From sequence record NC_027994.1: a stretch of DNA of 41,632 bases. The stretch is one strand, 5' to 3'. Within the stretch, counting starts at the first letter, position 1, and every line of letters begins with the position of its first letter. The notes beneath the pieces are model-generated. The model did not search any database and was not told the DNA's origin. It worked only from the letters and a program-made list of their open reading frames with translations. The translations under genes and the position numbers were made by a program. This DNA is from Escherichia phage K1H. Of the stretch, positions 1 to 41,632 are shown piece by piece.

Positions 1-1251
1 ATGAGTATTCAGCTATCCGCACCGCAGGCACTGTTCCTGAATTGCGATAACAAATACAAAGCCTATGTCGGCGGCTTCGGCAGCGGAAAGACATTTGTTG
101 GCTGCCTTGACCTGCTTACGTTTATGCTCAAGCATCCAGGTACGCGCCTGGGTTACTTCGGCCCGACATACCCGGCTATCCGTGACATCTTCTACCCGAC
201 ATTTGAGGAAGCCGCTAACCTGCTCGGCCTCGATGTGCTGGTTAAATCTGGCGACAAAGAAGTCGTGGTTACTCGCGGTAAGACGGTGCTCGGTACAGTT
301 ATCTGCCGTTCTATGGATAACCCAGGCTCGATAGTCGGCTTCAAAATCGCTGCTGCGGTCGTGGATGAGCTTGATGTATTGAGCCGTGAGAAAGCTGAGC
401 TGGCGTGGAACAAAATAGTCGCCCGTATGCGTCTGGTTATCCCCGGCGTAACTAACCACATCTCTGTCACCACGACACCGGAAGGGTTCAAGTTCGTCTA
501 CGCCAAGTTCAAAGAGAACCCGACGCCGAGTTACTCGATGGTGCAGGCTTCTACACACGAGAACGCGCGATTCCTGCCGCCTGACTACATTAGCTCACTG
601 ACCGAGACTTACCCCGCGCAACTGATTAACGCGTACCTGAACGGTGAGTTCGTTAACCTGACATCCGGCAGCGTGTATTATGCGTATGACCGTCGCAAGC
701 ACCGCAGCAAAGAGACAATTCAACCGGGCGATACACTGTACATCGGGCAGGACTTCAACGTTACGAAGAACGCCAGCGCCGTGTATGTGCAACGTAAAGA
801 CGGCTGGCACGCGGTGGCAGAACTGAAAGGTCTGTTTGATACGCCGGACACCGTGCGTGTAATTACTGAGAAGTGGAAGTCGCAGGGCCACCGCATAGTC
901 GTTTACCCGGACGCCAGCGGCAAGAACCGCAAGACCAACTCGGCGTCAATCTCAGATATTGCGTTACTCCAGCAGGCCGGTTTCGATGTTCGCGCTAAAT
1001 CCGCCAACCCTCCGGTTAAAGACCGTGTTTTAGCCGTGAATACCGCACTGGAAAAAGGTAAGCTGTGGGTTAATGACCACTTATGCCCCGAGATAGCGAA
1101 GACGCTGGAGCAGCAGGCATACGATGATAACGGAGAGCCAGCTAAAGACGGCATCATTGACCATATGGCGGATGCTCTCGGCTATCCTGTAGTTTACGAG
1201 ATGCCGGTGGTTAAACCAGTAATCAACATCCCGGTGACTTTCGCACTTTAA
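1..1251 (+). CDS. terL: Terminase large subunit
   Basis: 416-aa ORF; N-terminal Walker A-like GGFGSGKT; directly downstream of small terminase and upstream of portal. Confidence 0.85.
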   Translation: MSIQLSAPQALFLNCDNKYKAYVGGFGSGKTFVGCLDLLTFMLKHPGTRLGYFGPTYPAIRDIFYPTFEEAANLLGLDVLVKSGDKEVVVTRGKTVLGTVICRSMDNPGSIVGFKIAAAVVDELDVLSREKAELAWNKIVARMRLVIPGVTNHISVTTTPEGFKFVYAKFKENPTPSYSMVQASTHENARFLPPDYISSLTETYPAQLINAYLNGEFVNLTSGSVYYAYDRRKHRSKETIQPGDTLYIGQDFNVTKNASAVYVQRKDGWHAVAELKGLFDTPDTVRVITEKWKSQGHRIVVYPDASGKNRKTNSASISDIALLQQAGFDVRAKSANPPVKDRVLAVNTALEKGKLWVNDHLCPEIAKTLEQQAYDDNGEPAKDGIIDHMADALGYPVVYEMPVVKPVINIPVTFAL

Positions 1252-1262
1252 GAGGACAACAA

Positions 1263-2756
1263 ATGGTTTCCGCAAACATTAACGCAGGGCAAGGGCAGAA
1301 CGTTAAAACCCGCCACCGCCAGTACGAAGAGTATTTCCCTAAGTGGCAGAAGGTGCGACATGCGCTTTCTGGCGACCTGACATCGTATCTACGTGACGTC
1401 AGTAAGAACGAGCCGGACCCGGTTTACGGTCGCCAGCGTCAGGCTGAATACGAAGCGGGGGCAATTTGCTACAACTTCACCAAGCGAACGCTTTCAGGCA
1501 TGGTCGGCAGCGTAATGCGCAAAGACCCCGAGATGATTATTCCGTCTCAGATGGAATACCTGACCACTAACTGTGACGGGTCGGGCGTTGGCCTGTGGCA
1601 GCACGCACAGGATACTCTGTATGAGATTGATGCTGTTGGTCGCGGTGGTTTGCTGGTTGACGCCCCCGCGGTAGAAGTAGCTACCATGGCAGAGCAAAAC
1701 GAGGGTTTACTAAACCCAACAATCGCTTTCTACACCGCAGAGAACATCATCAACTGGCGTCTCCAGCGCGTCGGGTCTGTTAATCGTGCGGTTATGGTTG
1801 TATTGCGTGAGGAATACGAGTACACCGATGGCGCGGATGAGTTCAGCCCCAACTACGGCGAGCAATACCGAGTCCTTGATATTTTCGAAGGCCAGTATCG
1901 CCAGCGTCTGTACCGCTTTAACCAGAAAGGTGCACTGACGGAAGGTGGCTATATCGAAATATTCCCGAAACTCGGTAATATTCCGGTCGGGGTGATTCCG
2001 TTCACGTTCATCGGCGCGGGAAATAACGACTCAACCCCTGACGATGCACCTTTGCTGCCGTTGGCTGAACTTAATATCGGGCACTTCCGCAACAGCGCGG
2101 ACAATGAGGAGTCCAGCTTCGTCGTAGGCCAGCCTACTCTGTTCATCGCCCCCGGTGAGAACATGAGCATGGGACAATGGAAAGAAGCCAACCCTCACGG
2201 AGTGCGTATGGGGTCACGTTCTGGCCATAACATCGGTTACGGCGGCAATGCGTTTCTGGTCCAGGCCGGTGAGAACAACCTAGCCAAGCAGAACATGTTG
2301 GATAAAGAGAACCAGGCAATCCAGATTGGTGCACAGCTTATTACCCCGACGCAGCAAATCACCGCGGAATCGGCACGCCTGCAACGCGGCGCTGATACGT
2401 CCGTTATGGCAACAATCGCACGTAACGTAAGCATGGCGTATACCGATGCGTTGCGCTGGGTCGCGGGTATGCTTGGGATTAGCGACAGCACTGAAATTGA
2501 GTTCAAACTGAACATGGAGTTCTTCCTGCAACCAATGACCGCTCAGGACCGCGCGCAGTGGATGGCGGATATTAACGCGGGCCTGTTACCGGCTACCGCT
2601 TACTATGCTGCGTTGCGTAAGGCGGGGGTAACTGACTGGACAGACGAGGACATTCAGAACGCTATCGAGGATGCGCCTCTGCCATTAGGTGCTGTTGCTC
2701 AGGTGGCTGGGGAGATTCCGCAGTCGGCGCAGCAAAAAGACCCCACCCAGCAGTAA
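1263..2756 (+). CDS. Portal protein
   Basis: 497-aa ORF immediately after terL, canonical position and size; followed by a hairpin terminator. Confidence 0.75.
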   Translation: MVSANINAGQGQNVKTRHRQYEEYFPKWQKVRHALSGDLTSYLRDVSKNEPDPVYGRQRQAEYEAGAICYNFTKRTLSGMVGSVMRKDPEMIIPSQMEYLTTNCDGSGVGLWQHAQDTLYEIDAVGRGGLLVDAPAVEVATMAEQNEGLLNPTIAFYTAENIINWRLQRVGSVNRAVMVVLREEYEYTDGADEFSPNYGEQYRVLDIFEGQYRQRLYRFNQKGALTEGGYIEIFPKLGNIPVGVIPFTFIGAGNNDSTPDDAPLLPLAELNIGHFRNSADNEESSFVVGQPTLFIAPGENMSMGQWKEANPHGVRMGSRSGHNIGYGGNAFLVQAGENNLAKQNMLDKENQAIQIGAQLITPTQQITAESARLQRGADTSVMATIARNVSMAYTDALRWVAGMLGISDSTEIEFKLNMEFFLQPMTAQDRAQWMADINAGLLPATAYYAALRKAGVTDWTDEDIQNAIEDAPLPLGAVAQVAGEIPQSAQQKDPTQQ

Positions 2757-2766
2757 GTTCACATAT

Positions 2767-2789
2767 AGCCCCGAAAGGGGCTTTCTTAT
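2767..2789 (+). terminator. Intrinsic terminator-like hairpin after portal gene
   Basis: AGCCCC-GAAA-GGGGCT stem-loop followed by TTCTTATA. Confidence 0.5.
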
Positions 2790-2792
2790 AGT

Positions 2793-3869
2793 ATGCTATT
2801 AACTTTAGCGCCACAGGGTTTATCTATGAGCTTACTTACATCACTAATCAGCCACCAAATATGGCTGCAACGCACCGCATCCGGTGAGGTGAAAGACCTC
2901 GCGCCGTTCATTAAGGAGATGCGGGACGAAATCAAACGGCAGGTGCTGCTATTCGGCGACGACGGTCGCAGCACTGCGCGACTGAATAAACTGTTACGTG
3001 ACCTTGAAGAAGTACTGACAGGACTTACTGGTGACTGGCAAACAAAGCTGGCAGAAGACCTCAAGGAACTGGCGGTGTATGAAGCTGAGTGGAACGTAAA
3101 GACCCTGACCGCCAACGTAGATGCGGAATTTGTTACGCCCACCGCCGAACAGGTGTGGGCCGCTGCTGAGTTTCAGCCATTATCATTGAGTGGCAAGCCA
3201 GTTGATTTCACTAAACTGATGTCAGGTTGGGGTGAAACGGAAGTAGCACGTCTTGTAACCAGCGTTAAGATGGGCTTTGTACAAGGTCAAACAACACGGC
3301 AGATTGTTAAGAATGTAGTAGGCGCCGGTGGGCTGGCTGACATCTCTGAGCGTAACGCCGCTACCGTCATCCGCACCGCGCTGTCTCACGTGTCCAACGA
3401 AGCCCGTAACGAGACGTACCGCCAGAACGACGACATCATCGAGAAGTACGAGTGGGTGTCAACGCTTGACAGCCGCACCAGTACGATTTGCAGGGTCAGA
3501 GACGGGATGACGTGGGAAATTGGTAAGGGGCCGATACCCCCAGCCCATCCGAACTGCCGGTCGTGCACGGCTCCGGTAATCAGTTCCGAGTTCGACTTCC
3601 TCGATAAAGGCGCAAAACGCGCGGCTAAAGGCGCGGAAGGTGGCACTCAGGTAAGCGCAGACACCACTTACTACGAGTTCCTTAAACAACAACCGGCGTG
3701 GTTTCAGGACCAGGCGCTCGGCCCGGTGCGAGGTAAGATTTTCCGTAACAGCGGTATATCGCCGGAAGAGTTTCGCGTAATATCTGTAGATGGTTTCGGG
3801 AATCCGCTCACGCTTAAGCAGATGGCGGAACTCGATAAACGTGTTGCTGATTATCTGAAAGGGTATTAA
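2793..3869 (+). CDS. Head morphogenesis protein (putative, Mu F / SPP1 gp7-like by position)
   Basis: 358-aa ORF between portal and capsid assembly genes; start uncertain (2793 or internal ATG near 2826). Confidence 0.55.
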   Translation: MLLTLAPQGLSMSLLTSLISHQIWLQRTASGEVKDLAPFIKEMRDEIKRQVLLFGDDGRSTARLNKLLRDLEEVLTGLTGDWQTKLAEDLKELAVYEAEWNVKTLTANVDAEFVTPTAEQVWAAAEFQPLSLSGKPVDFTKLMSGWGETEVARLVTSVKMGFVQGQTTRQIVKNVVGAGGLADISERNAATVIRTALSHVSNEARNETYRQNDDIIEKYEWVSTLDSRTSTICRVRDGMTWEIGKGPIPPAHPNCRSCTAPVISSEFDFLDKGAKRAAKGAEGGTQVSADTTYYEFLKQQPAWFQDQALGPVRGKIFRNSGISPEEFRVISVDGFGNPLTLKQMAELDKRVADYLKGY

Positions 3870-4330
3870 TGATGGGCTTTTTCAAAGTAACTGATGTACC
3901 GTCACGTCGCGTAGTCCAGTACGCCCGCGTGTCTGGCTCTGGTGAGAACGTGGTGTTTATTGATGATGAAAGTGTACTCGGTACACCCGAAGACGATATG
4001 CCGTTTGCAGATAAAACCGGTATTGCGTTACCCGCGGCGGGCATGCTTTATGAAATTCCGTATCTGGCGGATGCAGGTGACGTGTATTTCTCGGTGCAAC
4101 CGAAAGACACCGAGCTGGTCGACGGTAGCGCCACCATCACCGTCGAAGTTAAGGCGGGTAAAGCGCCGTGTGTACTGACCTGGTACAAAGACGGTAAGGA
4201 AGTGGTAAACGCCCCGGAAGAGGCTTTGTCTCTAACGGTTAATGCAGTTGGCGAATACTTTGTTAAAGTTACTGATGCCGATGGTGTAGAGGCCGTAAGC
4301 AAAGCGGCGAAGGTTACTAAGCCAGAATGA
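3869..4330 (+). CDS. Hypothetical structural protein
   Basis: 153-aa ORF with ATGA-type overlap to upstream gene; followed by bidirectional terminator. Confidence 0.5.
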   Translation: MMGFFKVTDVPSRRVVQYARVSGSGENVVFIDDESVLGTPEDDMPFADKTGIALPAAGMLYEIPYLADAGDVYFSVQPKDTELVDGSATITVEVKAGKAPCVLTWYKDGKEVVNAPEEALSLTVNAVGEYFVKVTDADGVEAVSKAAKVTKPE

Positions 4331-4331
4331 T

Positions 4332-4359
4332 AAAAGGCCCCTTTCGGGGCCTTATTTTT
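4332..4359. terminator. Bidirectional intrinsic terminator
   Basis: GGCCCC-TTTC-GGGGCC with T-run on + strand and A-run (T-run on - strand) on the other side. Confidence 0.6.
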
Positions 4360-4361
4360 CA

Positions 4362-4463
4362 TCAAAGTTCACCATTCCCGCTATCTGCGTCCTCGACCCC
4401 GCTAACAGCCCACACAAACAATCCTAAATTAACCAGTAACACAAATGAAATTGCTACCATCAT
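4362..4463 (-). CDS. Small hydrophobic peptide (33 aa, MMVAISFVLLVNLGLFVWAVSGVEDADSGNGEL)
   Basis: Internal ATG of track ORF 4362..4553; GGAGG Shine-Dalgarno 4-5 nt upstream; own promoter (TTGCAG-17-TACTAT) and terminator; single predicted TM helix. Confidence 0.4.
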   Translation of the reverse strand: MMVAISFVLLVNLGLFVWAVSGVEDADSGNGEL

Positions 4464-4489
4464 AACCACCTCCACTATACGTTTACTTA

Positions 4490-4518
4490 ATAGTACCCTA
4501 TTATGTTGGTGTCTGCAA
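4490..4518 (-). promoter_or_regulatory. Sigma70-like promoter, class 1 (TTGCAG-N17-TACTAT) with embedded dyad TAATAG-N4-CTATTA
   Basis: -35 at about 4513-4518 and -10 at about 4490-4495 (minus strand); spacer nearly identical to three other class-1 promoters. Confidence 0.5.
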
Positions 4519-4559
4519 ACTATTTGTTTACGTATTCCAGTTATTCCACTCAATTGTAA

Positions 4560-4584
4560 ATGTTGGAATAAGCTATTCGAATAG
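4560..4584. repeat. Half-site cluster GAATAA / CTATTC / GAATAG plus ATGTTGGAATAA direct-repeat copy 1
   Basis: ATGTTGGAATAA (4560-4571) recurs at 5343-5354; CTATTCGAATAG is a perfect 12-bp palindrome (4573-4584) abutting a -35 hexamer. Confidence 0.6.
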
Positions 4585-4613
4585 TTGACTTTTCACCAAA
4601 AATGTGCTAAGCT
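4585..4613 (+). promoter_or_regulatory. Sigma70-like promoter (TTGACT-N17-TAAGCT with TGn extended -10)
   Basis: TTGACT 4585-4590; TG at -15/-14; weak -10 TAAGCT 4608-4613. Confidence 0.4.
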
Positions 4614-4792
4614 CCACCTGAGCTTGTGAAGTATGAACAAGCGACCGCGGCGCGGGCAGGTAACGGAGCGGGACGTAAGTCCTGAGTGTAGTTACGCTGA
4701 CGCGTTCGGAAGGGCCATACTCTATTGCTTGTGTAAAAAGTAACTGGTTTACTGAGATTACGCCGTTTCTATGTTTAAATGATAAGGACTAG

Positions 4793-4820
4793 CGCCCCGC
4801 TTTAAGGCGGGGCTTTACTT
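4793..4820 (+). terminator. Intrinsic terminator
   Basis: GC-rich stem CCCCGC/GCGGGG followed by CTTTACTT; the same hairpin sequence recurs inverted at about 34970. Confidence 0.5.
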
Positions 4821-4837
4821 ATCGAGAAAGGGGAAAC

Positions 4838-5224
4838 ATGAATCTTAAAGCAACTGTCGTAGCGGGAGCATGTTTCATCATCCTGGCTTACGCACACGGC
4901 ATCTACCAGTATCGCAGCGGCTGGAACGGAGGCCGGGCAAATCTCGTTTCGCAGCAACAGCAGAAAGCACAGGCTGAGTTAGCTAAGAAAACACAACGGC
5001 AGCAGCAGGATGAGTCGAAGGCCGCAGCCGCTGATAACGAAGGCAAGACGAAATCAGAGGTAATCACCCGTGAAGTCGTTAAGTACATTAAAACGCCTGG
5101 CCGCAGCGTGTGCACTTTTGACCCTGAGCGCGTGCAGCTCAAGTCCCGCGCCGTCGCAAACGCCAATTCCATCCCCGGATACGACGATGATGCAGCCGCC
5201 GTGCAAACTGGCACTGCCAAGTAA
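4838..5224 (+). CDS. Rz: i-spanin (Rz-like)
   Basis: 128 aa; N-terminal TM segment, Q/A/K-rich coiled-coil periplasmic domain; contains overlapping +1-frame lipoprotein ORF; AAAGGGG SD upstream. Confidence 0.75.
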   Translation: MNLKATVVAGACFIILAYAHGIYQYRSGWNGGRANLVSQQQQKAQAELAKKTQRQQQDESKAAAADNEGKTKSEVITREVVKYIKTPGRSVCTFDPERVQLKSRAVANANSIPGYDDDAAAVQTGTAK

Positions 5225-5333
5225 CGACGCGGACGAGGATTTAGCTATTGACGTCCAGAACGCAGAATGTGTACGGCAACTGAGACTTAAAGTGTTCATG
5301 TTGCAGGATTACGTGAGGAATATTCTGGAATAG
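5070..5333 (+). CDS. Rz1: o-spanin (Rz1-like outer-membrane lipoprotein)
   Basis: +1 frame inside and beyond Rz; signal peptide with lipobox LSAC, proline-rich mature region. Confidence 0.7.
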   Translation: MKSLSTLKRLAAACALLTLSACSSSPAPSQTPIPSPDTTMMQPPCKLALPSNDADEDLAIDVQNAECVRQLRLKVFMLQDYVRNILE

Positions 5334-5342
5334 TTGCCTTGT

Positions 5343-5367
5343 ATGTTGGAATAATTTATTCTTGACA
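5343..5367. repeat. ATGTTGGAATAA direct-repeat copy 2 plus palindrome GAATAA-T-TTATTC and TTGACA
   Basis: Second copy of 12-mer; 13-bp palindrome 5349-5361; TTGACA 5362-5367 without a convincing -10; followed by hairpin AATCCGGG-TGGC-CCGGATT. Confidence 0.55.
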
Positions 5368-5412
5368 TGTAAATCCGGGTGGCCCGGATTCCAACGTCCA
5401 GGGGACATACTG

Positions 5413-6039
5413 ATGAGCGAAGAAGTGAAAGACGAAACTATCGAACAACAAGAGACTAAGACCACGTTTACCAAAGAAGAAGTTGACGCGCTGGTATCCG
5501 GTCTTAAAGCTAACAACGAGAAACTCTTGTCTGAAAAGAAAGCTGCCGCCGCTGCCGCGAAAGAAGCCGCAGATGCGAAGCTGAAAGCCGAACAGGAACG
5601 CGCAAAACAGAACGGCGAACTTGAGGCATTCGAGAAAACGTTACGCAGTCAGTATGAGCCAGTTCTCGCCGAGAAGGACGGTAAGATTAGCAAAATGGCT
5701 GAGCGTATCCTCGGCGCAGAACGTAAATCAGTTATCAGCCAGTTGTCTGGAATGTTGATTGATGAGAGCGCAGCGGATATCATCGCTATGATGGTCAAGA
5801 CCGAATTCGACGGCGATGACGTTGTGACCAAGTTCACAGGTGCAGATGGTAATGTCATCACCACCGACGCAGAGCAATTTAAAAAGTATCTGCGTGAGCA
5901 CAAAGCATTTTCGCATCTGATTAAAGCAGATGCAGCAACCGGCGGCGGGGCTTCCGGTAACAAAAATTCTACTGGCGGGGCCGGTGGTGCGGACGTAATC
6001 CAGCAAAAACTTAACGCCAAATACGGCAAACGAGGATAA
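5413..6039 (+). CDS. Scaffolding protein (putative)
   Basis: 208 aa from ATG 5413 with AGGGGA SD; acidic, alanine/lysine-rich helical protein directly upstream of major capsid gene. Track ORF starts earlier (5362). Confidence 0.65.
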   Translation: MSEEVKDETIEQQETKTTFTKEEVDALVSGLKANNEKLLSEKKAAAAAAKEAADAKLKAEQERAKQNGELEAFEKTLRSQYEPVLAEKDGKISKMAERILGAERKSVISQLSGMLIDESAADIIAMMVKTEFDGDDVVTKFTGADGNVITTDAEQFKKYLREHKAFSHLIKADAATGGGASGNKNSTGGAGGADVIQQKLNAKYGKRG

Positions 6040-6045
6040 CAGAAT

Positions 6046-7014
6046 ATGTCTCTGTCAGATATGAAGGTTTATAACGACGATATCGTCGGTACCACTATCG
6101 AACTGCTTGGTCAGAAAACTGACCAGTTTAACGCGGCCTCCGGTGGCGCAATTGTACTGTCTACTGCCTCATGGCGCGGTGATTTCTCCCGTGAGTCTTT
6201 CTTTAACCAGATTGCCTCCGCTAAACGCCGCGTTGACCGTTACGCCGCTATCGCGTCTCAGGCAGCTACCGCGCTGACTCAGGGCGAGCATGTAGGCGTT
6301 AAAGTCGCTGGCGGCTTCGGACCGGTACTGTTCGAGCCTGCGCAAATGACCTGGCTGAACGAAGACCCGGCGAGCGCGATTCGTGCTATTTCCGAAGGCT
6401 TCTCTGACGCACTGTTAGCGGACCAGCTTAACACCGCTGTTGGTGCCGCCGTTGCCGCGGTATCAGGTCAGACTGCACTGGTTAACAATGTATCCGCGAC
6501 CGCTGGCTTGTCCCTGAACGTGCTGAACAACAGCCACGCTAAATTCGGCGACCAGTCTCAGCTGCTGATTACCGACATCATGACTGGTGCTGCTTATCAC
6601 ACGCTGGTAGATAAAGCGCTGACTAACGCAAACCAGCTGTTCGTTGCCGGTAACGTTATGGTTGTCGATGTTCTCGGCAAGCGTTACGTAATCTCTGACA
6701 TTCCTGCGCTGTACGAGGCCGGTACTCCGAACAAGACTAAGGTCCTGTCCGTAGTTGCAAACGGCATCATCGTTGATAATGCTTCTGATATTATCAGCAA
6801 CATTGATACCAGCAACGGTAACACCCGCATCCAGACCACCTGGCAGGCGGATTACAGCTTCGGCCTGAAACTGAAAGGCTATAGCTGGGATGTCGCCAAC
6901 GGCGGTAAATCTCCGCTGGACGCAGAACTGTTCACCGCGACCAACTGGGACAAAGCTGTTGCCGAGAGCAAACACACCCTCGGTACTCTGGCAATCGCCG
7001 ACGCGGACAAGTGA
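6046..7014 (+). CDS. Major capsid protein
   Basis: 322 aa following scaffold; followed by strong terminator. Confidence 0.75.
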   Translation: MSLSDMKVYNDDIVGTTIELLGQKTDQFNAASGGAIVLSTASWRGDFSRESFFNQIASAKRRVDRYAAIASQAATALTQGEHVGVKVAGGFGPVLFEPAQMTWLNEDPASAIRAISEGFSDALLADQLNTAVGAAVAAVSGQTALVNNVSATAGLSLNVLNNSHAKFGDQSQLLITDIMTGAAYHTLVDKALTNANQLFVAGNVMVVDVLGKRYVISDIPALYEAGTPNKTKVLSVVANGIIVDNASDIISNIDTSNGNTRIQTTWQADYSFGLKLKGYSWDVANGGKSPLDAELFTATNWDKAVAESKHTLGTLAIADADK

Positions 7015-7034
7015 TACAGTTAGTGGTAAAAACA

Positions 7035-7057
7035 AAGGGGCTACGGCCCCTTTTTAC
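7035..7057 (+). terminator. Intrinsic terminator after capsid gene
   Basis: GGGGC-TACG-GCCCC plus TTTTT. Confidence 0.6.
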
Positions 7058-7071
7058 TAGGAGAAATTAAA

Positions 7072-7239
7072 GTGGAAATTAAATATGTACCAATGCCGAT
7101 TACCATCGAGCAGAAGCGAGAATATAACCGTCGGGGGTTCCGTGTAGTAGATGCTCGTTTCGCACCAGAAGGCACCGTGGTAGAATCGGCTAAAGAAGAG
7201 ACACCACGCCGCCAGCGTCGGGCTAAATCAGAGGAATAA
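7072..7239 (+). CDS. Small basic protein (55 aa, GTG start)
   Basis: AGGAGA SD 7 nt upstream of GTG; ORF ends 3 nt before next gene; below ORF-track size cutoff. Confidence 0.4.
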   Translation: MEIKYVPMPITIEQKREYNRRGFRVVDARFAPEGTVVESAKEETPRRQRRAKSEE

Positions 7240-7242
7240 TTT

Positions 7243-7755
7243 ATGCCGCTAATCGTGGAAGACGGGTCGATAGTACCTAACGCTGACAGTTACGTTAGTC
7301 TGGCCGACGCCCGCGCGTTAGCGGCTAATTACGGTCTTGTGTTGCCGGCAGACGATACCGCCGCAGAGGTGGCCCTGCGCAACGGCGCTACTTATGTTGG
7401 GCTTGCGGAACCTCAGATGTGCGGTCGACGTGCATCCGCCGAACAGTCTCTGGCGTACCCACGTACAGGAACAACACTAAACGGCTTCACCGTAGCGGAT
7501 AATGTTATCCCGTCGCAGTTAATCCGGGCACAAGTAATCGCTGCGGTTACGTATGGTGCGGGTACTGATGTTCGGGCTAACTCAGATGGGCGTTCCGTGC
7601 AGACTGAGCGTGTTGAGGGTGCTGTGACAGTGACATACTTCAACAACGGCAACAGCGGCGCCACAACCGCTATTACCGCTGCGGACGACGCATTACGCCC
7701 GTTACTGTGTGGCGGTCTTAACAACGGCTTCTCATTTAATGTGTACCGGGGTTAA
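7243..7755 (+). CDS. Head-tail connector/adaptor protein (putative)
   Basis: 170 aa; position after capsid; N-terminus resembles gp6-like connector proteins (weak recollection). Confidence 0.5.
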   Translation: MPLIVEDGSIVPNADSYVSLADARALAANYGLVLPADDTAAEVALRNGATYVGLAEPQMCGRRASAEQSLAYPRTGTTLNGFTVADNVIPSQLIRAQVIAAVTYGAGTDVRANSDGRSVQTERVEGAVTVTYFNNGNSGATTAITAADDALRPLLCGGLNNGFSFNVYRG

Positions 7756-7757
7756 AA

Positions 7758-7985
7758 ATGGCGAAGACTAAAACAGAGATATTTACGCTAATCGGGTCCG
7801 AGCTACCTGACAACACGACCGGGCAAATTACACCAGCTAAGTTGCGTGGCGTACTTACGCAGATGGCCGACTCGCCTATTTACACCACTCCCGGTGTTAA
7901 AGATGTTGAAGTTCTCCGTGCCACATCAACAGTAACGCAAGCGCCTACCGCGCTACTGGTTATCTCGAGACTGGAGGCCGCCTGA
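7758..7985 (+). CDS. Hypothetical protein (structural module)
   Basis: 75-aa ORF, tightly packed. Confidence 0.5.
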   Translation: MAKTKTEIFTLIGSELPDNTTGQITPAKLRGVLTQMADSPIYTTPGVKDVEVLRATSTVTQAPTALLVISRLEAA

Positions 7986-8083
7986 TGAATAAGTTCACAT
8001 GTGGTGTAGTTTTTGGTTTTCTTACCGCGGTAGTCTTGCACAGTTACGGTGTTCTTTTGACGCTGCAAGAGGTGTTAAAATGA
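7985..8083 (+). CDS. Small hydrophobic peptide (32 aa, MNKFTCGVVFGFLTAVVLHSYGVLLTLQEVLK)
   Basis: GGAGG SD 7 nt upstream; start overlaps upstream stop (TGATG) and stop overlaps downstream start (ATGA). Confidence 0.4.
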   Translation: MNKFTCGVVFGFLTAVVLHSYGVLLTLQEVLK

Positions 8084-8439
8084 GCACCGCCTTTAGTAAA
8101 CGTATGCAAGGCGTGGGTACACGCCTACTAACCAAATTCGGCAGCACGGTATCTCTGGTTCGCGCTGGCTCGAAAGTGTGGGATGAAGTTCTCGGCGAAT
8201 ACATCTGGTCAGATGATGAAGTGCTGCCGCTGAAAGCCGTACCCGTTCCGGTTAACTCGGGCTTGGTTAACGGCACAACCATTCAGGCGGGAGACATGAT
8301 TGTTAAAGCCGATTGCAGCGTCGTTCCTAAGATGGAAGACAAGGTGCAATTCGGCGGCGAGCAGTGGTCGGTAGTATCCATTGAGAAGAAGATGGTTAAC
8401 GATGACGTTGCGGCTTACTTCATTCAGGTGAGAAAATGA
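8080..8439 (+). CDS. Head-tail joining / head closure protein (putative)
   Basis: 119 aa from ATG 8080 with GAGGTG SD; track ORF extends to 7999 without SD. Confidence 0.5.
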   Translation: MSTAFSKRMQGVGTRLLTKFGSTVSLVRAGSKVWDEVLGEYIWSDDEVLPLKAVPVPVNSGLVNGTTIQAGDMIVKADCSVVPKMEDKVQFGGEQWSVVSIEKKMVNDDVAAYFIQVRK

Positions 8440-8831
8440 GTTTCGCGCTCGATGTCTCTAAGTTCGTGGAAAAGGCGAAGAAGAACCCTGAGAAGGTGAT
8501 GCGTCAGGTGTCTATCAAGCTGTTTTCCGCTATCATAAAGGCGAGTCCGGTAGACACTGGCCGCTTTCGTATGAACTGGATGGCATCTGGCGGTACTCCT
8601 GCTTCCGGGATTACGGACGCTACGGATAAATCAGGAAACACAGCAACCGGAAACGCTACGAGTTTCGTGCTGAAAGCCGCTGACTGGCATGAGTTCACGC
8701 TGACAAATAATCTGCCGTATGCGCAACGGCTGGAGTATGGTTGGTCGCAACAGGCGCCAGCCGGGGTTGTCAGGACTAATGTGTCTCGCTTCCAGCAACT
8801 CATTAACGAAGAAGCCAACAAGGTGAAATGA
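8436..8831 (+). CDS. Neck / tail completion protein (putative)
   Basis: 131 aa, overlapping starts/stops typical of morphogenesis operon. Confidence 0.5.
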   Translation: MSFALDVSKFVEKAKKNPEKVMRQVSIKLFSAIIKASPVDTGRFRMNWMASGGTPASGITDATDKSGNTATGNATSFVLKAADWHEFTLTNNLPYAQRLEYGWSQQAPAGVVRTNVSRFQQLINEEANKVK

Positions 8832-9244
8832 TGGGCTACTTTGAGGACTTAACAAAAGCGTTCGATGTTCCGCTGGTAGCCTTCGGAACCGCCAACGGCA
8901 TCAAGGTCGCGCTTGAAAACATCGACGCGCCGACGTCAACCGATACGCCATATCTGGCAAGTTACATGTTACTTGCGGATACGGAACAGGCGGATTTGTT
9001 CTTCACGGAACAACGCGCCGGTGTTTATCAGGTAGACATTAACTACGCATCGGTGAAAGGTAGCGCGCCAATCAATAAAATGGCAGACTTACTTAACACG
9101 GCGTTTAAAGCAGGTAAGTCATTTTCACGTAACGACATCTGCGCCGAGGTTCAATCGGTTAGCCTGGGGCCGCTGATTGTAGAAAACGGATGGGCCAAAC
9201 GACCATTGTCAATTAACTTTATTGCATTCACCAAGAGGCTGTGA
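8828..9244 (+). CDS. Tail terminator-like protein (putative)
   Basis: 138 aa, position immediately upstream of major tail protein. Confidence 0.45.
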   Translation: MMGYFEDLTKAFDVPLVAFGTANGIKVALENIDAPTSTDTPYLASYMLLADTEQADLFFTEQRAGVYQVDINYASVKGSAPINKMADLLNTAFKAGKSFSRNDICAEVQSVSLGPLIVENGWAKRPLSINFIAFTKRL

Positions 9245-9246
9245 AT

Positions 9247-10413
9247 ATGGCTACAACTCCTTTTAAGGGCGCGAATACCGCGCAATTCTATGTGGCGGAA
9301 GTCACCCCGGGCGTAACACCGACTAACCCGGTCTGGTCACCGTTGCGTAACACTGGCGGTGTTCCTGCTATCACCCGCGACACGCTGACCTCCAACGAAC
9401 TGGACGGCAGCCGTGAAACTACATCCATCCGCACCGGTAACAAACAGGTTAGCGGTGAATACGCGATCGAGCTTAGCTCGAAAAGCCAGGATGACTGGCT
9501 GGCTGGTGCTTTAGGCTCTACGTGGCAATCCGGTGTTTCCCTGTCCAGTCTGTCGATTACCGTCGCACCCGCGGGCAAGACGTTCACACGCGCTACCGGC
9601 AGTTTTATCACTGACGGAGTTGGGGTAGGCGACCTGATTGCATTTACCGATTTAACAGGCGATAACGCAAAACCATTTATTGTTACTGCAGTAACGGCTA
9701 CGGTTGTTACCGGTGCGGGCATCCAACACACCCTGACCACCGAGACAAAAACTAGTAAGGCTAAAACCGGCGACACGCTGGAAACCGGTAACACGTGTAA
9801 GACGTTCTCTATCCTTACCTGGTACAAAGGCCAGTGCGGCGGTACTGACGCGTACACGTTAACCAAAGGCGTGGAAGTTTCTGGTTTTACCATCGAACAG
9901 GCTGTTAACGCGATGGTAACTGGCAGCTTCCCATTCATCGGTCGCAGTCAGGAGATTCTCACTACGCCGCCGACCGGTTCCAACTTCTCATCTGTTACTT
10001 TTGGTGATGAGCCGTTCTCTTCGGTTGACGTTTCCGTGTTCGATGGCTCTACGCCGTTGCGTTGTGATAGCCTTACTATCACCAACGACAACAGCGCGTC
10101 CGCACAGTTCGAACTCGGCAACACTAACGTAGCGTTTGTGGAGCGTAGCCGAGCAGCTAACACCTTCTCCATCTCCGGTAAGCTGTACGACATGGCGATG
10201 ATTCAGAAGTTTATCAACGAGCAGCAGGTGGAGATTAACTCTATTCTGGCTGGGGTAAACGGGGCTATGTCTTTCAGTTTGAAACGTGCAGAACTTACGG
10301 CGGTTACACCTGAGATTGGAGGACCTGAGTCAATCACTCAGTCTATTGAAGGCCAGGCTACTGGCAACCAGTACCAGTCGTCTATTGTTATTCAGCGTAT
10401 CACATACGCATAA
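9247..10413 (+). CDS. Major tail protein
   Basis: 389 aa from ATG 9247 (AGAGG SD); Thr/Ser/Gly-rich; followed by strong terminator. Confidence 0.65.
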   Translation: MATTPFKGANTAQFYVAEVTPGVTPTNPVWSPLRNTGGVPAITRDTLTSNELDGSRETTSIRTGNKQVSGEYAIELSSKSQDDWLAGALGSTWQSGVSLSSLSITVAPAGKTFTRATGSFITDGVGVGDLIAFTDLTGDNAKPFIVTAVTATVVTGAGIQHTLTTETKTSKAKTGDTLETGNTCKTFSILTWYKGQCGGTDAYTLTKGVEVSGFTIEQAVNAMVTGSFPFIGRSQEILTTPPTGSNFSSVTFGDEPFSSVDVSVFDGSTPLRCDSLTITNDNSASAQFELGNTNVAFVERSRAANTFSISGKLYDMAMIQKFINEQQVEINSILAGVNGAMSFSLKRAELTAVTPEIGGPESITQSIEGQATGNQYQSSIVIQRITYA

Positions 10414-10417
10414 AACT

Positions 10418-10441
10418 AAGGCCCCGTTTGGGGCCTTTTTC
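10418..10441. terminator. Bidirectional intrinsic terminator
   Basis: ACTAAGGCCCC-GTTT-GGGGCCTTTTT between convergent genes; same hairpin with loop inverted at 23140-23163. Confidence 0.65.
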
Positions 10442-10996
10442 TTACAAACCTAATCTTAAAGCAATGCCTATAGCGTTCGATTTAACGTAACCCGGTATGA
10501 TGTAGGTGTCATAATCTTTTACACCATCAATATCGTACAGGTAACCGCGGCTGTCCCCTTCAAACGTATGGCCGTCTCTGTGCAAGCGGACGATTCTCAC
10601 ATCATGCCCCGCGGCAACGATAGGGGCTACTTCGCTGGCGAACCCGCCATCAGACACCACAAAAACTTCGTCGCCGTCGGGCAAGTTTCCGGCAAGATAC
10701 TTACCGAAATAATCATCACCGAATACCGGTTTAATGAATTGCTCGGAAATGGCAATCATGAACTGACGCCGAGACAACCCGTTAAGGAAACCCTCTGGCT
10801 TTTCTTTCCGCGCCCGGTCGTCGTAGCCGTCGAGAAACTCGCGGTAAGCATCCCGGCCTAACGCAGCCATAGCAATATTGAACATCGGATTCTTGAAACT
10901 GGCGACACCCTTCGCAAAGCCCATTTCTACCAGCGCCCTAGCAAGTGTGTCTTTCCCGCAGCCCGCAGGACCATTAAGAATAATTACCTTAGCCAT
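10442..10996 (-). CDS. P-loop nucleotide/nucleoside-monophosphate kinase-like protein
   Basis: 184 aa; Walker A GPAGCGKDT near N-terminus (GKDT variant as in phage dNMP kinases). Confidence 0.55.
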   Translation of the reverse strand: MAKVIILNGPAGCGKDTLARALVEMGFAKGVASFKNPMFNIAMAALGRDAYREFLDGYDDRARKEKPEGFLNGLSRRQFMIAISEQFIKPVFGDDYFGKYLAGNLPDGDEVFVVSDGGFASEVAPIVAAGHDVRIVRLHRDGHTFEGDSRGYLYDIDGVKDYDTYIIPGYVKSNAIGIALRLGL

Positions 10997-11481
10997 TATT
11001 TATCACTCCCATGTGGTTTTAAGTGTGTAGAGTTCCCGTTACAGTCGTATTCAGTAACTGCGTGAGTGGTTATGCCGAGTTCGCGGAAATGCTTTATTAC
11101 CGCTGGAGAGTCGTCGAATGCACACAAGATTCTCTCCGGCCCAATAGCACGCAACACCTCTTCTTTAATTACGATGTCTTTTCTGTTGTCGTGTTTGCTG
11201 CGCATGATTAACTGATAAAATTCGACGCGGTGGCGCTGCAACCACATTCTGGTTTCTTTTTCCGCGTCATCACTACGGCCTGTTAAGATAATAACGGCAT
11301 AGCGACGATTAAGGGCGTTACACAGTTCGATGTTATCTTTAATGGGTGCATCGTCTTTGCACGCCATGTTAAATGGTTTCCACGCCCAGGTTTCGCCGTA
11401 GTTATCTTTCGGCAGCAGGTGTAAACGATGGGTACCATCTGCCAATGTCCCGTCTAAATCGAAAATCACAATATCTTTCAC
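10996..11481 (-). CDS. HAD-superfamily phosphatase (nucleotidase or Pnk-phosphatase-like)
   Basis: 161 aa; N-terminal DxDGT motif (FDLDGTL). Confidence 0.6.
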   Translation of the reverse strand: MKDIVIFDLDGTLADGTHRLHLLPKDNYGETWAWKPFNMACKDDAPIKDNIELCNALNRRYAVIILTGRSDDAEKETRMWLQRHRVEFYQLIMRSKHDNRKDIVIKEEVLRAIGPERILCAFDDSPAVIKHFRELGITTHAVTEYDCNGNSTHLKPHGSDK

Positions 11482-12608
11482 CCAAGCATCTCCGGTGAAA
11501 TAGTTAAACGTGCGACCTCGCCATATTCGGCGCTATAAGTAATTACGTTTGCACTGCGGCCCGACATCCACCCACCGCGGGAGGCATATGCATCTTTAGC
11601 CGCGAGAGTGCGGTGTTGCTCAACAATCATGTTACGGCTTTCTACAATCTTTTGGTGGTGCAGGTGACCCACGTGGGCGTAGCTGTAAACACTCTCGCCG
11701 AACGCTTTGCGGAACTTGGCGATCATAACCGGTTCGATAGCGTCGAATCGTGCTTTATGCCCATGATGGAAGAACAGCGTCGTTTTGCCGTGTTGCACCA
11801 TCTTGTAAACATCCGGCGACGTATCGACGAACACACGCGGCTCATTGTCATACAGCGTACTAAACATCTCAGCTAACCAAATCATTCCGCTTTCGTCGTG
11901 GTTACCTTGCACGATAAGCAAGCGAACATTTTTATGTTTAACGAGAGCCATATCAATGACACGGCGGACCATACGAATCATGTAGCGTACAAGTTTCTGA
12001 TAGCGGGTGTCAGCGTCAAGAACATGACCACTGGCAGGTGTAACGGCGTCCAGACTATCGAAATGCGCAAGGTCGCCCAGCAGATTAATAACTCCTGTTC
12101 CGGTATCCGGTGCTTTCTGGAACGCTGCGTCGAACCAGCGGGAGAACAGGTCTTCCGCAATCTTCATGTCCCAGTCGTCGCCGCTCTCGTCAGCCCAGGC
12201 CAGCATACCGAGATGGAAATCAGACACAGTGTAAAGGTTGAGTAGCTTGTCGTCTCGTTTGGCGCGAACGGCTTTAACAGGTGCAACTGGTGTAATCTCC
12301 GACTTCATGCCTTCGATTACGGCTTTCATCAATTCAACCTGACGTTCGGCATCGGTGTCGGTCTTAACCCATTGCAACTTGGTGTTGCCAAACTCATCCA
12401 CCAGTGATGACGTTCCTTTAATCTTGTAGCCGTCCGGTACAAGGTAACTAACGTCACGCCCGTGGCCTACACCTTTCTTAGCCAGCTTCGCTTTACGGAT
12501 ACGAATAACGCGGTCGGAGATGCCGTATTTACGGGCGATGTCGATATTCTTCATACCGGCGTTCAATTCTTCCTGCAACTGTTCGTCGGTTATTTTCTTC
12601 TGGGCCAT
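11478..12608 (-). CDS. Calcineurin-like metallophosphoesterase with N-terminal HTH domain
   Basis: 376 aa; motifs DFH, GDLAHFD, GNHDE, HHGH, GHLHH; N-terminal approx 50 aa HTH-like; GAGGAAG SD. Confidence 0.65.
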   Translation of the reverse strand: MAQKKITDEQLQEELNAGMKNIDIARKYGISDRVIRIRKAKLAKKGVGHGRDVSYLVPDGYKIKGTSSLVDEFGNTKLQWVKTDTDAERQVELMKAVIEGMKSEITPVAPVKAVRAKRDDKLLNLYTVSDFHLGMLAWADESGDDWDMKIAEDLFSRWFDAAFQKAPDTGTGVINLLGDLAHFDSLDAVTPASGHVLDADTRYQKLVRYMIRMVRRVIDMALVKHKNVRLLIVQGNHDESGMIWLAEMFSTLYDNEPRVFVDTSPDVYKMVQHGKTTLFFHHGHKARFDAIEPVMIAKFRKAFGESVYSYAHVGHLHHQKIVESRNMIVEQHRTLAAKDAYASRGGWMSGRSANVITYSAEYGEVARLTISPEMLG

Positions 12609-12673
12609 GCTTACTTCCTCGTGTTTAGGATTTGTCCTATTTAACCACAGTGCATTCCTTTAAATAAAGGCGA

Positions 12674-13000
12674 CTATTTACTTTCCGCACCTATTGCCCA
12701 TCCGGTCATTACCATTTGCAGACGCGTGGCTGTCAGTAGGCTGTAGAATGCATCTCCGTTTTTCTCTACAGAACGTATTACCGTGTAGGTTACGGCTTGC
12801 GGGGGTAGGCCCGATTTACCAACCTCTACGGCGGCCTCACACTCGCGAACTGTAGAGTCCTTAAATGCCTTTACAATAGTAGGGTCGGCTTTCTCAAGCA
12901 CACCAGAAGTCATAAGAACAGATTCACTAAATACCTGTTCGCACGGGGCCCCAAAAGTAGCAAAAGACATAAGCCCCAGAGCTAATACTAATTTACGCAT
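12674..13000 (-). CDS. Small secreted/periplasmic protein (signal peptide)
   Basis: 108 aa; N-terminal MRKLVLALGLMSFATFGAP signal sequence; GAGGGA SD; class-1 promoter directly upstream. Confidence 0.5.
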   Translation of the reverse strand: MRKLVLALGLMSFATFGAPCEQVFSESVLMTSGVLEKADPTIVKAFKDSTVRECEAAVEVGKSGLPPQAVTYTVIRSVEKNGDAFYSLLTATRLQMVMTGWAIGAESK

Positions 13001-13028
13001 AATTGTTCCCTCAGTAAGTTACAGGTGA

Positions 13029-13057
13029 ATAGTACCCTATTATATTGGGGTGTGCAA
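13029..13057 (-). promoter_or_regulatory. Sigma70-like promoter, class 1 (TTGCAC-N17-TACTAT) with dyad GAATAG-TACC-CTATTA
   Basis: -35 at 13052-13057, -10 at 13029-13034 on minus strand; 34-bp segment nearly identical to 35234-35268. Confidence 0.55.
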
Positions 13058-13164
13058 GTAGTGTGCTAGAATAAGTTTGCGCCTAGTGTCGCACACGAAA
13101 AGCGGGTGGTTCCCGTCTGGCGCATTAACCTTAACCCGTAACCTCTTAACCAAAGGATTAAAGA

Positions 13165-13581
13165 ATGAAACTTTCTGATTTTTATTTTGCTGACCGCCAC
13201 GCTGCTGGTACTAAAATGCCTATCCTTCTGCCGAGCGGTAAAGACTCCGGCGAATGGTTGCAGGTCATAGGCCCTGATTGTGATGCAGGTGTTCGTGCAG
13301 GCCGCGCCTACACAACGGCAATTAGACGCCTTACGGAAGAACTCGCGCCATTAGATAAAGAGTGTGAGGCGCTGAATAACTGGGCGCGCTATAACGACGA
13401 GAAGGGCTGGCGGGTGATGGACCTGAACAAGCAGCTTGCCGTGGAAATCGTCACCGGTTGGTCATTCGATGAGCCGTTCAGCAAAGAGGCGCTGGCTAAC
13501 CTGTTCGACCAGTACAGCGGACTGGCAGAAGCTGTAGTTAAGCACCACACCGATAGCCGCGAGAAACTCTCGGAAAAGTAA
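13165..13581 (+). CDS. Tail assembly chaperone (lambda gpG-like by position)
   Basis: 138-aa acidic protein upstream of tape measure gene. Confidence 0.5.
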   Translation: MKLSDFYFADRHAAGTKMPILLPSGKDSGEWLQVIGPDCDAGVRAGRAYTTAIRRLTEELAPLDKECEALNNWARYNDEKGWRVMDLNKQLAVEIVTGWSFDEPFSKEALANLFDQYSGLAEAVVKHHTDSREKLSEK

Positions 13582-13670
13582 AAGCGCTGTATGAATTTGC
13601 GCAATGGTGTTTTGTTGACCGCCATAAGCGTAAGCAATTTGACGACATCGCGGCGGGCCACCAGGCGGCT

Positions 13671-13943
13671 TTGATTGCAATGGGCGTGATTAAAGAACCG
13701 CAGATGAAAGAAGCGACGGGGCCAGAATGCCCCGTTTCTCTTATCGATGTGTTCGAGAAATACCGTGCCATTAAATTCCTACAGCGCGAAACAGATGATA
13801 CTATCGTTATAATCCCGCGCGACGCGCTCAAATGGCAAGATTTGGTAGCGTTTCGTGATGTCGCCGGTTACGGCATAAGTTTGTTCGAAGCCGAGGTTAT
13901 CATGGGCTTAGACGGAATATTTGAGGGCAGAGAAGATGGCTGA
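13671..13943 (+). CDS. Hypothetical protein (possible second tail chaperone)
   Basis: 90-aa ORF (TTG start in track, ATG at 13680) between chaperone and tape measure; no SD seen. Confidence 0.3.
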   Translation: MIAMGVIKEPQMKEATGPECPVSLIDVFEKYRAIKFLQRETDDTIVIIPRDALKWQDLVAFRDVAGYGISLFEAEVIMGLDGIFEGREDG

Positions 13944-16248
13944 TACGGCTTCCCTAATCGCCAGAGTAAAAACTGAAGGGGCTGACGTCGCTGCCAAACA
14001 GCTTGACGCTATGGCGGCATCCGCAGACCGAGCGGACACATCTGTAAACAAACTAACGCCGGATGTTAGTAAAGCTAACACAGCTACTTCTAAAGCCGCG
14101 TCCGATGGTTTTGCCAAGTTCCGTAACGCCGCCGGGCAGGTAGGCTTCCAGGTGCAGGACATGGTTGTCCAGTTGCAATCTGGTACGTCCGCATTCGTAG
14201 CAATCGGGCAACAAGGTTCGCAGCTTGCGGGTGCCTTCGGCCCAGGTGGTGCGGTGCTTGGGGCTGTAATTGCTCTTGCGTCCGCAATCGGCGGGGTCCT
14301 GTACAAGTCGCTAACAGAGGCGGAGGGGAGTTCAAAAGACCTCGAAGCCGCACAGAAACAGTTAAAAGATACTTTCCAGCAAACGGCATCCGGTTCTCTT
14401 GAACTGACAGACGGCCTTATCCAGCTTACCCAAATCAGCAGAGAAGCGGCGGAGACTCAGCTTGCTTTGGCTAAGGCTAACGCTGACCTTATCGCACAGC
14501 AAACAGCTAAAGCCGTTCGTGAGGACGCAGAATCGTGGGAAACATGGAAAGCCTCCACGGCATCGGCGATCAGCCAGTACGATGCACTGGTATCTAAGGG
14601 TGCGGATGTAGGCGACACATTAGAAAAACTCGGCGGCACTTACGAAGGTAACATCGTAGGTGTCAACATGCTGGCGCAGAATATCGCAGAGCTTAGCAGT
14701 AAGTTTGGGGTTAACCGCGACCAGGCGCTGGAGATGATAGCGGCGCAGAGCGCGTTTAACAAAGAGCCGACCGCCGAGAATGCACGCCGTATCGCCGATG
14801 TGTTTACTGACTGGCTAGGTAATACAAAACAGTTGAACCCGGAACTTATCCGCCTGACTGACAACGCCAACAAGAACGCCACGGCACTGGAGAACGCGGA
14901 GAAGTCGGCAAACGCGGTGGCGGAGGCCCAAAAGAATCTCGGCCGTAACGTCAACTCAACCACGCAGAGATTCCAGGAACAGAACGAAGCTATCGTCAAA
15001 AACCAGCAAATCGCCATCTTAAGCGACCGTGAGCGTATCCGGGCGCAAGCTGAACTGGATAAGCAGGCGTTTGCTAAACGTGAAGCTGTCACCAAAGAAC
15101 AGATAGCCGCGTATAACGCCGCCCGTGACGCGGAAGCGCAGCAAGACATCGCCCGCATTGACAAGACCGAGAAAGAGAAGGCAGACCGCGAGGCTAAATC
15201 TAACGAGAAACGTCTGGCGGCGCAGGCCAAACGTGAAGAAACGGCGGCGCAACGTCAGAAGAAAGCCGCTGAAGATTTCCTGGCTACTGTCGACCGCACT
15301 ACTGGAGACGAAATTTCTCGCATCACGGCGGCAGAAGAACAGAAACTGGCGAAACTTGAAGAGTTCAACCGTGCCGGAACAATAAGCCAGCAGCAGTACG
15401 AAAACGCCAAAACGCAGATTATGCTCACAGCCGAGCAGGCCCGACAGGAAGAACTGGATAAGAAAAGAAAAGAGCAGCAGGAAAAGCAACAGAAAGGTGA
15501 CGACTTCATGGCTCAGATTATGGGCCAGAACGCTACTGAGCTTGAGCTTCTCGACATCCAGGAACAGCAGAAGCTGGCGGTAGCAGATAAGTACCGTGAG
15601 CAGGGGCTTATTAGCGAGAAGCAGTATCAGGCCGCGCTTAACGCCATCAACGAGCAATACGCCACCAAGCGCGCCGACGCAACGGCAACCGCCTTCGGTA
15701 ACATGGCCTCAAACATCGGGTCTGCGTTGGGTGAGGCTTCCGGCGCGTACAAAGCATTCGCTATTGTGCAGGCCACTATCGCCACGTACACCGCGGCTAT
15801 TGAGGCGTACAAGTCTACGGCGGCTATCCCTGTTGTTGGCCCGTTTCTGGCTCCTGTAGCCGCTGCCGCTGCCGTTGGGGCGGGTATGGCGCAGATTTCA
15901 GCTATCAGGTCAGCACGTGAACAGGGCGGTCAGTTATCCGCGGGGCAGGCTTCTACTATCGCTGAACGTGGTAAACCCGAAGTTATCATGCCCGCTGGCG
16001 CATCGCGTGTACGCACCGCGCAGCAGATGAAAGAAATTATGGGGCAAAACGGGTCTTCTTCCGGCCCATCTAATGTTACCATTGTAAATAATACATCGAG
16101 TCAGATTGGCAACGTATCCACCGAGCAGGATGATGAAGGCCGTCTGCGTATCATCATTGAAGAACAGGTTGCCGCGTCTTTGCAGAACAGCAACAGTAAG
16201 ATTAGCAAGGCCCGCAAGGCCACAAGAAATGCGCCGGGGTTTAAATAA
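13936..16248 (+). CDS. Tail tape measure protein
   Basis: About 770 aa, Ala/Gln/Lys-rich coiled coil; GAGGG SD before ATG 13936 (track start 13921 is TTG). Confidence 0.8.
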   Translation: MADTASLIARVKTEGADVAAKQLDAMAASADRADTSVNKLTPDVSKANTATSKAASDGFAKFRNAAGQVGFQVQDMVVQLQSGTSAFVAIGQQGSQLAGAFGPGGAVLGAVIALASAIGGVLYKSLTEAEGSSKDLEAAQKQLKDTFQQTASGSLELTDGLIQLTQISREAAETQLALAKANADLIAQQTAKAVREDAESWETWKASTASAISQYDALVSKGADVGDTLEKLGGTYEGNIVGVNMLAQNIAELSSKFGVNRDQALEMIAAQSAFNKEPTAENARRIADVFTDWLGNTKQLNPELIRLTDNANKNATALENAEKSANAVAEAQKNLGRNVNSTTQRFQEQNEAIVKNQQIAILSDRERIRAQAELDKQAFAKREAVTKEQIAAYNAARDAEAQQDIARIDKTEKEKADREAKSNEKRLAAQAKREETAAQRQKKAAEDFLATVDRTTGDEISRITAAEEQKLAKLEEFNRAGTISQQQYENAKTQIMLTAEQARQEELDKKRKEQQEKQQKGDDFMAQIMGQNATELELLDIQEQQKLAVADKYREQGLISEKQYQAALNAINEQYATKRADATATAFGNMASNIGSALGEASGAYKAFAIVQATIATYTAAIEAYKSTAAIPVVGPFLAPVAAAAAVGAGMAQISAIRSAREQGGQLSAGQASTIAERGKPEVIMPAGASRVRTAQQMKEIMGQNGSSSGPSNVTIVNNTSSQIGNVSTEQDDEGRLRIIIEEQVAASLQNSNSKISKARKATRNAPGFK

Positions 16249-16748
16249 TGAGCGACTTATATTTCCCACGTAGCCTTAAGCCGGTGGTGTCGAAAGGCTA
16301 TTCGATGACCAGACGCAACAACGTCTGGAGTGTTGATTTAGCTGGCGGCGGTGTACGTCAGGGGCGCGACACGTATTACGACGTGTTCCCGATAAGCGTA
16401 ACCCTGATTACCTCAGCGCTGGGGCGTCAGGCGTTTCTGTCGTTCCTCGAAAAAGTCGATGGTGGTGCGTCAAGTTTCTGGATGGCGCATGACTTCGGCA
16501 TGGGTATTCAGGATTACCAAGTAACAATCACGTCAACCATCGCAGAGTCCACAGAAGACGGCATTAACTGGACGATTACTTTCACGGCAACCGCCGAGAA
16601 GTCACCGTTCCAGGACCTTGAGAACCAGTGCCTGATTAACAATCTGCCGGATTTGTTTGGTTGCTATGGTGACGGGCTGGGGTGTTTCCTTAAAGCCTAC
16701 GGAACCGCGCAATCAACGTTTCCACGAATTTGGGACCCGATGCAATGA
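16248..16748 (+). CDS. Minor/distal tail protein (lambda gpM-like by position)
   Basis: 166 aa immediately after tape measure, ATGA overlap. Confidence 0.55.
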   Translation: MSDLYFPRSLKPVVSKGYSMTRRNNVWSVDLAGGGVRQGRDTYYDVFPISVTLITSALGRQAFLSFLEKVDGGASSFWMAHDFGMGIQDYQVTITSTIAESTEDGINWTITFTATAEKSPFQDLENQCLINNLPDLFGCYGDGLGCFLKAYGTAQSTFPRIWDPMQ

Positions 16749-17260
16749 GTCAGGAATCAGTAGAAGCAGCCTACCGCCGTAAGCTGGCGTCGAACCCAGA
16801 TGGTGAGATGGACTACATCACGTTGCAAATCAGCCACCCGTTGCTGTCGAAGACGTACTATCTTGTGCGCGGGCTGCAGGAACTTACGGCGACACTGGAA
16901 ACCGGCGAAACTATCACATTCGAACCCACCCCGATGGAAGCGTCGGGGGCTGCTAACAACAGTGATATGGACCAGACGACGACGTTTACTCTACCGGATA
17001 TTCTCAATCAACTGGACGATGAGATGGATAAAATCCCGATGAGTAACACCGAGTTGCCGAAATTCGTCTTCCGCCGTTATGTCAGTACCGACCTGTCTTA
17101 TCCGGCGGACGGCCCGGTCGTGTACGAGTTACAGGCTATCAACCAGGAGAAAGGCGAGTTCTCCGCAGATGTCGGTACACCTATGCTGAACCAACGAAGC
17201 ACTGGTATACTGATGACACCTAAAGAGATACCGTTATTACGCGGCCTGTTGACCACATGA
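16730..17260 (+). CDS. Minor tail protein (lambda gpL-like by position)
   Basis: 176 aa; gene order M-L-K-J. Confidence 0.55.
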   Translation: MGPDAMSQESVEAAYRRKLASNPDGEMDYITLQISHPLLSKTYYLVRGLQELTATLETGETITFEPTPMEASGAANNSDMDQTTTFTLPDILNQLDDEMDKIPMSNTELPKFVFRRYVSTDLSYPADGPVVYELQAINQEKGEFSADVGTPMLNQRSTGILMTPKEIPLLRGLLTT

Positions 17261-17622
17261 ATATTAACGACTACACGGGCATACCTTACGACTTTCGCAA
17301 ACGCAATTGCTGGCATCACGTGCGCATTGTCCGCGCGGATGCAGGGTTAGAAACCCCTGCGTTCGACGTTACAAGCCCTACGGCAATTAACGAAGCGTTT
17401 GACGAAGGCCACCGTGACACGAAGGGGCTTACAAAAATTGATAAGCCTGAAAACTTCTGCGCGGTGCTTATGGGTTATCGCCGCGGGGGTCGTATCGTGT
17501 GGCATGCGGGAGTTTACTTCGACGGGATGGTGAGTCATTGCGAGCTTGCATCCCGCCAGGTACGGCTTGACAGGCTGGCGGACCTCAGAGACACGTACAC
17601 GGAGATTGAATTTTGGCGATAA
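17257..17622 (+). CDS. Tail assembly protein with NlpC/P60-like Cys/His motifs (gpK-like)
   Basis: 121 aa; NCWHH, HAGVY and HCE motifs consistent with papain-like Cys-His-His triad. Confidence 0.55.
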   Translation: MNINDYTGIPYDFRKRNCWHHVRIVRADAGLETPAFDVTSPTAINEAFDEGHRDTKGLTKIDKPENFCAVLMGYRRGGRIVWHAGVYFDGMVSHCELASRQVRLDRLADLRDTYTEIEFWR

Positions 17623-20168
17623 TCCTGCACTACTCGCGAAACGCTGATGGCGCTTTCGACCGTACAAAACACGTCGGGATGCCGATGGAGTTTGTTGTTA
17701 GCCGTATTCCGGACGGCGTGCCGGTGCGCGTCTACCTCGGCGAGATTGGCGATGATACTGATGTAACCGACGACTTCGATGCGCTTAAAGACGAAGACGC
17801 CGTGTACCACATTATTGAGGGAGCTGGTAGCGGGGCGCTTGGCGCCGTTAGTAAGGTGTTTGGTTTTATCCTTAAGCCAATCGCTAAGTTGTTCGGCCTG
17901 AACATGTCTGCAAACGCCAACTACACGGCGACTAATAACCAGACAACATCGCCAAATAACAGCCTTACCGACCGCTCAAACAAGCCGCGTCCTTACGAGC
18001 GCTCTTATGACATCTGCGGGACTGTACAGACAATCCCTAACGACCTTATGCAGACGTATAAGGCGTTCAACTCCACGGGTGCTTTGCTGGAGTATTCGTA
18101 TTATGACGCTGGGCGCGGGCATCTGCATATCGAGGCTGATGGCGTCACAGAGGGCGACACCCTGATAAGCGACATCACAGGTTCCTCTGTTGCCATATAC
18201 GCGCCGTATACGTCACCGAACAACACCACATCTCCGCAACTACAAATCGGCGACATCATTGACCAGAAACTCTATGTGACATACTCCAACGACGACGTTG
18301 ACGGTATTGTACTAAAAGCGCCAAACGACATTGGGGCCAACCCAAGCGCTGATGGTACCGCAAAACGTATTTCAAACACCGGCTACATCTATGACCCGTC
18401 AGGGGACTCTGCTTTTTCTGAGTTTCTTAGCGTCGGTGATGTGGCAGTGCTGAGCAACTTTGACGTTGCTGATGTCACTAACCTGAACGGCTCGTTTGAG
18501 GTTTTATACGTTGACGACTTCGAAGTAAGATTAGCGGTAAACGGTGCGTCTAACTGGGCGGCGTTGACCAGCGGGCAGACGTACACGTTAACAGAGCGTT
18601 CAGATACGTTTATGGGCCCGAGCAACACCTATGACGTATCCCTTACCGACTGGTATTACATGGTGCGCGGAGAAGTTGACCGAGTACTTGCTAACGTTGC
18701 CGGGCAGAACGGCCTCTACAAATACGACGGTGGCTATAATCGCACCAGCGTAACGGTAGAACTCCAGTACCAGATGATTGACTCTCGGCGCAACCCATTG
18801 AGCGATATTTACACAGTACAGGCTACAATTACCGGTAATAGCACGGATTACGTCGGTACGTCTATCTACGGGCAATTGCCTACTGCATCGCGTTTCCGCG
18901 CCCGTATGCGCCGTATAACGAATTTTGATAAGGACTACAACGGTACAGTAAGCGACGAGATAACCTTCATCAACCTGTACGGGCAGTCGCTGGACACAAC
19001 CCCACACTACGGCAACCGAACTACCGTGCATTGCGCACGTAAACAGACGCCGCGTGCCGCCAGTATCGACAACCCAGAACTGCGCATGATTTCGACCGAG
19101 ATGTGTTACAAATACCTCGGCAATGGGGTATTCGATACAGTAATGACGCCTAATACACAGGCGGTGCAGTCGCTAATCAGACTGGCGCGTGACCCGGCGG
19201 TTGGTAATCTGGAGCTGACAACGGCAAACATGGACAAGTTACTTGCTGTGCAGGAAGAGATTGAATCTTATTTTGGCAGCGAATTAGCCGGGCAATTCTG
19301 CTACACGTTCGACGACTACGACACGACGATGCAGGACATTGTTCAGGCCATAGCTGAAGCCGTGTTCTGTACTGCGTACCGTAAAGGCGCGGACATTATG
19401 CTGCGTTTCGACCGTCCGGTTGCAGGGCCTGAAATGGTGTTCACCCACCGTAGTAAGACGACCGGTACGGAGAAATGGACACGCACGTTCAACGATTCTA
19501 CGACCTACGATAGCCTGTCGTTCTCATACATCGACCCGGATACTAACGTACAGGAAACGATTTACATCCCGGAAGAACTGGGTGCAAATACGGAGGAATA
19601 CGAATCAAAGGGCGTGCGTAACTACCAACAGGCATATTGGCTGGCGTGGCGTCGCTATCAGCGCAATGCGTTAAGTAAAGTTGTTGTAGAGTTCGAAGCT
19701 ACGGAAGAAGGTGCGCTCGCTACGCCCGGTGGGGTAATCAGCGTAGTTAAAGGTTCACGTATCGCGCCACAGGACGGCTATGTTGTTGCCGTTAACGGGC
19801 TTACACTTACGCTATCCCAGCCTGTTACGTTTACTCCTGGCGATGACCACTCCATCATCCTCAAGAAGCGCGATGGCTCAGTGCAGAGTATCTCTGTCAT
19901 CAAAGGAAGACACGACCGCGAAGTGATTATGCTCTCCGCGCCGGAAGAAGCAATCTACACGGGGAATAGCGCACTAAAAACTGAGTTTTCATTCGGCAAC
20001 GAAGCAAGGCATAATGCTCAGAAGATAGTTGTTTCTTCAATCGACCCTGGCGACGACCGCACGGTCAAGATTACTGGCTACAACTATGACGACGGATTCT
20101 ACAAATACGACGGCGTCGCGCCATACGGCAGCGGTTTCTCCGACGGATTCAGCAATGGTTTTAATTAA
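17613..20168 (+). CDS. Tail tip / host specificity protein (gpJ-like, possibly with gpI-like N-terminus)
   Basis: 851 aa, largest tail gene after tape measure; TTG start in track, first ATG at about 17679. Confidence 0.65.
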   Translation: MAIILHYSRNADGAFDRTKHVGMPMEFVVSRIPDGVPVRVYLGEIGDDTDVTDDFDALKDEDAVYHIIEGAGSGALGAVSKVFGFILKPIAKLFGLNMSANANYTATNNQTTSPNNSLTDRSNKPRPYERSYDICGTVQTIPNDLMQTYKAFNSTGALLEYSYYDAGRGHLHIEADGVTEGDTLISDITGSSVAIYAPYTSPNNTTSPQLQIGDIIDQKLYVTYSNDDVDGIVLKAPNDIGANPSADGTAKRISNTGYIYDPSGDSAFSEFLSVGDVAVLSNFDVADVTNLNGSFEVLYVDDFEVRLAVNGASNWAALTSGQTYTLTERSDTFMGPSNTYDVSLTDWYYMVRGEVDRVLANVAGQNGLYKYDGGYNRTSVTVELQYQMIDSRRNPLSDIYTVQATITGNSTDYVGTSIYGQLPTASRFRARMRRITNFDKDYNGTVSDEITFINLYGQSLDTTPHYGNRTTVHCARKQTPRAASIDNPELRMISTEMCYKYLGNGVFDTVMTPNTQAVQSLIRLARDPAVGNLELTTANMDKLLAVQEEIESYFGSELAGQFCYTFDDYDTTMQDIVQAIAEAVFCTAYRKGADIMLRFDRPVAGPEMVFTHRSKTTGTEKWTRTFNDSTTYDSLSFSYIDPDTNVQETIYIPEELGANTEEYESKGVRNYQQAYWLAWRRYQRNALSKVVVEFEATEEGALATPGGVISVVKGSRIAPQDGYVVAVNGLTLTLSQPVTFTPGDDHSIILKKRDGSVQSISVIKGRHDREVIMLSAPEEAIYTGNSALKTEFSFGNEARHNAQKIVVSSIDPGDDRTVKITGYNYDDGFYKYDGVAPYGSGFSDGFSNGFN

Positions 20169-20180
20169 AGAGGACTCTAT

Positions 20181-23135
20181 ATGTCAAGCGGATGCGGTGA
20201 CGTTTTAAGCCTGGCGGATTTACAAACCGCCAAGAAACATCAGATTTTCGAGGCCGAGGTTATCACTGGCAAATCCGGCGGTGTCGCCGGTGGTGCCGAT
20301 ATTGATTACGCGACAAATCAGGTTACTGGACAGACCCAGAAGACGTTACCTGCCGTGTTGCGTGATGCTGGTTTTAAACTGGCAGATTTTGATTTCACGT
20401 CAGGCGGTACACTATCCGCTAACGACCGAAACACCGCAGTTTTGTGGCCGTCGTCCTCTGGCGGTGACGGGGATTGGTACTATTGGTTGGGCGCTCTGCC
20501 AAAAACTATCCCGGCGTCATCTTCTCCGCAGTCTACAGGAGGCGTGTCCGAAGGGGCATGGCAACGCGCCGGGTCGGTCGTACTGAGGCAGCAAATATCT
20601 AATGCGAACGGCGCAATTCTGTACCCAGATTTACATGTGGCGCGATGGAAGGACGAATACGACCCGCGCGCATGGGGCGCCGTGGGCGACGGCGTAACTG
20701 ATGATACCCAATCTATTTTTAATGTATTAGCCGCTTCACCCAACAATTGGATTATAGACGGCAGGGGCTTGACTTATAAAGTTTCCCAATTACCCGACAT
20801 TAGTAAATTTAAGAATGCTGCATTCGTTTACGAGCGCGTAGCCGGGCAACCGCTTACTTATGTAGCTGATGGCTTCTTTAACAGCTCACTAACTAAGGTG
20901 ACGGATACCCCGTTCTACAACGCATGGACGCAGGATAAAACTTTCGTCTACGACAATGTTATTTACGCTCCGTTTATGGCAGGCGAACGACATGGCGTTC
21001 AAAACTTACATGTAGCTTGGGTTCGCTCTGGTGACGACGGGCAGACTTGGTCAATGCCTGAGTGGTTGACCCCAATCCATGCTGACTATAATGCTAGTGT
21101 TTCCGCGGACAGAGTTAACTACCACTGCATGAGCATGGGTACGTGCGGCAACCGATTATATGCAGTTATAGAAACCCGCTACTTATCTAATATGCGGATG
21201 AAGAAGGCAGAACTTTGGTCACGCCCAATGCCGTATTTTAGACACCCAACCGGCGGAATAGCTATTAGTTCTGGCTCCACTACTGCTACCATTGTCATAG
21301 AAAATCATGGCCTAAAAGCAGGAGATGCGGTTAACTTCTCTAATACATCGGCAACTGGCGTATCGGGTAATATGACGGTTGCGTCTATAATTAACCGAAA
21401 TACGTTCACTGTTACGCTCTCAAGCCCGGCGAGTTCCACCATAAACAATGCGGGTGTTACCTGGAACTTCGCAACGCGATTCTGGGACAGCCCGTGGGAA
21501 ATTACCGAATTGCCTGGGGTAGCATACTCCGCTAACGCTGATTTGTGTGTCACGGAGACACATAGTTTTGCGGTTATAGATGATGTTAACTACACTATCG
21601 CTGTCGGCTATCACAACGGCGATGTGCCCCCTAGGCGTCTCGGTGTCTTGTATTTTAGTAACGTGTATGACAATCCTGGCGTATTCGTTCGTCGCACTGT
21701 CGCTCAGGCATACGCTGATAACGCTTCTGAGCCGTGCGTGAAAAGTTATGACGGTGTACTCTACCTTACCACACGCGGCACATTACCTACTTCCCCTGGC
21801 TCTACACTGGCGATGAGCACCGATTCTGGGCAAAACTGGAGCTACTTGCGATTTCCGAACAATGTACATCACTCCAATCTTCCGTTCGCTAAAGTAGGTG
21901 ACTATCTCTACATCTTTGGTACAGAACGTGCCTTTGGCGAGTGGGAAGGGGGCGAGCCGGACAGCCGCTATGAAGGCTCGTATCCAAGGACCTTTATGTG
22001 CAAAGTTAATGTGTCGTCCTGGCCTCCATCTTTAGATGATGTTCAGTGGTTTAATATTACCGACCAAATATACCAGGGTCATATCGTTAACACTGCTGTC
22101 GGCGTCGGCTCGGTCTGTGTTAAAGATGGCTGGTTGTACTATATCTTTGGTGGGGAAGACTTCTTCTCTCCCTGGAGCATAGGGGATAACAGTGCGAAGT
22201 TATGGTACAAACATGATGGACATCCTGCTGACTTATATAGCTACCGGATAAAGATTGAAGACCACCCGTATGTATCCCGTGATTTCAAATACGGAGCAAC
22301 TCCTAACCGTACACTACCTGTCGCCATGGGGGTAGATGGTGTACGTCATGTAGGGGCACCTTTAACATTTGATAATGATGTAAGCGTGTACTCCCTGCAT
22401 GTAACGGGGCTGGAATACGATGGTACACAACAGTCCGCCGTGCGTGCACAGTTTGATGGTGATTACGGGCTGATTTCAAAAACAGTCCCCACTAAAACCC
22501 CATCGGGTCAAAGACTGATAGTTAGCGGTGGTGATGGTGCATCCAGTTCCGATGGTGCGTTGCTGCAACTGTACGGGGCAAACCATGCAATGCCTAACAG
22601 GGCTATTATGTATGCGTCAGGAGGCTTCTACTCATACAACAATTTCCTTCCTTACTTAGACTCGCAAGTGTCTTTAGGTTCGGCAGGTAATAGGTGGACT
22701 ACGGTGTACGCGACCACCGGTACGATAAACACGTCTGATGGTACACTTAAGACGAATAAAGAGGAAATTGAGGGACAACTCCTTACCGCATGGGAAGATA
22801 TACATGTAATATCTTTTAAGTGGCTTGAAAGCCTAGCAATCAAGGGTGACACTGCAAGGATACACTTCGGTGTGATAGCCCAAGATGTGCGAGACATCTT
22901 GGTCAACCATGGGCTTATGGAGAAAGATTCTACCGATTGTAAATATGCTTTCTTGTGCTACGACCCAATTGAAGCTGCGTATGATATTGATGAAGATGGC
23001 CAGACTGTACAAGTATCCCCTCCCGGCGGCAGATGGGGGGTTAGGGCGGACCAGATGTTCTTCATAGAGATTGCCTATCAGCGTAAGAAGATGCGCGAGT
23101 TCGAGAAGAGGCTGGCAGCACTAGAAGATAAATAA
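20181..23135 (+). CDS. Tailspike / receptor-binding depolymerase with C-terminal intramolecular chaperone domain
   Basis: 984 aa; GAVGDGVTDDT motif (pectate-lyase-like beta-helix signature), two Asp-box-like motifs (SGDDGQTW, STDSGQNW), C-terminal region resembling self-cleaving chaperone domains of tail fibers/endosialidases. Confidence 0.65.
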   Translation: MSSGCGDVLSLADLQTAKKHQIFEAEVITGKSGGVAGGADIDYATNQVTGQTQKTLPAVLRDAGFKLADFDFTSGGTLSANDRNTAVLWPSSSGGDGDWYYWLGALPKTIPASSSPQSTGGVSEGAWQRAGSVVLRQQISNANGAILYPDLHVARWKDEYDPRAWGAVGDGVTDDTQSIFNVLAASPNNWIIDGRGLTYKVSQLPDISKFKNAAFVYERVAGQPLTYVADGFFNSSLTKVTDTPFYNAWTQDKTFVYDNVIYAPFMAGERHGVQNLHVAWVRSGDDGQTWSMPEWLTPIHADYNASVSADRVNYHCMSMGTCGNRLYAVIETRYLSNMRMKKAELWSRPMPYFRHPTGGIAISSGSTTATIVIENHGLKAGDAVNFSNTSATGVSGNMTVASIINRNTFTVTLSSPASSTINNAGVTWNFATRFWDSPWEITELPGVAYSANADLCVTETHSFAVIDDVNYTIAVGYHNGDVPPRRLGVLYFSNVYDNPGVFVRRTVAQAYADNASEPCVKSYDGVLYLTTRGTLPTSPGSTLAMSTDSGQNWSYLRFPNNVHHSNLPFAKVGDYLYIFGTERAFGEWEGGEPDSRYEGSYPRTFMCKVNVSSWPPSLDDVQWFNITDQIYQGHIVNTAVGVGSVCVKDGWLYYIFGGEDFFSPWSIGDNSAKLWYKHDGHPADLYSYRIKIEDHPYVSRDFKYGATPNRTLPVAMGVDGVRHVGAPLTFDNDVSVYSLHVTGLEYDGTQQSAVRAQFDGDYGLISKTVPTKTPSGQRLIVSGGDGASSSDGALLQLYGANHAMPNRAIMYASGGFYSYNNFLPYLDSQVSLGSAGNRWTTVYATTGTINTSDGTLKTNKEEIEGQLLTAWEDIHVISFKWLESLAIKGDTARIHFGVIAQDVRDILVNHGLMEKDSTDCKYAFLCYDPIEAAYDIDEDGQTVQVSPPGGRWGVRADQMFFIEIAYQRKKMREFEKRLAALEDK

Positions 23136-23139
23136 AACT

Positions 23140-23163
23140 AAGGCCCCAAACGGGGCCTTTTCT
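23140..23163. terminator. Bidirectional intrinsic terminator
   Basis: GGCCCC-AAAC-GGGGCC plus TTTTCTC between convergent tailspike and leftward operon. Confidence 0.65.
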
Positions 23164-23367
23164 CTACCCTTCAGATAACTTCTCCAGTATGAACGCCAGT
23201 TGTGCATTAGCGGCGTCTCTTTGCTGCCGTAGTCGTAGAATCTCTTCTTCTAGTTCCTTGATACGTTTTATTTCTCGCTTTAACTGCATAGCAAGAAGTT
23301 GCTCGCGGGCATTAAGAGCAGATTTTACCAATTCGTTGCAGGCGTCAATATCAAACTCATTATTCAT
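23164..23367 (-). CDS. Hypothetical coiled-coil protein
   Basis: 67 aa, last gene of leftward operon. Confidence 0.45.
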   Translation of the reverse strand: MNNEFDIDACNELVKSALNAREQLLAMQLKREIKRIKELEEEILRLRQQRDAANAQLAFILEKLSEG

Positions 23368-23549
23368 TTCTTACCTTCGCTTTTCTTGAAACTGCGCTTT
23401 ATATCCGGCAGCGTGTAGCACCGTGATTTTTCGTATTTACCGTCCGAGCTTACCAAAACAAAGCTGTTGCCGTCTTTTGATATGTACTCGATGGCGAAAA
23501 TATTAAATGAATGTACGCTGTATATTTCATCGCCAACATTAAGTTTCAT
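23364..23549 (-). CDS. Hypothetical protein
   Basis: 61 aa, overlaps neighbours by 4 nt. Confidence 0.45.
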   Translation of the reverse strand: MKLNVGDEIYSVHSFNIFAIEYISKDGNSFVLVSSDGKYEKSRCYTLPDIKRSFKKSEGKK

Positions 23550-24979
23550 TTCTTACCTCGTCTCTTCATGTAATTAAGCAACTCTTCCTGTACAGATTTC
23601 TTCTCGTCGGTTCGCGCGGCAACAACTTCGTCCAGCGTGTCTTTAGCAACGATGTGGTACAGGAACACCGGCCTCTCGTGTCCTGCCTGTTTCTGGCGGA
23701 CCGGGCCTATTCGCTCGACAACCTGCAAATAGTGTTCAAGATTCCAGCCTTGCGAGATGAACGCCAGATGGTGTCCGCCGTCCTGTAAATTCAAACCATG
23801 ACCGGCTGACGCAGGGTGGACGCACAAAATCTCGATTTCGCCGCGGTTCCATGCTTCCATCTGCTTATTACCCTTAGCACCTTTCGCGAATGCCTGCGCC
23901 TGCGGGAAACGTTTCAGGATACGCTCCAGTTCGTGCTTGAACTGATAGGCTACCAGTAGCGGAGCACCCTGTAACTCCTCAACAATTGACTCCAGCGCAT
24001 CCAGTTTCGTGTCGTGCACTTTCTCCCAGTCTTTGGTTGCTTCTCCGTCTGGCCCTGATACATACACAGCACCAGAAGCAATCTGCAAACACTTTGACGT
24101 CTTTGCCGCGGCGTTAGCCGCTTCAACTTCTCCGCTTTCCAGTTCCGCGAATAACTTTTCCTCCATATCGATGTACGCCTGACGCGCCTTCTTCGGCAGG
24201 TCGATTTCAACCGGTACAATAATCGGCGCTTCGCAACCAAACCACTCGGCGGCGTCAATCGTGAGACTAATGTCTTTCATCTTCTGATGAATCTCATTAT
24301 CCGCACCCGGTCGTGCGTGATACTCCCGCGCCATCGCGGATTTCCCTTTCTGTACCGAGTTAAACCAGCGGTCTGTGAATGCCGTGTACGAAGAACCAAG
24401 GCAACCAAGGCGCTCGCCAGCGTCGATAAACCAGTTCTGCCCCCACAAGTCCTTGAGGCCGTTCGGCGACGGTGTGCCTGTCAGGTTAATGAAACGCTTA
24501 ACCTTTCCGAACGCCACTTTGCTTAGCGCCTTAGCCCGTTTGCTTCCTCCAGAACGGCTACGGAAAGATTTCAGCTTCGTGCTCTCATCAGCAACGATAA
24601 CCGTAAAAGGCCAGTCGTCTTTGCCGTAGTAGTCAATCAGCCACTCGATAACTTCGTAGTTTGTGCACACCACGTTAGCATCTGACTCCAGCGCCGCGAT
24701 ACGGCGCTTCTCTGAACCGGTTGCGTCTACGACACTCAGACAGGGGAAGTTCCAACGTGCCTGTTCCGCGGGCCACGTACCTGACGCAACACGTAAAGGA
24801 GCCAGAATTAACACTCGGTCGTCGTCATTAAGTTGCCCATTACGGAACAGCCGATTGAGAACCCACAACGTTGACCCCGACTTACCGCTGCCCATGCTCG
24901 CCCAGATATTGCAGCGATGGTGCCGCAGCATGAACGAAGTCATGAGCTTCTGGTATTCGCGCCTTTGAAACTTACTCAT
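23546..24979 (-). CDS. SNF2/DEAD-like superfamily II helicase
   Basis: 477 aa; Walker A-like SMGSGKS, DExx box VADEST, C-terminal helicase motifs. Confidence 0.75.
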   Translation of the reverse strand: MSKFQRREYQKLMTSFMLRHHRCNIWASMGSGKSGSTLWVLNRLFRNGQLNDDDRVLILAPLRVASGTWPAEQARWNFPCLSVVDATGSEKRRIAALESDANVVCTNYEVIEWLIDYYGKDDWPFTVIVADESTKLKSFRSRSGGSKRAKALSKVAFGKVKRFINLTGTPSPNGLKDLWGQNWFIDAGERLGCLGSSYTAFTDRWFNSVQKGKSAMAREYHARPGADNEIHQKMKDISLTIDAAEWFGCEAPIIVPVEIDLPKKARQAYIDMEEKLFAELESGEVEAANAAAKTSKCLQIASGAVYVSGPDGEATKDWEKVHDTKLDALESIVEELQGAPLLVAYQFKHELERILKRFPQAQAFAKGAKGNKQMEAWNRGEIEILCVHPASAGHGLNLQDGGHHLAFISQGWNLEHYLQVVERIGPVRQKQAGHERPVFLYHIVAKDTLDEVVAARTDEKKSVQEELLNYMKRRGKK

Positions 24980-25796
24980 TTACCGCCCCCATAAACGCCT
25001 TTATAAATTCGGCGGCTACTTGCGGGACGATGGCATTGCCGTAACCGCGCAATCGTCCCACTCTGGCGGGTATCCCATTAGCCAGCGGGAATGCGCCGGG
25101 TTCAACCGGCCGGAACTTTCCATCACGGCATCCGAGCCAGTCAGCATCTGACCAGAAGCCGTGGTGCGGGTTGGTTGACTCGCTTTCAATCCCTGCTCTG
25201 TTGAGTAGTCCAGCCTGTCGAATGTTCTGTCCCTCCCGTCCGTGCGAATCACTGTCTCTCCGCTCCCTCTGAAGTCGTTCGCTGTCGGTGTAGGCCAGTT
25301 CGTGCGCGCCAAAGAAGAGTCGTTCTCTTTTGTGCGGTGCGCCGACGCTACAAGCTGGGAGTACAGCAAACCCGACGGCGTAGTCTTCTCCTTCCAGGTG
25401 AGCTTGTAAATCGCACATCCACGATTTTGCAATTGCTGCCGCAACCTGCTCCCCAAAGATGACTGGAGGGCGGCACTCGCTGATGAGGTCGAGGAAGACC
25501 GGCGCGAGGTGTCTCGGGTCGAACTGTCCGAGTTGCTTTCCCGCCGCGCTAAACGGTTGGCAAGGCGGGCTTCCCGTCCAGAGAGGCGCATCTTCCGGAA
25601 CTCCCGCAAGTCTGAGCGCGAGAGGCCAGCCGCCGATACCCGCGAAAAAATGACACTGGGTGAACCCGTCAAGGTCTTCTGGCTTAACTTCGGTAATGCT
25701 TCTTTCATCTACAACTCCAAAAGGTATGTGACCCTGTTTTATCAACTCACGCAGCCACGCGGCTGCGCCTTTATCCCATTCATTGTAATAGTTCAT
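24972..25796 (-). CDS. DNA (cytosine-5)-methyltransferase (orphan)
   Basis: 274 aa; motif I FAGIGG and motif [13 protein letters not shown] (catalytic Pro-Cys); no adjacent restriction endonuclease. Confidence 0.7.
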
Positions 25797-25984
25797 TTCG
25801 CCACCAGAACTAACTCTTTACGCCCGAACGCCGTAACGTTACCGGTTACATCTTCGATAACCAGTTTACCGTTCGACTCGACGAACACCGTATCAACGGC
25901 AACAGGTTGACGTGTCTTAACGTTGAAAATCATGTCACCCGGTACGATGTCACGTGCTGGTTTGCGGTCATATTCGTGTTTCAT
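25793..25984 (-). CDS. Hypothetical protein
   Basis: 63 aa; first gene downstream of class-2 promoter at about 26018-26046. Confidence 0.45.
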   Translation of the reverse strand: MKHEYDRKPARDIVPGDMIFNVKTRQPVAVDTVFVESNGKLVIEDVTGNVTAFGRKELVLVAK

Positions 25985-26014
25985 TTCTCAATTCCTTATA
26001 TTGTTGGTGTAGGA

Positions 26015-26314
26015 CTAACTATAATAGCTAGCTATTAGGTCGTCAACCTGTTTAAACGAACCAACGACAAAAACATTCGCACCACGTTTACGCATCCGCT
26101 CATGTTCCCGTAGCTGGTGCGGGTCTGGCTTCGTGTTCTCGTCTTTCTTAACCTCGACGAACCAGACTATGCCGCCGGGGAGAATTACCAGCAGGTCTGG
26201 GGCGCCGGAACGCCCCTCGTAGGAGAGTTTGCGAACGAGGCCGCCAAGGGCCTCGAATCGGTCTTTTGCGTATTTCTGTACGCGGCCCTCTTTAGTCATG
26301 AGCGTAGATCCCAA
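26015..26314 (-). CDS. VRR-NUC domain nuclease (putative)
   Basis: PD-(D/E)XK-like ...PDLLVILPGG...VEVKK; likely true start is the ATG 5 codons in (ATGA overlap with upstream small ORF). Confidence 0.55.
   Translation of the reverse strand: MGSTLMTKEGRVQKYAKDRFEALGGLVRKLSYEGRSGAPDLLVILPGGIVWFVEVKKDENTKPDPHQLREHERMRKRGANVFVVGSFKQVDDLIASYYS
26018..26046 (-). promoter_or_regulatory. Sigma70-like promoter, class 2 (TTGACG-N17-TATAGT) with perfect 16-bp palindrome TAATAGCTAGCTATTA
   Basis: Minus-strand -35 at about 26041-26046 and -10 at about 26018-26023; overlaps 3' end of VRR-NUC gene. Confidence 0.55.
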
Positions 26315-26447
26315 GTAATGAAAGCCCCGCCTAGAACGGCGACACCGGCAAACTTAAAGAACAGGCCATAACAGAACATCGCGGCTATTCCTGCACCGAG
26401 TAGCAGTGCGAGCATGGTTACTATCACCCGAAATACGAACATTGTCA
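26296..26447 (-). CDS. Small membrane protein (about 49 aa, two hydrophobic segments)
   Basis: ATG preceded by GGGAGGGG SD; stop overlaps VRR-NUC ATG; coordinates approximate (+/-2). Confidence 0.35.
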
Positions 26448-26651
26448 TAATACGCACCCCTCCCGTTTGGTATGCTCAATTCCGCAGCGCGGGCAGATTC
26501 GACAGTCTTCTTCATAAAACCAGTAAATTTTCATTCCAGCACCCACAGATAAATTGCGATGAACATGCCCAATATGGCAACCATCATGACGTATTGACCC
26601 TCGTGACAGTAGACACCGGCAGCAAATCCCGCCAGTACCGCGATAATCAGT

Positions 26652-28832
26652 TTACTTGGCATAACGCTTCATCTCCGCGCCTTCTGCTACAAGAGGGAAC
26701 CCCTCGGCCCACTCTGGTAATTCGCACATCAATCGTTCCAGTTCTGCGACATTGTATTCTGGTAAATCTGGTGTCTCGCAGATAATCTCATCGTGAACAT
26801 GAAGCACAATCGGGTAGCCGTTTGCTTCGACGTTCAGCAGTGCATTAGCCAACAAATCACGGCACAGCGCCTGAGTGCAGTTTTCCACGAGTTTACCGGA
26901 ATATGTGTACTGGAAGCCCCACTGACGGGTTAACTGGTTTTCGCCCTGGTACTTGATGCGCACGTTGGTAGACACCTTCCCGTCTTCGTCTGTCTCTTTC
27001 GACACGCTTAGCCCAACACCCGGATAAGACATAACGCGGCCCGACGGCAACGTCATCCGCAACCACCAACCGGCGACTTTGTTGCCGTTGTTGTCCGTTT
27101 CTACGTTGCGCGAAAACTTAACTCCCCGCGGCCCTGCGGTGAACTCTTTGCCCGGATTGCGGATAGCTGCCATAGCTGCGTCTTCAATATCCCGCCAGAA
27201 AGCTACTGTTTCCGGGTGTGACTCACGCCACATACGCTTGATAGCGTCGCAGGTACGCCACACTTTCTTATCAAGAATATAAGATGGTCGGTCATCATTT
27301 TCACCTGGACGTGGTGGTCGCTTGGCTTCCTGAATACGCGCCCACTCATATCCACGTGCGGTAGCAGCCCAGATGTGGTCGGGGAAAGTCCCGTCCATTG
27401 TTTTTGTCATATCAACAAGGTCAAGGCCGAGGTTCTTGGCGAACTGTACGAATGCGCCGACACCCCCCGCGTAGCCAAGTCCAAGTTCGCATGCCTTACC
27501 AATCTGGCGTAAGTCTTTACGTTCTTTCTTAATGTAATCCGGCTCCATGCCGAACATCTTGCCTGCGGTTACGCAGTAAATATCCAGCCCGGCACGGAAC
27601 GTATCAAGCGCGGTTTCTTCGCCAGCCAGCCACGCCAAACCGCGGCCTTCAACGTTCGAGTAGTCGGCGACGACAAACTTATGTCCGGCTTCCGGGATAA
27701 TGCAGCTGCGAACCGTAGATGCCGTTAGCTTGGCTACATCAAAACGGCGATGTGCTCGGCCCTTAAGTAATGCTGAAATACCTTTATCCAGTTCATCATC
27801 GTGATAGTACCCACGCGCCAGGTTCTGCGGCTGGAAGCCTTTACCCGCAAATCGTAACGTACGTTTAGCTCCACCATACTGGATGCAACCGCGACGGCGG
27901 TCGTCAGACGAGCGGCCTAACAGCAGCGGGTTATATTTCGTTGACGCAGTGGATGCCGCCCCGAGGCGCATTTCTATAATCGTGCGGGCGTCGTCCGGTA
28001 AATCATCGTCAGCAAGCAGGTCGTTAAGCGTTGACTTCTGCGCGTTGTGGATGCGATGCGCAGGCGCCAGTTCACGCAGAATCGGCAGGAAGTCCTTACC
28101 TGTAAGCGAGCCGCCGTATTTACGTTGGGCTTCTTCCTGTAACTGTGCCTTGTGTTTCTCCACAGCTTCAATTGCGGCTTCCGCCAGCGCAACGTCGACC
28201 TTAAACCCGCGGTCGTTAATTAACTGGTCCAGTTCCAGTACACGGTCTTCGAACTCGGAGTTACCCCAACGCGGCAACTTATGGAACACTTCACGCATCG
28301 CGGTGATGTCGCTAACGGCGTACTTGATGAACAGCGCCCACTCATCCGGGTGCGTTTCAGCAGTGTAGCGGCGAATTTTGTAGTTCTTCGGCGTCGGTTT
28401 AGAGAAACGCTGAATAAGCGCTTTGCCTCGTTTGTCTTTCGCGTTGTCTGCAGACACGCCAAGCACTTCGCACAATGCGTCGAGTGAACCCGGCAGCGCG
28501 TGACGAAACGCCCAAATCATCGTATCAATGGTGTTGCTTACGGGAATATCAAAACCCCAGCAGTGCTTCATGATGAGTCTGTCGAACATTGAGCCGTTGT
28601 GCCACACCATCTTAATACGGCTGTTTGGTTTCACCAGACGGCGTAACGCGCGGTGCAAATCACCCGGCATGTCGCTGCCGTTGGTGCAATCCCATACCTG
28701 CACAGGCTCGTCGTCAAAAGCATATGTGCAGATTAGAACTTCGGTGGTTGGATGTTCGGCGTAAGCGTAGGAGCCGACTTTCTTCAAATCGGCTTCGGAG
28801 AATGTTTCAAAGTCTAAGAACAGGTAACTCAT
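26652..28832 (-). CDS. DNA polymerase I-like (family A) with 3'-5' exonuclease domain
   Basis: 726 aa; N-terminal DFETFSE exonuclease motif; size and position in replication module. Confidence 0.85.
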   Translation of the reverse strand: MSYLFLDFETFSEADLKKVGSYAYAEHPTTEVLICTYAFDDEPVQVWDCTNGSDMPGDLHRALRRLVKPNSRIKMVWHNGSMFDRLIMKHCWGFDIPVSNTIDTMIWAFRHALPGSLDALCEVLGVSADNAKDKRGKALIQRFSKPTPKNYKIRRYTAETHPDEWALFIKYAVSDITAMREVFHKLPRWGNSEFEDRVLELDQLINDRGFKVDVALAEAAIEAVEKHKAQLQEEAQRKYGGSLTGKDFLPILRELAPAHRIHNAQKSTLNDLLADDDLPDDARTIIEMRLGAASTASTKYNPLLLGRSSDDRRRGCIQYGGAKRTLRFAGKGFQPQNLARGYYHDDELDKGISALLKGRAHRRFDVAKLTASTVRSCIIPEAGHKFVVADYSNVEGRGLAWLAGEETALDTFRAGLDIYCVTAGKMFGMEPDYIKKERKDLRQIGKACELGLGYAGGVGAFVQFAKNLGLDLVDMTKTMDGTFPDHIWAATARGYEWARIQEAKRPPRPGENDDRPSYILDKKVWRTCDAIKRMWRESHPETVAFWRDIEDAAMAAIRNPGKEFTAGPRGVKFSRNVETDNNGNKVAGWWLRMTLPSGRVMSYPGVGLSVSKETDEDGKVSTNVRIKYQGENQLTRQWGFQYTYSGKLVENCTQALCRDLLANALLNVEANGYPIVLHVHDEIICETPDLPEYNVAELERLMCELPEWAEGFPLVAEGAEMKRYAK

Positions 28833-28845
28833 TATTTTTGACCCT

Positions 28846-28872
28846 TAGTAAAAAGGCCCAATGAAGGGCCTT
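28846..28872 (-). terminator. Intrinsic terminator/attenuator between SSB-like gene and DNA polymerase
   Basis: GGCCC-N6-GGGCC followed by TTTTT on minus strand. Confidence 0.45.
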
Positions 28873-28891
28873 AGTTAAATTGATTCAGATA

Positions 28892-29518
28892 TTAGCGACG
28901 ACGACGCTCGCGGCGCGGTGCTTCATCTTCTTCGTCGTCTTCCAGGTCATTTACGCTGGCAGCGACTTTAGAACCGCCAAACGCTTTGCCTTCGCCAATG
29001 TATTTAATCGCCAGCAGGTTAACGCCGAGGACTTTATATTTCTGACTGAACCAGATTTCAACGCTTACGTTAGCGACGCAGCCGCTGTAAACCTGTTCAC
29101 CTTCAATCTGTTCGCCGTCTACATTGAAGTCCTGTTCTACCTGAGTCTCGCCTTTTTTAGAGGTTACAATCAGTGGCTGTTTCTGTGCCTTCGCCTTGAA
29201 GTAGAAGCCTTCCGGGAAGTCTTCAAACGGATTGTCGCGCTCGGCAATGTCTTTAATCGCACATTTATCCATGTGCTTACCTTCGCCGTAGTTGGACTTC
29301 ATCCACTTCTCAGCGGCAGCTGCGCCCAACGCTTCTTCAACCACAGCGTAAACGGTGTCGTAGAGCGCGTCGATTTGTGCGTGGTCAGACGGCAGGATGA
29401 TAGTCGCGCTGTACTGGCCTTTAGTGATTGAGCCATCATCGTTTTCACGGTCTTTTTCGCGTTCGAATACGTTAACCCATGCAGTGTTTACTTTACGCAG
29501 ATTCAGTTTAATACCCAT
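28892..29518 (-). CDS. Single-stranded DNA-binding protein-like (DUF2815-like, tentative)
   Basis: 208 aa; acidic C-terminal tail (DLEDDEEDE); position between nuclease and polymerase. Confidence 0.45.
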   Translation of the reverse strand: MGIKLNLRKVNTAWVNVFEREKDRENDDGSITKGQYSATIILPSDHAQIDALYDTVYAVVEEALGAAAAEKWMKSNYGEGKHMDKCAIKDIAERDNPFEDFPEGFYFKAKAQKQPLIVTSKKGETQVEQDFNVDGEQIEGEQVYSGCVANVSVEIWFSQKYKVLGVNLLAIKYIGEGKAFGGSKVAASVNDLEDDEEDEAPRRERRRR

Positions 29519-29571
29519 CGTGATTTCTCGCTTTTCAGTTTACTCCGGGAACTGCCCGGCCAGTGATTAGA

Positions 29572-29600
29572 ACTATAATAGCTAACTATTCAGGTGTCAA
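29572..29600 (-). promoter_or_regulatory. Sigma70-like promoter, class 2 (TTGACA-N17-TATAGT) with dyad TAATAG-CTAA-CTATTC
   Basis: Minus-strand -35 at 29595-29600, -10 at 29572-29577. Confidence 0.55.
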
Positions 29601-29604
29601 CACT

Positions 29605-30870
29605 TTATTCCGAATCTTCTTCACTAACCTGATTCCACTCAGGACGTTTGTCGTCTGCCGTTGCGACACATGGTGCGCCTGGCTTACGGGTAATAAACGG
29701 CTCAAGCGCTGCCATCTCATCCGCCGAAAGAACTTTTGCTGCCTCCGTAGGGGTCATCAATACCTCTTTTTTGAGAATGTCGCCGTGTGACACTTCAATC
29801 GCATCGGCATCTTTCCACGCACGATTACCCTGGCGGCCTTCTACCAGTTTGTACCCTGGCACTTTCTTACCGGAATGCAATGCGGCGGACATCGCTTTCT
29901 CAACCTTGTCGATGTGCTGGCGCAACAGCGGCAACTTCTCATACTCAACTACGAGTTGCTCCGTCGTCAGTTCCAGCACAAAGTCGTCTTCAAGTTCTTC
30001 CGCCAGTACAGAATTAACCGTCTTTGTACGCGCGGCACACTGTTCAGAGAACCGGCACCACTGGCAACCATCTACTGACGGCTTAAAGTCTGACGCTTTC
30101 AGGTTCTTCTTACCGCGGAAATATGCATCAAGTGCTAACAGTGCTCGTTTTTGTGCGAACTTAGCGAACAGTTCCAGGCCTTCAACCGAGATATCCCACT
30201 CCGACGCACCCCCAGCGTACGGCTGGAAGATGACCAGACGAACAGTTGTTATGTTATAACGTCTCTTGAGTCGGCGATAGACACCGAGCGCGTAAAGCAT
30301 AAGCTGCTTGTTTTCTTTCGCTTCGACGCGATGCCGTCCTGTTTTCAGGTCACCAATAATGAGCATGTGCTCGTCGGTGTTTGCCAGTTCCTGTACGGCA
30401 ACAAGGTCAGCAGTTCCGAACGTTTCAACGCCTTCGTAGCCTGGGTGCAACACCTCAGTAAGATTGACGCGCATTTCCAGCTTAGCGTAAGTCGCTACAT
30501 CAATAATCGCTTTGCAGTAGTCGGTGTACTTGCGCACCTGCTCAATCATGTCCGTCGTAATCAGTACCGCGCCTTTCATTGGGCTGATTAGCGCCTTAAT
30601 CTGGCCTTTACCCTCATCCAGCACATAAGCGCCAACTTCACGCTCTAATGGCAGAGCAGTGCCTTTGATGTACTGGTTAAGGTGCATCTCCGCTATGGTG
30701 TGGCATGCAGTCCCTGTAACGGCGGCTTTACCAGACGTGTTGGGAATATCTTTCTCACAGGCCAGTGACGCACTGCACGCCAGCCACTTTTTAGCGCCAG
30801 ACGGCGACAGTAAGGCGTGCACATCGTTATTGCCGCCGCGTTCCTTTAAAATCATACCCTGCTCTCCCAC
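29605..30870 (-). CDS. PD-(D/E)XK family nuclease (DUF2800-like, Cas4/RecB-type with C-terminal Cys cluster)
   Basis: 421 aa; N-terminal LSPSGAKKWLAC..., C-terminal CQWCRFSEQC cluster. Confidence 0.6.
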   Translation of the reverse strand: MGEQGMILKERGGNNDVHALLSPSGAKKWLACSASLACEKDIPNTSGKAAVTGTACHTIAEMHLNQYIKGTALPLEREVGAYVLDEGKGQIKALISPMKGAVLITTDMIEQVRKYTDYCKAIIDVATYAKLEMRVNLTEVLHPGYEGVETFGTADLVAVQELANTDEHMLIIGDLKTGRHRVEAKENKQLMLYALGVYRRLKRRYNITTVRLVIFQPYAGGASEWDISVEGLELFAKFAQKRALLALDAYFRGKKNLKASDFKPSVDGCQWCRFSEQCAARTKTVNSVLAEELEDDFVLELTTEQLVVEYEKLPLLRQHIDKVEKAMSAALHSGKKVPGYKLVEGRQGNRAWKDADAIEVSHGDILKKEVLMTPTEAAKVLSADEMAALEPFITRKPGAPCVATADDKRPEWNQVSEEDSE

Positions 30871-31124
30871 TGGTCAATTAAATGTCGTGTCTTATGGTCG
30901 CAGTGCATAGCCCAGCCATACATCGACTCGAAGACGTAAAAGTCCGGTTTGGCGAAAGTCGTGCGCTTAATATGTGACACGTGGCGGCCTATGTCTTTAG
31001 GCCGTGGCACTTTGCCTAAGTACGCCATATCTTCCATCTGGTGCGAGCCAGACGGCGCACGTAACAGCCATAGCGCCTCTGTGCTATCCCTCCTGTCTAC
31101 GGCGCGGTAGAGTTGGTAAATCAT
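30852..31124 (-). CDS. Hypothetical protein
   Basis: 90 aa; GAGGG SD; hairpin upstream. Confidence 0.45.
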   Translation of the reverse strand: MIYQLYRAVDRRDSTEALWLLRAPSGSHQMEDMAYLGKVPRPKDIGRHVSHIKRTTFAKPDFYVFESMYGWAMHCDHKTRHLIDQWESRV

Positions 31125-31167
31125 AATCCCGACCCTCAGTTAAAGCGGCCCGAAGGCCGCGGGATAA

Positions 31168-31686
31168 TTATTCTTCTTCGAAATACTTGTTCTTGATTGC
31201 CGTCAGGCGTTCCAGGTATTCGGCAAGGTCTTCGTCTTTAATCGCGGCAATCTTCATCTTCTTACCGGTGAACTCTTCCAGCAGTTCATCGGAATCATCG
31301 CACGCGGCGTCGCTCGGACCTTCGTTAATTGCATCGTCGATAGCCTGAATCTGGTCACGCAGAGACTGGTAATCTACTTCTTCCTTCTCTTCCGGTTCTG
31401 GCGTCGGTTCCTCTACTTTAGATTTACGCGGCTTGCGTTTCGGCTTCTCTTCTTCTGCTGGTTTAGTGTCGACGATGTCTTCACCTTCAACCGGGATTTC
31501 TTTCGCCTTCTCGACTTCTTCAAGTGCTTTAGCCAGTTCTTTTTTAACTGTCTCTACCCCAGTTACCGCGACGTCAACAGTCAATTCACCTACAGATTTG
31601 CTAGTCGGTTGTTTCACACTGTTTGCAGCAATCAGTTCGTGGGCGACTACGAAACGTTCCAGTAATACCAAGAATTTCTCTAACAT
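31168..31686 (-). CDS. Highly acidic early protein (function unknown)
   Basis: 172 aa, very rich in Glu/Asp with short lysine-rich patch; first gene of leftward operon from class-2 promoter; GAGGAG SD. Confidence 0.5.
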   Translation of the reverse strand: MLEKFLVLLERFVVAHELIAANSVKQPTSKSVGELTVDVAVTGVETVKKELAKALEEVEKAKEIPVEGEDIVDTKPAEEEKPKRKPRKSKVEEPTPEPEEKEEVDYQSLRDQIQAIDDAINEGPSDAACDDSDELLEEFTGKKMKIAAIKDEDLAEYLERLTAIKNKYFEEE

Positions 31687-31717
31687 TTGTTTCTCTCCTC
31701 TCGTTTGGTATGTGTTA

Positions 31718-31747
31718 ACTATAATAGCGAACTATTCACGTTGTCAA
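31718..31747 (-). promoter_or_regulatory. Sigma70-like promoter, class 2 (TTGACA-N18-TATAGT) with dyad TAATAG-CGAA-CTATTC
   Basis: Minus-strand -35 at 31742-31747, -10 at 31718-31723. Confidence 0.55.
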
Positions 31748-31751
31748 TGGG

Positions 31752-31782
31752 CTTTTCTAAAATAATTAATATGGTACTATTC
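31752..31782 (+). promoter_or_regulatory. Weak plus-strand promoter (-10 TACTAT, poor -35) with dyad TAATAT-GGTA-CTATTC
   Basis: TACTAT at 31775-31780; overlaps the divergent class-2 promoter; AAGGAG SD before ATG 31812. Confidence 0.4.
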
Positions 31783-31811
31783 ACATATCAACTGACTAAG
31801 GAGTAATTGAC

Positions 31812-32027
31812 ATGCAACCATCTGAACTAGGCATCCGTGTAGAACAGCGCCGTAAAGAACTCGGCATTTCCCAACGCCGTCTGGCTGTCCTGGCCGGTGT
31901 TTCCCAGGGCGCGATTAACCAGCTGGCACTCGGTGTAACTAAGGACGTCCGCCCAGCGACGCTGTTTAAACTGGCGGAAGTGCTAGAGGTAGACGCCAAG
32001 TGGCTGGCGTTCGGTGAAGGGGCTTAA
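31812..32027 (+). CDS. XRE-family (Cro/CI-type) HTH transcriptional regulator
   Basis: 71 aa; RRKELGISQRRLAVLAGVSQGAINQ... typical HTH_XRE helix-turn-helix. Confidence 0.7.
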   Translation: MQPSELGIRVEQRRKELGISQRRLAVLAGVSQGAINQLALGVTKDVRPATLFKLAEVLEVDAKWLAFGEGA

Positions 32028-32042
32028 CGCCCCTTTCTTTTT
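32018..32042 (+). terminator. Intrinsic terminator after HTH gene
   Basis: GGGGC-TTAAC-GCCCC plus TTTCTTTTT; stop codon lies in loop. Confidence 0.55.
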
Positions 32043-32044
32043 GC

Positions 32045-34312
32045 CTATTCTAAATCCTCCTCTGTCACTGTTAACAGTTCATTCGGTTCGTATATCGTCT
32101 TCGGAATCTTGTTATCAGTTATCCGGGTGTTCAGCCTGTAACGGCCAGGGATTATCTGATTGTTTTCGTCAGTCCCCGGAACAAGATACCCAGCCTCAAC
32201 CATTTTCTTAATCTTCCCGCGTTCTATGGCTTCTTTGGAGTTAAACGCCTTTGCATTGGGGTCAGACTGTGCGAGCTTATTAGCGGCGGCGACTGTGATG
32301 CCTTCGTTGCCGTTGTAGGTTCCTTCCGCCAGTTCAAACGCCGCCAGTATCGTGGCTTCTGAACTGTTGACGGCGTTCTCTATGGTTTTACGTACGTTTT
32401 CTTTACCTTCTTTCGTCAACCCTTCTTCCCGCTCTTTCTCCTCGTCAGTCTTGAACGGCTCGAAACCCCACGGCATTAACACAAGTGCCTTATGCGGCTC
32501 CGGCAGGTCGAGGTTTACGATTGTGCCGTATTCCTCCGTGCTACCGAGGAACTCAACCGCACGGTACTCTTTCGGCGGCGGCGCTTCACGGAACTGTACA
32601 GACTCCAGCACCATACCAACCGTCTTCTGTTGAGGCCCGTGCTTGAATTTCGAGTGGTATACATTTATCTGGCGGTCGGTAGCTCGTTCGATTGTCAGTT
32701 CCACGTCGACGCCAGCATACAGCGCCCCACTGCCACGGGCTTTCTTTCCGCCCTTCGGCGTATGGTGGACAACGCCTACCGCAGCTTTAGTCGCGTCACG
32801 TACTTCTTTCAGGATGGCGATAACCTTACCCATGCCGATTGCCGTTGATGAACTGTTCTCGTCGAACTTATCAATCGTCAGGGCTAGCGTCTGGTTGAGG
32901 GTGTCGAACGCAACCATGCCGATGGGTTCGTCACCCGCAGTTTCACGCATCAACTTAATCAGGCTTTTCAGTTTTCCGACTTCGCCCATGTCGATGACAT
33001 GTACATAATCTTTACCTTCCTCGCTATACTTAGCTGCGAGCGCATCGATACGGGTGCGTGTAGCTGCGCCGCCCTCACCGTCGATATAAAAATGGTGGCA
33101 ACGCTGCGTATCTGCCCCCGCAAACCGGTATCCGGCGGCGCTCAGGTACATCATCCCCAGCGTATAGAACGATTTGTACGTTCCGGATTCCCCGACAATA
33201 TCCCAGATACAATCTGACGGCATGTACCCTTCAACGACGAAATCCGCCTTTACCGGTTCCGGTAACTCGTCATCCTCTGAGTCCTCGTCATCTTCCAGGT
33301 CGTCGAGGCTGCATGAAACAGATTCACGTGCACCCCATCCGATGGCCTCTGCGACTTCACTGAACGGCAGCCCCGTCGCATCGCACGCATACTTCCACAC
33401 CTCTTTCGGTGACATGCCTTCGGTCGCCGTAATGTCAGTGTCGTGAATCATGGTTACGTTCGGCGCCTCATATCCCTCTCGCGGGAAGCACAGCAGGAAG
33501 TCATCCGGGCGCGGCGTCGGGTCGCTGTAGTTTTCTGCGTGTTCTGGCGTAGCTGGCATCTTAAGGCCTCGTGGCGTCATGATACCGCCATACTCGAACG
33601 CCAGTGCCTCGAACGCGTCGGTAAACGCGGTGCGCAGTTCTTCCGGTATCTGGTAATCCGATGCGCTGCTAACGTCAACGGCAGGGATGCCTTCCAGTAA
33701 CTCGTCCGGGTCAATCAGGTCGTTGCGGCGTGACCAGATAACGGTAGAGCCAACCGGAGGCAGGTACATCGGTTGCGAAAGAGTGAACCCGCTGCGGTCA
33801 GCACCCATGCTTTTGAAGAAGTGTTCCAGCAATCCATGGCGAACACGGATGATGTCACCACCTTCGACCGGACGGGCCAGCGGCATGACGACGCGAAAGC
33901 GCGGGGACTCGTCGGTATGTGATGCCGTGGTATAGATACACATGCCCCGGCGGCTGCGTTTAACTAAGCGCACCGCTTCCTGATACTCTTCTGGTGTTGC
34001 GCTGTCGAAGTCCAGATACGCCAGCGACGATTTGCTTACAGACGCGTCACAGCGATAGAAAAAGCCTTTACGCGCTTGCTTAAAGTCGCCGGTTTCCGGG
34101 TCTTTTACAGTGCTGTGCGTCGAGTCGCACGCGGCGGTGATATAACCGGGCGCGGTCTTCGGGTTAATTCCGTCACGGACAGCATCGAGTGGCTGGATTA
34201 ACTCTTTCAGGTCGTCCAGTGTTGCCGTGTGTGTGGTTCTGACGTTTATATCCTTTTTCTCTGCCCGCGCGTTGCGACGTGACCACGAGTAGGATAAAAT
34301 TACATCGGACAT
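32045..34312 (-). CDS. DNA primase/helicase-like replication protein
   Basis: 755 aa; central RecA/P-loop-like segment GESGTYKS and hhhhD motif VAFDTL; assignment by size and context. Confidence 0.65.
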   Translation of the reverse strand: MSDVILSYSWSRRNARAEKKDINVRTTHTATLDDLKELIQPLDAVRDGINPKTAPGYITAACDSTHSTVKDPETGDFKQARKGFFYRCDASVSKSSLAYLDFDSATPEEYQEAVRLVKRSRRGMCIYTTASHTDESPRFRVVMPLARPVEGGDIIRVRHGLLEHFFKSMGADRSGFTLSQPMYLPPVGSTVIWSRRNDLIDPDELLEGIPAVDVSSASDYQIPEELRTAFTDAFEALAFEYGGIMTPRGLKMPATPEHAENYSDPTPRPDDFLLCFPREGYEAPNVTMIHDTDITATEGMSPKEVWKYACDATGLPFSEVAEAIGWGARESVSCSLDDLEDDEDSEDDELPEPVKADFVVEGYMPSDCIWDIVGESGTYKSFYTLGMMYLSAAGYRFAGADTQRCHHFYIDGEGGAATRTRIDALAAKYSEEGKDYVHVIDMGEVGKLKSLIKLMRETAGDEPIGMVAFDTLNQTLALTIDKFDENSSSTAIGMGKVIAILKEVRDATKAAVGVVHHTPKGGKKARGSGALYAGVDVELTIERATDRQINVYHSKFKHGPQQKTVGMVLESVQFREAPPPKEYRAVEFLGSTEEYGTIVNLDLPEPHKALVLMPWGFEPFKTDEEKEREEGLTKEGKENVRKTIENAVNSSEATILAAFELAEGTYNGNEGITVAAANKLAQSDPNAKAFNSKEAIERGKIKKMVEAGYLVPGTDENNQIIPGRYRLNTRITDNKIPKTIYEPNELLTVTEEDLE

Positions 34313-34370
34313 GTTGTATTTCCTTCAGCAAGTAATTTGGCCTCGGCGTTCACCGCGTCGGGGCTTTCTT

Positions 34371-34691
34371 TTATTCCAGGTCGTGGGAGATATTACCCTC
34401 GGGCACCAACACTTTTCCAATACTTCTCGCTTTCTCTGTAATAGGCGTCGCTCTTGTTGCCCGATAAAACTTTCCTTTATTAAGAATCTCACCATGTCGC
34501 TCGAGCACATCTAAAGCATGTTTGATCGGGTTTACACCGTAATTATCCAACCGGTATCTCCGAAGCCCGTCTACCGTAAAAGCGCCGTTCGCTTCGGTCA
34601 GTCTGCGTGCACACATTAATATGTGTTTCTGGAATTTAGTTAGCATCTTTAACGTTCTCCTTAATCCACGCCTCCACAGTAGCGCGGTCAA
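34371..34691 (-). CDS. Hypothetical protein
   Basis: 106-aa track ORF overlapping upstream gene by 56 nt; true start probably an internal ATG. Confidence 0.4.
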   Translation of the reverse strand: MTALLWRRGLRRTLKMLTKFQKHILMCARRLTEANGAFTVDGLRRYRLDNYGVNPIKHALDVLERHGEILNKGKFYRATRATPITEKARSIGKVLVPEGNISHDLE

Positions 34692-34815
34692 AGGTACCTG
34701 GCTGACGGTAGCCGTTAATAACCCGGCAACACTCAGGGAACTTACCCGACCGCAGCCAGCGATTAAGCGTCATAGGAGAAACTCCGATTAAGTCTGCTAC
34801 TTCTTTCTGTGTCAT
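34636..34815 (-). CDS. AlpA/excisionase-family HTH DNA-binding protein
   Basis: 59 aa from ATG 34815 (AGAGGG SD); MTQKEVADLIGVSPMTLNRWLRSGKFP... matches AlpA-like pattern. Confidence 0.55.
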   Translation of the reverse strand: MTQKEVADLIGVSPMTLNRWLRSGKFPECCRVINGYRQPGTFDRATVEAWIKENVKDAN

Positions 34816-34844
34816 TTTACACGCCCTCTTTATCAAGTGAAACA

Positions 34845-34873
34845 ACTATAACACCCACAATAGCCAAACACAA
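34845..34873 (-). promoter_or_regulatory. Putative minus-strand promoter (TTGTGT-N17-TATAGT)
   Basis: TATAGT -10 as in class-2 promoters; 23 nt upstream of AlpA-like ATG. Confidence 0.35.
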
Positions 34874-34877
34874 CCTA

Positions 34878-34905
34878 TTGACAAAATAAAATGTAGCTGT
34901 AAAAT
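34878..34905 (+). promoter_or_regulatory. Strong sigma70-like promoter (TTGACA-N16-TAAAAT)
   Basis: Consensus -35, near-consensus -10; faces a 390-nt region lacking any ATG. Confidence 0.55.
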
Positions 34906-35236
34906 CAATGTATCGAAGGACCTTAATTCAGAATTACTTAGAAACATCATTCTTAAGTCTCGGGTACTTAAAGCCCCGCCCTAAAGCGGGGCGCTAAACA
35001 GTACTCTTGGTAACGTTAGTATCTAAGTTTCCTCAAAGTAACAGCAAGTAGCAAGAAAGCCTCCGTCTATTTAAATTTTACCCTCCTTCATAAGCTACTG
35101 ATAATTAAAAGTTTCTATAGTTGCCGTAAGCGAGGTAGAGAGTACTTCACTCCGCTGGGGTGGGCTAACGCCCACCCACTGCGTTGCGTACTCCTTTAAG
35201 AAACGAAAGAATCACAACGGCAACGTAACTATTCTC

Positions 35237-35267
35237 TTGCACACCCCAACATAATAGGATACTATTC
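35237..35267 (+). promoter_or_regulatory. Sigma70-like promoter, class 1 (TTGCAC-N17-TACTAT) with dyad TAATAG-GATA-CTATTC
   Basis: -35 35237-35242, -10 35260-35265; about 30 nt upstream of first early-right gene. Confidence 0.55.
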
Positions 35268-35299
35268 ACTTATCGGAACGAGACAGAGGAGTGAGGGTT

Positions 35300-35497
35300 A
35301 TGTTTAAGAATGGTCAGTTGGTTAAATGCGCCGACGGTGAACACGGCATAATTGAATTAAAATCTGCTTTATTTCCAGGAAAGTACGTAGTTACCGTGCA
35401 AAATGTGAGAGGAGTAAATTCACAAATATACGTAGCGGAGGAGAACTTAAAACTCATCGGCAACAATTTTAAATTTAAAGGGGGGAGGGTGAAGTGA
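35300..35497 (+). CDS. Hypothetical early protein
   Basis: 65 aa from ATG 35300 (GAGGAG SD); track start GTG 35291. Confidence 0.5.
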   Translation: MFKNGQLVKCADGEHGIIELKSALFPGKYVVTVQNVRGVNSQIYVAEENLKLIGNNFKFKGGRVK

Positions 35498-35706
35498 TGG
35501 AAGAATTATTTGAAGAACTGAAACATCATGATTTCGAGGAAATATATTTCGTAGCTGAACGCTACGAGGTGCATTTATCGGACGTGATTACAATTATAAC
35601 GATGGATAGCCAGCAAATGCTAAATAGCTTACGAGCAATACGAGCAATACGAACGGCATCGAATCATGATGCTTGTGCCGACGACGCTGAGGGAGGTTGC
35701 CGTTAA
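35494..35706 (+). CDS. Hypothetical early protein
   Basis: 70 aa, ATGA overlap with upstream gene. Confidence 0.5.
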   Translation: MMEELFEELKHHDFEEIYFVAERYEVHLSDVITIITMDSQQMLNSLRAIRAIRTASNHDACADDAEGGCR

Positions 35707-35909
35707 TGCGAATCCGTATAACTGACCGCAGGCTTATCCGTATAACTGACCGCAGGCTTATCCGTATAACTGACCGCAGGCTTATAGATTTCGGTATCTC
35801 GGTAGGTGATGTTTTTCCGGCGTTCAGCATCAACCATTATGGTTTTATGATTGAGTACAAAGGGTCGTTATTGTTCGTGTATCGGGATGAATGTGAGGTT
35901 CTGGTATGA
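35706..35909 (+). CDS. Small protein with triplicated RLIRITDR peptide repeat
   Basis: 67 aa from ATG 35706 (TAATG overlap, GGAGG SD 10 nt upstream); N-terminus encoded by three perfect 24-bp tandem repeats. Confidence 0.45.
   Translation: MRIRITDRRLIRITDRRLIRITDRRLIDFGISVGDVFPAFSINHYGFMIEYKGSLLFVYRDECEVLV
35712..35785. repeat. Tandem direct repeat, 3 perfect copies of 24 bp (ATCCGTATAACTGACCGCAGGCTT)
   Basis: Read directly from sequence: copies at 35712-35735, 35736-35759, 35760-35783, followed by a 2-bp partial copy. Confidence 0.9.
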
Positions 35910-36061
35910 GAGAAGCATTTGAACGGTGGGCTGTGGTCGAGGGTCTGCCGGTTAACAAGGGTTCAAAGAAAGAGTACCTGAACGTTAAGACGCGTCTCGC
36001 GTGGCGGGCGTGGAAAGCTGGTGTGCAATCCTTGATTGAAAGAGGTGTGAGGTATGGGTGA
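35906..36061 (+). CDS. Hypothetical small protein (51 aa)
   Basis: ATGA overlap with upstream and downstream genes; below ORF-track size cutoff. Confidence 0.35.
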   Translation: MREAFERWAVVEGLPVNKGSKKEYLNVKTRLAWRAWKAGVQSLIERGVRYG

Positions 36062-36254
36062 GTGGATTAAGTGTAGTGAGATGCTGCCGGGTAATGGGTA
36101 TACGGATAAAGAGTTCCTGGTGTATGAAACGTTAAATAACGCAGTTCAGCACGATTATTACATAGTTCCTGATGACGGGAGAAAGCCTTTCTGGAATCAC
36201 TACGATAAGTACGTGACGCACTGGATGCCGTTACCCGAGCCGCCAGAAGTGTGA
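36054..36254 (+). CDS. Hypothetical protein
   Basis: 66 aa, translationally coupled. Confidence 0.5.
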   Translation: MGEWIKCSEMLPGNGYTDKEFLVYETLNNAVQHDYYIVPDDGRKPFWNHYDKYVTHWMPLPEPPEV

Positions 36255-36388
36255 TGTTCAATAGTTTGGGATTTTACTGAGTGACTTACGCTGCTACACA
36301 GCAGCGTACAACTTTAACTTAGTGTCGTCAAAAGGCGACACTTTCATCAAACGCAACAATCGAAGCGACTATTGCAGGAGATGCAACA

Positions 36389-36562
36389 ATGATTACTAAA
36401 GAACAGGCTGAACGACTAATCACGTTAATCGACACGATGGTTGATGCGAAAACCGATTTAGCAACGGCAACAGAGGAATCCGCTACCTGGTCGCTTGAAG
36501 AAAGAGAAGCAGAAGCGGAAAGGGAGTTACTGGCGTTCATCGACTCTATAACACACCAATAA
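36389..36562 (+). CDS. Hypothetical small protein (57 aa)
   Basis: AGGAG SD 8 nt upstream of ATG; acidic helical protein; antisense track ORF 36328..36540 judged spurious. Confidence 0.4.
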   Translation: MITKEQAERLITLIDTMVDAKTDLATATEESATWSLEEREAEAERELLAFIDSITHQ

Positions 36563-36569
36563 AATTTAC

Positions 36570-36600
36570 TTGCACACTAAGATAGAATAGGCTACTATTC
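36570..36600 (+). promoter_or_regulatory. Sigma70-like promoter, class 1 (TTGCAC-N17-TACTAT) with dyad GAATAG-GCTA-CTATTC
   Basis: -35 36570-36575, -10 36593-36598; perfect 6-bp half-sites. Confidence 0.55.
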
Positions 36601-36628
36601 ATTTACACAAGCGAGAGGGGAGACAGAG

Positions 36629-36766
36629 ATGGGCTGGTACGGTAGCTGGACTTTAGGCGAACTGGTAGACGCTTACGAAATAATTAGTAGCGCTTCGGTG
36701 TGTGACGGCGACACTAAATCGCTGCTAGTCGGGGTGGATGAGAAAAGGGGTGAAGCTGATGAGTAA
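36629..36766 (+). CDS. Hypothetical small protein (45 aa)
   Basis: GAGAGGGGA SD; overlaps start of next gene. Confidence 0.35.
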   Translation: MGWYGSWTLGELVDAYEIISSASVCDGDTKSLLVGVDEKRGEADE

Positions 36767-37307
36767 CAAAAACGAAATATTCGAGTACCTGATCGACCAG
36801 CTACGGCAGCAGGTAAATAACAGCCGGAGCGAAGACCTGGCTCATGAGGTGCAGTCACTTAAGAATCAGTTACGTGATGCTTCGGTGCAGATTAAGGAGT
36901 TACATATGGCGCTGGCTACCGCCACCGGGGATGTAGAGGCTTACAAACTTGTGCGTAAGGGTGGGTACATTTCTAGGGGCCAGGGCTACGTGGTTGGCGA
37001 ACATGCGCCCGGGCCAACGGTAAATTGTCGGTGCACCCAGACGCCTGTACCGCCGGAGCAATCTGGTTGCCGTAAAGAAGATACCCAGGAATGCGAGCAC
37101 TCTTGGATTATTATGCCTGGGTTGTTTCTCAGCGAAGGCAATCCGAACAACGTTCCTGGTAGCGAGCTTTGCTCTAAATGTGGTAAACGTGAGTGGGACG
37201 ACAAGGAATATAAACCGAAAAACGATACTCAGGAATGTGATCATGATTGGGTTCTTGATGCCGACGAGGATTATTTTGTGTGCCGCAGATGTGGAGAGAC
37301 GACATGA
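36759..37307 (+). CDS. Cys-rich (zinc-ribbon-like) protein with N-terminal coiled coil
   Basis: 182 aa from ATG 36759; paired Cys motifs CRC, CSKCG, CRRCG plus ECEH/ECDH. Confidence 0.5.
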   Translation: MSNKNEIFEYLIDQLRQQVNNSRSEDLAHEVQSLKNQLRDASVQIKELHMALATATGDVEAYKLVRKGGYISRGQGYVVGEHAPGPTVNCRCTQTPVPPEQSGCRKEDTQECEHSWIIMPGLFLSEGNPNNVPGSELCSKCGKREWDDKEYKPKNDTQECDHDWVLDADEDYFVCRRCGETT

Positions 37308-37507
37308 CCAGCATCTTATTTATCTGGGTGCTAACTGCTGGCCAGATGCAACTAGCGGCATCAGAAACGTTTTATTCGATGGAGGCGTGCCAGTCAGCGG
37401 CACGCGCCGCAGAGAACGCGCACTTCCTGTTTCAGGGCGACAAGCCCAACGATTCGGAGGTACGCGCTATCTGCTCACCTAAGCGACTTGGTAAACAGGA
37501 GAAATAA
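37304..37507 (+). CDS. Small protein with N-terminal signal/TM segment
   Basis: 67 aa from ATG 37304 (ATGA overlap); MTSILFIWVLTAGQMQLAAS hydrophobic N-terminus. Confidence 0.45.
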   Translation: MTSILFIWVLTAGQMQLAASETFYSMEACQSAARAAENAHFLFQGDKPNDSEVRAICSPKRLGKQEK

Positions 37508-37800
37508 TGTCGTTAGCAACTGACATCCTGAAACGAAGCGGCCTTGCGCCGCTGTCGCCGAGAGCGAATACGCGTATACACAAGCGCCGCCGTAATGCAC
37601 TGTACCCCGAGATTCAGGCCAGACGCAAAGCGGTACGCGCCTGTGGATTCCAGAACGGGAAGGCTGTGAATCTCGGTGAGTTTAAAACACAGGAACGCGC
37701 AGCAATCGCTAATCGGCTATTTAATTACTGGAAATCGTTGGGATACGATGATATTCCGACGAAACCGCAGAGACGCCAATACATCTGGAGACATAAATAA
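37507..37800 (+). CDS. Hypothetical basic protein
   Basis: 97 aa, Arg/Lys-rich. Confidence 0.5.
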   Translation: MSLATDILKRSGLAPLSPRANTRIHKRRRNALYPEIQARRKAVRACGFQNGKAVNLGEFKTQERAAIANRLFNYWKSLGYDDIPTKPQRRQYIWRHK

Positions 37801-37831
37801 ACAACTATTAGGATAATTCCTACCCGTGGTA

Positions 37832-37869
37832 TCCTCCAGTTACTGCATACTTAATACGCACCTGGAGGA
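37832..37869 (+). promoter_or_regulatory. RNA hairpin sequestering holin Shine-Dalgarno
   Basis: TCCTCCAG (37832-37839) pairs with CTGGAGGA (37862-37869); the GGAGGA SD of the TTG-initiated holin lies in the 3' arm. Confidence 0.45.
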
Positions 37870-37875
37870 TTCATC

Positions 37876-38184
37876 TTGGATAAATTTACTGAAACAGTGA
37901 CGGGGTGGCTTCTCGCTGCCGCACTGGTCGGTGGATTGGTCGGGCTAAGACAACATAAAAAGTCTATATCCGGGCCGATTGACGGACTGGTATTTCTTCT
38001 CACCGGCTTCGCGTGTGCTATTTTCGGTGCACCTCTTGCCGCTCAATGGTTCGGTATTACCGGTGAGCGTGAGATAGCTGGCCTCGGATTCATCATTGCC
38101 ATTCTCTGGATGCCTATCTATTCCCGCCTTTCTGGCATCGTATCGGGTGGCGATATTGCCCGCCCAGGAGGACCGCATGACTGA
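37876..38184 (+). CDS. Holin (putative, multi-TM)
   Basis: 102 aa, TTG start, 2-3 predicted TM helices, immediately upstream of endolysin. Confidence 0.6.
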   Translation: MDKFTETVTGWLLAAALVGGLVGLRQHKKSISGPIDGLVFLLTGFACAIFGAPLAAQWFGITGEREIAGLGFIIAILWMPIYSRLSGIVSGGDIARPGGPHD

Positions 38185-38449
38185 GCTATTCTGGTTTGTC
38201 ACAATGCTTTCAATGGGCGCTTCGTCCCTGTTCAACGTGTATAATGAACGCGTGGACGACGGGCTGTTCGGGCGTGTTCTCTATATCCTGACTGCTATCG
38301 TCTGTGCCGCCGGATGTATTCACCTGTTACAGGGCAGCATGTCGCCTACGCTGCCTGAGACATTAATCACATTAGTCGCGCTGCGCCAGATTCGCCAGGC
38401 GTGGCTGTCATACGGAGGGCATAAGCGTGTCTCGAAATATTTCAGATAA
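38177..38449 (+). CDS. Second small membrane protein of lysis cassette (holin/antiholin-like)
   Basis: 90 aa from ATG 38177 overlapping holin stop; two hydrophobic segments. Confidence 0.45.
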   Translation: MTELFWFVTMLSMGASSLFNVYNERVDDGLFGRVLYILTAIVCAAGCIHLLQGSMSPTLPETLITLVALRQIRQAWLSYGGHKRVSKYFR

Positions 38450-38915
38450 TGGATTGCATTTCTGTGCCGCGTTCGAGGGATTCCGCGGAACTGCGTATCG
38501 CGCTACGCCGAACGAGAAGTACCTGACTATTGGTTATGGTCACTACGGGCCAGACGTAACACCAGGTAAGACCATCACACCAGGACAGGGCTTGCTGTTA
38601 CTGAATCGCGATATGGCTAAGGCTGTAGCTGCTGTTGACGCAGCAGCACACCACTCCCTGACACAGGCGCAGTTTGATGCAGTGTGCGACCTGGTCTATA
38701 ACGCAGGTGCTGGCGTGATTGCGTCTACTACGGGCGCAGGCAAGGCACTGCGTTCTGGTGATACTGCAACACTGCGGGCTAAGCTGGCGCTGTTCATCAA
38801 CCAGAACGGCAAACCACTACTTGGCCTGCGTCGCCGTACAGCCGGGCGTCTGGCGCTGTTCGACGGTAAACCGTGGCAAGAGGCTGAGGCTATTGGGCGC
38901 GAGGTGGAAGGTTGA
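38427..38915 (+). CDS. Endolysin, GH24 lysozyme-like
   Basis: 162 aa; FEGFRGTAY...TIGYGH motif typical of phage lysozymes; GTG start with GGAGGG SD. Confidence 0.8.
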   Translation: MSRNISDNGLHFCAAFEGFRGTAYRATPNEKYLTIGYGHYGPDVTPGKTITPGQGLLLLNRDMAKAVAAVDAAAHHSLTQAQFDAVCDLVYNAGAGVIASTTGAGKALRSGDTATLRAKLALFINQNGKPLLGLRRRTAGRLALFDGKPWQEAEAIGREVEG

Positions 38916-38979
38916 CACCTAAGACCAATCAGACGATACTTAAATCACCTCCTGTCCCATCCCTCTGCTCTCCAGTTTT

Positions 38980-39012
38980 ATCCCGGCCCTGACCCAGCCG
39001 GGATTTTTTTTA
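38980..39012 (+). terminator. Strong intrinsic terminator after endolysin
   Basis: ATCCCGGC-N9-GCCGGGAT followed by 9 T. Confidence 0.75.
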
Positions 39013-39033
39013 TCTATTTTCTGCAATGACTAG

Positions 39034-39062
39034 TTGACTATTACTCTTACACCAATTATATT
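39034..39062 (+). promoter_or_regulatory. Sigma70-like promoter (TTGACT-N17-TATATT)
   Basis: Right after terminator, about 35 nt upstream of small gene at 39096. Confidence 0.5.
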
Positions 39063-39095
39063 TACTCCATCGACAACGAGAACGGAGTAGCGAAG

Positions 39096-39245
39096 ATGAA
39101 AATAACAGATACCGAAGCATTCGAAGACGCGCAACTGTTGGCACGCGTCGCCGTTAGTAACATGGGTGGAAGCATTCCAGCGGACGCGTTCTGGTTCGCT
39201 GCGATGCAGACACTTAAAGCAGCTTATGCAGGAGAGAAGAAATGA
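39096..39245 (+). CDS. Hypothetical small protein (49 aa)
   Basis: GGAG SD; ATGA overlap with next ORF. Confidence 0.35.
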   Translation: MKITDTEAFEDAQLLARVAVSNMGGSIPADAFWFAAMQTLKAAYAGEKK

Positions 39246-39400
39246 GCGAACAAGGCCCAGTAAGCCAGCCGTTACGAGTAGGCCGTAAAGTCAGTCACAC
39301 CCCGTTCCCGACACGCGAGGAACTGATGAAACGCAACAGTTTCCCGGGGCCGGACAAGAACAAGTATCTCAATCGCATGTGGGGAGAGCGTAAAGAATGA
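39242..39400 (+). CDS. Hypothetical small protein (52 aa)
   Basis: ATGA overlaps at both ends. Confidence 0.35.
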   Translation: MSEQGPVSQPLRVGRKVSHTPFPTREELMKRNSFPGPDKNKYLNRMWGERKE

Positions 39401-39582
39401 CTGACCGTGAATACGAAAAGATGATGGTAGAGGCTGTTAACGGCGGCGTAGACATCGGTCACGTGATGCACGCCCTGAATACTAAAATCGCAGTAGCTGA
39501 GCAGATGGTTGAGTCGCTTTACGAGACACGCCGTGAACTGATTAACCGCTTCAACCTGAACAAGGGTGATACCAATGCCTAA
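39397..39582 (+). CDS. Hypothetical protein
   Basis: 61-aa track ORF, coupled. Confidence 0.45.
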   Translation: MTDREYEKMMVEAVNGGVDIGHVMHALNTKIAVAEQMVESLYETRRELINRFNLNKGDTNA

Positions 39583-39823
39583 AATCACAATCGCATCACT
39601 CGAACGCCGTATTATGGTGCTCGAGTCAGAGAAACAGACGTTAGGCGGGCAACTGTCGATTAACGGTGAGTACCAGTTAGCCGCATTTAAGGTTCTTCTC
39701 ATGTTGTTGAGAGGAGAAGAGGAAAAGATGAACGCCTGCGAGCATGATTACCGCCTGCATTTAGTTGATGGGGTGCATCGAGTCACATGCTTAAAATGCG
39801 GTAAAGCGTATGAAGTCGCCTAA
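39566..39823 (+). CDS. Hypothetical protein with C-terminal CxxC...CxxC-like pairs
   Basis: 85-aa track ORF (GTG 39566 or ATG 39575). Confidence 0.45.
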   Translation: MIPMPKITIASLERRIMVLESEKQTLGGQLSINGEYQLAAFKVLLMLLRGEEEKMNACEHDYRLHLVDGVHRVTCLKCGKAYEVA

Positions 39824-39992
39824 ACCAGTAGTAATTGATGGTGTCCTGTGGAAACCCTACTCGGTTAACCATATCGACGCCGACGGGAAGAAGTTTAGCT
39901 TCTACATTTTTGCAATTAGCCGGGAGCACGCCGCCTGTGTGGTCGACGATATACGAGAAACGGCGTGGCTTGGCGATGAGATAGGGGGGTAA
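39810..39992 (+). CDS. Hypothetical protein
   Basis: 60 aa. Confidence 0.4.
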   Translation: MKSPKPVVIDGVLWKPYSVNHIDADGKKFSFYIFAISREHAACVVDDIRETAWLGDEIGG

Positions 39993-39994
39993 GT

Positions 39995-40225
39995 ATGTTT
40001 CACGAACTGAAGATATTACCTGATCATTTTGAGCCTGTTATGGCTGGAATCAAGCTGGCGGAACTTCGATTAAACGACCGCGACTTTAAGGAATATGACA
40101 CTCTGTGCCTGCGAGAATACGAAAACGGTGGGTACACAGGCCGTATCGTTTACCGCCGCATCATTCATGTTGCGGACGTAGGGGCTTACCTGCCTGGATA
40201 CGTGCTATTAAGTATGGAGGGTTGA
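39995..40225 (+). CDS. ASCH/DUF3850-like small protein (tentative)
   Basis: 76 aa; MFHELKILPDHFEPVMAGIKLAELRLNDRDF... resembles DUF3850 N-terminus from memory. Confidence 0.4.
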   Translation: MFHELKILPDHFEPVMAGIKLAELRLNDRDFKEYDTLCLREYENGGYTGRIVYRRIIHVADVGAYLPGYVLLSMEG

Positions 40226-40227
40226 GT

Positions 40228-40320
40228 ATGAGTCTTGAGGTGGTTATTGGCCTTGTCGCAGCAGGTTATTTTATCGGCGTATTGATTGGGTTTATGTGGG
40301 GTAGAGACAGTGTTCAGTGA
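40228..40320 (+). CDS. Tiny hydrophobic peptide (30 aa, MSLEVVIGLVAAGYFIGVLIGFMWGRDSVQ)
   Basis: GGAGGG SD 6 nt upstream of ATG; single TM helix. Confidence 0.35.
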   Translation: MSLEVVIGLVAAGYFIGVLIGFMWGRDSVQ

Positions 40321-40476
40321 CATCAACGCGGCAATCGAAGAAGCAATCTGGCGCCGGTACAATGGTGAGCAGCAACGGCACTTCTGCCTTGTGCAACGCG
40401 GCAACATGATTGCTGTGGTTCAGGACCGCGATAATAAATATCCGAATGCGATGTGGACAACGAGGAATTTCTTAGG

Positions 40477-40713
40477 ATGATTACCAGCATTCCGAACCTG
40501 ATTAAAGAATTTGGCACAATGGCGGAGACATGCCGACAAACCGGCATCAACGAAATGACGATTGCGAAGTACAGCAAAGACGTCGATTGTGAACGCCATG
40601 TAATTTATAACAATCGTCTGATGACGCACGTTAAGACAAGCCCGGTGTTATTCACGCGCCGGGGTATTACTAAAACAGAGCAACGTATTGCTAAAGAGGG
40701 GAGTGGGGAATGA
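40477..40713 (+). CDS. Putative DNA-binding protein (HTH-like)
   Basis: 78 aa from ATG 40477; CRQTGINEMTIAKYS segment resembles HTH; track start 40453 is GTG. Confidence 0.4.
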   Translation: MITSIPNLIKEFGTMAETCRQTGINEMTIAKYSKDVDCERHVIYNNRLMTHVKTSPVLFTRRGITKTEQRIAKEGSGE

Positions 40714-40868
40714 TTAGTATTCTGGAGTTCATCGACAACCAAGTTTGGTACGAGCCAGAGTTAAATAAGTATTCAGTTAATGGGAAAATATTTCGGCGCA
40801 AAGGCCAGGCAGAGCGTTACGCAGCTAAACTATACCGTCAGCTTGTCAAGGATGGTTTCTTCAAATGA
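40710..40868 (+). CDS. Hypothetical small protein (52 aa)
   Basis: ATGA overlaps at both ends. Confidence 0.35.
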   Translation: MISILEFIDNQVWYEPELNKYSVNGKIFRRKGQAERYAAKLYRQLVKDGFFK

Positions 40869-40966
40869 GACTACTAATCATCCCTAACGCCTGGGCCATT
40901 CCCGTAGCTAACGACCATTACGGCGGCGACGGTAAAAGAGCACCACGCCACGGCCTATACAACTGA
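40865..40966 (+). CDS. Hypothetical small protein (33 aa)
   Basis: Coupled ORF; followed by terminator. Confidence 0.25.
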   Translation: MRLLIIPNAWAIPVANDHYGGDGKRAPRHGLYN

Positions 40967-40969
40967 TAC

Positions 40970-40994
40970 AAGCCCTCTACCGAGGGCTTTTCTG
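40970..40994 (+). terminator. Intrinsic terminator
   Basis: AGCCCTC-TACC-GAGGGCT plus TTTTCTG. Confidence 0.55.
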
Positions 40995-41022
40995 TACATC
41001 CTGCCCAATCACCTTATATAAT
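40993..41022 (+). promoter_or_regulatory. Putative sigma70-like promoter of terminase operon (TGTACA-N18-TATAAT)
   Basis: Consensus -10 TATAAT at 41017-41022; weak -35. Confidence 0.4.
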
Positions 41023-41087
41023 CCATTTAGACGCGTAGGGCGCGTCTGGTGCGCTCTGATGGTCAGACGCATATGCAAGGGGATTAT

Positions 41088-41632
41088 ATGAAGCTGAAAC
41101 TCAAGCAGCCATCGCCAGAGGTGGTGCAAGCTGCACATGAAGAAGCTGTTAGCGCAAACCGCCGACGTAAACGACCGCGTGGGAAACAGAGCCTTTATCA
41201 ATCGTCCCGTAATTCCGCCGCGTTGTGGGACCCGGACTATTGCGACGCGTTAATCGAGTTCTTCGACCGCACGTCATGGGAGGCTATGCCGACAGGAGCG
41301 CACGGAGACTACAAAGCAGTCATTGCGGATAAACCGCCATCACTGGCTCGCTTCGCCTTACACATCGGTGTAACTATCCCGATTATTAAGCTGTGGCTGC
41401 GTGAGATTCCCGCATTTGCAGAAGCCTATGAAACAGCACAGGCGCTGGAAGAGGCATATTTCACTGAGACAGGGGCCGCGGGCATCTCTGCTACGTTCTC
41501 CGCAGCTAAACTGGGCCTCGGTAAAGAGAAACCAGTCGAATCCACCGAAGAAACGGCACCGACTGAGATTATTTTTAGTGTTGCAGAGCCTGTAGGTAAA
41601 ATTGTAACAACGAATATGGGTGAGGTAGAGGA
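41088..41632 (+). CDS. terS: Terminase small subunit (3' end truncated by window)
   Basis: Open frame from ATG 41088 to window end (no stop; absent from ORF track); basic N-terminus, precedes terL on the circular/permuted map. Confidence 0.65.
   Translation, partial: MKLKLKQPSPEVVQAAHEEAVSANRRRKRPRGKQSLYQSSRNSAALWDPDYCDALIEFFDRTSWEAMPTGAHGDYKAVIADKPPSLARFALHIGVTIPIIKLWLREIPAFAEAYETAQALEEAYFTETGAAGISATFSAAKLGLGKEKPVESTEETAPTEIIFSVAEPVGKIVTTNMGEVE

Follow-up and report, generated by a model that had tools for sequence, protein, structure and literature searches.

A 14 bp palindrome shared by two classes of sigma-70-type promoter in Escherichia phage K1H is a candidate operator for a small Cro-like protein

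The occurrence of the 14 bp palindrome AATAG-N4-CTATT at exactly seven sites in the genome of Escherichia phage K1H, against an expectation of 0.01, and its placement within two classes of promoter-like sequence of differing geometry constitute the main finding of this study. Four of the exact copies overlap the -10 hexamer of a promoter module (class 1) to which a first-pass annotation of this DNA had drawn attention, and the other three lie in the spacer of a second class of promoter (class 2) which that annotation had missed. Taken with two to three weaker sites, the seven exact copies make up a predicted regulon that is larger than the one first described and that employs two promoter geometries. 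The explanation that we consider probable is that these are early and middle promoters of the sigma-70 type, which would be shut off through their shared operator by a single Cro-like repressor of the phage.

The DNA analysed (the window) is the complete, circularly permuted genome of a member of the genus Kagunavirus (Guernseyvirinae), 41,632 bp in length, whose gene order is collinear with that of phage K1G and which is 97.7 % identical to Escherichia phage G AB-2017 over a 4 kb test region. Like its Kagunavirus relatives, the phage is a virulent siphovirus. From the ORF map and the annotated relatives, a plus-strand block carries the terminase, portal, head and tail genes, a minus-strand block (23164-34845) carries the replication genes, a rightward block (35291-38915) carries small genes and lysis genes, and a short minus-strand operon (10442-13000) separates the major tail gene from the tail-assembly genes. 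Intergenic DNA makes up 6.4 % of the genome, and no RNA genes were detected when the whole window was scanned with Rfam and for tRNAs.

The class 1 module, TTGCA(C/G)-N17-TACTAT, had been reported in at least four places, and a search of the window returned exactly four matches, at the positions originally given, compared with a mean of 0.04 in 100 dinucleotide-preserving shuffles, none of which reached four. On the minus strand at 13029-13057 (TTGCAC-N17-TACTAT; -35 at 13052-13057, -10 at 13029-13034), the exact dyad AATAGGGTACTATT (13028-13041) overlaps the -10, and the promoter would feed the gene for a 108 aa signal-peptide protein followed by an end-healing operon. A second minus-strand copy, TTGCAG-N17-TACTAT at 4490-4518 with its dyad at 4489-4502, lies in a slot for variable cargo between a Hoc-like head gene and a spanin gene. 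The two plus-strand copies are found at the head of the rightward small-gene (early-right) operon (35237-35265; dyad 35253-35266) and within the rightward operon (36570-36598; dyad 36586-36599). The 51 bp around the former match 206 phage records from Escherichia and Salmonella. All four sites conform to a sigma-70 frame (TTGnnn and TAnnnT, 17 ± 1 bp apart), all four are intergenic, and each is followed, 26-37 nt past the -10, by the start of a gene preceded by a Shine-Dalgarno sequence. As the palindrome is also conserved independently of the hexamers, the original description of a promoter/operator cassette is a fitting one. We infer that the four modules are promoters of the host sigma-70 type, with predicted activity that may be weak when they act alone, since only 7 of the 12 positions in their hexamers agree with the full sigma-70 consensus. 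A plus-strand sequence, GTTACA-17-TATATT, which overlaps the dyad at 13028, is not conserved in K1G and is probably fortuitous.

Comparison of the four copies with one another upheld some details of the first description and modified others. An inverted match of about 34 bp between two of them was confirmed (94 % complementarity over 34 nt between 13025-13058 and 35236-35269). The spacers, described as near-identical, are indeed so for the copies at 4490, 13029 and 35237 (15 of 17 positions), but the spacer at 36570 is unlike the other three (10-11 of 17). Outside the module core, identity falls to background, with 7-15 matches in the 25 bp on each side. The dyad itself, first given as GAATAG-N4-CTATTC, is real, but its outer G and C are not conserved and the core that is kept is AATAG-N4-CTATT.

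The three remaining exact dyads belong to class 2 promoters, TTGAC(A/G)-N17/18-TATAGT, all on the minus strand. That at 26018-26046 (TTGACG-N17-TATAGT; dyad 26023-26036) would drive the gene for a 63 aa protein and methylase and helicase genes, that at 29572-29600 (TTGACA-N17-TATAGT; dyad 29577-29590) a gp2.5-like ssDNA-binding protein gene and the DNA polymerase gene, and that at 31718-31747 (TTGACA-N18-TATAGT; dyad 31723-31736), which stands back to back with the promoter of a Cro-like gene, a 172 aa gene and a DUF2800 nuclease gene. These sites match the sigma-70 consensus at 10-11 of 12 positions. The geometry of the dyad differs between the classes: in class 1 it spans approximately -19 to -6, its right half-site forming part of the -10, and in class 2 it spans approximately -25 to -12, within the spacer and six bases further upstream. 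Each of the seven exact dyads is located within intergenic DNA or at its border and faces a gene with a Shine-Dalgarno sequence, the start codon in class 2 lying 28-48 nt past the -10. The central N4 is always nnTA in class 1, because the TA begins the -10, but in class 2 none of its bases is fixed and 21 forms occur. The half-sites are fixed in both classes despite this variation, which implies a constraint other than that imposed by the polymerase. Such constancy is the signature of a putative site for a dimeric DNA-binding protein. Not every promoter-like sequence carries the dyad, which is missing from TTGACA-16-TAAAAT (34878-34905, plus strand) and from TTGTCA-16-TATTGT (34857-34884, minus strand), the latter heading the primase operon.

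The conservation of these sites was examined in 50 loci from viral contigs, retrieved by using the small HTH protein described below as the search anchor. Exact dyads were present at the same gene-relative positions in all 28 Kagunavirus loci and in all 12 Jerseyvirus-type loci, the orthologous promoters retaining their half-sites, so that the conservation check proposed in the first-pass annotation had a positive outcome. The site at 13029, for example, has an ortholog in K1G, in G AB-2017 and in Jerseyvirus. The proposal that the cassette has been copied around the genome found no support in this comparison, since the sites are at orthologous positions in two genera and so are old rather than recent copies made within the K1H genome. 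No exact dyad was found in six distinct Cornellvirus-type genomes or in six more distant loci, and the Cornellvirus-type locus L046 has a single one-mismatch match. An alignment in which promoters were chosen by the gene downstream, without reference to the motif, showed that the -35 and -10 hexamers are kept in Kagunavirus, Jerseyvirus and Cornellvirus, whereas both half-sites are kept only in the first two; Cornellvirus loses the left half-site while the hexamers stay. The four bases between the -35 and the dyad, and the central N4, differ among the genera. As regards a substitute repeated palindrome in Cornellvirus, sought in order to see if the protein and its site vary in step, we found no exact family of the form 5-N(0-8)-5, no repeat family and, by eye, no shared site. 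A Cornellvirus sequence, TTAAC-N6-GTTAA, which emerged from the one-mismatch dyad search, fell mostly in coding DNA and was set aside as noise.

Conserved dyads with one mismatch occur at three further places, 31768, 39029 and 4580. The first of these, AATATGGTACTATT (31768-31781, plus strand), lies upstream of the Cro-like gene within a region (31752-31782) that had been taken for a degenerate copy of the class 1 module. A variant of the -10 and dyad is certainly present there on the plus strand, but it has no TTGCAC -35. Instead, the -10 (TACTAT, 31775-31780) is preceded by a TGn motif (31772-31774), and it is the lone change in this weak Kagunavirus site, which is invariant across the Kagunavirus loci, that creates this extended -10, which stands in for a -35. 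The Jerseyvirus counterpart reads TTGCGT-N17-TACTAT and has a weaker left half-site. It is likely that the supposed degenerate copy is the promoter of a gene which is itself likely to encode a regulator. The second place, just past the endolysin terminator, is a plus-strand site at 39029-39062 in which ACTAGTTGACTATT surrounds the -35 of the promoter-like sequence TTGACT-N17-TATATT (39034-39062). It is conserved in both genera, the Jerseyvirus version being AATAGTTGACTAGT. The third is a degenerate class 1-like sequence on the minus strand, TAGCAC-N17-AACTAT (4571-4609), with its dyad at 4580-4593, 91 bp upstream of the 4490 promoter. This region also carries a perfect 16 bp palindrome, AACTATTCGAATAGTT, and the site is conserved in relatives, even in those in which the neighbouring cargo slot is empty.

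Two of the class 1 promoters stand before genes that vary between phages. In the window, the 4490 promoter, a single small gene and a terminator form a self-contained unit (4329-4518) that is absent from K1G and G AB-2017, in which the slot is empty. The gene (4362-4463, minus strand) encodes a 33 aa hydrophobic peptide, MMVAISFVLLVNLGLFVWAVSGVEDADSGNGEL, and is closed by a two-way terminator (4334-4353); the peptide is found in only about 6 of the 119 records that share the slot. Elsewhere the slot holds a pair of 33 aa and 114 aa genes (Golestan and phiEc4), a 67 aa ORF (Bas73), endonuclease VII (SETP13) or an adenine methyltransferase (dunkel), and the promoter and dyad of the slot are kept while the cargo differs among relatives. 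Similarly, the operon fed by the 13029 promoter (10442-13000, minus strand) comprises genes for the 108 aa signal-peptide protein, a metallophosphoesterase, a PNKP-type phosphatase and a P-loop protein, and its first gene encodes an Imm-like protein instead in K1G and Jerseyvirus. The idea that the cassette ties moron-like genes to the early programme is thus borne out as far as the variable genes are concerned; their early timing is a prediction. It is reasonable to regard the accessory genes as tied to the programme of the phage. Because the 4490 promoter bears an operator used throughout the phage, and because the phage is virulent, we regard its cargo as moron-like and not as a classical moron.

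Our leading candidate for the protein that recognizes the dyad is a 71 aa member of the Xre family (HTH_3) encoded at 31812-32027, the only plus-strand gene in the minus-strand replication block and, as a bare domain, the sole Xre protein of the phage. It scores 47.2 bits on the Pfam HTH_3 model, for which the cut-off is 23 (E=2.2e-12). The best sequence match is 434 Cro (E=1.9e-7), and its AF2 model, of five helices with a pLDDT of 84, finds its best fold match in 2cro (TM 0.73-0.79, 42 % identity), with 1pra and 3cro also matched. The gene is closed by a terminator-like hairpin (32016-32036, plus strand), and upstream of it the perfect dyad at 31723 and the weakened dyad at 31768 lie 45 bp apart. 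The protein was found in every dyad-bearing locus. 434 Cro binds 14 bp palindromes, touching their ends and leaving the centre free, a layout like that of AATAG-N4-CTATT. No ORF for an integrase or for a cI-type repressor with a C-terminal oligomerization/cleavage domain was found in the window or in the annotated relatives. On balance we take the 71 aa protein to be the probable binder. Our confidence in this assignment is moderate because of its recognition helix, which reads SQGAINQ in Kagunavirus and SQSLITH in Jerseyvirus, where the proteins share approximately 51 % identity and the half-sites are identical. The helix of Cornellvirus (TQSAISH) is no more divergent, although this genus is without the dyad. 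Covariation of protein and site therefore gives the assignment no support.

Our current working hypothesis is that, early in infection, all dyad-bearing promoters would be free and fired by the host sigma-70 polymerase. A dimer of the Cro-like protein would recognize the operator both at the class 1 position and at that of class 2, the latter comprising the stronger promoters, which serve replication genes. As the protein accumulated, the palindromes would become occupied and the polymerase would be blocked at both geometries; an occupied dyad anywhere between -25 and -6 could act only in repression. In this way the early and middle genes would be turned down, and with them the accessory genes behind two of the promoters. 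The promoter of the Cro-like gene itself, having the weaker operator, would be filled and repressed last, and the dyad-free promoters at 34878-34905 and 34857-34884 would escape control. Extended beyond K1H, the hypothesis would hold that the virulent Kagunavirus/Jerseyvirus subfamily makes its early-to-late switch by means of one 434-Cro-like repressor acting at 8-10 identical operators, set in two promoter designs across the genome, with sockets into which cargo can be swapped. We put this wider proposal forward tentatively, as quite possible but not yet as probable.

That the operator is bound instead by some other protein, be it an HTH_17 protein, another small protein of the phage or an enterobacterial host regulator, strikes us as unlikely, but it has points in its favour. 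The HTH_17 (excisionase/BldC-like) protein is encoded by the first gene of the leftward operon (34636-34845, minus strand), is approximately 70 % identical between Kagunavirus and Jerseyvirus and is absent from Cornellvirus, so that it tracks the dyad across the genera as well as the Cro-like protein does, save in two loci. The variation of the Cro-like recognition helix between the dyad-bearing genera also speaks for another binder, and the weakness of the Cro-like gene's own site could equally mean that this gene escapes control. However, in the two exceptional loci (L028 and L034) the HTH_17 gene is replaced by unrelated ORFs while three and six exact dyads, respectively, are kept, and proteins of the excisionase/BldC type bind direct repeats head to tail and not 14 bp palindromes. 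The 63 aa protein encoded downstream of the 26018 promoter is the one other protein confined to both dyad genera; it is 95-97 % identical between them and absent in Cornellvirus, but its model is an SH3/Tudor-like barrel with no significant match in the PDB and no DNA-binding relative, and we regard it as an unlikely binder. When the remaining small ORFs were scanned against Pfam and NCBIfam, the only DNA-binding match was a sub-threshold NinH-like protein, which was rejected as Cornellvirus has one too. Regarding the host, we know of no E. coli regulator with the consensus AATAG-N4-CTATT.

Other explanations dispense with a binder or assign the motif a different function. Were the promoters alike through copying or gene conversion, with the palindrome a by-product of the -10, then the high spacer identity among three of the class 1 copies, the sharp end of this likeness at the module edges and the position of the class 1 right half-site within the -10 would all follow. 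We nevertheless judge this quite improbable, as the dyad recurs at a different offset in class 2, where the polymerase needs neither half-site, and is preserved over two genera while spacer bases change; the seven exact palindromes, set against an expectation of 0.01, likewise count against a by-product. It is also conceivable that the modules serve chiefly as short patches of homology for the swapping of cargo genes, transcription being secondary, given the two slots at which variable cargo is bordered by conserved modules. This appears very improbable in that most copies head conserved core genes (for the ssDNA-binding protein, polymerase and nuclease), every module is oriented toward its gene and a patch of 30 bp is short for homologous exchange, although such a role could coexist with that of a promoter. 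Finally, the motif has been ascribed to a phage RNA polymerase in phage fBC-Eco01, where seven 'phage promoters' of consensus tgAATAGTa-ccTATTat-T were identified by PHIRE (PMC9825357, Table S2), and PHIRE likewise lists seven 20-mers in phage VB_EcoS-Golestan (PMC7203180, Table S4). The moderate match of the class 1 hexamers to the sigma-70 consensus might also be cited for an RNA polymerase that is encoded or modified by the phage. We consider such an origin extremely unlikely. No RNA polymerase gene was found among the ORFs of the window or in the annotation of K1G (whole genome) and G AB-2017 (most of it), the large ORFs all being assigned (terminase, portal, tail, tailspike, helicases, DNA polymerase and primase); the motif always lies inside a sigma-70 -35/-10 frame with 17-18 bp spacing; and PHIRE finds only repeated 20-mers, so that the polymerase used stays outside its test. 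The earlier description of the promoters as phage-specific should not be taken in the sense of a phage polymerase, none being encoded.

The sequences in these two lists coincide with those of K1H in motif and in genomic position, examples being TGAATAGTACCCTATTATAT, TAATAGGATACTATTCACTT and the variant TAATATGGTACTATTCACAT. The motif had thus already been published, but both reports give the 20-mers alone. Neither remarks on their palindromic form, on their -35/-10 frame or on the occurrence of two geometries, or names a candidate regulator, and the operator reading appears to be unpublished. Beyond the two lists, literature searches found no transcript, binding or regulator studies on Guernseyvirinae. 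Repression by the Cro-like protein through the shared operator, if true, would provide a wiring diagram consisting of one small repressor, one 14 bp site and about ten promoters for phages that are in wide therapeutic and food-safety use, namely the Kagunaviruses and Jerseyviruses, and would correct the published label of phage RNA polymerase promoters. It would also account for the accessory genes staying under phage control, since with operator-bearing promoters as fixed 'sockets' a newly acquired gene would receive the timing of the phage automatically; the cargo swapped in this manner would include a methylase, endonuclease VII, an Imm-like protein and small membrane peptides. The module of promoter and operator is compact and, with the proposed repressor, could furthermore be reused as a switch in engineering Kagunaviruses and Jerseyviruses. 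General understanding would be unchanged, as the Cro-type logic is a familiar one and only the host lineage is new.

The proposed arrangement has parallels in several known systems. Like the morons of lambdoid phages, the unit at 4329-4518 consists of promoter, gene and terminator, lies on the opposite strand, in this case between head and lysis genes, and is variably present. However, lambdoid morons have a private promoter and are expressed from the prophage, whereas the K1H slot promoter is conserved and belongs to the operator network of a phage that is not temperate. The C proteins of restriction-modification systems, of which C.AhdI and C.BclI were among the fold hits, are small Xre-family dimers of similar fold that bind palindromes overlapping promoter elements and regulate their own gene, as we propose for K1H. 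The K1H sites lie over the -10 or spacer of many promoters and would serve in repression only, whereas a C protein acts at one or two sites within the operon that encodes it and as a rule begins by activating. Among the ORFs of the window and in the annotated relatives we found no counterpart of the lambdoid immunity switch of temperate phages (cI/Cro), and K1H, being virulent and having neither a cI partner nor an integrase nor a three-site switch, differs in this from phage 434. It differs also in its half-site (AATAG compared with ACAA in 434) and in the distribution of its operators, at which binding is predicted, over 7-10 promoters genome-wide and not in two clusters. In other respects the resemblance to 434 is close. 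The 434 (lambda/P22) Cro has the same length as the K1H protein (71 aa) and the same single-domain HTH fold; the 434 operators are 14 bp palindromes in which 4-5 bases at either end are contacted and the centre is not, and the K1H palindrome is laid out alike; they are placed, as in K1H, over the core of sigma-70 promoters, where they block the polymerase; and in both phages a pair of sites lies between divergent promoters beside the gene for the regulator, or, in K1H, the candidate regulator.

The half-sites of the AATAG-N4-CTATT dyad, the putative operator of the class-1 and class-2 promoters, also occur in another arrangement: a perfect 16-bp palindrome, AACTATTCGAATAGTT, lies at 4571-4586 and is composed of the same half-sites turned outward. 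This palindrome is kept in both Kagunavirus and Jerseyvirus, including those genomes in which the variable-cargo slot between the Hoc-like head gene and the spanin gene is empty. On the plus strand, a promoter-like GTTACA-17-TATATT sequence (13018-13046) overlaps the dyad at 13028 with class-2 geometry and is directed at the tail operon; as K1G does not conserve it, this match to a promoter is probably fortuitous. Conservation extends further in the 5' UTR of the ssDNA-binding gene, where a hairpin-containing stretch, AATCACTGGCCGGGCAGTTCCCGGAGTAAAC (about 29531-29560, minus strand), directly 3' of the class-2 promoter, is nearly invariant across Kagunavirus, Jerseyvirus and even Cornellvirus. 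This stretch may serve as a translational operator or as an RNA processing site.

Approximately 390 bp of ORF-free DNA (34846-35236) separate the HTH_17 gene from the promoter at 35237. Within this region, TTGACA-16-TAAAAT (34878-34905) forms a promoter close to consensus on the plus strand. The region also contains two strong hairpins, one at 34969-34996, which is an inverted copy (96%) of 4790-4817, and the other at about 35158-35180. A leader or non-coding RNA could be encoded here; the region has no match in Rfam. Further to the right, inside a 70-aa ORF (35697-35909), a 24-bp unit occurs three times in direct tandem without a mismatch (35712-35785). Strong hairpin terminators are also found in the structural gene block, which is split into segments by five of them (2767-2782, 4334-4353, 4794-4813, 10418-10437 and 23140-23159). 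No late promoter motif was found, and late transcription would have to restart or read through.

In two Kagunavirus contigs, L028 (3624-4209) and L034 (12559-13144), the place of the HTH_17 gene is taken by a 149-aa ORF and a 47-aa ORF, the latter Cys-rich and zinc-ribbon-like. The 63-aa protein encoded on the minus strand at 25793-25984, predicted by modelling to form a small SH3/Tudor-like barrel, is missing in Cornellvirus, but between Kagunavirus and Jerseyvirus its identity reaches 95-97%, which greatly exceeds the average for the genome. Finally, since in Cornellvirus (Salmonella virus VSiA, locus L006, 34210-37005) the Cro-like and helicase-primase genes are co-directional and form one rightward unit, the arrangement in Kagunavirus and Jerseyvirus looks like the product of an inversion of the primase segment, which would have left the small Cro-like gene facing that segment.

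Follow-up and report, generated by a model that had tools for sequence, protein, structure and literature searches.

The tailspike gene of Escherichia phage K1H, a probable K1-capsule endosialidase of the K1G-like type

Described endosialidases and the K1H locus

The nearest described relatives of the K1H tailspike are the enzymes of K1G-type siphophages: K1G ORF27 (ADA82273), 63D (BAA32990), JSSK01 ORF40, fKuEco01 KE1_029 and that of MirsaeidiM_Esher4. The 63D, K1G and JSSK01-type endosialidases act on the K1 capsule, an alpha-2,8 polysialic acid (PMC11641727, PMC5380687), and the recombinant JSSK01 enzyme, with a reported identity of 97.8% to its K1G counterpart, degrades this capsule (PMC11641727). 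Crystal structures come from two other phages. The phi92 gp143 enzyme (4HIZ) hydrolyses both alpha-2,8 and alpha-2,9 linkages (PMC13450770), and in K1F EndoNF (1V0E, 3GVL, 3GW6) residues H350, R549, E581, R596, R647, S911 and K916 are catalytic and mutation-intolerant (PMC12632334). A self-cleavage mechanism relying on an Asp/Arg/Thr/Ser/Lys set has been described for T5 pb1 and K1F (PMC4690869).

Here, we analysed one gene in its genomic setting, using as window the whole 41,632-nucleotide sequence of Escherichia phage K1H (NC_027994.1). This window is a Kagunavirus genome, complete and of the K1G-like siphophage type; it is collinear with K1G and fKuEco01, in which the tailspike gene likewise comes after that for the tail-tip protein. 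The gene and its flanking signals are as follows.

20168-20174, + strand: AAGAGGA ribosome-binding site, read from the sequence, 6 nt 5' of the ATG
20181-23135, + strand: predicted endosialidase tailspike gene, ATG start, 984 codons plus stop, predicted precursor of 108.0 kDa
23140-23159, no strand assigned: GC-rich hairpin with a GGCCCCAAACGGGGCC core, T runs flanking it on both strands, terminator-like site

The stop codon of the preceding tail-tip gene (17613-20168) overlaps the AAGAGGA site, and in AB015437 a ribosome-binding site is annotated at the equivalent position. The hairpin has a folding energy of -15.5 kcal/mol (z = -3.4) and likely acts as a terminator in both directions where the structural (+) and replication (-) modules converge. 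A promoter scan of the region returned sites no more numerous than in shuffled sequence, so no promoter was called, and neither tRNAs nor Rfam families were found within the window. A gene-call artefact or a fusion was ruled out, since the 984 codons are also found, without stops, in K1G, 63D and Esher4, and since both the ribosome-binding site and the terminator are present.

We put at about 95% the probability that the product of this gene is an endosialidase (endo-N-acetylneuraminidase) serving as tailspike in a K1G-like siphophage (Kagunavirus), judged by its domains, its conserved residues, its close identity to enzymes already characterised and the genomic setting. No feature of the sequence speaks against this assignment. 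Identity amounts to 98.3% with the counterpart in MirsaeidiM_Esher4, 97.4% with that of K1G and 96.4% with the phage 63D endo-N-acetylneuraminidase, and 19 phage records, many from phages isolated on O18:K1 hosts, contain the full gene at ~94.5-98% nucleotide identity. The K1G-type enzymes share with it the length of 984 aa, the five-domain architecture, the genomic slot and the catalytic and cleavage residues, and differ from it only by 17-35 scattered substitutions. Thirteen of these set the K1H protein apart from K1G and Esher4 alike; they leave every mapped catalytic and cleavage residue untouched, and P483 lies two residues from the active-site residue R485. From the 96-98% identity to the 63D, K1G and JSSK01-type enzymes we infer endo-cleavage of alpha-2,8 polysialic acid by a homotrimer; for 63D, a tetramer has been reported. 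The earlier note on this DNA had held that the glycan specificity could not be read from sequence; it is in fact readable by homology because these relatives have the K1 capsule as substrate, and the E. coli K1 capsule is the probable target. Of the capsule- or O-antigen-degrading activity suggested earlier, the reading as a predicted capsule depolymerase is supported.

Domain layout and match to solved structures

The 984-aa open reading frame with its GAVGDGVTDDT motif, two Asp boxes and chaperone-like C-terminal region, as noticed earlier, is present exactly in this gene. The domains and motifs, all on the + strand, are listed below.

20181-20435, + strand: Guernseyvirinae-specific virion-attachment module, aa 1-85 (end approximate), delimited by tblastn, K1ind3 comparison and PHROGs
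20436-20675, + strand: neck resembling Tail_spike_N (TSP1/Gp66 type), aa 86-165, Pfam PF18668 at aa 97-131, E 1.6e-12
20676-20708, + strand: GAVGDGVTDDT motif, aa 166-176, exact match, first residues of the endosialidase module
20679-20879, + strand: endosialidase N-terminal extension, aa 167-233, Pfam PF12218, E 8.6e-38, full model length
20880-22259, + strand: catalytic six-bladed beta-propeller, aa 234-693, Pfam PF12217, E 1.9e-223, model 1-367/367
21027-21050, + strand: Asp box SGDDGQTW, aa 283-290, exact match, within the propeller
21231-21479, + strand: lectin-like beta-barrel inserted in the propeller, aa 351-433, Pfam PF12195, E 9.5e-41, model 1-83/83
21816-21839, + strand: Asp box STDSGQNW, aa 546-553, exact match, within the propeller
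22260-22733, + strand: trimeric stalk (endosialidase tailspike domain), aa 694-851, Pfam PF12219, E 1.7e-73, ending at Thr851
22734-23132, + strand: intramolecular chaperone (Peptidase_S74), aa 852-984, 15.2 kDa, Pfam PF13884, E 8e-13 (aa 852-912)
22734-22751, + strand: SDGTLK, aa 852-857, exact match, start of the chaperone

All five endosialidase-specific Pfam domains are present, each matched over its whole model and in the usual order. The protein thus combines the sequence features of a phage endosialidase, a family that we take to be CAZy GH58, namely the propeller, the inserted beta-barrel and stalk, the active-site residues and the two Asp boxes. These boxes are a genuine sialidase signature, as had been proposed; they lie inside the full-length endosialidase beta-propeller defined by Pfam, and both are kept in the EndoNF alignment. 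The listed motifs are far beyond chance, being located inside Pfam matches (E 2e-223 to 8e-13) and structure alignments (E = 0 to 1e-230).

The reading of the gene as a receptor-binding tailspike is supported. The protein displays both the attachment module shared by Kagunavirus/Guernseyvirinae tailspikes and the slot downstream of the tail-tip gene. This module matches phrog_29731 and phrog_20900, and aa 1-85 are common to tailspikes with unrelated catalytic specificity. With tblastn, Jersey-like phages of Salmonella reach 70-73% identity to aa 1-138, and the HK620-like spike of K1ind3 is 67% identical over aa 1-147. The neck (aa 86-165) matches 9VVR, 4OJ5 and 8X8M in the PDB.

Solved structures cover aa 166-984. 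Searching the PDB with phmmer gave the phi92 endosialidase 4HIZ as the best match (E = 0, 1303 bits, aa 166-851), followed by K1F EndoNF 1V0E/3GVL (E ~1e-230) and by 3GW6, the EndoNF stalk and chaperone (E 3e-56). Residues 166-851 align end to end with the crystallised beta-propeller endosialidases 4HIZ and 1V0E, and aa 781-984 alone retrieved 3GW6 (E 8.5e-48), 3GUD (2e-11) and 4UW8 (2e-7). The residues for catalysis and cleavage do not differ in phi92 gp143, and identity to a phi92-like gene is 83.2% in the propeller and ~71% in the stalk and chaperone; however, phi92 has a different N-terminal attachment module (myophage baseplate versus siphophage tail tip here), and its chaperone bears tentacle insertions totalling ~29 residues that the K1H protein lacks. 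K1F EndoNF shares fold and domain order with the K1H protein all the way from GDGVTDDT to the C-terminus, and its neck before the motif, upstream of the catalytic fragment, is homologous to aa 86-165. Its identity is lower, at 51.5% overall and 58.5% in the propeller, its N-terminus is of the T7 gp17 type, unlike that of the K1H protein, and its chaperone insertions are longer. The beta-barrel of K1F equivalent to the one inserted here is a second polysialic-acid binding site.

Alignment places EndoNF H350/R549/E581/R596/R647 at H271/R485/E517/R532/R583, which are identical in six aligned endosialidases, and S911/K916 at S852/K857, both of which are kept. Likewise, D827, R838 and T851 are spaced by 11 and 13 residues, equal to D1239, R1250 and T1263 of T5 pb1, so that the residue set 827/838/851/852/857 and its spacing fit the T5 pb1/K1F mechanism (PMC4690869). 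The 4HIZ chain terminates at the residue aligned to T851. Thr851 is thus predicted to be the C-terminus of a mature 92.7 kDa protein, the released chaperone being of 15.2 kDa. The chaperone of endosialidases recognised earlier at the C-terminus is confirmed by the Peptidase_S74 and 3GW6 matches and by the conservation of Ser852/Lys857 together with Asp827/Arg838/Thr851, and self-cleavage is predicted. Finally, Q853 of K1F, one of three stalk-site residues that were compared, is Leu both here and in the phi92-like enzyme; because of this change, processivity may differ from that of K1F.

The GAVGDGVTDDT motif and competing readings

The GAVGDGVTDDT motif had been taken as a hallmark of right-handed beta-helix depolymerases, which would make the protein a composite depolymerase with a pectate-lyase-like right-handed beta-helix body in addition to sialidase-like Asp boxes. 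The motif is real and common to beta-helix tailspikes: the Serratia phage Eta spike shows GAIGNGIADDT followed by a Pfam Beta_helix domain, and CBA120 TSP1 (4OJ5) aligns through the motif, up to aa 184. However, homology to beta-helix spikes ends at aa 176-184, and aa 166-851 align end to end with beta-propeller endosialidases as described above. No match to Pectate_lyase_3/Beta_helix models (PF12708, PF13229 or related) was obtained with the whole protein at E <= 1 or with aa 151-260 at E <= 10, while the phage Eta spike, used as a positive control for Pfam detection, returned Beta_helix with E 2.8e-15. A beta-helix body was therefore rejected, as Pfam gave only endosialidase models at these permissive thresholds and the alignment to 4HIZ and 1V0E runs end to end; we consider it extremely improbable. 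The motif instead makes up the first 11 residues of the crystallised endosialidase region and corresponds to residues 2-12 in the 4HIZ chain and 5-15 in the 3GVL chain. A GxxGDGxTDDT-type motif is present at aa 166-176 and is likewise the conserved module start in K1F, phi92 and K1G, hence it is not diagnostic of a beta-helix. Among related spikes, Eta_0069, K1ind3 ORF27 and Salmonella Jersey-like spikes share the N-terminal module at 62-73% identity over aa 1-138 or 1-176, Eta also sharing the GxxGxGxxDDT motif, but they carry right-handed beta-helices or HK620-like domains as catalytic bodies and no S74 chaperone, whereas the K1H protein switches to an endosialidase at the motif. Because homology with the beta-helix spike of Eta (Eta_0069) ends exactly there, the motif is here a module joint and not the sign of a beta-helix.

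Two further readings leave the endosialidase fold in place. One is a catalytically dead tailspike that would act as a polysialic-acid lectin, adsorbing but not degrading. Single substitutions can turn endosialidases into binding-only proteins, according to a passage of PMC5380687 citing Jakobsson 2007, and the K1H protein has the 13 private substitutions mentioned above. Yet the five catalytic residues that were mapped are all unchanged, and the gene is conserved at 98% identity to genes of isolated plaque-forming K1 phages. The inactive variant was rejected on the conservation of the catalytic residues, and the odds of it are very small. The other reading would refine the endosialidase explanation without replacing it: the enzyme could be bifunctional and non-processive like phi92 gp143, efficient on alpha-2,8 linkages and weak on alpha-2,9 linkages, with the K92 capsule usable. 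The K92 capsule consists of alternating 2,8/2,9 linkages. A propeller closer to the phi92 type than to K1F, the dual linkage cleavage described for phi92 gp143 (PMC13450770) and the shared Leu at the Q853 position argue for this reading, but ~17% of the propeller residues differ from the phi92 type and the close relatives were all isolated on K1 hosts, and we regard it as possible though doubtful. Equally tentative is the joint proposal that K1G-type enzymes share the weak alpha-2,9 activity and non-processive mode of phi92, which would widen the host range to K92 capsules, and that GxxGDGxTDDT is a recombination joint at which one attachment module may be swapped between beta-helix and beta-propeller bodies.

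Proposed mode of action and meaning for K1G-like phages

For the endosialidase tailspike, catalysis, trimerisation and autoproteolysis are inferred from its homologs, and a mechanism can be proposed from K1F EndoNF and phi92 gp143. Three 108-kDa chains would assemble under the guidance of the C-terminal chaperone (aa 852-984), which would seed the folding of the stalk trimer. After correct trimer formation, Lys857 would activate Ser852 to cut the Thr851-Ser852 bond, freeing the 15-kDa chaperone and leaving a 93-kDa mature subunit. The mature trimer would be fixed to the tail tip via aa 1 to ~85, with the neck (aa 86-165) next, and would present a mushroom-shaped head in which each subunit contributes a six-bladed propeller active site (H271, R485, E517, R532, R583) together with the inserted, polysialic-acid-binding beta-barrel. 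The phage would thus tunnel to the outer membrane, and its host range would be limited to K1-capsulated, and possibly also K92, strains.

This tailspike is already known as an ordinary K1-capsule endosialidase of K1G-like phages, and it raises no new biological question; even if true, neither a phi92-like activity nor a recombination joint would be a new kind of system. A minor lesson of wider use is that GDGxTDDT by itself does not suffice to diagnose a beta-helix depolymerase. The value of the finding is one of annotation only: it identifies a predicted, ready-made capsule depolymerase, a kind of enzyme that has already been explored in therapy and K1 typing, places the phage in the K1-capsule-dependent Kagunavirus group and predicts a host range among E. 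coli K1, whose capsule type is that of strains causing neonatal meningitis, urinary-tract infections and disease in birds.

Tailspike gene and domain content

The tailspike ORF at 20181-23135 (+) is real, with an ATG start and 984 codons, and every motif named in the earlier note was found in its product. The features of the gene and the protein are as follows:

6 nt upstream of the ATG: ribosome-binding site AAGAGGA, which overlaps the stop codon ending the tail-tip gene before it
aa 1 to about 85: attachment module
aa 86-165: neck
aa 97-131: Tail_spike_N segment (Pfam)
aa 166-851: endosialidase body
aa 166-176 (nt 20676-20708): motif GAVGDGVTDDT
aa 167-233: End_N_terminal (Pfam, E 9e-38)
aa 234-693: End_beta_propel (Pfam, E 2e-223)
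aa 283-290: Asp box SGDDGQTW
aa 351-433: End_beta_barrel, inserted (Pfam, E 1e-40)
aa 546-553: Asp box STDSGQNW
aa 694-851: End_tail_spike (Pfam, E 2e-73)
aa 852-984: chaperone
aa 852-857: SDGTLK
aa 852-912: Peptidase_S74 (Pfam, E 8e-13)
23140-23159: GC-rich hairpin 3' of the gene (-15.5 kcal/mol, z = -3.4), where the convergent structural and replication modules meet

The five endosialidase-specific Pfam models match at full model length and in canonical order, and the gene occupies the slot of K1G ORF27 ("tailspike 63D sialidase"). The tailspike identity proposed earlier is correct; the two Asp boxes, also correctly recognized, lie within the End_beta_propel span. Among solved structures, the top match is the phi92 endosialidase 4HIZ (aa 166-851, E = 0; confirmed as such in PMC6116203), followed by EndoNF of phage K1F (1V0E/3GVL, E about 1e-230), whose stalk-plus-chaperone structure 3GW6 also matches (E 3e-56).

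The protein is 98.3% identical to its counterpart in MirsaeidiM_Esher4, 97.4% to that of K1G and 96.4% to the endo-N-acetylneuraminidase of 63D; the capsule-depolymerase role proposed earlier is supported. The glycan specificity had been held unreadable from sequence, a view contradicted by the identity to 63D, which reviews name among the endo-N-acetylneuraminidases that cut capsular polysialic acid at internal alpha-2,8 linkages (PMC5380687). The JSSK01 enzyme is of the same type with the same four Pfam domains, is 97.8% identical to the K1G enzyme by that paper's own figure, and breaks down the K1 capsule as a recombinant protein (PMC11641727). The tailspike is an already known feature.

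The GAVGDGVTDDT segment and modular build

The beta-helix fold deduced earlier from GAVGDGVTDDT does not hold, since no beta-helix family matched the protein in a Pfam scan at permissive thresholds that readily detected Beta_helix in the spike of Serratia phage Eta (Eta_0069), and the endosialidase module of K1F, phi92 and the K1G type conserves this motif at its start. The Eta spike (comparison sequence L008, 2501-4672) shares 62% identity over aa 1-176, and homology stops exactly at the motif. Other non-endosialidase spike matches (4OJ5, 9VVR and several PHROGs) also stop, at aa 181-184, and the K1ind3 spike changes to an HK620-like body earlier, at about aa 117-147. These end points at or near the motif, or before it, indicate that the protein is modular, and the sequences suggest that the GxxGxGxxDDT segment may be a recurrent recombination joint for the exchange of catalytic bodies of unrelated folds. 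Residues 1-138 are common to Salmonella Jersey-like phages.

The K1ind3 spike (GU196281; L007, 3529-5694) bears a misleading GenBank name, "tailspike 63D sialidase": its resemblance to the endosialidase protein is confined to about the first 117-147 residues, the HK620-like remainder having no endosialidase domain.

Relatives and genome context

The window is an essentially complete Kagunavirus (Guernseyvirinae) genome, collinear with K1G, fKuEco01 and the Smith-Huggins phages G, L and P with nucleotide identity of 93-98% across the greater part of the sequence, apart from a few mosaic blocks. Because its first base, at the terminase large subunit ATG, is also where the records of K1G and fKuEco01 begin, it is apparently the whole genome as deposited. 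Window 13258-15428, 32123-35200 and 23270-23544 gave no blastn match in fKuEco01; the first of these blocks spans the tail-assembly chaperone and 5' tape-measure region, the second the helicase-primase region, and the third the small ORFs that directly follow the tailspike gene. K1G matches the second half of the window, including the helicase-primase block, at 97.6% identity. Such mosaicism is typical modular exchange. Neither tRNA genes nor above-threshold Rfam families were found in 1-41632.

The full tailspike gene is present in 19 phage records at about 94.5-98% nucleotide identity, many of these phages having been isolated on O18:K1 hosts. In the closest relative, MirsaeidiM_Esher4 (PQ579973; L005, 3001-5955), the CDS seems to have been called too short: "tailspike endosialidase" is annotated over the final 429 codons only, while the 984-codon ORF is intact.

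Elsewhere, a putative 230-aa ORF (25016-25708, -) lies wholly inside the C5-cytosine DNA methylase gene (24972-25796, -), on the same strand in another frame. In K1G and fKuEco01 it is labelled "Mte8-like protein" or "putative methyltransferase", but no Pfam model matches it.

Catalytic residues, self-cleavage and proposed mechanism

Residues were mapped by aligning the window's tailspike with those of K1G, 63D and MirsaeidiM_Esher4, a phi92-like gene and K1F EndoNF. One K1F stalk-site residue, Q853, is replaced by Leu. The catalytic and mutation-intolerant K1F residues H350, R549, E581, R596 and R647 (PMC12632334) are all conserved, as H271, R485, E517, R532 and R583. The propeller is 83% identical to the phi92 type versus 58.5% to K1F, and phi92 gp143 reportedly cleaves alpha-2,8 as well as alpha-2,9 linkages (PMC13450770). 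Regioselectivity and processivity may therefore differ from those of K1F EndoNF.

The self-cleavage dyad S911/K916 corresponds to S852/K857, which, with the Peptidase_S74 and 3GW6 matches, supports the self-cleaving C-terminal chaperone predicted earlier. Upstream, D827, R838 and T851 have the spacing of the Asp/Arg/Thr set in the mechanism proposed for T5 pb1 and K1F (PMC4690869). The predicted cut before Ser852 would split the 108.0-kDa precursor into a mature chain of 92.7 kDa and a chaperone of 15.2 kDa (computed masses). The phi92-like and K1F chaperone domains have insertions, about 29 residues in all (the "tentacle" hairpin region), that are missing from the domain here (22734-23132). 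Reportedly, Morley et al. found in 2009 that the K1F EndoNF mechanism is inverting, unlike that of exosialidases. The report of 63D endosialidase as a homotetramer (PMC5380687) sits oddly with its trimeric homologues and with trimer-dependent chaperone cleavage.

By homology, the chaperone domain would drive trimerisation and folding of the stalk and then cut itself off via Ser852/Lys857, and the mature trimer would be fixed to the tail tip. Polysialic acid would be bound at the beta-barrel and stalk and cleaved in the propeller active site, which would let the phage reach the cell surface.

Follow-up and report, generated by a model that had tools for sequence, protein, structure and literature searches.

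The literature that we found names only two natural C5-cytosine DNA methyltransferases (C5-MTases) made of two polypeptides, M.AquI and M.EcoHK31I (PMC3404938). [quoted passage not shown] In M.EcoHK31I, the beta gene is contained in the alpha gene but uses a different frame, and the enzyme is active only with both subunits. Motifs I-VIII and X are found in alpha and motif IX in beta, and the small subunit withstands deletions in its N-terminal part or starts inside it (PMC2836561, PMC3404938). Here, we analysed the window, a stretch of 41,632 nucleotides from Escherichia phage K1H (NC_027994.1), a Kagunavirus (K1G-like), whose replication module holds a methyltransferase gene (ORF A) and, nested in it, a second reading frame (ORF B). 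The arrangement recalls M.EcoHK31I (E. coli HK31, YGGCCR), where the small-subunit ORF likewise lies inside the large one in the other frame. We consider it likely, if well short of certain, that the locus represents a two-polypeptide C5-MTase read from two frames of one DNA.

ORF A (alpha-like; 24972..25796, minus strand) starts with an ATG and codes for 274 aa, which comprise a catalytic large domain, a linker and motif X. The original prediction, an orphan C5-MTase with FxGxGG and PCQ motifs in a replication operon, is borne out in these respects. The motifs are present as FAGIGG (residues 51-56) and PPCQ (77-80), and the match to PF00145 has E=4.8e-17 at 62.8 bits (cut-off 22). Together with the matches to phrog_363 ‘DNA methyltransferase’ (6e-89) and M.HhaI (2e-8), this places the identity of ORF A far beyond chance. 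Homologues recovered by tblastn in 80 viral contigs conserve residues 1-274 over the full length with 46-82% identity. Judged by its sequence, ORF A is a genuine C5-cytosine DNA methyltransferase gene with intact catalytic residues. The gene is flanked on the same strand by an SNF2-type helicase (23546-24979) and by a family-A DNA polymerase (26652-28832), the latter upstream. Two small ORFs on this strand also lie upstream, one of 63 aa and one of 99 aa; the latter is annotated in relatives as VRR-NUC nuclease / Holliday junction resolvase, and a Pfam scan of it returned no match. The ATG of ORF A overlaps the stop codon of the upstream ORF (ATGA). The annotations of the close relatives K1G and Bas70 list no restriction endonuclease, in agreement with the predicted orphan status. 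A 309-aa hypothetical gene beside the copy in ETEC H10407 was considered as a restriction endonuclease and discarded, as it gave only a weak CII-like match. What the prediction overlooked is that the gene lies on the minus strand, that the PF00145 alignment covers residues 71-168 only, that the motifs are permuted and that ORF B is embedded; the 274 aa are unlikely to be the entire enzyme.

The motif order in ORF A is II-III-I-IV instead of the canonical I-II-III-IV. The motif II-III equivalent (YYNEWD... VVDERSI; residues 1-34, 25695..25796, minus strand) precedes motif I, and its residues 3-13 pair with HhaI 37-47 in both HMMER and HHalign. Motif I, the AdoMet loop, and the next helix (residues 35-66, 25599..25694, minus strand) align with HhaI 2-32, FAGIGG being paired with FAGLGG. 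Motifs IV, VI and VIII (residues 77-162, 25311..25568, minus strand) align with HhaI 70-168 and include Cys79 in PPCQ, Glu116 in GEQV, the equivalent of ENV, and Arg157/Arg159 in KRERLFF. For the catalytic region, HHalign to HhaI reaches a probability of 98.7% (E=1.6e-16). With residues 1-34 relocated behind motif I, ORF A scored 83.0 bits against PF00145 instead of 62.8, compared with 67.3 bits for a shuffled segment as a control, and the alignment of the un-permuted protein was contiguous over profile positions 5-164. Rearranged motif orders that keep the fold are known for C5-MTases such as M.BssHII and plant DRM2, whose circular permutations put motifs IX-X or VI-X at the N-terminus, whereas in ORF A the reordering is confined to the first three beta-alpha units. 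ORF A shares with M.HhaI and other monomeric PF00145 enzymes motifs I, IV, VI, VIII and, by pattern, X, the catalytic residues and, by homology, the large-domain fold, but differs in the position of motifs II-III, in the short span of the Pfam match and in that the small domain is not found in the same frame.

ORF B (beta-like; 230 aa, 25016..25708, minus strand) lies wholly within ORF A in the +1 frame. Its putative translation start consists of GGAG, a 6-nt spacer and ATG (25706..25718, minus strand) and is preceded by an in-frame TAG. The annotations of K1G and fTaEco01 name this ORF ‘Mte8-like protein’ or ‘putative methyltransferase’, and it matches phrog_1008 at 1.4e-55; literature searches returned no functional description of ‘Mte8’ or of this phage architecture. 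Every one of the ~80 divergent homologues has an open +1 frame of 222-349 codons, compared with 30-137 codons for the +2 frame inside the gene. The +1 ORF covers 76-100% of A (median 89%) and is open in 69/69 analysed homologues; the copies in epsilon15, SEN5, a Rhodobacter phage and an ETEC prophage have it open too. The neighbouring genes contain at most 125 open codons as their longest alternative-frame stretch.

A conventional monomeric orphan C5-MTase, in which composition or codon usage would have left the embedded ORF as an untranslated by-product, would be in line with the fact that most annotations give only A. Besides, long alternative-frame ORFs are fairly frequent in GC-rich homologues: in 34 of 69, at least 1 in 300 synonymous shuffles matched the observed length. 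Nevertheless, we regard this explanation as very unlikely, since the +1 frame is open in every analysed homologue at the median coverage given above, against a null mean of 133/312 codons, and the synonymous-shuffle null gives P=2.5e-4 for the 57%-GC gene of the window. Moreover, B-frame wobble is the least conserved position over the cassettes described below and over ORF A residues 231-243, a pattern that an untranslated frame cannot explain, and amino acid motifs of B are 84% identical across the family. The start codons of B are conserved too and come with Shine-Dalgarno motifs. In 41/69 homologues the first B ATG occupies either of two conserved positions, A residue 30 or A residue 36, and a Shine-Dalgarno match of at least 4 nt precedes it in 40/69, often made of the frame-A Arg-Ser codon pair AGG-AGC. 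Its own SD-ATG and the selection acting on both frames lend indirect support to the translation of ORF B, which we infer from them.

The codon-position map resolves the locus into a mosaic in which both frames stay open throughout. Selection acts on frame A only over ORF A residues 1-105, 145-163 and 245-274, on both frames over residues 106-142, and on frame B only or predominantly in the cassette region and over residues 231-243. In terms of motifs, selection in frame A falls on the catalytic motifs and motif X, and selection in frame B on the variable region and the motif-IX-like segment. Between motifs VIII and X, frame A is unalignable across homologues (amino acid identity 0.10-0.14). 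Here, residues 165-211 (25164..25304, minus strand) form a low-complexity linker of variable length that is open without A-frame protein selection and has the B-frame wobble as its least conserved codon position. All homologues keep the A frame open through the linker, although B-synonymous shuffles do so in only ~23% (median). The linker is followed by a conserved A-frame segment of 18 aa (residues 212-229, 25110..25163, minus strand), where A-frame wobble is the least conserved position over residues 223-228 and where DGKFRPVEP pairs weakly with HhaI NGKTRKLHP (HHalign E=0.34). Motif X and the C-terminal helix (residues 246-274, 24975..25061, minus strand) are again under A-only selection, with values of 0.35-0.52 at the third codon position versus 0.7-0.95 at the first and second, and GNAIVP (residues 253-258, with Asn254) is strongly conserved under this selection. 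Motif X is assigned by pattern, because the Pfam and HHalign alignments do not reach GNAIVP. Since the region between motifs VIII and X is an unselected linker in frame A, and the +1 frame holds the variable region and the motif-IX-like segment, ORF A is unlikely to be the whole enzyme.

The N-terminal part of B is a Ser/Arg-rich region (residues 1-74, 25487..25708, minus strand) that is open but under no sequence constraint. Its amino acid identity is 0.25-0.45, the least conserved position being the second codon position of B, which corresponds to A wobble. In the AF2 model of B, based on a 58-sequence alignment and poor overall (mean pLDDT 59.7), residues 11-70 are modelled without secondary structure at pLDDT 43-52, and only residues 71-130 reach block means of about 66-92. 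The sole confident part is a conserved helix and beta-hairpin (...LVASAHRT; residues 75-137, 25298..25486, minus strand; pLDDT 71-92), which is dual-coded with motifs VI-VIII of A and over which A wobble identity climbs to 0.55-0.75.

The adjoining region is under B-only selection, with the third codon position of B as the lowest of the three (0.32-0.34). In K1H it contains one ‘WPTP’ cassette of 39 aa (B residues 137-175, 25184..25300, minus strand), a candidate target-recognition module. Copy number varies in the family, with three to nine copies in the sequences read, and cassettes are 30-45 aa long. In Kagunavirus genomes with highly similar flanks, five cassette types (M1-M5) are combined differently (M1; M4; M2+M1; M1+M3; M2+M1+M3; M5+M1), and a hybrid with the joint at the WPTP core occurs among them. 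Such shuffling is the behaviour expected of specificity modules and suggests a recognition role of the cassettes. While the original prediction held that the target-recognition domain (TRD) is not inferable, the WPTP modules of ORF B are its probable location. In this context, the work of the Trautner laboratory on the C5-MTases of the Bacillus phages SPR, phi3T, rho11s and SPbeta reportedly described multispecific enzymes with tandem modules of ~40-50 aa. These modules can be gained, lost or exchanged, and they form part of a single polypeptide in one frame. As far as sequences tell, the WPTP cassettes behave like these module arrays of phage orphan enzymes, but they are read in an alternative frame and would belong to a separate polypeptide.

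The frame-B gene therefore appears to supply the DNA-recognition part that is missing from A, which makes an enzyme built of two proteins probable. Alternatively, B might be translated and selected but act independently of methylation, as an overprinted DNA-binding, regulatory or anti-defence factor, with A alone as the methyltransferase. Overprinted viral genes commonly differ in function from the gene that they overlap, A keeps a segment of its own at the motif-IX position (DGKFRPVEP), and B has no significant similarity to solved structures or Pfam families: a Foldseek search of the AF2 model against the PDB gave no match at E<=0.001, the B profile found nothing at E<=10 among PDB sequences, and no significant Pfam family was matched. 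We judge this alternative unlikely, because A’s own frame shows no selected recognition region and the B-selected stretches occupy the places of the variable region and motif IX of a single-chain enzyme, right before motif X. Also, ORF B accompanies ORF A in every homologue examined, the cassette shuffling fits specificity modules, and M.EcoHK31I provides a precedent.

A segment of 16 aa (B residues 202-217, 25058..25105, minus strand), located 8 codons upstream of the frame-A motif X, is under B-dominant selection (A wobble 0.81-0.91, B wobble 0.49-0.74) with 84% amino acid identity across the family. The C-terminal pattern of B, LxPxxxxxxMGYPxx[W/Y], resembles motif IX of HhaI. The sole HHalign match of B to the HhaI family falls on HhaI 274-292 (LHPRECARVMGYPDSYKVH) and is not significant (P=0.14), and against HhaI the B profile reaches -1.7 bits, inside the range of shuffles, which go up to 2.3 bits. 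Grafting the B segment into A gained only 6.7 bits against PF00145, and when chimeras or short C-terminal fragments of either frame were scanned with Pfam, motifs IX and X stayed unaligned. The assignment of motif IX to B is thus statistically weak.

The same region offers a different solution, in which programmed ribosomal frameshifting would stitch pieces of both frames together into a canonical methyltransferase of one chain. If translation followed A up to about residue 229, switched to the 19-aa stretch of B and went on with GYGNAIVPQ of A, motif X would come after motif IX, as in the canonical order. This scenario requires at least two frame changes, and four according to the selection map, and no conserved slippery heptamer is visible at the transitions covered, where the longest run at >=0.9 identity is ~5-6 nt. 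Neither the openness of B for ~100 codons before its first selected segment, together with its own SD-ATG, nor the openness of A through the cassette region would be explained, and no natural in-frame A-B fusion was found among the longer A homologues or the 10 longest of 150 listed B-family matches. None of these 10 combined PF00145 with a B-like region in one chain. Hence, we consider frameshifting highly improbable. The longer A homologues (66-72% query coverage) had been candidates for A-B fusions, but what sets them apart is a central cassette region that is different or longer. AF2 modelled the A-B-A chimera, given as a single sequence, at pLDDT 31.5.

Returning to two separate chains, ORF A corresponds to the large subunit of M.EcoHK31I in carrying motifs I-VIII and X, the latter by pattern and selection. 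By published description, beta of M.EcoHK31I carries motif IX; the segment of ORF B that falls on motif IX of HhaI does so at the non-significant P=0.14. M.EcoHK31I belongs to a restriction-modification pair, whereas the K1H gene has no restriction partner and sits in the replication module of a phage, and in contrast to ORF A no N-terminal motif permutation is reported for it. Its TRD is reported in alpha and not in beta, while here selection on the variable region, in the form of cassettes, acts in the B frame alone; the analogy is therefore incomplete. The sizes differ as well, as a 1995 paper is said to give 309 aa for alpha and 176 aa for beta, compared with 274 aa for ORF A and 230 aa for ORF B. 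That beta length together with the published Met17/Met26 spacing of M.EcoHK31I (PMC2836561) was found in no B. M.AquI is similar in being a C5-MTase made of two polypeptides, but here the ORFs are nested and motif X lies in frame A, past the stop codon of B.

In the mechanism that we propose, frame A would provide the AdoMet-binding and catalytic large domain with motifs II-III, I, IV, VI and VIII, a floppy linker and motif X. Frame B, beginning at its own GGAG-ATG 88 nt downstream of the A start, would contribute an unconstrained Ser/Arg-rich tail, the helix-hairpin, one WPTP recognition cassette and motif IX, and would thus carry what a single-chain enzyme keeps in its small DNA-recognition domain. 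By analogy with M.EcoHK31I alpha/beta, for which assembly is experimentally established, we infer that both chains form a heterodimer. As the conserved residues 212-229 of A stand between two B-selected stretches, such a complex would be unusually interwoven. It would methylate cytosine at C5 in some short site on replicating phage DNA. That the A/B enzyme instead installs a non-methyl modification or feeds a hypermodification pathway appears exceedingly improbable. Phage C5-MTase homologues can serve as a first step in this way, as is reportedly the case in TET-associated phage systems, but the annotations of related genomes contain no dioxygenase, glycosyltransferase or similar gene, and the AdoMet-binding and catalytic residues of A are canonical. 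Protection of the phage genome from host restriction, which the original prediction held probable, would be limited to host nucleases with sites overlapping the methylated target. Kagunavirus isolates were highly sensitive to the restriction-modification systems tried in the BASEL study (PMC11990801), and any methylation-based protection must therefore be narrow and site-specific.

The family of ORF B comprises 595 close homologues and 7,827 cluster representatives at E<=1e-30. On a broader scale, we see the evidence as evenly poised on whether a large and mostly unannotated family of phage and prophage C5-MTases consists of two polypeptides from overlapping frames, with an A-B-A-B-A order over disorder, WPTP specificity cassettes shuffled among phages, and M.EcoHK31I, long regarded as a curiosity, as a domesticated example or a convergent copy. 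If true, the nested two-frame MTase would be in wide use among phages, in thousands of sequence clusters that range over phages of Enterobacteria, Burkholderia, Xanthomonas, Rhodobacter, Vibrio and cyanobacteria. Few same-strand overlapping gene pairs in phages would be as long and as broadly conserved, and the pair would be a clean natural case of order/disorder complementarity between two frames. The two-frame reading would further point to the place of the specificity determinants in these orphan methylases, and it suggests a scaffold for engineering targeted cytosine methylation that is compact, modular and split by nature, a purpose for which M.EcoHK31I has already been used. It would likewise account for the miscalls of annotation pipelines, which report only A, only B or two ‘partial pseudogenes’ at such loci. 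In favour of the two-polypeptide reading, one member of the B family is an in-frame B-Dam fusion.

The original prediction of a cytosine-5 DNA methyltransferase without a restriction partner is correct. The interval 24972-25796 (minus strand) holds an ATG-initiated ORF of 274 aa (ORF A) with the motifs FAGIGG (residues 51-56), PPCQ (Cys79), GEQV (Glu116), KRERLFF (Arg157, Arg159) and GNAIVP (Asn254), which matches PF00145 (E=4.8e-17), phrog_363 (6e-89) and M.HhaI (2e-8). It lies on the same strand as a SNF2-type helicase gene on one side and a small ORF, a 99-aa ORF and a family-A DNA polymerase on the other, and no restriction enzyme is annotated in relatives. The 99-aa ORF has no Pfam match in the window and is a VRR-NUC nuclease or Holliday junction resolvase according to the annotation of relatives. 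Escherichia phages K1G, K1ind2/3 and MirsaeidiM_Esher4, all belonging to Kagunavirus (Guernseyvirinae), share 96-98% identity with the region.

Entirely within A, the +1 frame contains a second ATG ORF of 230 aa (ORF B, 25016-25708, minus strand), which matches phrog_1008 (1.4e-55) and no Pfam family. Among 80 viral contigs with A homologues (46-82% identity, nearly full length), this frame is open for 222-349 codons in every homologue analysed, from ~50-105 nt past the start of A to just short of its stop, compared to only 30-137 codons in the +2 frame. As a control, no alternative frame of the helicase, polymerase and tailspike genes that flank it in the window stays open for more than 125 codons. 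When synonymous codons of the window gene were shuffled with protein A and its codon usage preserved, at least 230 open codons arose in 0.025% of the trials. In 69 homologues, the median share of A spanned by the open +1 frame is 89%, whereas the null averages 133 of 312 codons. The same nested layout is found in Salmonella phage epsilon15, P2-like SEN5, Rhodobacter phage RcMrWorf and a prophage remnant of ETEC H10407. At the protein level, the C-terminal half of B, which includes LVASAHRT, has 595 homologues in a 90%-clustered protein set, and all 120 B homologues among the matches listed are 83-254 aa long (nearly all ~200-250 aa) and carry no Pfam domain. Searching 1.84 billion cluster representatives with a profile returned 20,144 hits at E<=1e-3, of which 7,827 reach E<=1e-30, and tblastn located sequence resembling B in 246 records of phages infecting many host genera, most of those among the matches listed sitting beneath a cytosine methylase annotation.

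Codon alignments of the 69 homologues (pairs below 65% identity) allow insights into which frame is selected, as the least conserved codon position is the wobble of the frame under selection. Residues 1-105 of A (motifs II-III, I, IV) are selected in A only, with conservation of 0.28-0.5 at the third position versus ~0.7-0.97 at the first two and a B amino acid identity of 0.25-0.45. Both frames are selected over residues 106-142, between motifs IV and VIII, where the A wobble rises up to 0.55-0.75 over a helix and an LTWKxxxTPSG hairpin of B, followed by selection on A at 145-163 (motif VIII). Over residues ~166-211, a linker in A and the variable region in B, only B is selected: amino acid identity falls to 0.10-0.14 in A, and the B third position stands at 0.32-0.34 versus 0.43-0.58 for the first two. 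A or both are selected at 212-229, B dominates at 231-243 (A wobble 0.81-0.91, B wobble 0.49-0.74, B amino acid identity 0.84), and A alone is selected at 245-274 (motif X), 8 codons before which the final segment of B ends.

Despite this mosaic, both frames are open end to end. The A frame is open through the B-only region in 36/36 testable homologues, an outcome whose median probability under B-synonymous shuffling is just 0.23, and B is open ~70-100 codons ahead of its first constrained residue. In 41 of the 69 homologues the first ATG of B occupies either of two conserved positions, A residue 30 or 36, and most of these carry GGAG or AGGAG 6-8 nt before it, often formed by an AGG-AGC Arg-Ser pair of frame A; in the window, the start reads GGAG-N6-ATG directly after an in-frame TAG. 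An accidental ORF is ruled out by the frame-specific wobble pattern together with the conserved starts. We also considered programmed frameshifting between the two frames, which would require two to four shifts and leaves their end-to-end openness unexplained; besides, no conserved slippery site was seen at the transitions examined, since the longest run at >=0.9 identity there spans ~5-6 positions.

The pattern is better described by two chains. A would be a catalytic chain without a selected recognition region or motif IX, B would bear exactly these two elements, and each chain would contain an unconstrained spacer opposite a constrained stretch of the other. We infer an A-B heterodimer; B may instead have a function independent of A. 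For motif IX, the sole HHalign alignment between the B and HhaI families covers HhaI 274-292, LHPRECARVMGYPDSYKVH, at P=0.14, and the HMMER score of B against HhaI lies inside the shuffled-control range; a motif-IX-like C-terminal segment of B is suggestive only. AF2 modelled B poorly overall (mean pLDDT 59.7), with residues 1-70 devoid of secondary structure (block-mean pLDDT 43-52 for 11-70) and a confident helix (76-95) and hairpin (101-123) at pLDDT 71-92; a fold search with this model gave no match.

The centre of B consists of repeats around GWPTPxAxD, whose number differs between proteins. Kagunavirus genomes with highly similar A and B flanks carry differing combinations of five such cassette types (M1-M5): M1 in the window and K1G, M4 in Bas70 and NTEC3, M2+M1 in UViG_2974615685, M1+M3 in phiEc3, M2+M1+M3 in ST20 and M5+M1 in 536P11. 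In fTaEco01, a Bas70-type head (NWPTPCAN) is joined at the WPTP core to a window-type tail, and therefore this core seems to be the recombination joint between cassettes. Because the combinations vary, A homologues fall into length classes of 261-359 aa with mutually unrelated central parts. The cassettes are candidate recognition modules, and their behaviour resembles that of the recognition modules arrayed in tandem in multispecific methylases of Bacillus phages.

The N-terminus of A is permuted. The PF00145 alignment of native A covers only residues 71-168 (62.8 bits). Using HMMER and HHalign against M.HhaI (sequence 100% identical to PDB 10mh), A 35-65 was placed on HhaI 2-32 (motif I), A 3-13 on HhaI 37-47 (YSNEWDKYAQE, motif II) and A 67-162 on HhaI 70-168 (motifs IV-VIII). 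Reordering A canonically as 35-66, 1-34, 67-274 raised the score to 83.0 bits, contiguous over profile positions 5-164; with 1-34 shuffled it was 67.3 bits (profile 5-164), and without 1-34 it was 62.2 bits (profile 62-165). The AdoMet-binding strand-helix units of A are thus ordered II-III-I-IV, with Glu6 as the equivalent of HhaI Glu40 and Asp30 probably that of Asp60.

A published precedent for the two-chain reading is M.EcoHK31I, whose beta subunit is encoded wholly inside the alpha gene in a different frame. Motifs I-VIII and X are found in alpha and motif IX in beta, and activity needs both; beta can partly do without its N-terminal residues, and its internal Met codons are usable as starts (PMC2836561). 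Together with M.AquI, it is the exception to monomeric C5-methyltransferases (PMC3404938). In contrast, the phage family is orphan, has a permuted N-terminal motif order, and its selected variable region is modular and sits in the embedded frame. The nested design itself has one known example, an enzyme reported in 1995, and the embedded ORF is already listed, unexplained, in some GenBank records and PHROGs; in K1G and fTaEco01 it is labelled 'Mte8-like' or 'putative methyltransferase', and the papers retrieved gave no explanation of the name 'Mte8'. In the incomplete library searched, neither the family-wide conservation nor the selection mosaic, the alternative-frame cassettes or the N-terminal permutation turned up in any description.

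A/B may plausibly shield phage DNA from restriction by the host during replication. In the BASEL test panel, Kagunavirus isolates were 'highly sensitive to RM systems' (PMC11990801), among them Bas70, in which the A/B methylase gene is annotated, and therefore any protection must be confined to certain sites. If specificity is under arms-race selection, rapid cassette exchange would be expected.

Several further loci deserve mention. Annotation pipelines treat the A/B locus inconsistently: only B is annotated in NTEC3 (L089, 446-1108; 'methyltransferase'), part of B is hypothetical and A absent in ST20 (L090, 710-1363), both ORFs being intact on checking in these two phages, and PGAP cuts the E. 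coli Ec1117 prophage locus (L093, 2863-4032) into two 'incomplete' pseudogene fragments. In some cases B is fused or adjacent to a second methylase: the B-family protein P0327 (497 aa) is extended in frame by an entire Dam-type N6-adenine methyltransferase domain (PF05869, E=4.4e-53) and, in L003 (2445-2936), a Dam-like ORF begins 10 nt ahead of B's stop. P0194 (479 aa, 73% identical to A) has a ~165-aa insertion between FRPVE and FPL..G.PARVGRL, in the nucleotides coding B's motif-IX-like segment; it would disrupt B and could be a mobile insertion or intein-like element. The ETEC H10407 chromosome (L094, 34-6331) holds a decaying prophage-like element with a polymerase, VRR-NUC, C5-methyltransferase and SNF2 module, in which a frameshift disrupts the polymerase and an internal stop interrupts the SNF2 gene. 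Its A and B are both intact (337 and 294 aa, about three WPTP-like cassettes), which hints at retention by the host; a convergent neighbour encodes a 309-aa hypothetical protein with only a weak CII-like match.

Directly upstream of A in the window, a 63-aa ORF of unknown function (25793-25984, minus strand; phrog_4879, E=1.3e-46) overlaps the ATG of A with its TGA (ATGA), which suggests translational coupling, and it accompanies the methylase in Kagunavirus relatives too. Within the replication module, between the VRR-NUC-like and polymerase genes, two small, highly hydrophobic ORFs (26296-26457, 53 aa; 26531-26662, 43 aa; both minus strand) match no Pfam family and look like single-pass membrane peptides. 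The 984-aa tail protein (20181-23135, plus strand) is a K1-capsule endosialidase tailspike with End_N_terminal, End_beta_propel (E=1.9e-223), End_beta_barrel, End_tail_spike and Peptidase_S74 intramolecular chaperone domains, from which the phage is predicted to be K1-specific, like K1G.

Follow-up and report, generated by a model that had tools for sequence, protein, structure and literature searches.

The window analysed here is the whole 41,632-nucleotide stretch of Escherichia phage K1H, a Kagunavirus with 99.4% identity to coliphage K1G. We found that the minus-strand interval leading from the DNA polymerase gene to the VRR-NUC gene consists of three abutting micro-genes, designated A, M and B. 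A sequence-only reading of the same DNA had counted two open reading frames and missed the 29-codon M between them. The DNA polymerase A gene (26652-28832, minus strand; 726 aa), annotated as a DNA polymerase in phages K1G, Snoke and Bas70, ends with a TAA stop codon at 26654-26652. The next gene downstream of B in the chain encodes a VRR-NUC or Holliday-junction-resolvase-like nuclease (26015-26299, minus strand; 94 aa from the ATG at 26299), which matches phrog_93 and phrog_5702, weakly matches Pfam VRR_NUC, and is annotated in the same three phages. The order polymerase, A, M, B, VRR-NUC recurs in related phages at the same position and with the same overlaps. A conserved 230-codon overlapping frame was also observed within the neighbouring methyltransferase gene.

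Micro-gene A (26531-26662, minus strand) encodes a hydrophobic peptide of 43 aa, MPSKLIIAVLAGFAAGVYCHEGQYVMMVAILGMFIAIYLWVLE. Its start codon, an ATG at 26662-26660, falls within the polymerase gene, the last 11 nt of which overlap the start of A, and a GGAG Shine-Dalgarno-like motif conserved in relatives is located 10 nt upstream of this start (26673-26676, minus strand). The peptide comprises a short hydrophobic segment (residues 5-18) carrying a GxxxG motif at G12-G16, a polar loop (YCHEGQY), and a strong transmembrane segment (residues 24-42), beyond which only E43 remains. This latter segment is also the best 19-residue window, with a summed Hessa dGapp of -2.4, and the GRAVY value of the whole peptide is 1.46. 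Among Pfam families, A shows similarity, below threshold, only to the two-helix hairpin families EMC6, MerE and SPC12.

Micro-gene B (26296-26448, minus strand) encodes an almost entirely hydrophobic peptide of 50 aa, or 48 aa if counted from its second ATG, and its stop codon overlaps the VRR-NUC start codon (26299-26297) as ATGA. Its Shine-Dalgarno motif, GGGAGGGG (26457-26464, minus strand), lies 8 nt upstream of the start, and the GAGGGG core is kept in relatives. A strong transmembrane segment at residues 8-26, extending to residue 31, is followed by K32, a second hydrophobic stretch of 14 residues (33-46), and the C-terminal tail DLRS. The GRAVY value is 1.59, and the best 19-residue window (residues 8-26) has a summed Hessa dGapp of -2.2. 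An AlphaFold2 model of B is all-helical, with one continuous helix (pLDDT 87.6); as a prediction it confirms helicity and would be compatible with either a single span or a hairpin.

A and B thus each carry one canonical transmembrane segment and a second hydrophobic stretch of only 14 residues. A mean Kyte-Doolittle value of at least 2.0 over 19 residues is reached by 12 of the 245 six-frame ORFs of 35-80 aa in the whole window, and both peptides are among these twelve. The two were also considered as possible paralogs, and this was rejected (hhalign probability 0.4%). We conclude that A and B are very probably membrane peptides. The sequence-only reading had described an ORF of about 45 aa starting in the last codons of the polymerase gene and another of about 49 aa with a good Shine-Dalgarno motif and an ATGA overlap with VRR-NUC, both mostly hydrophobic, and these descriptions agree with the genes and peptides found.

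The 86 nt between A and B constitute micro-gene M (26445-26534, minus strand), a core gene of the subfamily that is joined to both neighbors by ATGA overlaps. Its product, MKIYWFYEEDCRICPRCGIEHTKREGCVL, is a soluble, Cys/His-rich peptide of 29 aa containing C11, C14, C17, H21 and C27. Of 52 sequences, all have C14 and C27, 51 have C17, 50 have H21 and 46 have C11, and the spacing C14-x2-C17-x3-H21-x5-C27 is near-invariant. The retroviral-type CCHC zinc knuckle likewise has a C-x2-C...H...C arrangement within 14 residues and a CxxCG core. However, its spacing, C-x2-C-x4-H-x4-C, is unlike that of M, and M has no match to Pfam zf-CCHC. AlphaFold2 modeling of an M variant was of low confidence (pLDDT 55).

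All three micro-genes are real genes. The reading frame is intact in each distinct nucleotide version recovered (40 of 40 for A, 44 of 44 for M, and 23 of 23 for B), and pN/pS in the gene's own frame is 0.22 for A, 0.10 for M and 0.23 for B. Corresponding values for the other two frames range from 0.8 to 2.1 for A and B, and from 0.8 to 2.9 for the three genes together. Purifying selection therefore acts on A, M and B in their own frames only, and at a strength comparable to that on the flanking enzymes (0.16 for the C-terminal 81 codons of the polymerase and 0.20 for VRR-NUC). The sequence-only reading had named interruption of the frames in close relatives as grounds for refutation, and such interruption is essentially absent: broken or frameshifted versions are rare and form mostly singleton clusters, against intact clusters of up to 326 members. 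Proteins in which A is fused to M, or M to B, were considered as products of programmed frameshifting, which was rejected because the position of the fusion junction is not constant and almost every such protein is a singleton.

The shortness of the three frames, and their lack of annotation in the records of K1G itself, could suggest chance ORFs in a non-coding spacer, and a 123-aa ORF on the plus strand (26414-26785) lies opposite the micro-genes and might itself be the gene. Both views are extremely improbable. Frame-specific selection, fully intact versions and matches to established PHROG families argue against chance ORFs, and a search for RNA elements gave no Rfam match in the region. 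The plus-strand ORF was rejected as a gene, as it carries one to three stop codons in 13 of 16 relatives. Selection, intactness and these stops together effectively refute both possibilities.

The micro-genes correspond to PHROG families without assigned function: phrog_10404 for A (E 9.6e-31, profile positions 1-43 of 43), phrog_14925 for B (E 9.6e-32, 1-50 of 50), and phrog_38225 for M (E 2.5e-22, 5-32 of 36). These families, and coding sequences listed as hypothetical proteins in many Guernseyvirinae, are the same genes as A, B and M and differ from them in nothing. The counterparts of A, M and B are CPT_Snoke_041, 040 and 039 in Snoke and Bas70_0041, 0040 and 0039 in Bas70, all annotated as hypothetical proteins, and the annotation of phage S4lw reads 'TMhelix containing protein'. 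One to three of the genes are left out of K1G-type records and of many records of Salmonella Jerseyvirus. Calling small membrane-protein genes at this site unexpected, as the sequence-only reading did, was thus an overstatement, given that all three are existing families annotated in many relatives.

Sequence searches of Pfam, NCBIfam, PADLOC and PDB returned nothing above threshold for A, M or B, including no family among the PADLOC anti-phage defence profiles, and profile and sequence searches gave no homology to any exclusion, toxin, holin or anti-defence protein that has been characterised. When 5.8 billion proteins were searched by a word index, the only matches were relatives with at least about 72% identity, carried by phage contigs 40-45 kb long. 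Compared with 1.84 billion representatives, the profile of family A recovered nothing beyond the family's own members and their frameshift variants, apart from one spurious repeat protein. M was searched in a large protein collection as a tandem duplicate; because that collection has few proteins of fewer than 30 aa, the matches were mostly frameshift fusions. A literature search found no paper on A, M or B.

Of 50,697 phage records, 443 contain M, 222 contain A and 119 contain B, and every one of these belongs to Guernseyvirinae. M is the only one of the three present throughout the subfamily, and it is retained in phages that lack A, B or both. Roughly half of the subfamily has no A and roughly three quarters have no B; in a set of 52 loci, A occurs at 45 and B at 24. 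A and B are accessory genes, dispensable in this lineage, and are not part of the conserved replication machinery. Elsewhere their slots are occupied by homing endonucleases and other small cassettes. The B slot may contain a peptide of 23-25 aa with a single helix, which looks like a remnant of B, a soluble protein of 64-67 aa, an HNH endonuclease, or nothing. In phages lacking A, a deletion at a 7-nt microhomology (TGATTAT) fuses the start of A in frame to M. An in-frame A/B chimera from which M is deleted occurs in three contigs, at least two of them from separate samples. In both derivatives the chain to VRR-NUC is unbroken.

The junctions from the polymerase gene through A, M and B to VRR-NUC overlap by 11, 4, 4 and 4 nt, the last three as ATGA, and these overlaps recur across the 52 loci regardless of cassette content. 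Start codons and Shine-Dalgarno motifs of the micro-genes are kept in relatives. Within the interval there is no strong promoter-like site, the best being a single 9-of-12 match at 26448-26420, and the one terminator-like hairpin (26342-26327) is weak. Strong promoter-like sites precede the polymerase gene (29600-29572), and the helicase gene is followed by a terminator-like site (23159-23140). This arrangement supports the placement of A and B inside a polymerase-to-VRR-NUC transcription and translation unit. Judging from the sequence, A, M and B would be transcribed together with the two flanking genes and translated as a chain, with putative coupling through the overlapping stop and start codons. 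The sole Kagunavirus transcriptome annotates 57 ORFs and does not resolve A, M and B (PMC12645636).

What A and B do can be approached through several explanations. The chain itself could be the function, with the micro-genes serving mainly to hand ribosomes over from polymerase to VRR-NUC by termination-reinitiation and the peptides being mostly incidental. Every architecture keeps abutting or overlapping ORFs through to VRR-NUC, the deletion derivatives remain in frame and open, and the Shine-Dalgarno motif of VRR-NUC itself is weak. However, a pure relay would not need selection at the amino-acid level as strong as that on the flanking enzymes, and A and B are not needed for coupling, since in phages without one or both VRR-NUC is coupled straight to M or to the polymerase gene; we regard this explanation as quite improbable. 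Peptides that damage the membrane, oligomerising like holins, antiholins or type I toxins to depolarise the host or tune the time of lysis, are unlikely. In their favor, A and B are tiny, are hydrophobic over nearly their whole length and carry motifs resembling glycine zippers (GFAAG in A; in B, GAGIAA and GVAVLGG). Among the 40 small proteins (up to 80 aa) of Bas70, no others are convincingly hydrophobic, the one further protein over threshold being a doubtful 30-aa ORF, and A and B are the sole membrane proteins of that survey that do not belong to lysis; within the replication operon, no other small protein is strongly hydrophobic. Against such a role, the lysis cassette has two holin genes of its own and lies far from A and B (in Bas70, holins and endolysin at 40179-41218 and spanins at 5487-5982). 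The C-termini of A and B, at 1-4 residues, lack the charged tail typical of holins, and neither peptide matches a holin family or, in Pfam or NCBIfam even at E values up to 1-10, Hok/Gef, Ldr, Ibs, TisB or ShoB. Coupling to middle genes would, moreover, bring a lethal pore-former early.

A further explanation, also quite improbable in our view, is that A and/or B tether the phage replisome, or intermediates of recombination, to the inner membrane, possibly via M. The three genes are flanked by the polymerase and a junction-resolving nuclease, to which they are chained by overlaps, and M is a core gene with a near-invariant Cys/His motif. Distant relatives have unrelated small transmembrane ORFs between polymerase and VRR-NUC, and some of these join a Cys-rich N-terminus to a transmembrane helix at the C-terminus. 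In BcepC6B, a 'membrane associated protein' is encoded two genes upstream of the methyltransferase-polymerase pair. A precedent is provided by phi29, whose p1 and p16.7 organise replication at the membrane and, like A and B, are membrane proteins encoded amid replication genes (PMC4974454). However, p16.7 binds DNA and the terminal protein through a soluble domain, whereas A and B are essentially devoid of a soluble part with which to bind DNA or protein in the cytoplasm. A and B further differ from the phi29 proteins in being dispensable in their lineage, and phage type and replication mode are unrelated. Replication genes are unchanged in the phages that lack A or B. Moreover, A, B and M do not behave as an obligate unit, because M persists without A or B, the A/B chimera lacks M, and A and B are often absent. 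A more specific version is very unlikely, namely that A, M and B form a split, membrane-tethered zinc-knuckle module by which either the VRR-NUC resolvase or the T7-like replisome is positioned at the inner membrane. Such a module would be the counterpart, in a Gram-negative siphophage, of phi29 p1 and p16.7, with the single-ORF Cys-rich transmembrane proteins of distant relatives as its fused form.

Our best guess is that A and B are dispensable inner-membrane peptides that act on a membrane partner and not on replication. The two peptides (43 and 50 aa), which are restricted to this phage lineage, would be helices that insert into the host inner membrane, and their genes behave as accessory cassettes in a plastic genome slot. 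Most likely the peptides would work as small membrane proteins usually do, packing through small-xxx-small helix contacts against a membrane protein that belongs either to the host or to a competitor phage entering the cell, and such packing might alter envelope function, for example in superinfection exclusion or in takeover of the host envelope. A and B are not needed for DNA replication, since one or both genes are missing from many close relatives.

T4 Imm and Sp and HK97 gp15 are small phage-encoded inner-membrane exclusion proteins. Like A and B they are small, mostly hydrophobic and dispensable, their genes stand apart from the lysis cassette, and they vary between closely related phages. 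However, Pfam and PADLOC searches gave no sequence similarity of A and B to them, and A and B are shorter at 43-50 aa. Neither peptide matches Pfam Imm_superinfect, and no T4 Imm-like protein was found by Pfam among the Bas70 holin-region proteins. The general mode of action of small membrane proteins is treated in two reviews (PMC12648545, PMC7549839). Bacterial small membrane regulators such as YohP, AcrZ and MgtS resemble A and B in length (under 50 aa), in having one or two helices, and in leaving no room for a catalytic domain. By this likeness A and B would be expected to act by helix-helix binding, although they are phage-encoded and have no homology to these proteins. Frequent loss of A and B could mean that their function is weak, and a replication-linked role could instead be indicated by closeness and coupling to replication and recombination enzymes and to a Cys-rich core protein. 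Taken as a whole, the explanation that real, chained micro-genes encode accessory inner-membrane peptides acting on a membrane partner, and not on replication, has in our estimate a probability of about 0.5.

As found, the significance of the locus is mostly one of annotation, in that real genes, including the core gene M, are omitted from records. The subfamily is used in phage therapy and is represented in the BASEL collection, and natural variants with and without A and B are available for comparison. The chain of overlaps and its in-frame deletion derivatives also constitute a natural series for the study of translational coupling and of the gain and loss of micro-genes. Should A and B prove to act in exclusion or on the host envelope, they would rank among the smallest phage proteins known to do so.

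The interval between the genes for a family-A DNA polymerase (26652..28832, minus strand) and a VRR-NUC, or Holliday-junction-resolvase-like, nuclease (26015..26299, minus) is part of a minus-strand replication operon and carries three micro-genes, termed A, M and B. ORF A (26531..26662, minus; 43 aa) has the polymerase gene as its 5' neighbor and an ATG located 11 nt within that gene. ORF M (26445..26534, minus) encodes 29 aa (MKIYWFYEEDCRICPRCGIEHTKREGCVL), and ORF B (26296..26448, minus; 50 aa) is preceded by GGGAGGGG and has the nuclease gene as its 3' neighbor. The M start codon overlaps the A stop codon and the M stop codon overlaps the B start codon, each as ATGA, and the B TGA overlaps the VRR-NUC ATG in the same way. 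The polymerase, A, M, B and VRR-NUC genes therefore form a gapless chain, with overlaps of 11, 4, 4 and 4 nt. The sequence-only reading had described two small hydrophobic ORFs here, one starting inside the polymerase end and another with an upstream SD sequence and an ATGA junction to VRR-NUC. Both are present as A and B, with these features, and the count of two must be revised since a third ORF, M, occupies the 86 nt that separate them.

No strong sigma-70-like promoter was found within the A-M-B interval, where the best site is one 9/12 match at 26448-26420, and the single terminator-like hairpin in the interval (26342-26327) is weak. The closest strong promoter-like site on the minus strand precedes the polymerase gene, and the helicase gene is followed by a terminator-like hairpin. 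A 10/12 sigma-70-like match (TTGACG, 17 nt spacer, TATAGT) is located at the 3' end of VRR-NUC (26018..26046, minus), just upstream of a 63-aa ORF (25793..25984) that belongs to phrog_4879, to which no function is assigned.

The region from 25800 to 27200 matches 448 phage records, nearly all of them Escherichia Kagunavirus or Salmonella Jerseyvirus of the subfamily Guernseyvirinae, and is 99.4% identical in Escherichia phage K1G. For comparison we assembled 79 IMG/VR loci found with the VRR-NUC protein, three GenBank loci and the window, and took intactness and selection counts from the 52 Guernseyvirinae loci of this set. Conservation of the reading frames in relatives, to which the sequence-only reading had looked, is borne out: A, M and B are intact in every copy at these loci (40 distinct nucleotide versions of A, 44 of M and 23 of B). 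In the proposed frames the Nei-Gojobori pN/pS is 0.22 for A, 0.10 for M and 0.23 for B; the remaining two frames give values of 0.8-2.9. The flanking enzymes show the same pattern (0.16 for the polymerase C-terminus, 0.20 for VRR-NUC). For A, selection is absent from the two alternative frames (1.2-2.1). Start codons and the SD sequences of A (GGAG) and B (GAGGGG) are kept in relatives, and the -11/-4/-4/-4 overlaps recur in all architectures. Because the frames are intact, selection is frame-specific, starts, SDs and overlaps are conserved and no strong promoter is internal, A, M and B are protein-coding genes of the polymerase operon, and chance ORFs are effectively excluded. From the overlaps we infer that translation is coupled. 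A search of the region against Rfam gave no match. An opposite-strand ORF of 123 aa was rejected as a gene, as it contains one to three stops in 13 of 16 relatives.

Of the three, M alone occurs in essentially all Guernseyvirinae. Using tblastn against 50,697 phage genomes, we found M in 443 records, A in 222 and B in 119; among the 52 loci, A is present in 45 and B in 24. All carriers are Guernseyvirinae-type phages, and their hosts are Salmonella, Escherichia and a few others, mostly enterobacteria. A search of 5.8 billion proteins returned only relatives with at least ~72% identity on 40-45 kb contigs, and a profile of family A found nothing outside that family among 1.84 billion cluster representatives. 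There is no detectable relationship between A and B, and neither these nor M matched Pfam, NCBIfam, PADLOC or the PDB. M is hydrophilic (GRAVY -0.43) and Cys/His-rich, with a near-invariant C-x2-C-x3-H-x5-C pattern (C14 in 52/52 sequences, C17 in 51/52, H21 in 50/52 and C27 in 52/52) preceded by C11 in 46/52. It resembles a zinc knuckle; however, its spacing is non-canonical, and its AlphaFold2 model was too poor in quality to use.

A and B are mostly hydrophobic, as the sequence-only reading had it, with GRAVY values of 1.46 and 1.59 and one predicted inserting segment each on the Hessa scale (A residues 24-42, -2.4; B residues 8-26, -2.2). Because the second hydrophobic stretch is only 14 residues long in both peptides, either a hairpin or a single span is possible. 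AlphaFold2 predicts a single helix for B (pLDDT 87.6), and the only Pfam likenesses of A, all sub-threshold, are to the two-helix hairpin families EMC6, MerE and SPC12. Small-xxx-small motifs are present in A (GFAAG) and in B (GAGIAA and GVAVLGG). Of the 245 ORFs of 35-80 aa found in the six frames of the window, only 12 reach this hydrophobicity, A and B among them. Among the 40 proteins of at most 80 aa in Bas70, a related phage with full annotation, the sole convincing hydrophobic ones are A and B, one further protein over the threshold being a doubtful 30-aa ORF. The window's own A carries V25 at a position where 56/56 aligned family members have G, S or C (consensus G), and its B carries R7 and D47 rather than the consensus W7 and V47, substitutions that are rare in the respective families.

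The chain varies among relatives. In phages lacking A, MLSKLII is joined to YYFREEDC by a deletion at a 7-nt microhomology, TGATTAT, which occurs in A codons 4-7 and again where M starts; as a result M follows the A start codon in frame (MLSKLIIYYFREEDC...; related loci L017, L035, L039, L043, L045, L046 and L050, about 1754-2008). In one phage lineage M is deleted and an in-frame 42-aa chimera joins the A N-terminus to the B C-terminus (L084, 1501-1629); three contigs carry it, and at least two of these come from separate samples. Both rearrangements keep the overlap chain to VRR-NUC. The B slot may hold B, single-helix peptides of 23-25 aa that look like B remnants, a soluble Cys-containing protein of 64-67 aa (phrog_25645; L006, L022 and L047, about 1655-2004) or an HNH homing endonuclease, or may be empty. 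HNH genes are also inserted at the polymerase/A junction, and the HNH-type ORFs encode 168-235 aa (L008, 941-1648; L026, 1265-1780; L036 and L037, 1499-2005; L055, 851-1366). The polymerase/A and M/VRR-NUC junctions are insertion hot-spots, occupied by HNH ORFs or the phrog_25645 protein in some relatives. Rare frameshift fusions join A to M (68-73 aa) or M to B (68-79 aa). M shares the polymerase frame, in which no stop codon occurs between the polymerase TAA and the M stop (26445..26651, minus; 68 sense codons); this stretch overlaps A in another frame. Therefore any frameshift in A gives an A-M fusion, which explains those in the databases. Recoding was rejected as the source of both fusion types, since their junctions are varied and nearly all are singletons; we read them as mutations or assembly errors. 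Together the deletions, chimera, alternative occupants and rare fusions show that growth requires neither A nor B, nor even M, and that the region is a plasticity hot-spot in which any occupant stays open and chained to VRR-NUC.

Unrelated small transmembrane ORFs lie between the polymerase stop and the VRR-NUC start in more distant loci (L060, L061, L067, L070, L075, L078 and L082; VRR-NUC 42-47% identical), and some of their proteins are Cys-rich at the N-terminus (CCNCNCNQGRxCP) with a transmembrane helix at the C-terminus. In Burkholderia phage BcepC6B, the annotation 'membrane associated protein' is given to gp35 (L086, 263-448), which lies near a methyltransferase-polymerase gene pair.

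Two genes downstream of VRR-NUC, the C5-cytosine methyltransferase gene (24972..25796, minus) wholly contains a +1-frame ORF of 230 codons (25016..25708, minus) with its own ATG and GGAG 6 nt upstream. Synonymous-codon shuffles matched such an open frame in 0/3000 cases under one null and with P = 0.0007 under the other. The +1 frame is open for 189-280 codons in 16/16 gene-carrying relatives, the 189-codon case reaching the contig end. The methyltransferase frame (frame 0) has a lowered pS; its pN/pS is 0.47, and that of the +1 frame is 0.73. Each frame matches its own PHROG (phrog_363 and phrog_1008); both families carry the label DNA methyltransferase, and both ORFs are annotated in the K1G RefSeq record. 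The +1-frame protein is also kept in the +1 frame of annotated methyltransferase genes of BcepC6B and Edwardsiella phage eiAU-183 (E 2e-34 and 3e-33; distant loci L086, 819-1850, and L087, 822-1814), including YKLTWK..TP, WPTPT..D.KG modules and a further 19-residue stretch. In these genes the annotated frame-0 protein lacks conservation in its middle part, and toward the 3' end the same nucleotides are conserved in both frames. The +1 frame has the appearance of a long overlapping gene that is widespread, or of a recoded gene; the overlap could yield a two-polypeptide methylase from a real long overlapping gene, or reflect recoding by frameshifts, and is worth separate study.

The sequence-only reading considered membrane micro-proteins inside a replication operon unexpected, which is an overstatement. 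A, M and B are each already a PHROG with no function attached, and the GenBank records of many relatives list them as hypothetical proteins; the observation is therefore not new and would not surprise a specialist. They are absent from the annotation of K1G records, and M also from that of many Salmonella phage records. The early and middle regions of phage genomes commonly contain small hydrophobic accessory genes, and Fremin and colleagues reportedly described, in Cell Reports in 2022, thousands of small phage gene families, many predicted to be membrane or secreted. What is contributed here is the recognition of M as a third gene, a test for selection, the division into core and accessory genes, and the series of deletion and chimera variants.

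Several roles can be considered for A and B. A membrane tether for replication, by analogy with p1/p16.7 of phi29 (PMC4974454), is weakened by their frequent loss and lack of a soluble domain. Genomic position similarly weakens the proposal of a toxin or lysis-timing peptide, whose family features are absent; in Bas70 the lysis genes (holins, endolysin and spanins) are located elsewhere in the genome. Selection at the amino-acid level weakens the notion that A and B are pure relay ORFs for translational coupling. We favor accessory inner-membrane peptides that would bind a membrane partner through helix-helix contacts, because both are tiny, all-helix and hydrophobic with packing motifs and no soluble domain, and because they are expressed with middle genes, have an accessory distribution and share their slots with alternative occupants. 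Such binding is a general mode of small membrane proteins according to two reviews (PMC12648545, PMC7549839). We are confident of the gene, membrane and accessory parts of this explanation, and not of the target. In phages, binding of this kind usually serves exclusion of superinfecting phages or manipulation of host envelope proteins, and we give about even odds to the explanation as a whole, in which A and B would act on their membrane partner to one of these ends.

Follow-up and report, generated by a model that had tools for sequence, protein, structure and literature searches.

The window analyzed here is the whole 41,632-nucleotide stretch of Escherichia phage K1H (NC_027994.1), 91% of which is coding. 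Between 25000 and 33000 it shares 98% identity with Escherichia phage K1G, and this region has relatives in several hundred genomes of Kagunavirus and Jerseyvirus; going by its sequence, the phage is a K1G-like Kagunavirus (Guernseyvirinae). Phages of Kagunavirus and Jerseyvirus (Guernseyvirinae) are virulent siphoviruses. The gene map was drawn from the records of K1G, AG11, RP180, and SP-031. No RNA polymerase gene was found in the ORF lists of the window or in the annotations of these four relatives, no sigma factor gene was found in the four records, and a comparison of the window with Rfam returned zero matches.

Three sites of one form on the minus strand, TTGACR followed by a spacer of 17 or 18 bp and TATAGT (class A), each contain the dyad AATAG-N4-CTATT:

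29572 to 29600, minus strand: site 1, predicted class A promoter with -35 TTGACA (29600-29595), a 17-bp spacer, and -10 TATAGT (29577-29572)
29577 to 29590: dyad of site 1, AATAG-TTAG-CTATT, at about -25 to -12
29518 to 28892 and 28832 to 26652: genes downstream of site 1, for a DUF2815 SSB-like protein and DNA polymerase
26018 to 26046, minus strand: site 2, predicted class A promoter with -35 TTGACG (26046-26041), a 17-bp spacer, and -10 TATAGT (26023-26018)
26023 to 26036: dyad of site 2, lying in the perfect 16-bp palindrome TAATAGCTAGCTATTA at 26022 to 26037
26314 to 26015: VRR-NUC gene, in whose final codons site 2 is located
25984 to 25793: 63-aa ORF downstream of site 2, with methyltransferase and helicase genes
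31718 to 31747, minus strand: site 3, predicted class A promoter with -35 TTGACA (31747-31742), an 18-bp spacer, and -10 TATAGT (31723-31718)
31723 to 31736: dyad of site 3
31686 to 31168: gene for a 172-aa protein downstream of site 3, with genes for a 90-aa protein and a PD-(D/E)XK exonuclease

A sequence-only reading of this DNA had proposed three minus-strand promoters at 26018 to 26046, 29572 to 29600, and 31718 to 31747, each at the head of a sub-operon and each with the dyad in its spacer. All three are present in those positions, the gene blocks that it named for them are correct, and AATAG-N4-CTATT occurs in every spacer, reading TAATAG-N4-CTATT(A/C) on the plus strand, as had been described. 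The perfect 16-bp palindrome that it reported at 26022 to 26037 is real as well. Since the N4 center is CGAA, which is not palindromic, in most relatives, the extra symmetry of this copy is incidental. In class A, the first T of the -10 hexamer is also the last T of the right arm of the dyad.

The pattern TTGAC-N17-20-TATAGT was matched three times in the window, compared to 0.07 times expected from shuffles. In a promoter scan, sites 1 to 3 were the top-scoring sigma70-like sites between 23000 and 41632, and because they match 10 to 11 of the 12 consensus positions, class A promoters would need no activator. The AG11 GenBank record carries RpoD-like promoter annotation at the orthologues of sites 1 and 2. 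On the basis of consensus match, position, and conservation, we infer that all three sites are promoters.

The count of three given in the sequence-only reading applies to the sites with TTGAC and TATAGT but not to the dyad, of which seven exact copies were found in the window (relaxed search and palindrome census), at sites 1 to 3 and at 4489, 13028, 35253, and 36586. Six of the seven are intergenic, the exception being site 2 within the VRR-NUC gene. In the class A orientation, no TTGAC accompanies the four extra copies; on the opposite strand, all four come with TTGCA(C/G), 17 bp, and TACTAT (class B), followed by a Shine-Dalgarno sequence and an ATG 25 to 33 nt downstream. Another five copies in the window have one mismatch, and three of these (at 31768, 4580, and 39029) are in promoter contexts. 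The class B promoters and two of the mismatched copies are as follows:

4490 to 4518, minus strand: B1, predicted class B promoter with TTGCAG (4518-4513), a 17-bp spacer, and TACTAT (4495-4490)
4489 to 4502: dyad of B1, at about -19 to -6
4463 to 4362: 33-aa hydrophobic ORF downstream of B1, with an RBS
4334 to 4353: bidirectional terminator after this ORF
13029 to 13057, minus strand: B2, predicted class B promoter with TTGCAC (13057-13052), a 17-bp spacer, and TACTAT (13034-13029); dyad at 13028 to 13041
13000 to 12674: 108-aa ORF downstream of B2, with exonuclease, polynucleotide kinase, and ATPase genes
35237 to 35265, plus strand: B3, predicted class B promoter with TTGCAC (35237-35242), a 17-bp spacer, and TACTAT (35260-35265); dyad at 35253 to 35266
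35300: first ATG of the rightward block of small early ORFs downstream of B3
36570 to 36598, plus strand: B4, predicted class B promoter with TTGCAC (36570-36575), a 17-bp spacer, and TACTAT (36593-36598); dyad at 36586 to 36599
36629 to 36766: 45-aa ORF downstream of B4, with the genes after it
4580 to 4613, plus strand: predicted promoter with TTGACT (4585-4590), a 17-bp spacer, and TAAGCT (4608-4613)
4580 to 4593: one-mismatch dyad AATAG-TTGA-CTTTT over this -35, kept in K1G and RP180; a possible low-affinity operator
39029 to 39062, plus strand: predicted promoter with TTGACT (39034-39039), a 17-bp spacer, and TATATT
39029 to 39042: one-mismatch dyad ACTAG-TTGA-CTATT over this -35, annotated as an RpoD promoter in the AG11 orthologue; possibly also a low-affinity operator

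Class B matches the sigma70 consensus weakly, at about 7 of 12 positions, with TTG and TAnnnT kept, and its orientation is based on the RBS and ATG found 25 to 33 nt downstream. Reading these sites in the class A orientation, with the dyad followed by TATGTT or TATATT, was rejected: no conserved -35 is seen, and the opposite orientation gives TTGCAC-17-TACTAT with an RBS and ATG in four of four cases. All seven promoters with an exact dyad, and the imperfect copy at 31768, have a start codon downstream in the promoter orientation. An automated search for an RBS plus ATG placed it 25 to 38 nt downstream for the imperfect copy and six of the promoters; the seventh, site 1, has its start codon at 29518, as taken straight from the sequence.

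The two classes differ in the register of the dyad, which spans -25 to -12 (center at about -18.5) in class A and -19 to -6 (center at about -12.5) in class B, 6 bp nearer the start site. Our own alignment of the AG11 orthologue of B2 gave a third register, centered at about -15.5. Occurrence in different registers relative to the -10 marks the dyad as a separable module outside the elements that RNA polymerase recognizes.

Seven exact dyads in the window compare to about 0.04 expected, and AATAG-N4-CTATT is the commonest palindrome of the form 5-N(0-8)-5 in the window (seven copies), K1G (six), RP180 (eight), and the Jerseyvirus AG11 (five). Cornellvirus SP-031 has zero copies. Conservation was assessed in the 110 nt upstream of the three downstream proteins in 35 IMG/VR loci plus K1G, RP180, AG11, and SP-031, which after duplicate removal left 22, 19, and 20 distinct sequences for the three sites. 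Across these 19 to 22 distinct orthologues per site, mean column entropy was 0.00 to 0.06 bit in the left arm and 0.00 to 0.15 bit in the right arm, compared to 0.76 to 1.02 bit in the central N4; the remainder of the -10 had 0.00 to 0.15 bit. The arms thus vary no more than the -35 and -10 hexamers do, and the bases from the -35 to the dyad and the transcribed flank are variable, like the N4. The left arm lies in the spacer, at -25 to -21. Because sigma70 makes no base-specific contacts in the spacer, invariance of this arm calls for another reader.

Two further comparisons separate the dyad from the sequences around it. In Jerseyvirus (AG11), the -35 (TTGATA or TTGCAT), the -10 (TATATT), the N4, and the flanks have all changed, and the arms are kept. 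At site 2, where the dyad is also coding, 20 distinct sequences show no synonymous change at the third positions of CTA ATA .. TAT TAT, while the residues encoded by the N4 center vary freely (S/N/H/D/G/R and A/E), which points to selection on the DNA and not on the protein. The dyad is accordingly a recurrent, over-represented symmetric site whose arms are under purifying selection independent of polymerase elements and of coding, and it is very probably a protein operator.

Next to site 3, and divergent from it, lies a gene for a small helix-turn-helix (HTH) protein:

31812 to 32027, plus strand: gene for a 71-aa HTH_3/XRE protein, 434 Cro-like, with RBS AAGGAG at 31799 to 31804; candidate dyad-binding repressor
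32016 to 32036, plus strand: intrinsic terminator closing the Cro-like gene
31768 to 31781, plus strand: imperfect dyad AATAT-GGTA-CTATT, 30 nt upstream of the Cro-like start codon and overlapping a class-B-like -10, TACTAT, at 31775 to 31780
31735 to 31763, plus strand: candidate promoter before the 31768 dyad, with TTCACG (31735-31740), a 17-bp spacer, and TAAAAT (31758-31763)

The region upstream of this gene therefore contains one perfect dyad (site 3) and one imperfect dyad, the latter kept in imperfect form in nearly all Kagunavirus relatives and putatively an autoregulatory operator. A divergent Cro-like gene flanked by dyads is how autoregulated repressors are usually arranged. The HTH gene was present in 35 of 35 related loci covering the region and is carried by about 570 Guernseyvirinae genomes; a homologue search with genomic context returned relatives that were all at least 77% identical. 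Records of AG11 and SP-031 annotate the gene. The K1G RefSeq record is without it, and an overlapping minus-strand ORF is annotated instead.

Assignment of the 71-aa protein to the 434 Cro type is supported by sequence and predicted structure. Its match to Pfam HTH_3 (PF01381) scored 47.2 bits against a cutoff of 23 (E = 2.2e-12), HTH_19 and HTH_31 were likewise above their cutoffs, and its PHROG matches were families of "transcriptional repressor." The best sequence match in the PDB was phage 434 Cro, itself 71 aa, over the full length (E = 1.9e-7). An AlphaFold2 model (pLDDT 78.5) has helices at residues 5-17, 21-28, 32-39, 48-57, and 62-66, that is, the five helices of a lambda-repressor-like fold, with the second and third as the HTH, and its top Foldseek match was 2cro (434 Cro; TM 0.74 to 0.80, 42% identity). 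Outside the subfamily, the nearest relative comes from Klebsiella phage GZ7, where it serves as Cro in a lambdoid CI-Cro-CII module and its gene adjoins 434-type 14-bp operators such as ACAAACAAGTTTGT. Both 434 Cro and the 434 repressor bind 14-bp symmetric operators, and the 434 family reads targets of the present type, namely 14-bp dyads whose outer arms are conserved and whose center varies. A candidate target for a dimer of the 71-aa protein would be AATAGTTAGCTATT.

Given that the geometry of the 14-bp dyad matches and that the gene adjoins dyads, the 71-aa Cro-like protein is the candidate binder, and we infer that it probably is the protein that binds the dyad. By analogy with 434, it would do so as a dimer on an operator of about 14 bp. 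The dimeric DNA-binding factor that the sequence-only reading had postulated is supported by four independent lines of evidence that were beyond its reach: the conservation of the arms, their retention in Jerseyvirus, the shift in register, and the divergent 434 Cro-like gene.

If the protein does bind, repression is highly probable as the effect. AATAG-N4-CTATT would then be a 14-bp operator that covers core elements in seven or more sigma70-type promoters, filling the spacer and touching the -10 in class A (TTGACR-17/18-TATAGT) and covering the -10 in class B (TTGCAC-17-TACTAT), so that a Cro-like dimer on the operator would sterically exclude host RNA polymerase. As the protein accumulated, the replication and recombination operons (class A) and the operons of early small genes (class B) would be turned down, and its own gene would be turned down via site 3 and the imperfect 31768 dyad. 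On balance, we favor this reading as a whole, in which the dyad is the operator of a 71-aa Cro-like repressor that shuts down early and replication promoters. A published RNA-seq time course of a Kagunavirus has coarse time points and gene-level time classes, and no clean early shut-off of these operons is apparent in it (PMC12645636).

Another phage protein might bind the operator; the candidates are a 59-aa protein of the HTH_17/AlpA-like type (34636-34815, minus strand) and the small early proteins (35300-36254), most of whose ORFs are without a family assignment. This second HTH gene opens the leftward block and is conserved (about 70% identity to AG11_47). In the Kagunavirus RNA-seq data, the four genes that peak earliest include one for an HTH protein, and by gene order it is probably the HTH_17 gene (PMC12645636). 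We nonetheless consider such a binder unlikely, because the dyads flank the Cro-like gene and not the HTH_17 gene, whose promoter has no dyad and has been swapped between relatives, with the dyads elsewhere unchanged. As a rule, proteins of the HTH_17/excisionase type are winged helices that act as monomers on direct or asymmetric sites, a binding mode that misfits a perfect 5-N4-5 dyad.

A conserved transcription factor of the host (Enterobacteriaceae) could also read the dyad, which would tie the early and replication promoters to host physiology. The recognition helix is VSQGAINQLALG in Kagunavirus and VSQSLITHLATG in Jerseyvirus, with 52% identity between the two proteins overall, and yet phages of Escherichia, Raoultella, and Salmonella all have identical arms; different helices with identical arms would more naturally suggest a host factor. 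One relative (L025) likewise has the half-site ACTAG in two sites with its HTH protein unchanged. However, 434 Cro and the 434 repressor are about as divergent from each other as the Kagunavirus and Jerseyvirus proteins, yet they share common operators. Sites over the core elements of at least seven promoters would leave the phage hostage to a host repressor, and Cornellvirus, which also infects Salmonella, is without the dyad. SP-031 of that genus keeps the HTH gene at 43% identity and with a diverged helix, and a PHIRE-like scan of its intergenic DNA revealed no clear substitute dyad, only a weak ATTAGTTTnnTAwTAT-like element and possibly ACTAAT-N10-ATTAGT. We know of no E. coli regulator with the dyad consensus. 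A divergent, dyad-flanked Cro-like gene is a classic sign of a self-encoded, autoregulated repressor, and on balance a host factor seems to us improbable. Less probable still is that no dedicated factor is involved and that the dyad, whether intrinsic to the promoter spacer or left over from duplication of promoter cassettes, is tolerated or preferred by RNA polymerase. The dyad promoters are clearly paralogous cassettes, and the right arm falls within the -10 or directly before it, in a part of the promoter whose sequence can affect promoter strength. Such an origin would account poorly for a left arm (-25 to -21) that is as invariant as the hexamers while the neighboring spacer bases and the N4 vary, for arms kept across genera while hexamers change, for an internal geometry kept while the register relative to the -10 shifts, and for the frozen synonymous sites in the arms at site 2.

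Genome papers have labeled these repeats "Phage RNAP promoter" on the basis of PHIRE (PMC9825357, PMC7203180), a reading that would require a phage-encoded RNA polymerase. Because no such polymerase is encoded, either in the window or in the annotations of K1G, AG11, RP180, and SP-031, this label is untenable, and its chance of being right is negligible; a perfect palindrome, moreover, gives no direction, and the dyad is embedded in canonical sigma70 -35/-10 pairs. Three other candidates were rejected. An RNA-level explanation has no Rfam match, and the dyads lie upstream of the predicted starts with 5-bp A/T-rich stems that are too weak. An activator of the MerR type acting on the spacer does not fit spacers of an optimal 17 or 18 bp, as opposed to 19 to 20 bp. 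A lambdoid immunity region (CI-Cro-CII) was dismissed because no CI-like gene, integrase, or tandem operator array was found in the window or in annotated relatives, and the divergent partner of the Cro-like gene is the 172-aa protein. Without CI, integrase, or tandem operators, the arrangement suggests Cro-like working rather than an immunity region.

The Cro-like repressor reading has its closest parallel in phage 434. As here, 434 Cro has 71 aa and a five-helix HTH fold, the 434 operators (OR1-3 and OL1-3) have 14-bp two-fold symmetry with conserved outer arms and a variable center, the operators overlap sigma70 core elements, and the gene adjoins and diverges from a regulated promoter. The half-site differs (AATAG here versus ACAA in 434), as do the conserved arms (5 bp with a 4-bp center versus 4 bp with a 6-bp center) and the recognition helix (SQGAINQ versus QQSIQL). 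Unlike 434, the present phage is virulent, has no CI partner, integrase, or tripartite OR/OL arrays, and has single operators dispersed over at least seven promoters genome-wide. Lambda Cro, acting at PL and PR, resembles the role proposed here, that of a small early repressor reducing early transcription later in the lytic cycle, but it is a winged helix with beta strands, uses 17-bp operators, and has two operator regions only. In P1, the C1 repressor similarly serves many dispersed promoters with one operator each. P1 is temperate, and C1 is a large monomeric protein with asymmetric 17-bp sites and no known relation in sequence or fold to the 71-aa protein. The C proteins of restriction-modification systems (C.AhdI and C.BclI), which are in the top fold matches of the 71-aa protein, are also small XRE-type HTH dimers with dyads in or near promoters and autoregulation. 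In contrast to the present case, C protein genes lie directly upstream of a restriction endonuclease gene and have paired C-boxes; here, the HTH gene is away from the phage methyltransferases, and no endonuclease partner was seen. In our reading, a repressor-operator regulon of the 434 Cro type, run by a virulent phage, is the description that fits best, and switches of this kind are textbook material.

The repeat itself has been listed before. For Kagunavirus, the paper on fBC-Eco01 gives seven PHIRE repeats, PP1 to PP7, as tgAATAGTa-ccTATTat-T under the label noted above (PMC9825357), and the paper on Golestan gives seven PHIRE promoters and two HTH proteins, which are not connected there (PMC7203180). 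The 20-mer of both papers is the same repeat, in seven copies, and neither mentions dyad symmetry, overlap with sigma70 hexamers, or a link to an HTH protein. A literature search found no description of the dyad as an operator or of a tie to the Cro-like gene. The operator reading thus appears to be new for this phage group, and the repeat appears to have been mislabeled.

Kagunavirus and Jerseyvirus are widely isolated and serve as therapy and biocontrol agents for E. coli K1/UPEC and Salmonella, and their transcriptional program is essentially uncharacterized. An operator reading yields a testable model of early, replication, and late timing with host RNA polymerase only, and it corrects the K1G RefSeq annotation, in which the HTH gene is missing. 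A compact repressor-operator pair together with graded strong promoters may provide parts for phage engineering. Conceptually, this would be a lone Cro, without CI, kept as a genome-wide regulator in a strictly lytic lineage.

A more tentative extension concerns promoters that oppose the class B sites:

13045 to 13072, plus strand: tentative candidate promoter of the tail operon, with TTGGGG (13045-13050), a 16-bp spacer, and extended -10 TGcTAGAAT (13064-13072)

This candidate is back-to-back with B2 and precedes the tail-assembly genes. Three class B promoters are back-to-back with opposing promoters in this way, their -35 hexamers being 1 bp apart, and B1 to B3 have in common the block ATRTTGGKGTSTGCAA, in which one strand carries the class B -35 and the opposite strand a TTGGGG -35. 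It is possible, but rather doubtful, that the dyad is the pivot of a bidirectional early-to-late switch and not merely an off-switch. A dimer over the early -10 could free the opposing promoter by relieving competition or could directly activate it, much as lambda CI at OR2 represses PR and activates PRM. The timing of the whole program of a virulent phage that is without its own sigma factor or RNA polymerase would then depend on a single 71-aa protein. The center of the B2 dyad would lie at about -44.5 from the start of the opposing tail promoter, compared to about -42.5 in Jerseyvirus, and the -10 of the tail promoter, along with a structured leader of ~85 nt, is conserved in Kagunavirus, Jerseyvirus, and Cornellvirus.

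Kagunavirus genome papers describe the palindromic repeats as promoters of a phage-encoded RNA polymerase (PMC9825357 Table S2; PMC7203180), but despite this published label no such enzyme is encoded. Some relatives differ in the promoters that carry the dyad (AATAG-N4-CTATT, a putative operator). At the orthologue of site 2 (the minus-strand promoter at 26018-26046), five loci (L006, L010, L017, L020, and L032) have an inserted gene, with a terminator after it, directly upstream of the conserved ribosome-binding site (RBS). At the orthologue of site 3 (31718-31747, minus), a gene has likewise been inserted directly upstream of the conserved RBS in L005, L006, L007, L010, L016, L027, L029, L030, and L033-L036. 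In these insert-bearing loci the dyad promoter is missing or shifted further upstream, and the number of sub-operon promoters therefore varies within the genus.

Cornellvirus SP-031 (L039; 10960-11100, 33259-33300, and 7540-7580) retains orthologues of the sigma70 promoters along with the HTH gene, but its dyad has been replaced. This phage carries ATTAGTTTnnTAwTAT-like elements and a possible inverted repeat, ACTAAT-N10-ATTAGT. Cornellvirus may have lost the system or may have a diverged operator. The gene for the 71-aa Cro-like HTH protein, the candidate dyad-binding repressor (31812-32027, plus strand), is an annotated feature in AG11 and SP-031. It has no annotation in either the RefSeq or the GenBank record of K1G (region 31796-32027), where ORF39, which overlaps it on the opposite strand, is annotated.

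Further features of the window associated with promoters, leaders, or terminators were as follows:
34636-34815, minus strand: gene for a 59-aa HTH_17/AlpA/excisionase-like protein, heading the leftward block.
13073-13164: tail leader of ~85 nt, with the candidate tail promoter on one side and the tail-assembly chaperone's start codon on the other.
29530-29570, minus strand: hairpin CACTGGCCGGGCAGTTCCCGGAG, in the 5' UTR that follows site 1.
4614-4816, plus strand, and 34972-35235, minus strand: two non-coding stretches of ~200-260 nt that share a terminator type at their ends.
4362-4463, minus strand: unannotated 33-aa hydrophobic ORF, MMVAISFVLLVNLGLFVWAVSGVEDADSGNGEL, with a strong RBS.
2787-2800: one-mismatch dyad TATAG-TATG-CTATT, overlapping the head-morphogenesis gene's start codon.

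The promoter cassette of the HTH_17 gene (near 34850-34900) has at least three unrelated replacement versions among close relatives, and in the window its dyad arms lie 11 bp apart (AATAG-N11-CTATT), compared to 4 bp elsewhere.

The tail leader, a possible regulatory 5' UTR, is kept across Kagunavirus, Jerseyvirus, and Cornellvirus. It appears to form a long stem (GCGCC...GGCGC) around a hairpin, CGGG-TGGTT-CCCG; both sides of this stem are altered in Cornellvirus. The hairpin downstream of site 1 is kept in all relatives, including Cornellvirus, and may control mRNA stability or translation of the SSB-like/polymerase operon.

The two non-coding stretches could represent leaders or small RNAs of the phage. 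Compared with shuffled sequence, folding is significantly more favorable in the minus-strand stretch (z = -3.3); the corresponding value for the plus-strand stretch is z = -1.9. Neither had a match in Rfam. The terminators closing them are nearly identical (TAGCGCCCCGCTTTARGGCGGGGCTTTA).

The 33-aa ORF, flanked by B1 (a class B promoter) and a bidirectional terminator, is antisense to neighboring late genes, and K1G lacks this cassette. The one-mismatch dyad, which lies just 3' of a terminator and is also kept in RP180, is probably a coincidence of RBS, start codon, and coding sequence.

Follow-up and report, generated by a model that had tools for sequence, protein, structure and literature searches.

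The DNA analysed here is the 41,632-nucleotide sequence of Escherichia phage K1H (NC_027994.1), referred to below as the window, which derives from a virulent siphophage of the genus Kagunavirus (K1G-like; Guernseyvirinae). In this phage, a leftward open reading frame and a rightward helix-turn-helix (HTH) gene of the XRE family are separated by a gap of 125 bp (31687-31811). A reading of the sequence alone had placed interleaved divergent promoters in this gap, each carrying a dyad, and both promoters were indeed found back to back, with a dyad over the spacer or -10 element of each (Table 1). The two dyads were also present where that reading had put them; its left half-site GAATAG, however, is absent at both, the left halves being TAATAG and TAATAT. 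The conserved unit is a 5+4+5 core, AATAG-N4-CTATT, from which the second dyad departs by one mismatch. The cores of the two dyads are referred to as the putative operators O1 and O2.

The leftward promoter serves an operon of replication and recombination functions, in which the gene for an acidic protein is followed by nuclease, ssDNA-binding and polymerase genes, with no repressor among them. The acidic protein gene is kept in all clades and its product has no Pfam family. Both the -35 and the -10 elements of this promoter are unchanged across 34 Kagunavirus versions, many of which have a spacer of 17 bp. On the rightward side, Jerseyvirus carries TTGCAC-N17-TACTAT at the position of the HTH-gene promoter, and the -35 element is missing from the window because of an 11-bp deletion relative to Jerseyvirus. 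Given that an intrinsic terminator overlaps its stop codon, the HTH gene constitutes a one-gene transcription unit. An Rfam search of the window gave no match, and an RNA role for the dyads was rejected because the sites lie upstream of the predicted start sites.

Table 1. Promoters, dyads and genes of the divergent region, and dyad-bearing sites elsewhere in the window.
Feature	Position	Strand	Details
172-aa acidic protein	31168..31686	-	phrog_3127, function not assigned; first gene of leftward operon
Leftward promoter, class A	31718..31747	-	near-consensus TTGACA-N18-TATAGT; -35 31747-31742, -10 31723-31718; consensus scan 11/12
Dyad 1, 16-bp form	31722-31737		TAATAGCGAACTATTC; located in sequence
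Putative operator O1	31723..31736		perfect dyad AATAG-CGAA-CTATT; in leftward-promoter spacer, touching its -10
Alternative rightward promoter	31735-31763	+	TTCACG-N17-TAAAAT; consensus scan 9/12
Dyad 2, 16-bp form	31767-31782		TAATATGGTACTATTC; located in sequence
Putative operator O2	31768..31781		imperfect dyad with one mismatch, AATAT-GGTA-CTATT; overlies the -10 of the HTH-gene promoter
Rightward HTH-gene promoter	31772..31780	+	extended -10 TGgTACTAT, no good -35; TACTAT 31775-31780, TG at -15/-14
Ribosome-binding site	31798..31803	+	AAGGAG, 8 nt 5' of ATG; kept in Kagunavirus and Jerseyvirus loci
XRE/434-Cro-type HTH protein, 71 aa	31812..32027	+	recognition helix VSQGAINQLALG; profile, sequence and fold matches
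Intrinsic terminator	32016..32046	+	GC hairpin and T run; overlaps HTH gene stop codon
Class A promoter	29572..29600	-	TTGACA-N17-TATAGT; perfect dyad 29577-29590; drives Enc34-type ssDNA-binding protein and DNA polymerase genes
Class A promoter	26018..26046	-	TTGACG-N17-TATAGT; perfect dyad 26023-26036; drives methylase and SNF2 helicase genes
Class B promoter	35237..35266	+	TTGCAC-N17-TACTAT; perfect dyad 35253-35266; 5' of rightward small-gene cluster
Class B promoter	36570..36599	+	TTGCAC-N17-TACTAT; perfect dyad 36586-36599
Class B promoter	13028..13057	-	TTGCAC-N17-TACTAT; perfect dyad 13028-13041; drives leftward cassette within tail module
Class B promoter	4489..4518	-	TTGCAG-N17-TACTAT; perfect dyad 4489-4502; drives ~34-aa hydrophobic peptide gene
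Class D promoter	39029..39062	+	TTGACT-N17-TATATT; -35 inside 1-mismatch dyad ACTAG-TTGA-CTATT, 39029-39042
Class D promoter	4580..4613	+	TTGACT-N17-TAAGCT; -35 inside 1-mismatch dyad AATAG-TTGA-CTTTT, 4580-4593
1-mismatch dyad, status uncertain	37796..37809	.	AATAA-ACAA-CTATT; upstream of lysis genes
1-mismatch dyad, status uncertain	2787..2800	.	TATAG-TATG-CTATT; overlaps Mu-F-like head gene start codon
HTH_17 protein	34639..34815	-	small DNA-binding protein (Xis/MerR-like); Pfam HTH_17 4.8e-9

The 71-aa protein matched Pfam HTH_3 (PF01381; E = 2.2e-12, 47.2 bits, curated threshold 23), and its best sequence match in the PDB was 434 Cro (E = 1.9e-7, full length, 39-43% identity). An AlphaFold model (pLDDT 88) contained five helices, and in a Foldseek comparison this fold was best matched by the 434 repressor and 434 Cro, with TM scores of about 0.8 (1pra, 0.81; 2cro and 3cro, 0.76-0.83 with 43% identity). 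Its PHROG class is 'transcriptional repressor'. The earlier description of the gene as Cro-like was thus confirmed, and by both sequence and predicted fold the product is an HTH protein of the 434-Cro type. 434 Cro acts as a dimer on 14-bp dyads, and 434 Gln28 touches the outermost adenine of the operator. This residue (434 numbering) is invariant in all clades, and the outermost base of the dyad described here is an A. All homologues of the 71-aa protein retrieved by a search came from Kagunavirus-type phages and had the identical recognition helix, and the helix is invariant within Kagunavirus down to 77% overall protein identity; one Kagunavirus variant has G29S, with dyads unchanged. A 45%-identical homologue is the cro gene beside cI in the lambdoid Klebsiella phage RCIP0034, in which the cro-cI intergenic region carries ACAA-N6-TTGT 14-mers.

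The sequence-only reading had also envisaged a whole set of dyad-bearing promoters, with motif frequency in shuffled sequence as a check. Allowing at most one mismatch, AATAG-N4-CTATT occurs 12 times in the window, far above the 0.99 +/- 0.95 copies expected from 100 dinucleotide-preserving shuffles, none of which reached 12. Seven copies are perfect (~0.02 expected), all of them in regulatory positions although ~92% of the window is coding, and the seven perfect and five one-mismatch copies are spread between 2.8 and 39 kb. When all 5-mer dyads were counted without preference for any motif, this one came first both genome-wide and in non-coding DNA only. A chance origin of the set is excluded, and the dyad marks promoters throughout the genome: about ten promoters of the phage carry it, including the two beside the 434-Cro-like gene. 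Amongst the genes served are those of a cassette in the tail module (a 108-aa protein, a metallophosphatase, a PNKP-type phosphatase and a kinase-like protein; promoter at 13028) and a hydrophobic peptide gene that spans 4466 to 4362 and ends at a bidirectional terminator (4332-4356). Additional half-sites (4567-4584) lie 5' of one class D promoter (4580..4613); the dyad of the other (39029) has an orthologue in phage wksl3 at 5687, and wksl3 also keeps an equivalent of the dyad at the head gene start codon, at 42386.

The dyad occupies several positions relative to the core promoter elements. The gap from the -35 element to the dyad measures 4-5, 7 or 10 bp, each with a different -10 hexamer (by register TATAGT/TATATT, TATTnT or TACTAT), and the spacing of this hexamer from the -35 is 17-18 bp throughout; two more promoters have their -35 within the dyad. 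Since these are several registers on promoters of the sigma-70 type, the dyad appears to be a separate, operator-like element rather than part of the -10. A variable register also fits occlusion by a repressor and not contact with polymerase or an activator, both of which would need a fixed register.

We consider it very improbable that the dyads have no dedicated reader, being instead a by-product of AT-rich promoters with -10-like hexamers on both strands, or of junctions at which modules recombine. Admittedly, hexamers resembling a -10 overlap the right half-site or lie directly against it (taCTATTatagt can accommodate TACTAT, TATTAT and TATAGT), many of the dyad promoters are situated beside inserted cassettes, and a recombination boundary adjoins O1 on its left in three Jerseyvirus loci (L040, L046 and L049). 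When eight sites were compared among 35 Kagunavirus loci, however, variable columns made up 6/80 of the half-sites, 20/32 of the central spacers and 105/192 of the flanks (half-sites versus central spacer, Fisher p = 3.5e-9). The upstream half-site, outside the -10, was as conserved as the downstream one, and the spacer of sigma-70 promoters is not normally conserved. On this comparative evidence, both half-sites are under selection. Given the equal conservation of the upstream half and the presence of at least three registers relative to the -35 and -10, the idea that the dyad forms part of the -10 was rejected. At the divergent region itself, the 4 bp of the O1 centre differ among six Kagunavirus versions and the half-sites are invariant, whereas the O2 stretch is conserved throughout; the O2 footprint says little since the whole surrounding stretch is conserved. 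Pantoea phage AH01 has five copies of AATAC-N4-GTATT (about 0 expected) and none of AATAG-N4-CTATT, its orthologous promoters included. A symmetric change of both half-sites at many promoters is hard to explain without a symmetric reader acting in trans.

Clade comparisons were used to ask which protein this reader might be. All clades examined have the XRE gene. In AH01, its recognition helix is MTQGGIGHIVTG, as opposed to VSQGAINQLALG in the window, and the TO17 clade has an operator variant of its own, ATTAG-N4-GTATT. The -10 of the XRE promoter is overlain by dyad-like sequence in other clades as well, i.e. ATTAC-TGTA-CTATT in Jerseyvirus and AATAC-TACG-GTATA in the AH01 clade. The AATAG consensus is common to Kagunavirus and Jerseyvirus, although XRE identity between the two genera is only 51% and the helix differs at positions 29, 30, 32 and 33 (434 numbering). 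When these positions were set against operator position 5 in seven clades, no simple residue-to-base rule emerged. The P and T clades retain the XRE gene, yet dyads are few or absent (only three to four sites in T), so that regulon size varies within the protein family; a de novo search found a dominant dyad in neither P nor W.

The only other small HTH protein is HTH_17, whose gene is the first of the helicase operon and has a promoter without a dyad. It is quite improbable, in our view, that this protein, apparently the product of an early gene, reads the dyads and that control by the XRE protein is confined to its own promoter or directed elsewhere. Phages commonly use an early regulator to act on later promoters. 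The HTH_17 gene was found only in Kagunavirus and Jerseyvirus genomes, i.e. the genera with the densest AATAG regulon, and its product is more alike between the two (about 84% identity by eye for the commonest Kagunavirus variant, 71% for the window's copy) than the XRE protein, which matches the dyad being common to both genera. In the K1B4 transcriptome, the only one available for Kagunavirus and a data set too coarse for assigning promoter classes, an HTH-domain gene of the HTH_17 region was classed as early and gene 004 as 'middle' (PMC12645636); the position of gene 004 next to the AAA helicase suggests that it is the XRE gene. Against this, tblastn (E up to 1) found no HTH_17 in phiEap-2 or AH01, whose genomes are complete and in which dyads are nonetheless strongly enriched at promoters (4-8 and 7-9 copies, respectively, against 0.1-0.5 expected), and HTH_17 was rejected as a general reader on these grounds. 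Furthermore, the putative DNA-reading helix of the window's HTH_17 is SPMTLNRW as compared with TRRTLNNW in other Kagunavirus, with the dyads unchanged, and clades that have no HTH_17 also carry the dyad at the XRE promoter. To our knowledge, HTH_17/Xis-type proteins are without a dimerisation module and are usually not readers of short symmetric dyads.

A reader supplied by the host, or another phage protein such as a NinH/Fis-like or unannotated small protein, is also unlikely; the adjacency of the XRE gene would then be coincidental. About half of the small open reading frames have no family assignment, a NinH-like gene is present in relatives, and the operator variants (E. coli/Salmonella, Pantoea and Enterobacter) partly track host genus. 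However, wksl3 has AATAG dyads and TO17 does not, although both are Salmonella phages; since the two differ within one host genus, the dyads are not host-driven, and a host-factor site is made unlikely. The 14-bp 5+4+5 geometry and the site on the XRE promoter in several clades fit an autoregulator of the Cro type. Moreover, the recombination boundary left of O1 implies that the operators travel with the XRE gene, i.e. that the two are inherited together. We know of no E. coli regulator with an AATAG-N4-CTATT consensus.

Taken together, the comparative evidence favours the 71-aa protein as the reader of the dyads. The sequence-only reading had named this protein as the binder; the choice of protein has gained from the persistence of dyads without the other HTH protein and from the symmetric operator change that goes with a different helix, while binding itself stays a prediction. 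We think it rather probable that AATAG-N4-CTATT is the 14-bp operator of a dimeric HTH repressor of the phage, most probably the 71-aa 434-Cro-type protein. The 14-bp geometry, the selection on half-sites and the symmetric change in AH01 would indirectly be in keeping with binding as a homodimer.

How such a protein might act is suggested by the positions of the sites. Because the sites cover the spacer and -10 of host sigma-70-type promoters (at two of them the -35), a dimer bound there would obstruct RNA polymerase. The perfect O1 would shut the strong leftward promoter of the replication operon, and O2, with its one mismatch, would shut the regulator's own weak extended -10 promoter, giving negative autoregulation; O2 is presumably the autoregulatory site of the HTH gene. 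Cooperative looping between the two is unlikely, the centres being 45 bp apart in the window and 44 bp apart in many relatives, off the helical repeat. Perfect dyads are found at promoters for replication and for the rightward small genes and at two promoters of inserted cassettes, and one-mismatch dyads at the regulator's own promoter and at promoters preceding the lysis genes and the structural genes. With rising levels of the protein, early and middle transcription would be turned down first, because the perfect operators lie there and the weaker variants on the regulator's own, lysis and structural promoters. The 71-aa protein thus probably damps phage transcription, by binding that would repress and whose timing may be graded. 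In our judgement, the balance inclines towards a Cro-only, autoregulated repressor with operators across the genome.

The divergent region had originally been read as a switch similar to lambda PR/PRM. Back-to-back divergent promoters, dyad operators and a Cro-like gene on the right are common to both, and the predicted start sites, near 31711 (minus strand) and 31787 (plus strand), are ~76 bp apart here. Those of lambda PR and PRM are about 82 bp apart. The comparison does not extend further, as neither a CI-type partner nor lysogeny genes were found in the window, and the region contains only two dyads, each over one promoter, rather than three tandem shared operators. Unlike in lambda, there is neither an antagonistic second repressor nor a cooperative OR1-OR2 pair, and the genes transcribed leftward serve replication and recombination. 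The absence of an integrase, also claimed from the sequence alone, held up, with no integrase domain in any of the larger open reading frames scanned (41.6-kb window; related genomes 43-45 kb), and Kagunaviruses are described as virulent. Because a CI partner, an OR1-3 array and an integrase were not found, the bistable lambda interpretation was abandoned; no features giving two stable states were found in the phage, and the data point to a negative-feedback circuit with one regulator. A broader and clearly more tentative possibility is that Guernseyvirinae, a large and strictly lytic group of therapeutically used phages, run most of their transcription through a single 71-aa Cro-only governor, with graded operators on nearly all promoters that are not immediate-early, providing timing and compensation for copy number, and with repressor and operator diverging together. 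Such a Cro-like governor would operate in a phage with no CI, integrase, sigma factor or RNA polymerase of its own.

No prior description of an AATAG dyad regulon, or of transcription control in Kagunavirus or Jerseyvirus, was found in the searchable literature, in which papers either call the gene 'repressor/DicA/Cro' or state that no repressor is present. Phages of these two genera are very widely isolated and used against E. coli and Salmonella. If correct, the proposed circuit would account for the order of gene expression in a phage fully dependent on host RNA polymerase, and the 'repressor' label in these therapeutic phages would not signal lysogeny. It would also supply an operator and promoter map for engineering small genomes that have already been proposed as synthetic-biology chassis. 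The operator specificities that may have co-diverged between genera (AATAG, AATAC and ATTAG/AATAC) would then represent a small family of natural repressor-operator variants differing in specificity, i.e. naturally orthogonal pairs.

Promoter occlusion by an HTH dimer is in itself a textbook mechanism, and several known systems share parts of it. The closest is 434, whose Cro is likewise a small all-helical HTH_3 protein and, among proteins of solved structure, is the best match by sequence and one of the top matches by fold. The 434 OR operators are also 14-bp dyads in which the outer bases are conserved and the centre varies, and the regulator gene lies directly downstream of divergent operator-bearing promoters. 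Here, in contrast, there is no cI opposite, two operators ~45 bp apart replace three in tandem, the operator is AATAG-N4-CTATT rather than ACAA-N6-TTGT, and at least ten operators are distributed over the genome of a virulent phage instead of being confined to OR and OL. One small repressor with many operators scattered over a phage genome, either at transcription units or inside them, is reminiscent of P1 C1 and of gp71 of mycobacteriophage L5, whose sites are termed 'stoperators'. Those phages are temperate, their repressors maintain lysogeny and their sites are asymmetric; in L5 the sites act as roadblocks inside transcription units instead of lying over core promoters. No lysogeny genes were found here, and the phage group is virulent. 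TgrL of the virulent Caulobacter phage phiCbK is an XRE-family repressor expressed during infection, with 99 direct targets of which 93% are repressed; its described targets are mainly host genes, and it interacts with host paralogues (PMC10688885). In the phage studied here, by comparison, the operators are on its own promoters and no host paralogue is known. Finally, the restriction-modification controller proteins C.AhdI, C.BclI and C.Esp1396I are likewise small dimers of the XRE type, similar in fold (TM about 0.7); by binding dyads over their own promoters, they time gene expression when a mobile element arrives in a naive cell. They differ in their restriction-modification context, in using paired C-boxes for activation and repression, and in having no genome-wide regulon. 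No restriction enzyme was found beside the regulator of the window; the HTH gene is monocistronic and lies between the replication operon and the helicase gene, and a cytosine methylase gene is located at 24972-25796, 6 kb away.

The dyad AATAG-N4-CTATT occurred 12 times in the window with one mismatch or fewer, as compared with 0.99 expected; in 100 shuffles that preserved its dinucleotides, the count stayed below 12 every time. Perfect copies numbered seven, against approximately 0.02 expected. In a count of all possible 5-mer dyads (spacer 0-8 bp), AATAG-N4-CTATT came first, also when the count was limited to non-coding DNA; the runners-up were GC-rich terminator stems. All seven perfect copies lie in regulatory positions. 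Two of them apparently overlap ORFs, one of which (4327-4584) is spurious; the other overlap is confined to the final codons of the gene upstream. The dyad is enriched beyond chance, and the observation made in the sequence-only reading is confirmed with strong statistical backing.

All of the elements which that reading had named between the divergent transcription units were found in place by sequence check. The "GAATAG" of its heading is not literally present, and the conserved unit is AATAG-N4-CTATT, which is perfect in dyad 1 (O1, on the leftward promoter) and has one mismatch in dyad 2 (O2, on the promoter of the HTH gene itself). The leftward promoter TTGACA-N18-TATAGT scored 11/12 in a consensus scan. 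On the rightward side, TACTAT has TG before it at -15/-14, making it an extended -10, and lacks a usable -35. In Jerseyvirus, TACTAT stands at the equivalent place 17 bp downstream of TTGCAC, where 11 bp are deleted in Kagunavirus; the comparison supports TACTAT as the real -10 for the HTH gene. Whether this or an alternative plus-strand candidate promoter is used, dyad 2 overlies the -10 or the start site. Given that the O1-O2 distance changes between 44 and 45 bp among phages, cooperative binding to the two sites appears unlikely. The region had also been likened to a lambda PR/PRM genetic switch in a genome with no integrase. Indeed, no integrase domain was found in the larger ORFs scanned, but a CI partner and a three-operator array were not found either, and a bistable switch of the lambda type is not supported.

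The region 31000-33000 is 96.6% identical to Escherichia phage K1G, and also matches hundreds of further genomes of Kagunavirus and Jerseyvirus. Both genera fall within the Guernseyvirinae, which are 41-45 kb siphophages considered strictly virulent. The leftward genes encode, in order, a 172-aa acidic protein, a 90-aa protein, a DUF2800/PD-(D/E)XK nuclease, an Enc34-type ssDNA-binding protein, DNA polymerase A, a methylase and an SNF2 helicase. The rightward 71-aa HTH (XRE) gene is convergent with a leftward helicase-primase gene, and the first gene in the operon of the latter is another small HTH gene, HTH_17 (Xis/MerR-like). In other clades, the XRE and helicase genes run in the same direction. 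When compared with Jerseyvirus wksl3 (homologue locus L002), the XRE and helicase-primase genes are 51 and 58% identical, and the adjoining genes 87-92%. Divergence between Kagunavirus and Jerseyvirus so far above that of the adjoining genes suggests that the two were swapped as one module.

Profile matching places the 71-aa protein clearly in the XRE/HTH_3 family. Of all solved structures, phage 434 Cro matches it best (both 71 aa, full-length alignment, E 1.9e-7), and its predicted structure (pLDDT 88, five helices) gives a TM of about 0.8 on both 434 repressor and 434 Cro. By sequence and fold alike, it belongs to the 434-Cro-type XRE family. Proteins of the 434 type bind as dimers to 14-bp dyads whose outer bases are conserved and whose centre varies, i.e., the geometry of AATAG-N4-CTATT in the window. 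A homologue at 45% identity is a real cro gene beside cI in the lambdoid Klebsiella phage RCIP0034, in which the cro/cI intergenic region contains ACAA-N6-TTGT 14-mers.

The O1/O2 region was aligned from 34 distinct Kagunavirus and nine Jerseyvirus versions. In Kagunavirus, both dyad 1 half-sites are invariant, and the central four bases read CGAA, CTAA, CGAG, TGAA, CAAA or CTAG. The DNA between dyad 1 and the -35 is variable and includes a 1-bp indel, which gives many phages a promoter spacer of 17 bp, against 18 bp in the window. Across eight core sites, variable columns amounted to 6/80 in half-sites, 20/32 in the central spacer and 105/192 in flanks, the last of these having been matched ungapped, which may inflate their variability but leaves the comparison of half-sites with central spacer (Fisher p = 3.5e-9) unaffected. 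Conservation of the upstream half-site, located outside the -10, equals that of the downstream half-site.

All perfect sites are on promoters of the sigma-70 type. From the placements in promoter classes A, B and D, together with a third register in relatives, the dyad always covers core promoter DNA in several registers, as expected of a repressor operator. Several registers are not expected of a polymerase recognition element or of an activator site, for which the register would have to be fixed. The units under dyad-bearing promoters are three replication and recombination operons, the HTH gene, the rightward small-gene cluster, a leftward cassette in the tail module and a hydrophobic-peptide gene with its own terminator. 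The strongest dyad-less promoter, located in a 445-bp non-coding region (34.85-35.29 kb), heads the HTH_17/helicase-primase operon and a rightward leader.

Dyads, promoters and neighbouring features (positions in the window)
Feature	Position	Strand	Description
Dyad 1 (O1)	31723-31736
Dyad 2 (O2)	31768-31781
Alternative promoter	31735-31763	+	TTCACG-N17-TAAAAT, consensus scan
Class A	dyads 26023, 29577, 31723	-	TTGAC[AG]-N17/18-TATAGT, dyad 4-5 bp past -35
Class B	dyads 35253, 36586	+	TTGCA[CG]-N17-TACTAT, dyad 10 bp past -35
Class B	dyads 13028, 4489	-	as preceding row
Class B, no -35	dyad 31768		TACTAT
Third register (relatives)			7-bp gap from -35 to dyad, -10 TATTnT
Class D	39029, 4580		one-mismatch sites, -35 TTGACT inside dyad
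XRE and helicase-primase genes	31812-34312
HTH_17 gene	34639-34815	-
Dyad-less region	34846-35290		divergent promoters, both strong, -35 boxes overlapping
-35 box	34878-34883	+	TTGACA
-35 box	34884-34879	-	TTGTCA
Half-sites	34859-34863, 34875-34879		AATAG, CTATT
Hairpins	34970-34995, 35153-35183		GC-rich
Half-site cluster and leader	4567-4837
Palindrome	4573-4584		CTATTCGAATAG, perfect, 12 bp
Hairpin	4791-4816		terminator-like
Spanin gene	start 4838		Rz-like
Insert	4332-4518		between head genes
Peptide gene	4466 to 4362	-	~34 codons, MMVAISFVLLVNLGLFVWAVSGVEDADSGNGEL
Terminator	4332-4356		bidirectional
Tail-module cassette	10442-13057	-
One-mismatch dyad	2787-2800		TATAG-TATG-CTATT

The reader of the dyad was sought in 80 loci with XRE homologues, plus the complete genomes of five phages that represent different clades. 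All clades have the XRE gene. HTH_17 occurs, among the clades sampled, in Kagunavirus and Jerseyvirus only, and was not found in the complete genomes of Enterobacter phage phiEap-2 and Pantoea phage AH01. A point for HTH_17 as reader is that it is better conserved between Kagunavirus and Jerseyvirus than XRE. The AATAG consensus is common to the two genera, yet between their XRE proteins identity is 51%, with differences at four helix positions. However, one of these four differences, G29S, is also found in a Kagunavirus with unchanged dyads, and both phages without HTH_17 have strongly enriched AATA-N6-TATT dyads on promoters (8 vs 0.47 expected in phiEap-2; 9 vs 0.45 in AH01). The AH01 dyad is altered symmetrically to AATAC-N4-GTATT (five perfect copies, ~0 expected), including at promoters orthologous to those of the window, and AATAG-N4-CTATT is absent from the AH01 genome. 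Such a concerted symmetric change at many promoters calls for a symmetric trans-acting reader with shifted specificity. The XRE recognition helix is MTQGGIGHIVTG in AH01 and VSQGAINQLALG in the window, and in Kagunavirus it is identical even among proteins with only 77% overall identity. In the TO17 clade, a few sites read ATTAG-N4-GTATT. A host factor as reader is argued against by Salmonella being the host of both wksl3, which has the dyads, and TO17, which is without AATAG dyads. A recombination boundary just left of dyad 1 in three Jerseyvirus loci means that the operators are inherited along with the XRE gene. Few or no dyads accompany the XRE gene in two clades, P and T, and no simple residue-to-base rule relating XRE helix to operator was found across clades. 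On clade distribution and the AH01 operator and helix change, XRE, the choice of the sequence-only reading, is the best-supported candidate, and its binding to the dyads is somewhat probable rather than proven.

The putative DNA-reading helix of HTH_17 is variable within Kagunavirus. In the only available Kagunavirus transcriptome, a coarse one from K1B4, an HTH-domain gene is early and a "specific DNA binding" gene beside an AAA helicase is middle (PMC12645636); these are probably HTH_17 and the XRE gene, respectively.

With XRE as reader, a single regulator could form a negative feedback circuit. An XRE dimer on the perfect O1 would block the strong leftward promoter, and binding to the weaker O2 would limit its own synthesis. 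Perfect operators, on early and middle promoters, would be bound more tightly than the one-mismatch operators of lysis and structural promoters, and XRE build-up would move transcription toward late genes and keep output steady despite rising genome copy number. Both the repression and its graded timing are inferred from where the operators lie and how good they are.

P1 C1 and L5 gp71 are dispersed-operator repressors of temperate phages that likewise have many operators; the window differs in coming from a virulent phage and in having symmetric operators placed on core promoters. A precedent for an XRE regulator encoded by a lytic phage is TgrL of the virulent phage phiCbK, but most of the targets described for it are genes of the host (PMC10688885). 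The dyad/XRE circuit is apparently undescribed so far in the widely used Kagunavirus/Jerseyvirus group. Some Kagunavirus isolates were obtainable only on E. coli K-12 without cryptic prophages (BASEL collection preprint). Cross-reaction, either of a prophage repressor with phage operators or of phage XRE with prophage operators, is a possibility.

Several further features were observed. The half-sites in the dyad-less region are 11 bp apart, not 4, and Rfam gave no match in these 445 bp, which could be an immediate-early control region, a replication origin or a small-RNA locus. Four half-sites, the palindrome included, cluster from 4567, followed by a promoter (TTGACT-N17-TAAGCT) and an untranslated leader of ~215 nt that contains the terminator-like hairpin, ends just before the spanin gene and may be a regulated leader or small RNA. 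The self-contained insert carries a dyad-bearing minus-strand promoter and the peptide gene, which ends at the terminator; relatives have other small genes at this spot, e.g., a RusA-like gene. The tail-module cassette, also under a dyad-bearing promoter, encodes a 108-aa protein with a signal-peptide-like N-terminus, a metallophosphatase (376 aa), a PNKP-type HAD phosphatase (161 aa) and an AAA_18 kinase-like protein (184 aa), a combination that resembles a repair set for RNA or DNA ends. Finally, the one-mismatch dyad at 2787 covers the start codon of a Mu-F-like head morphogenesis gene, immediately 3' of a terminator hairpin, and is also kept in Jerseyvirus wksl3, at 42386.
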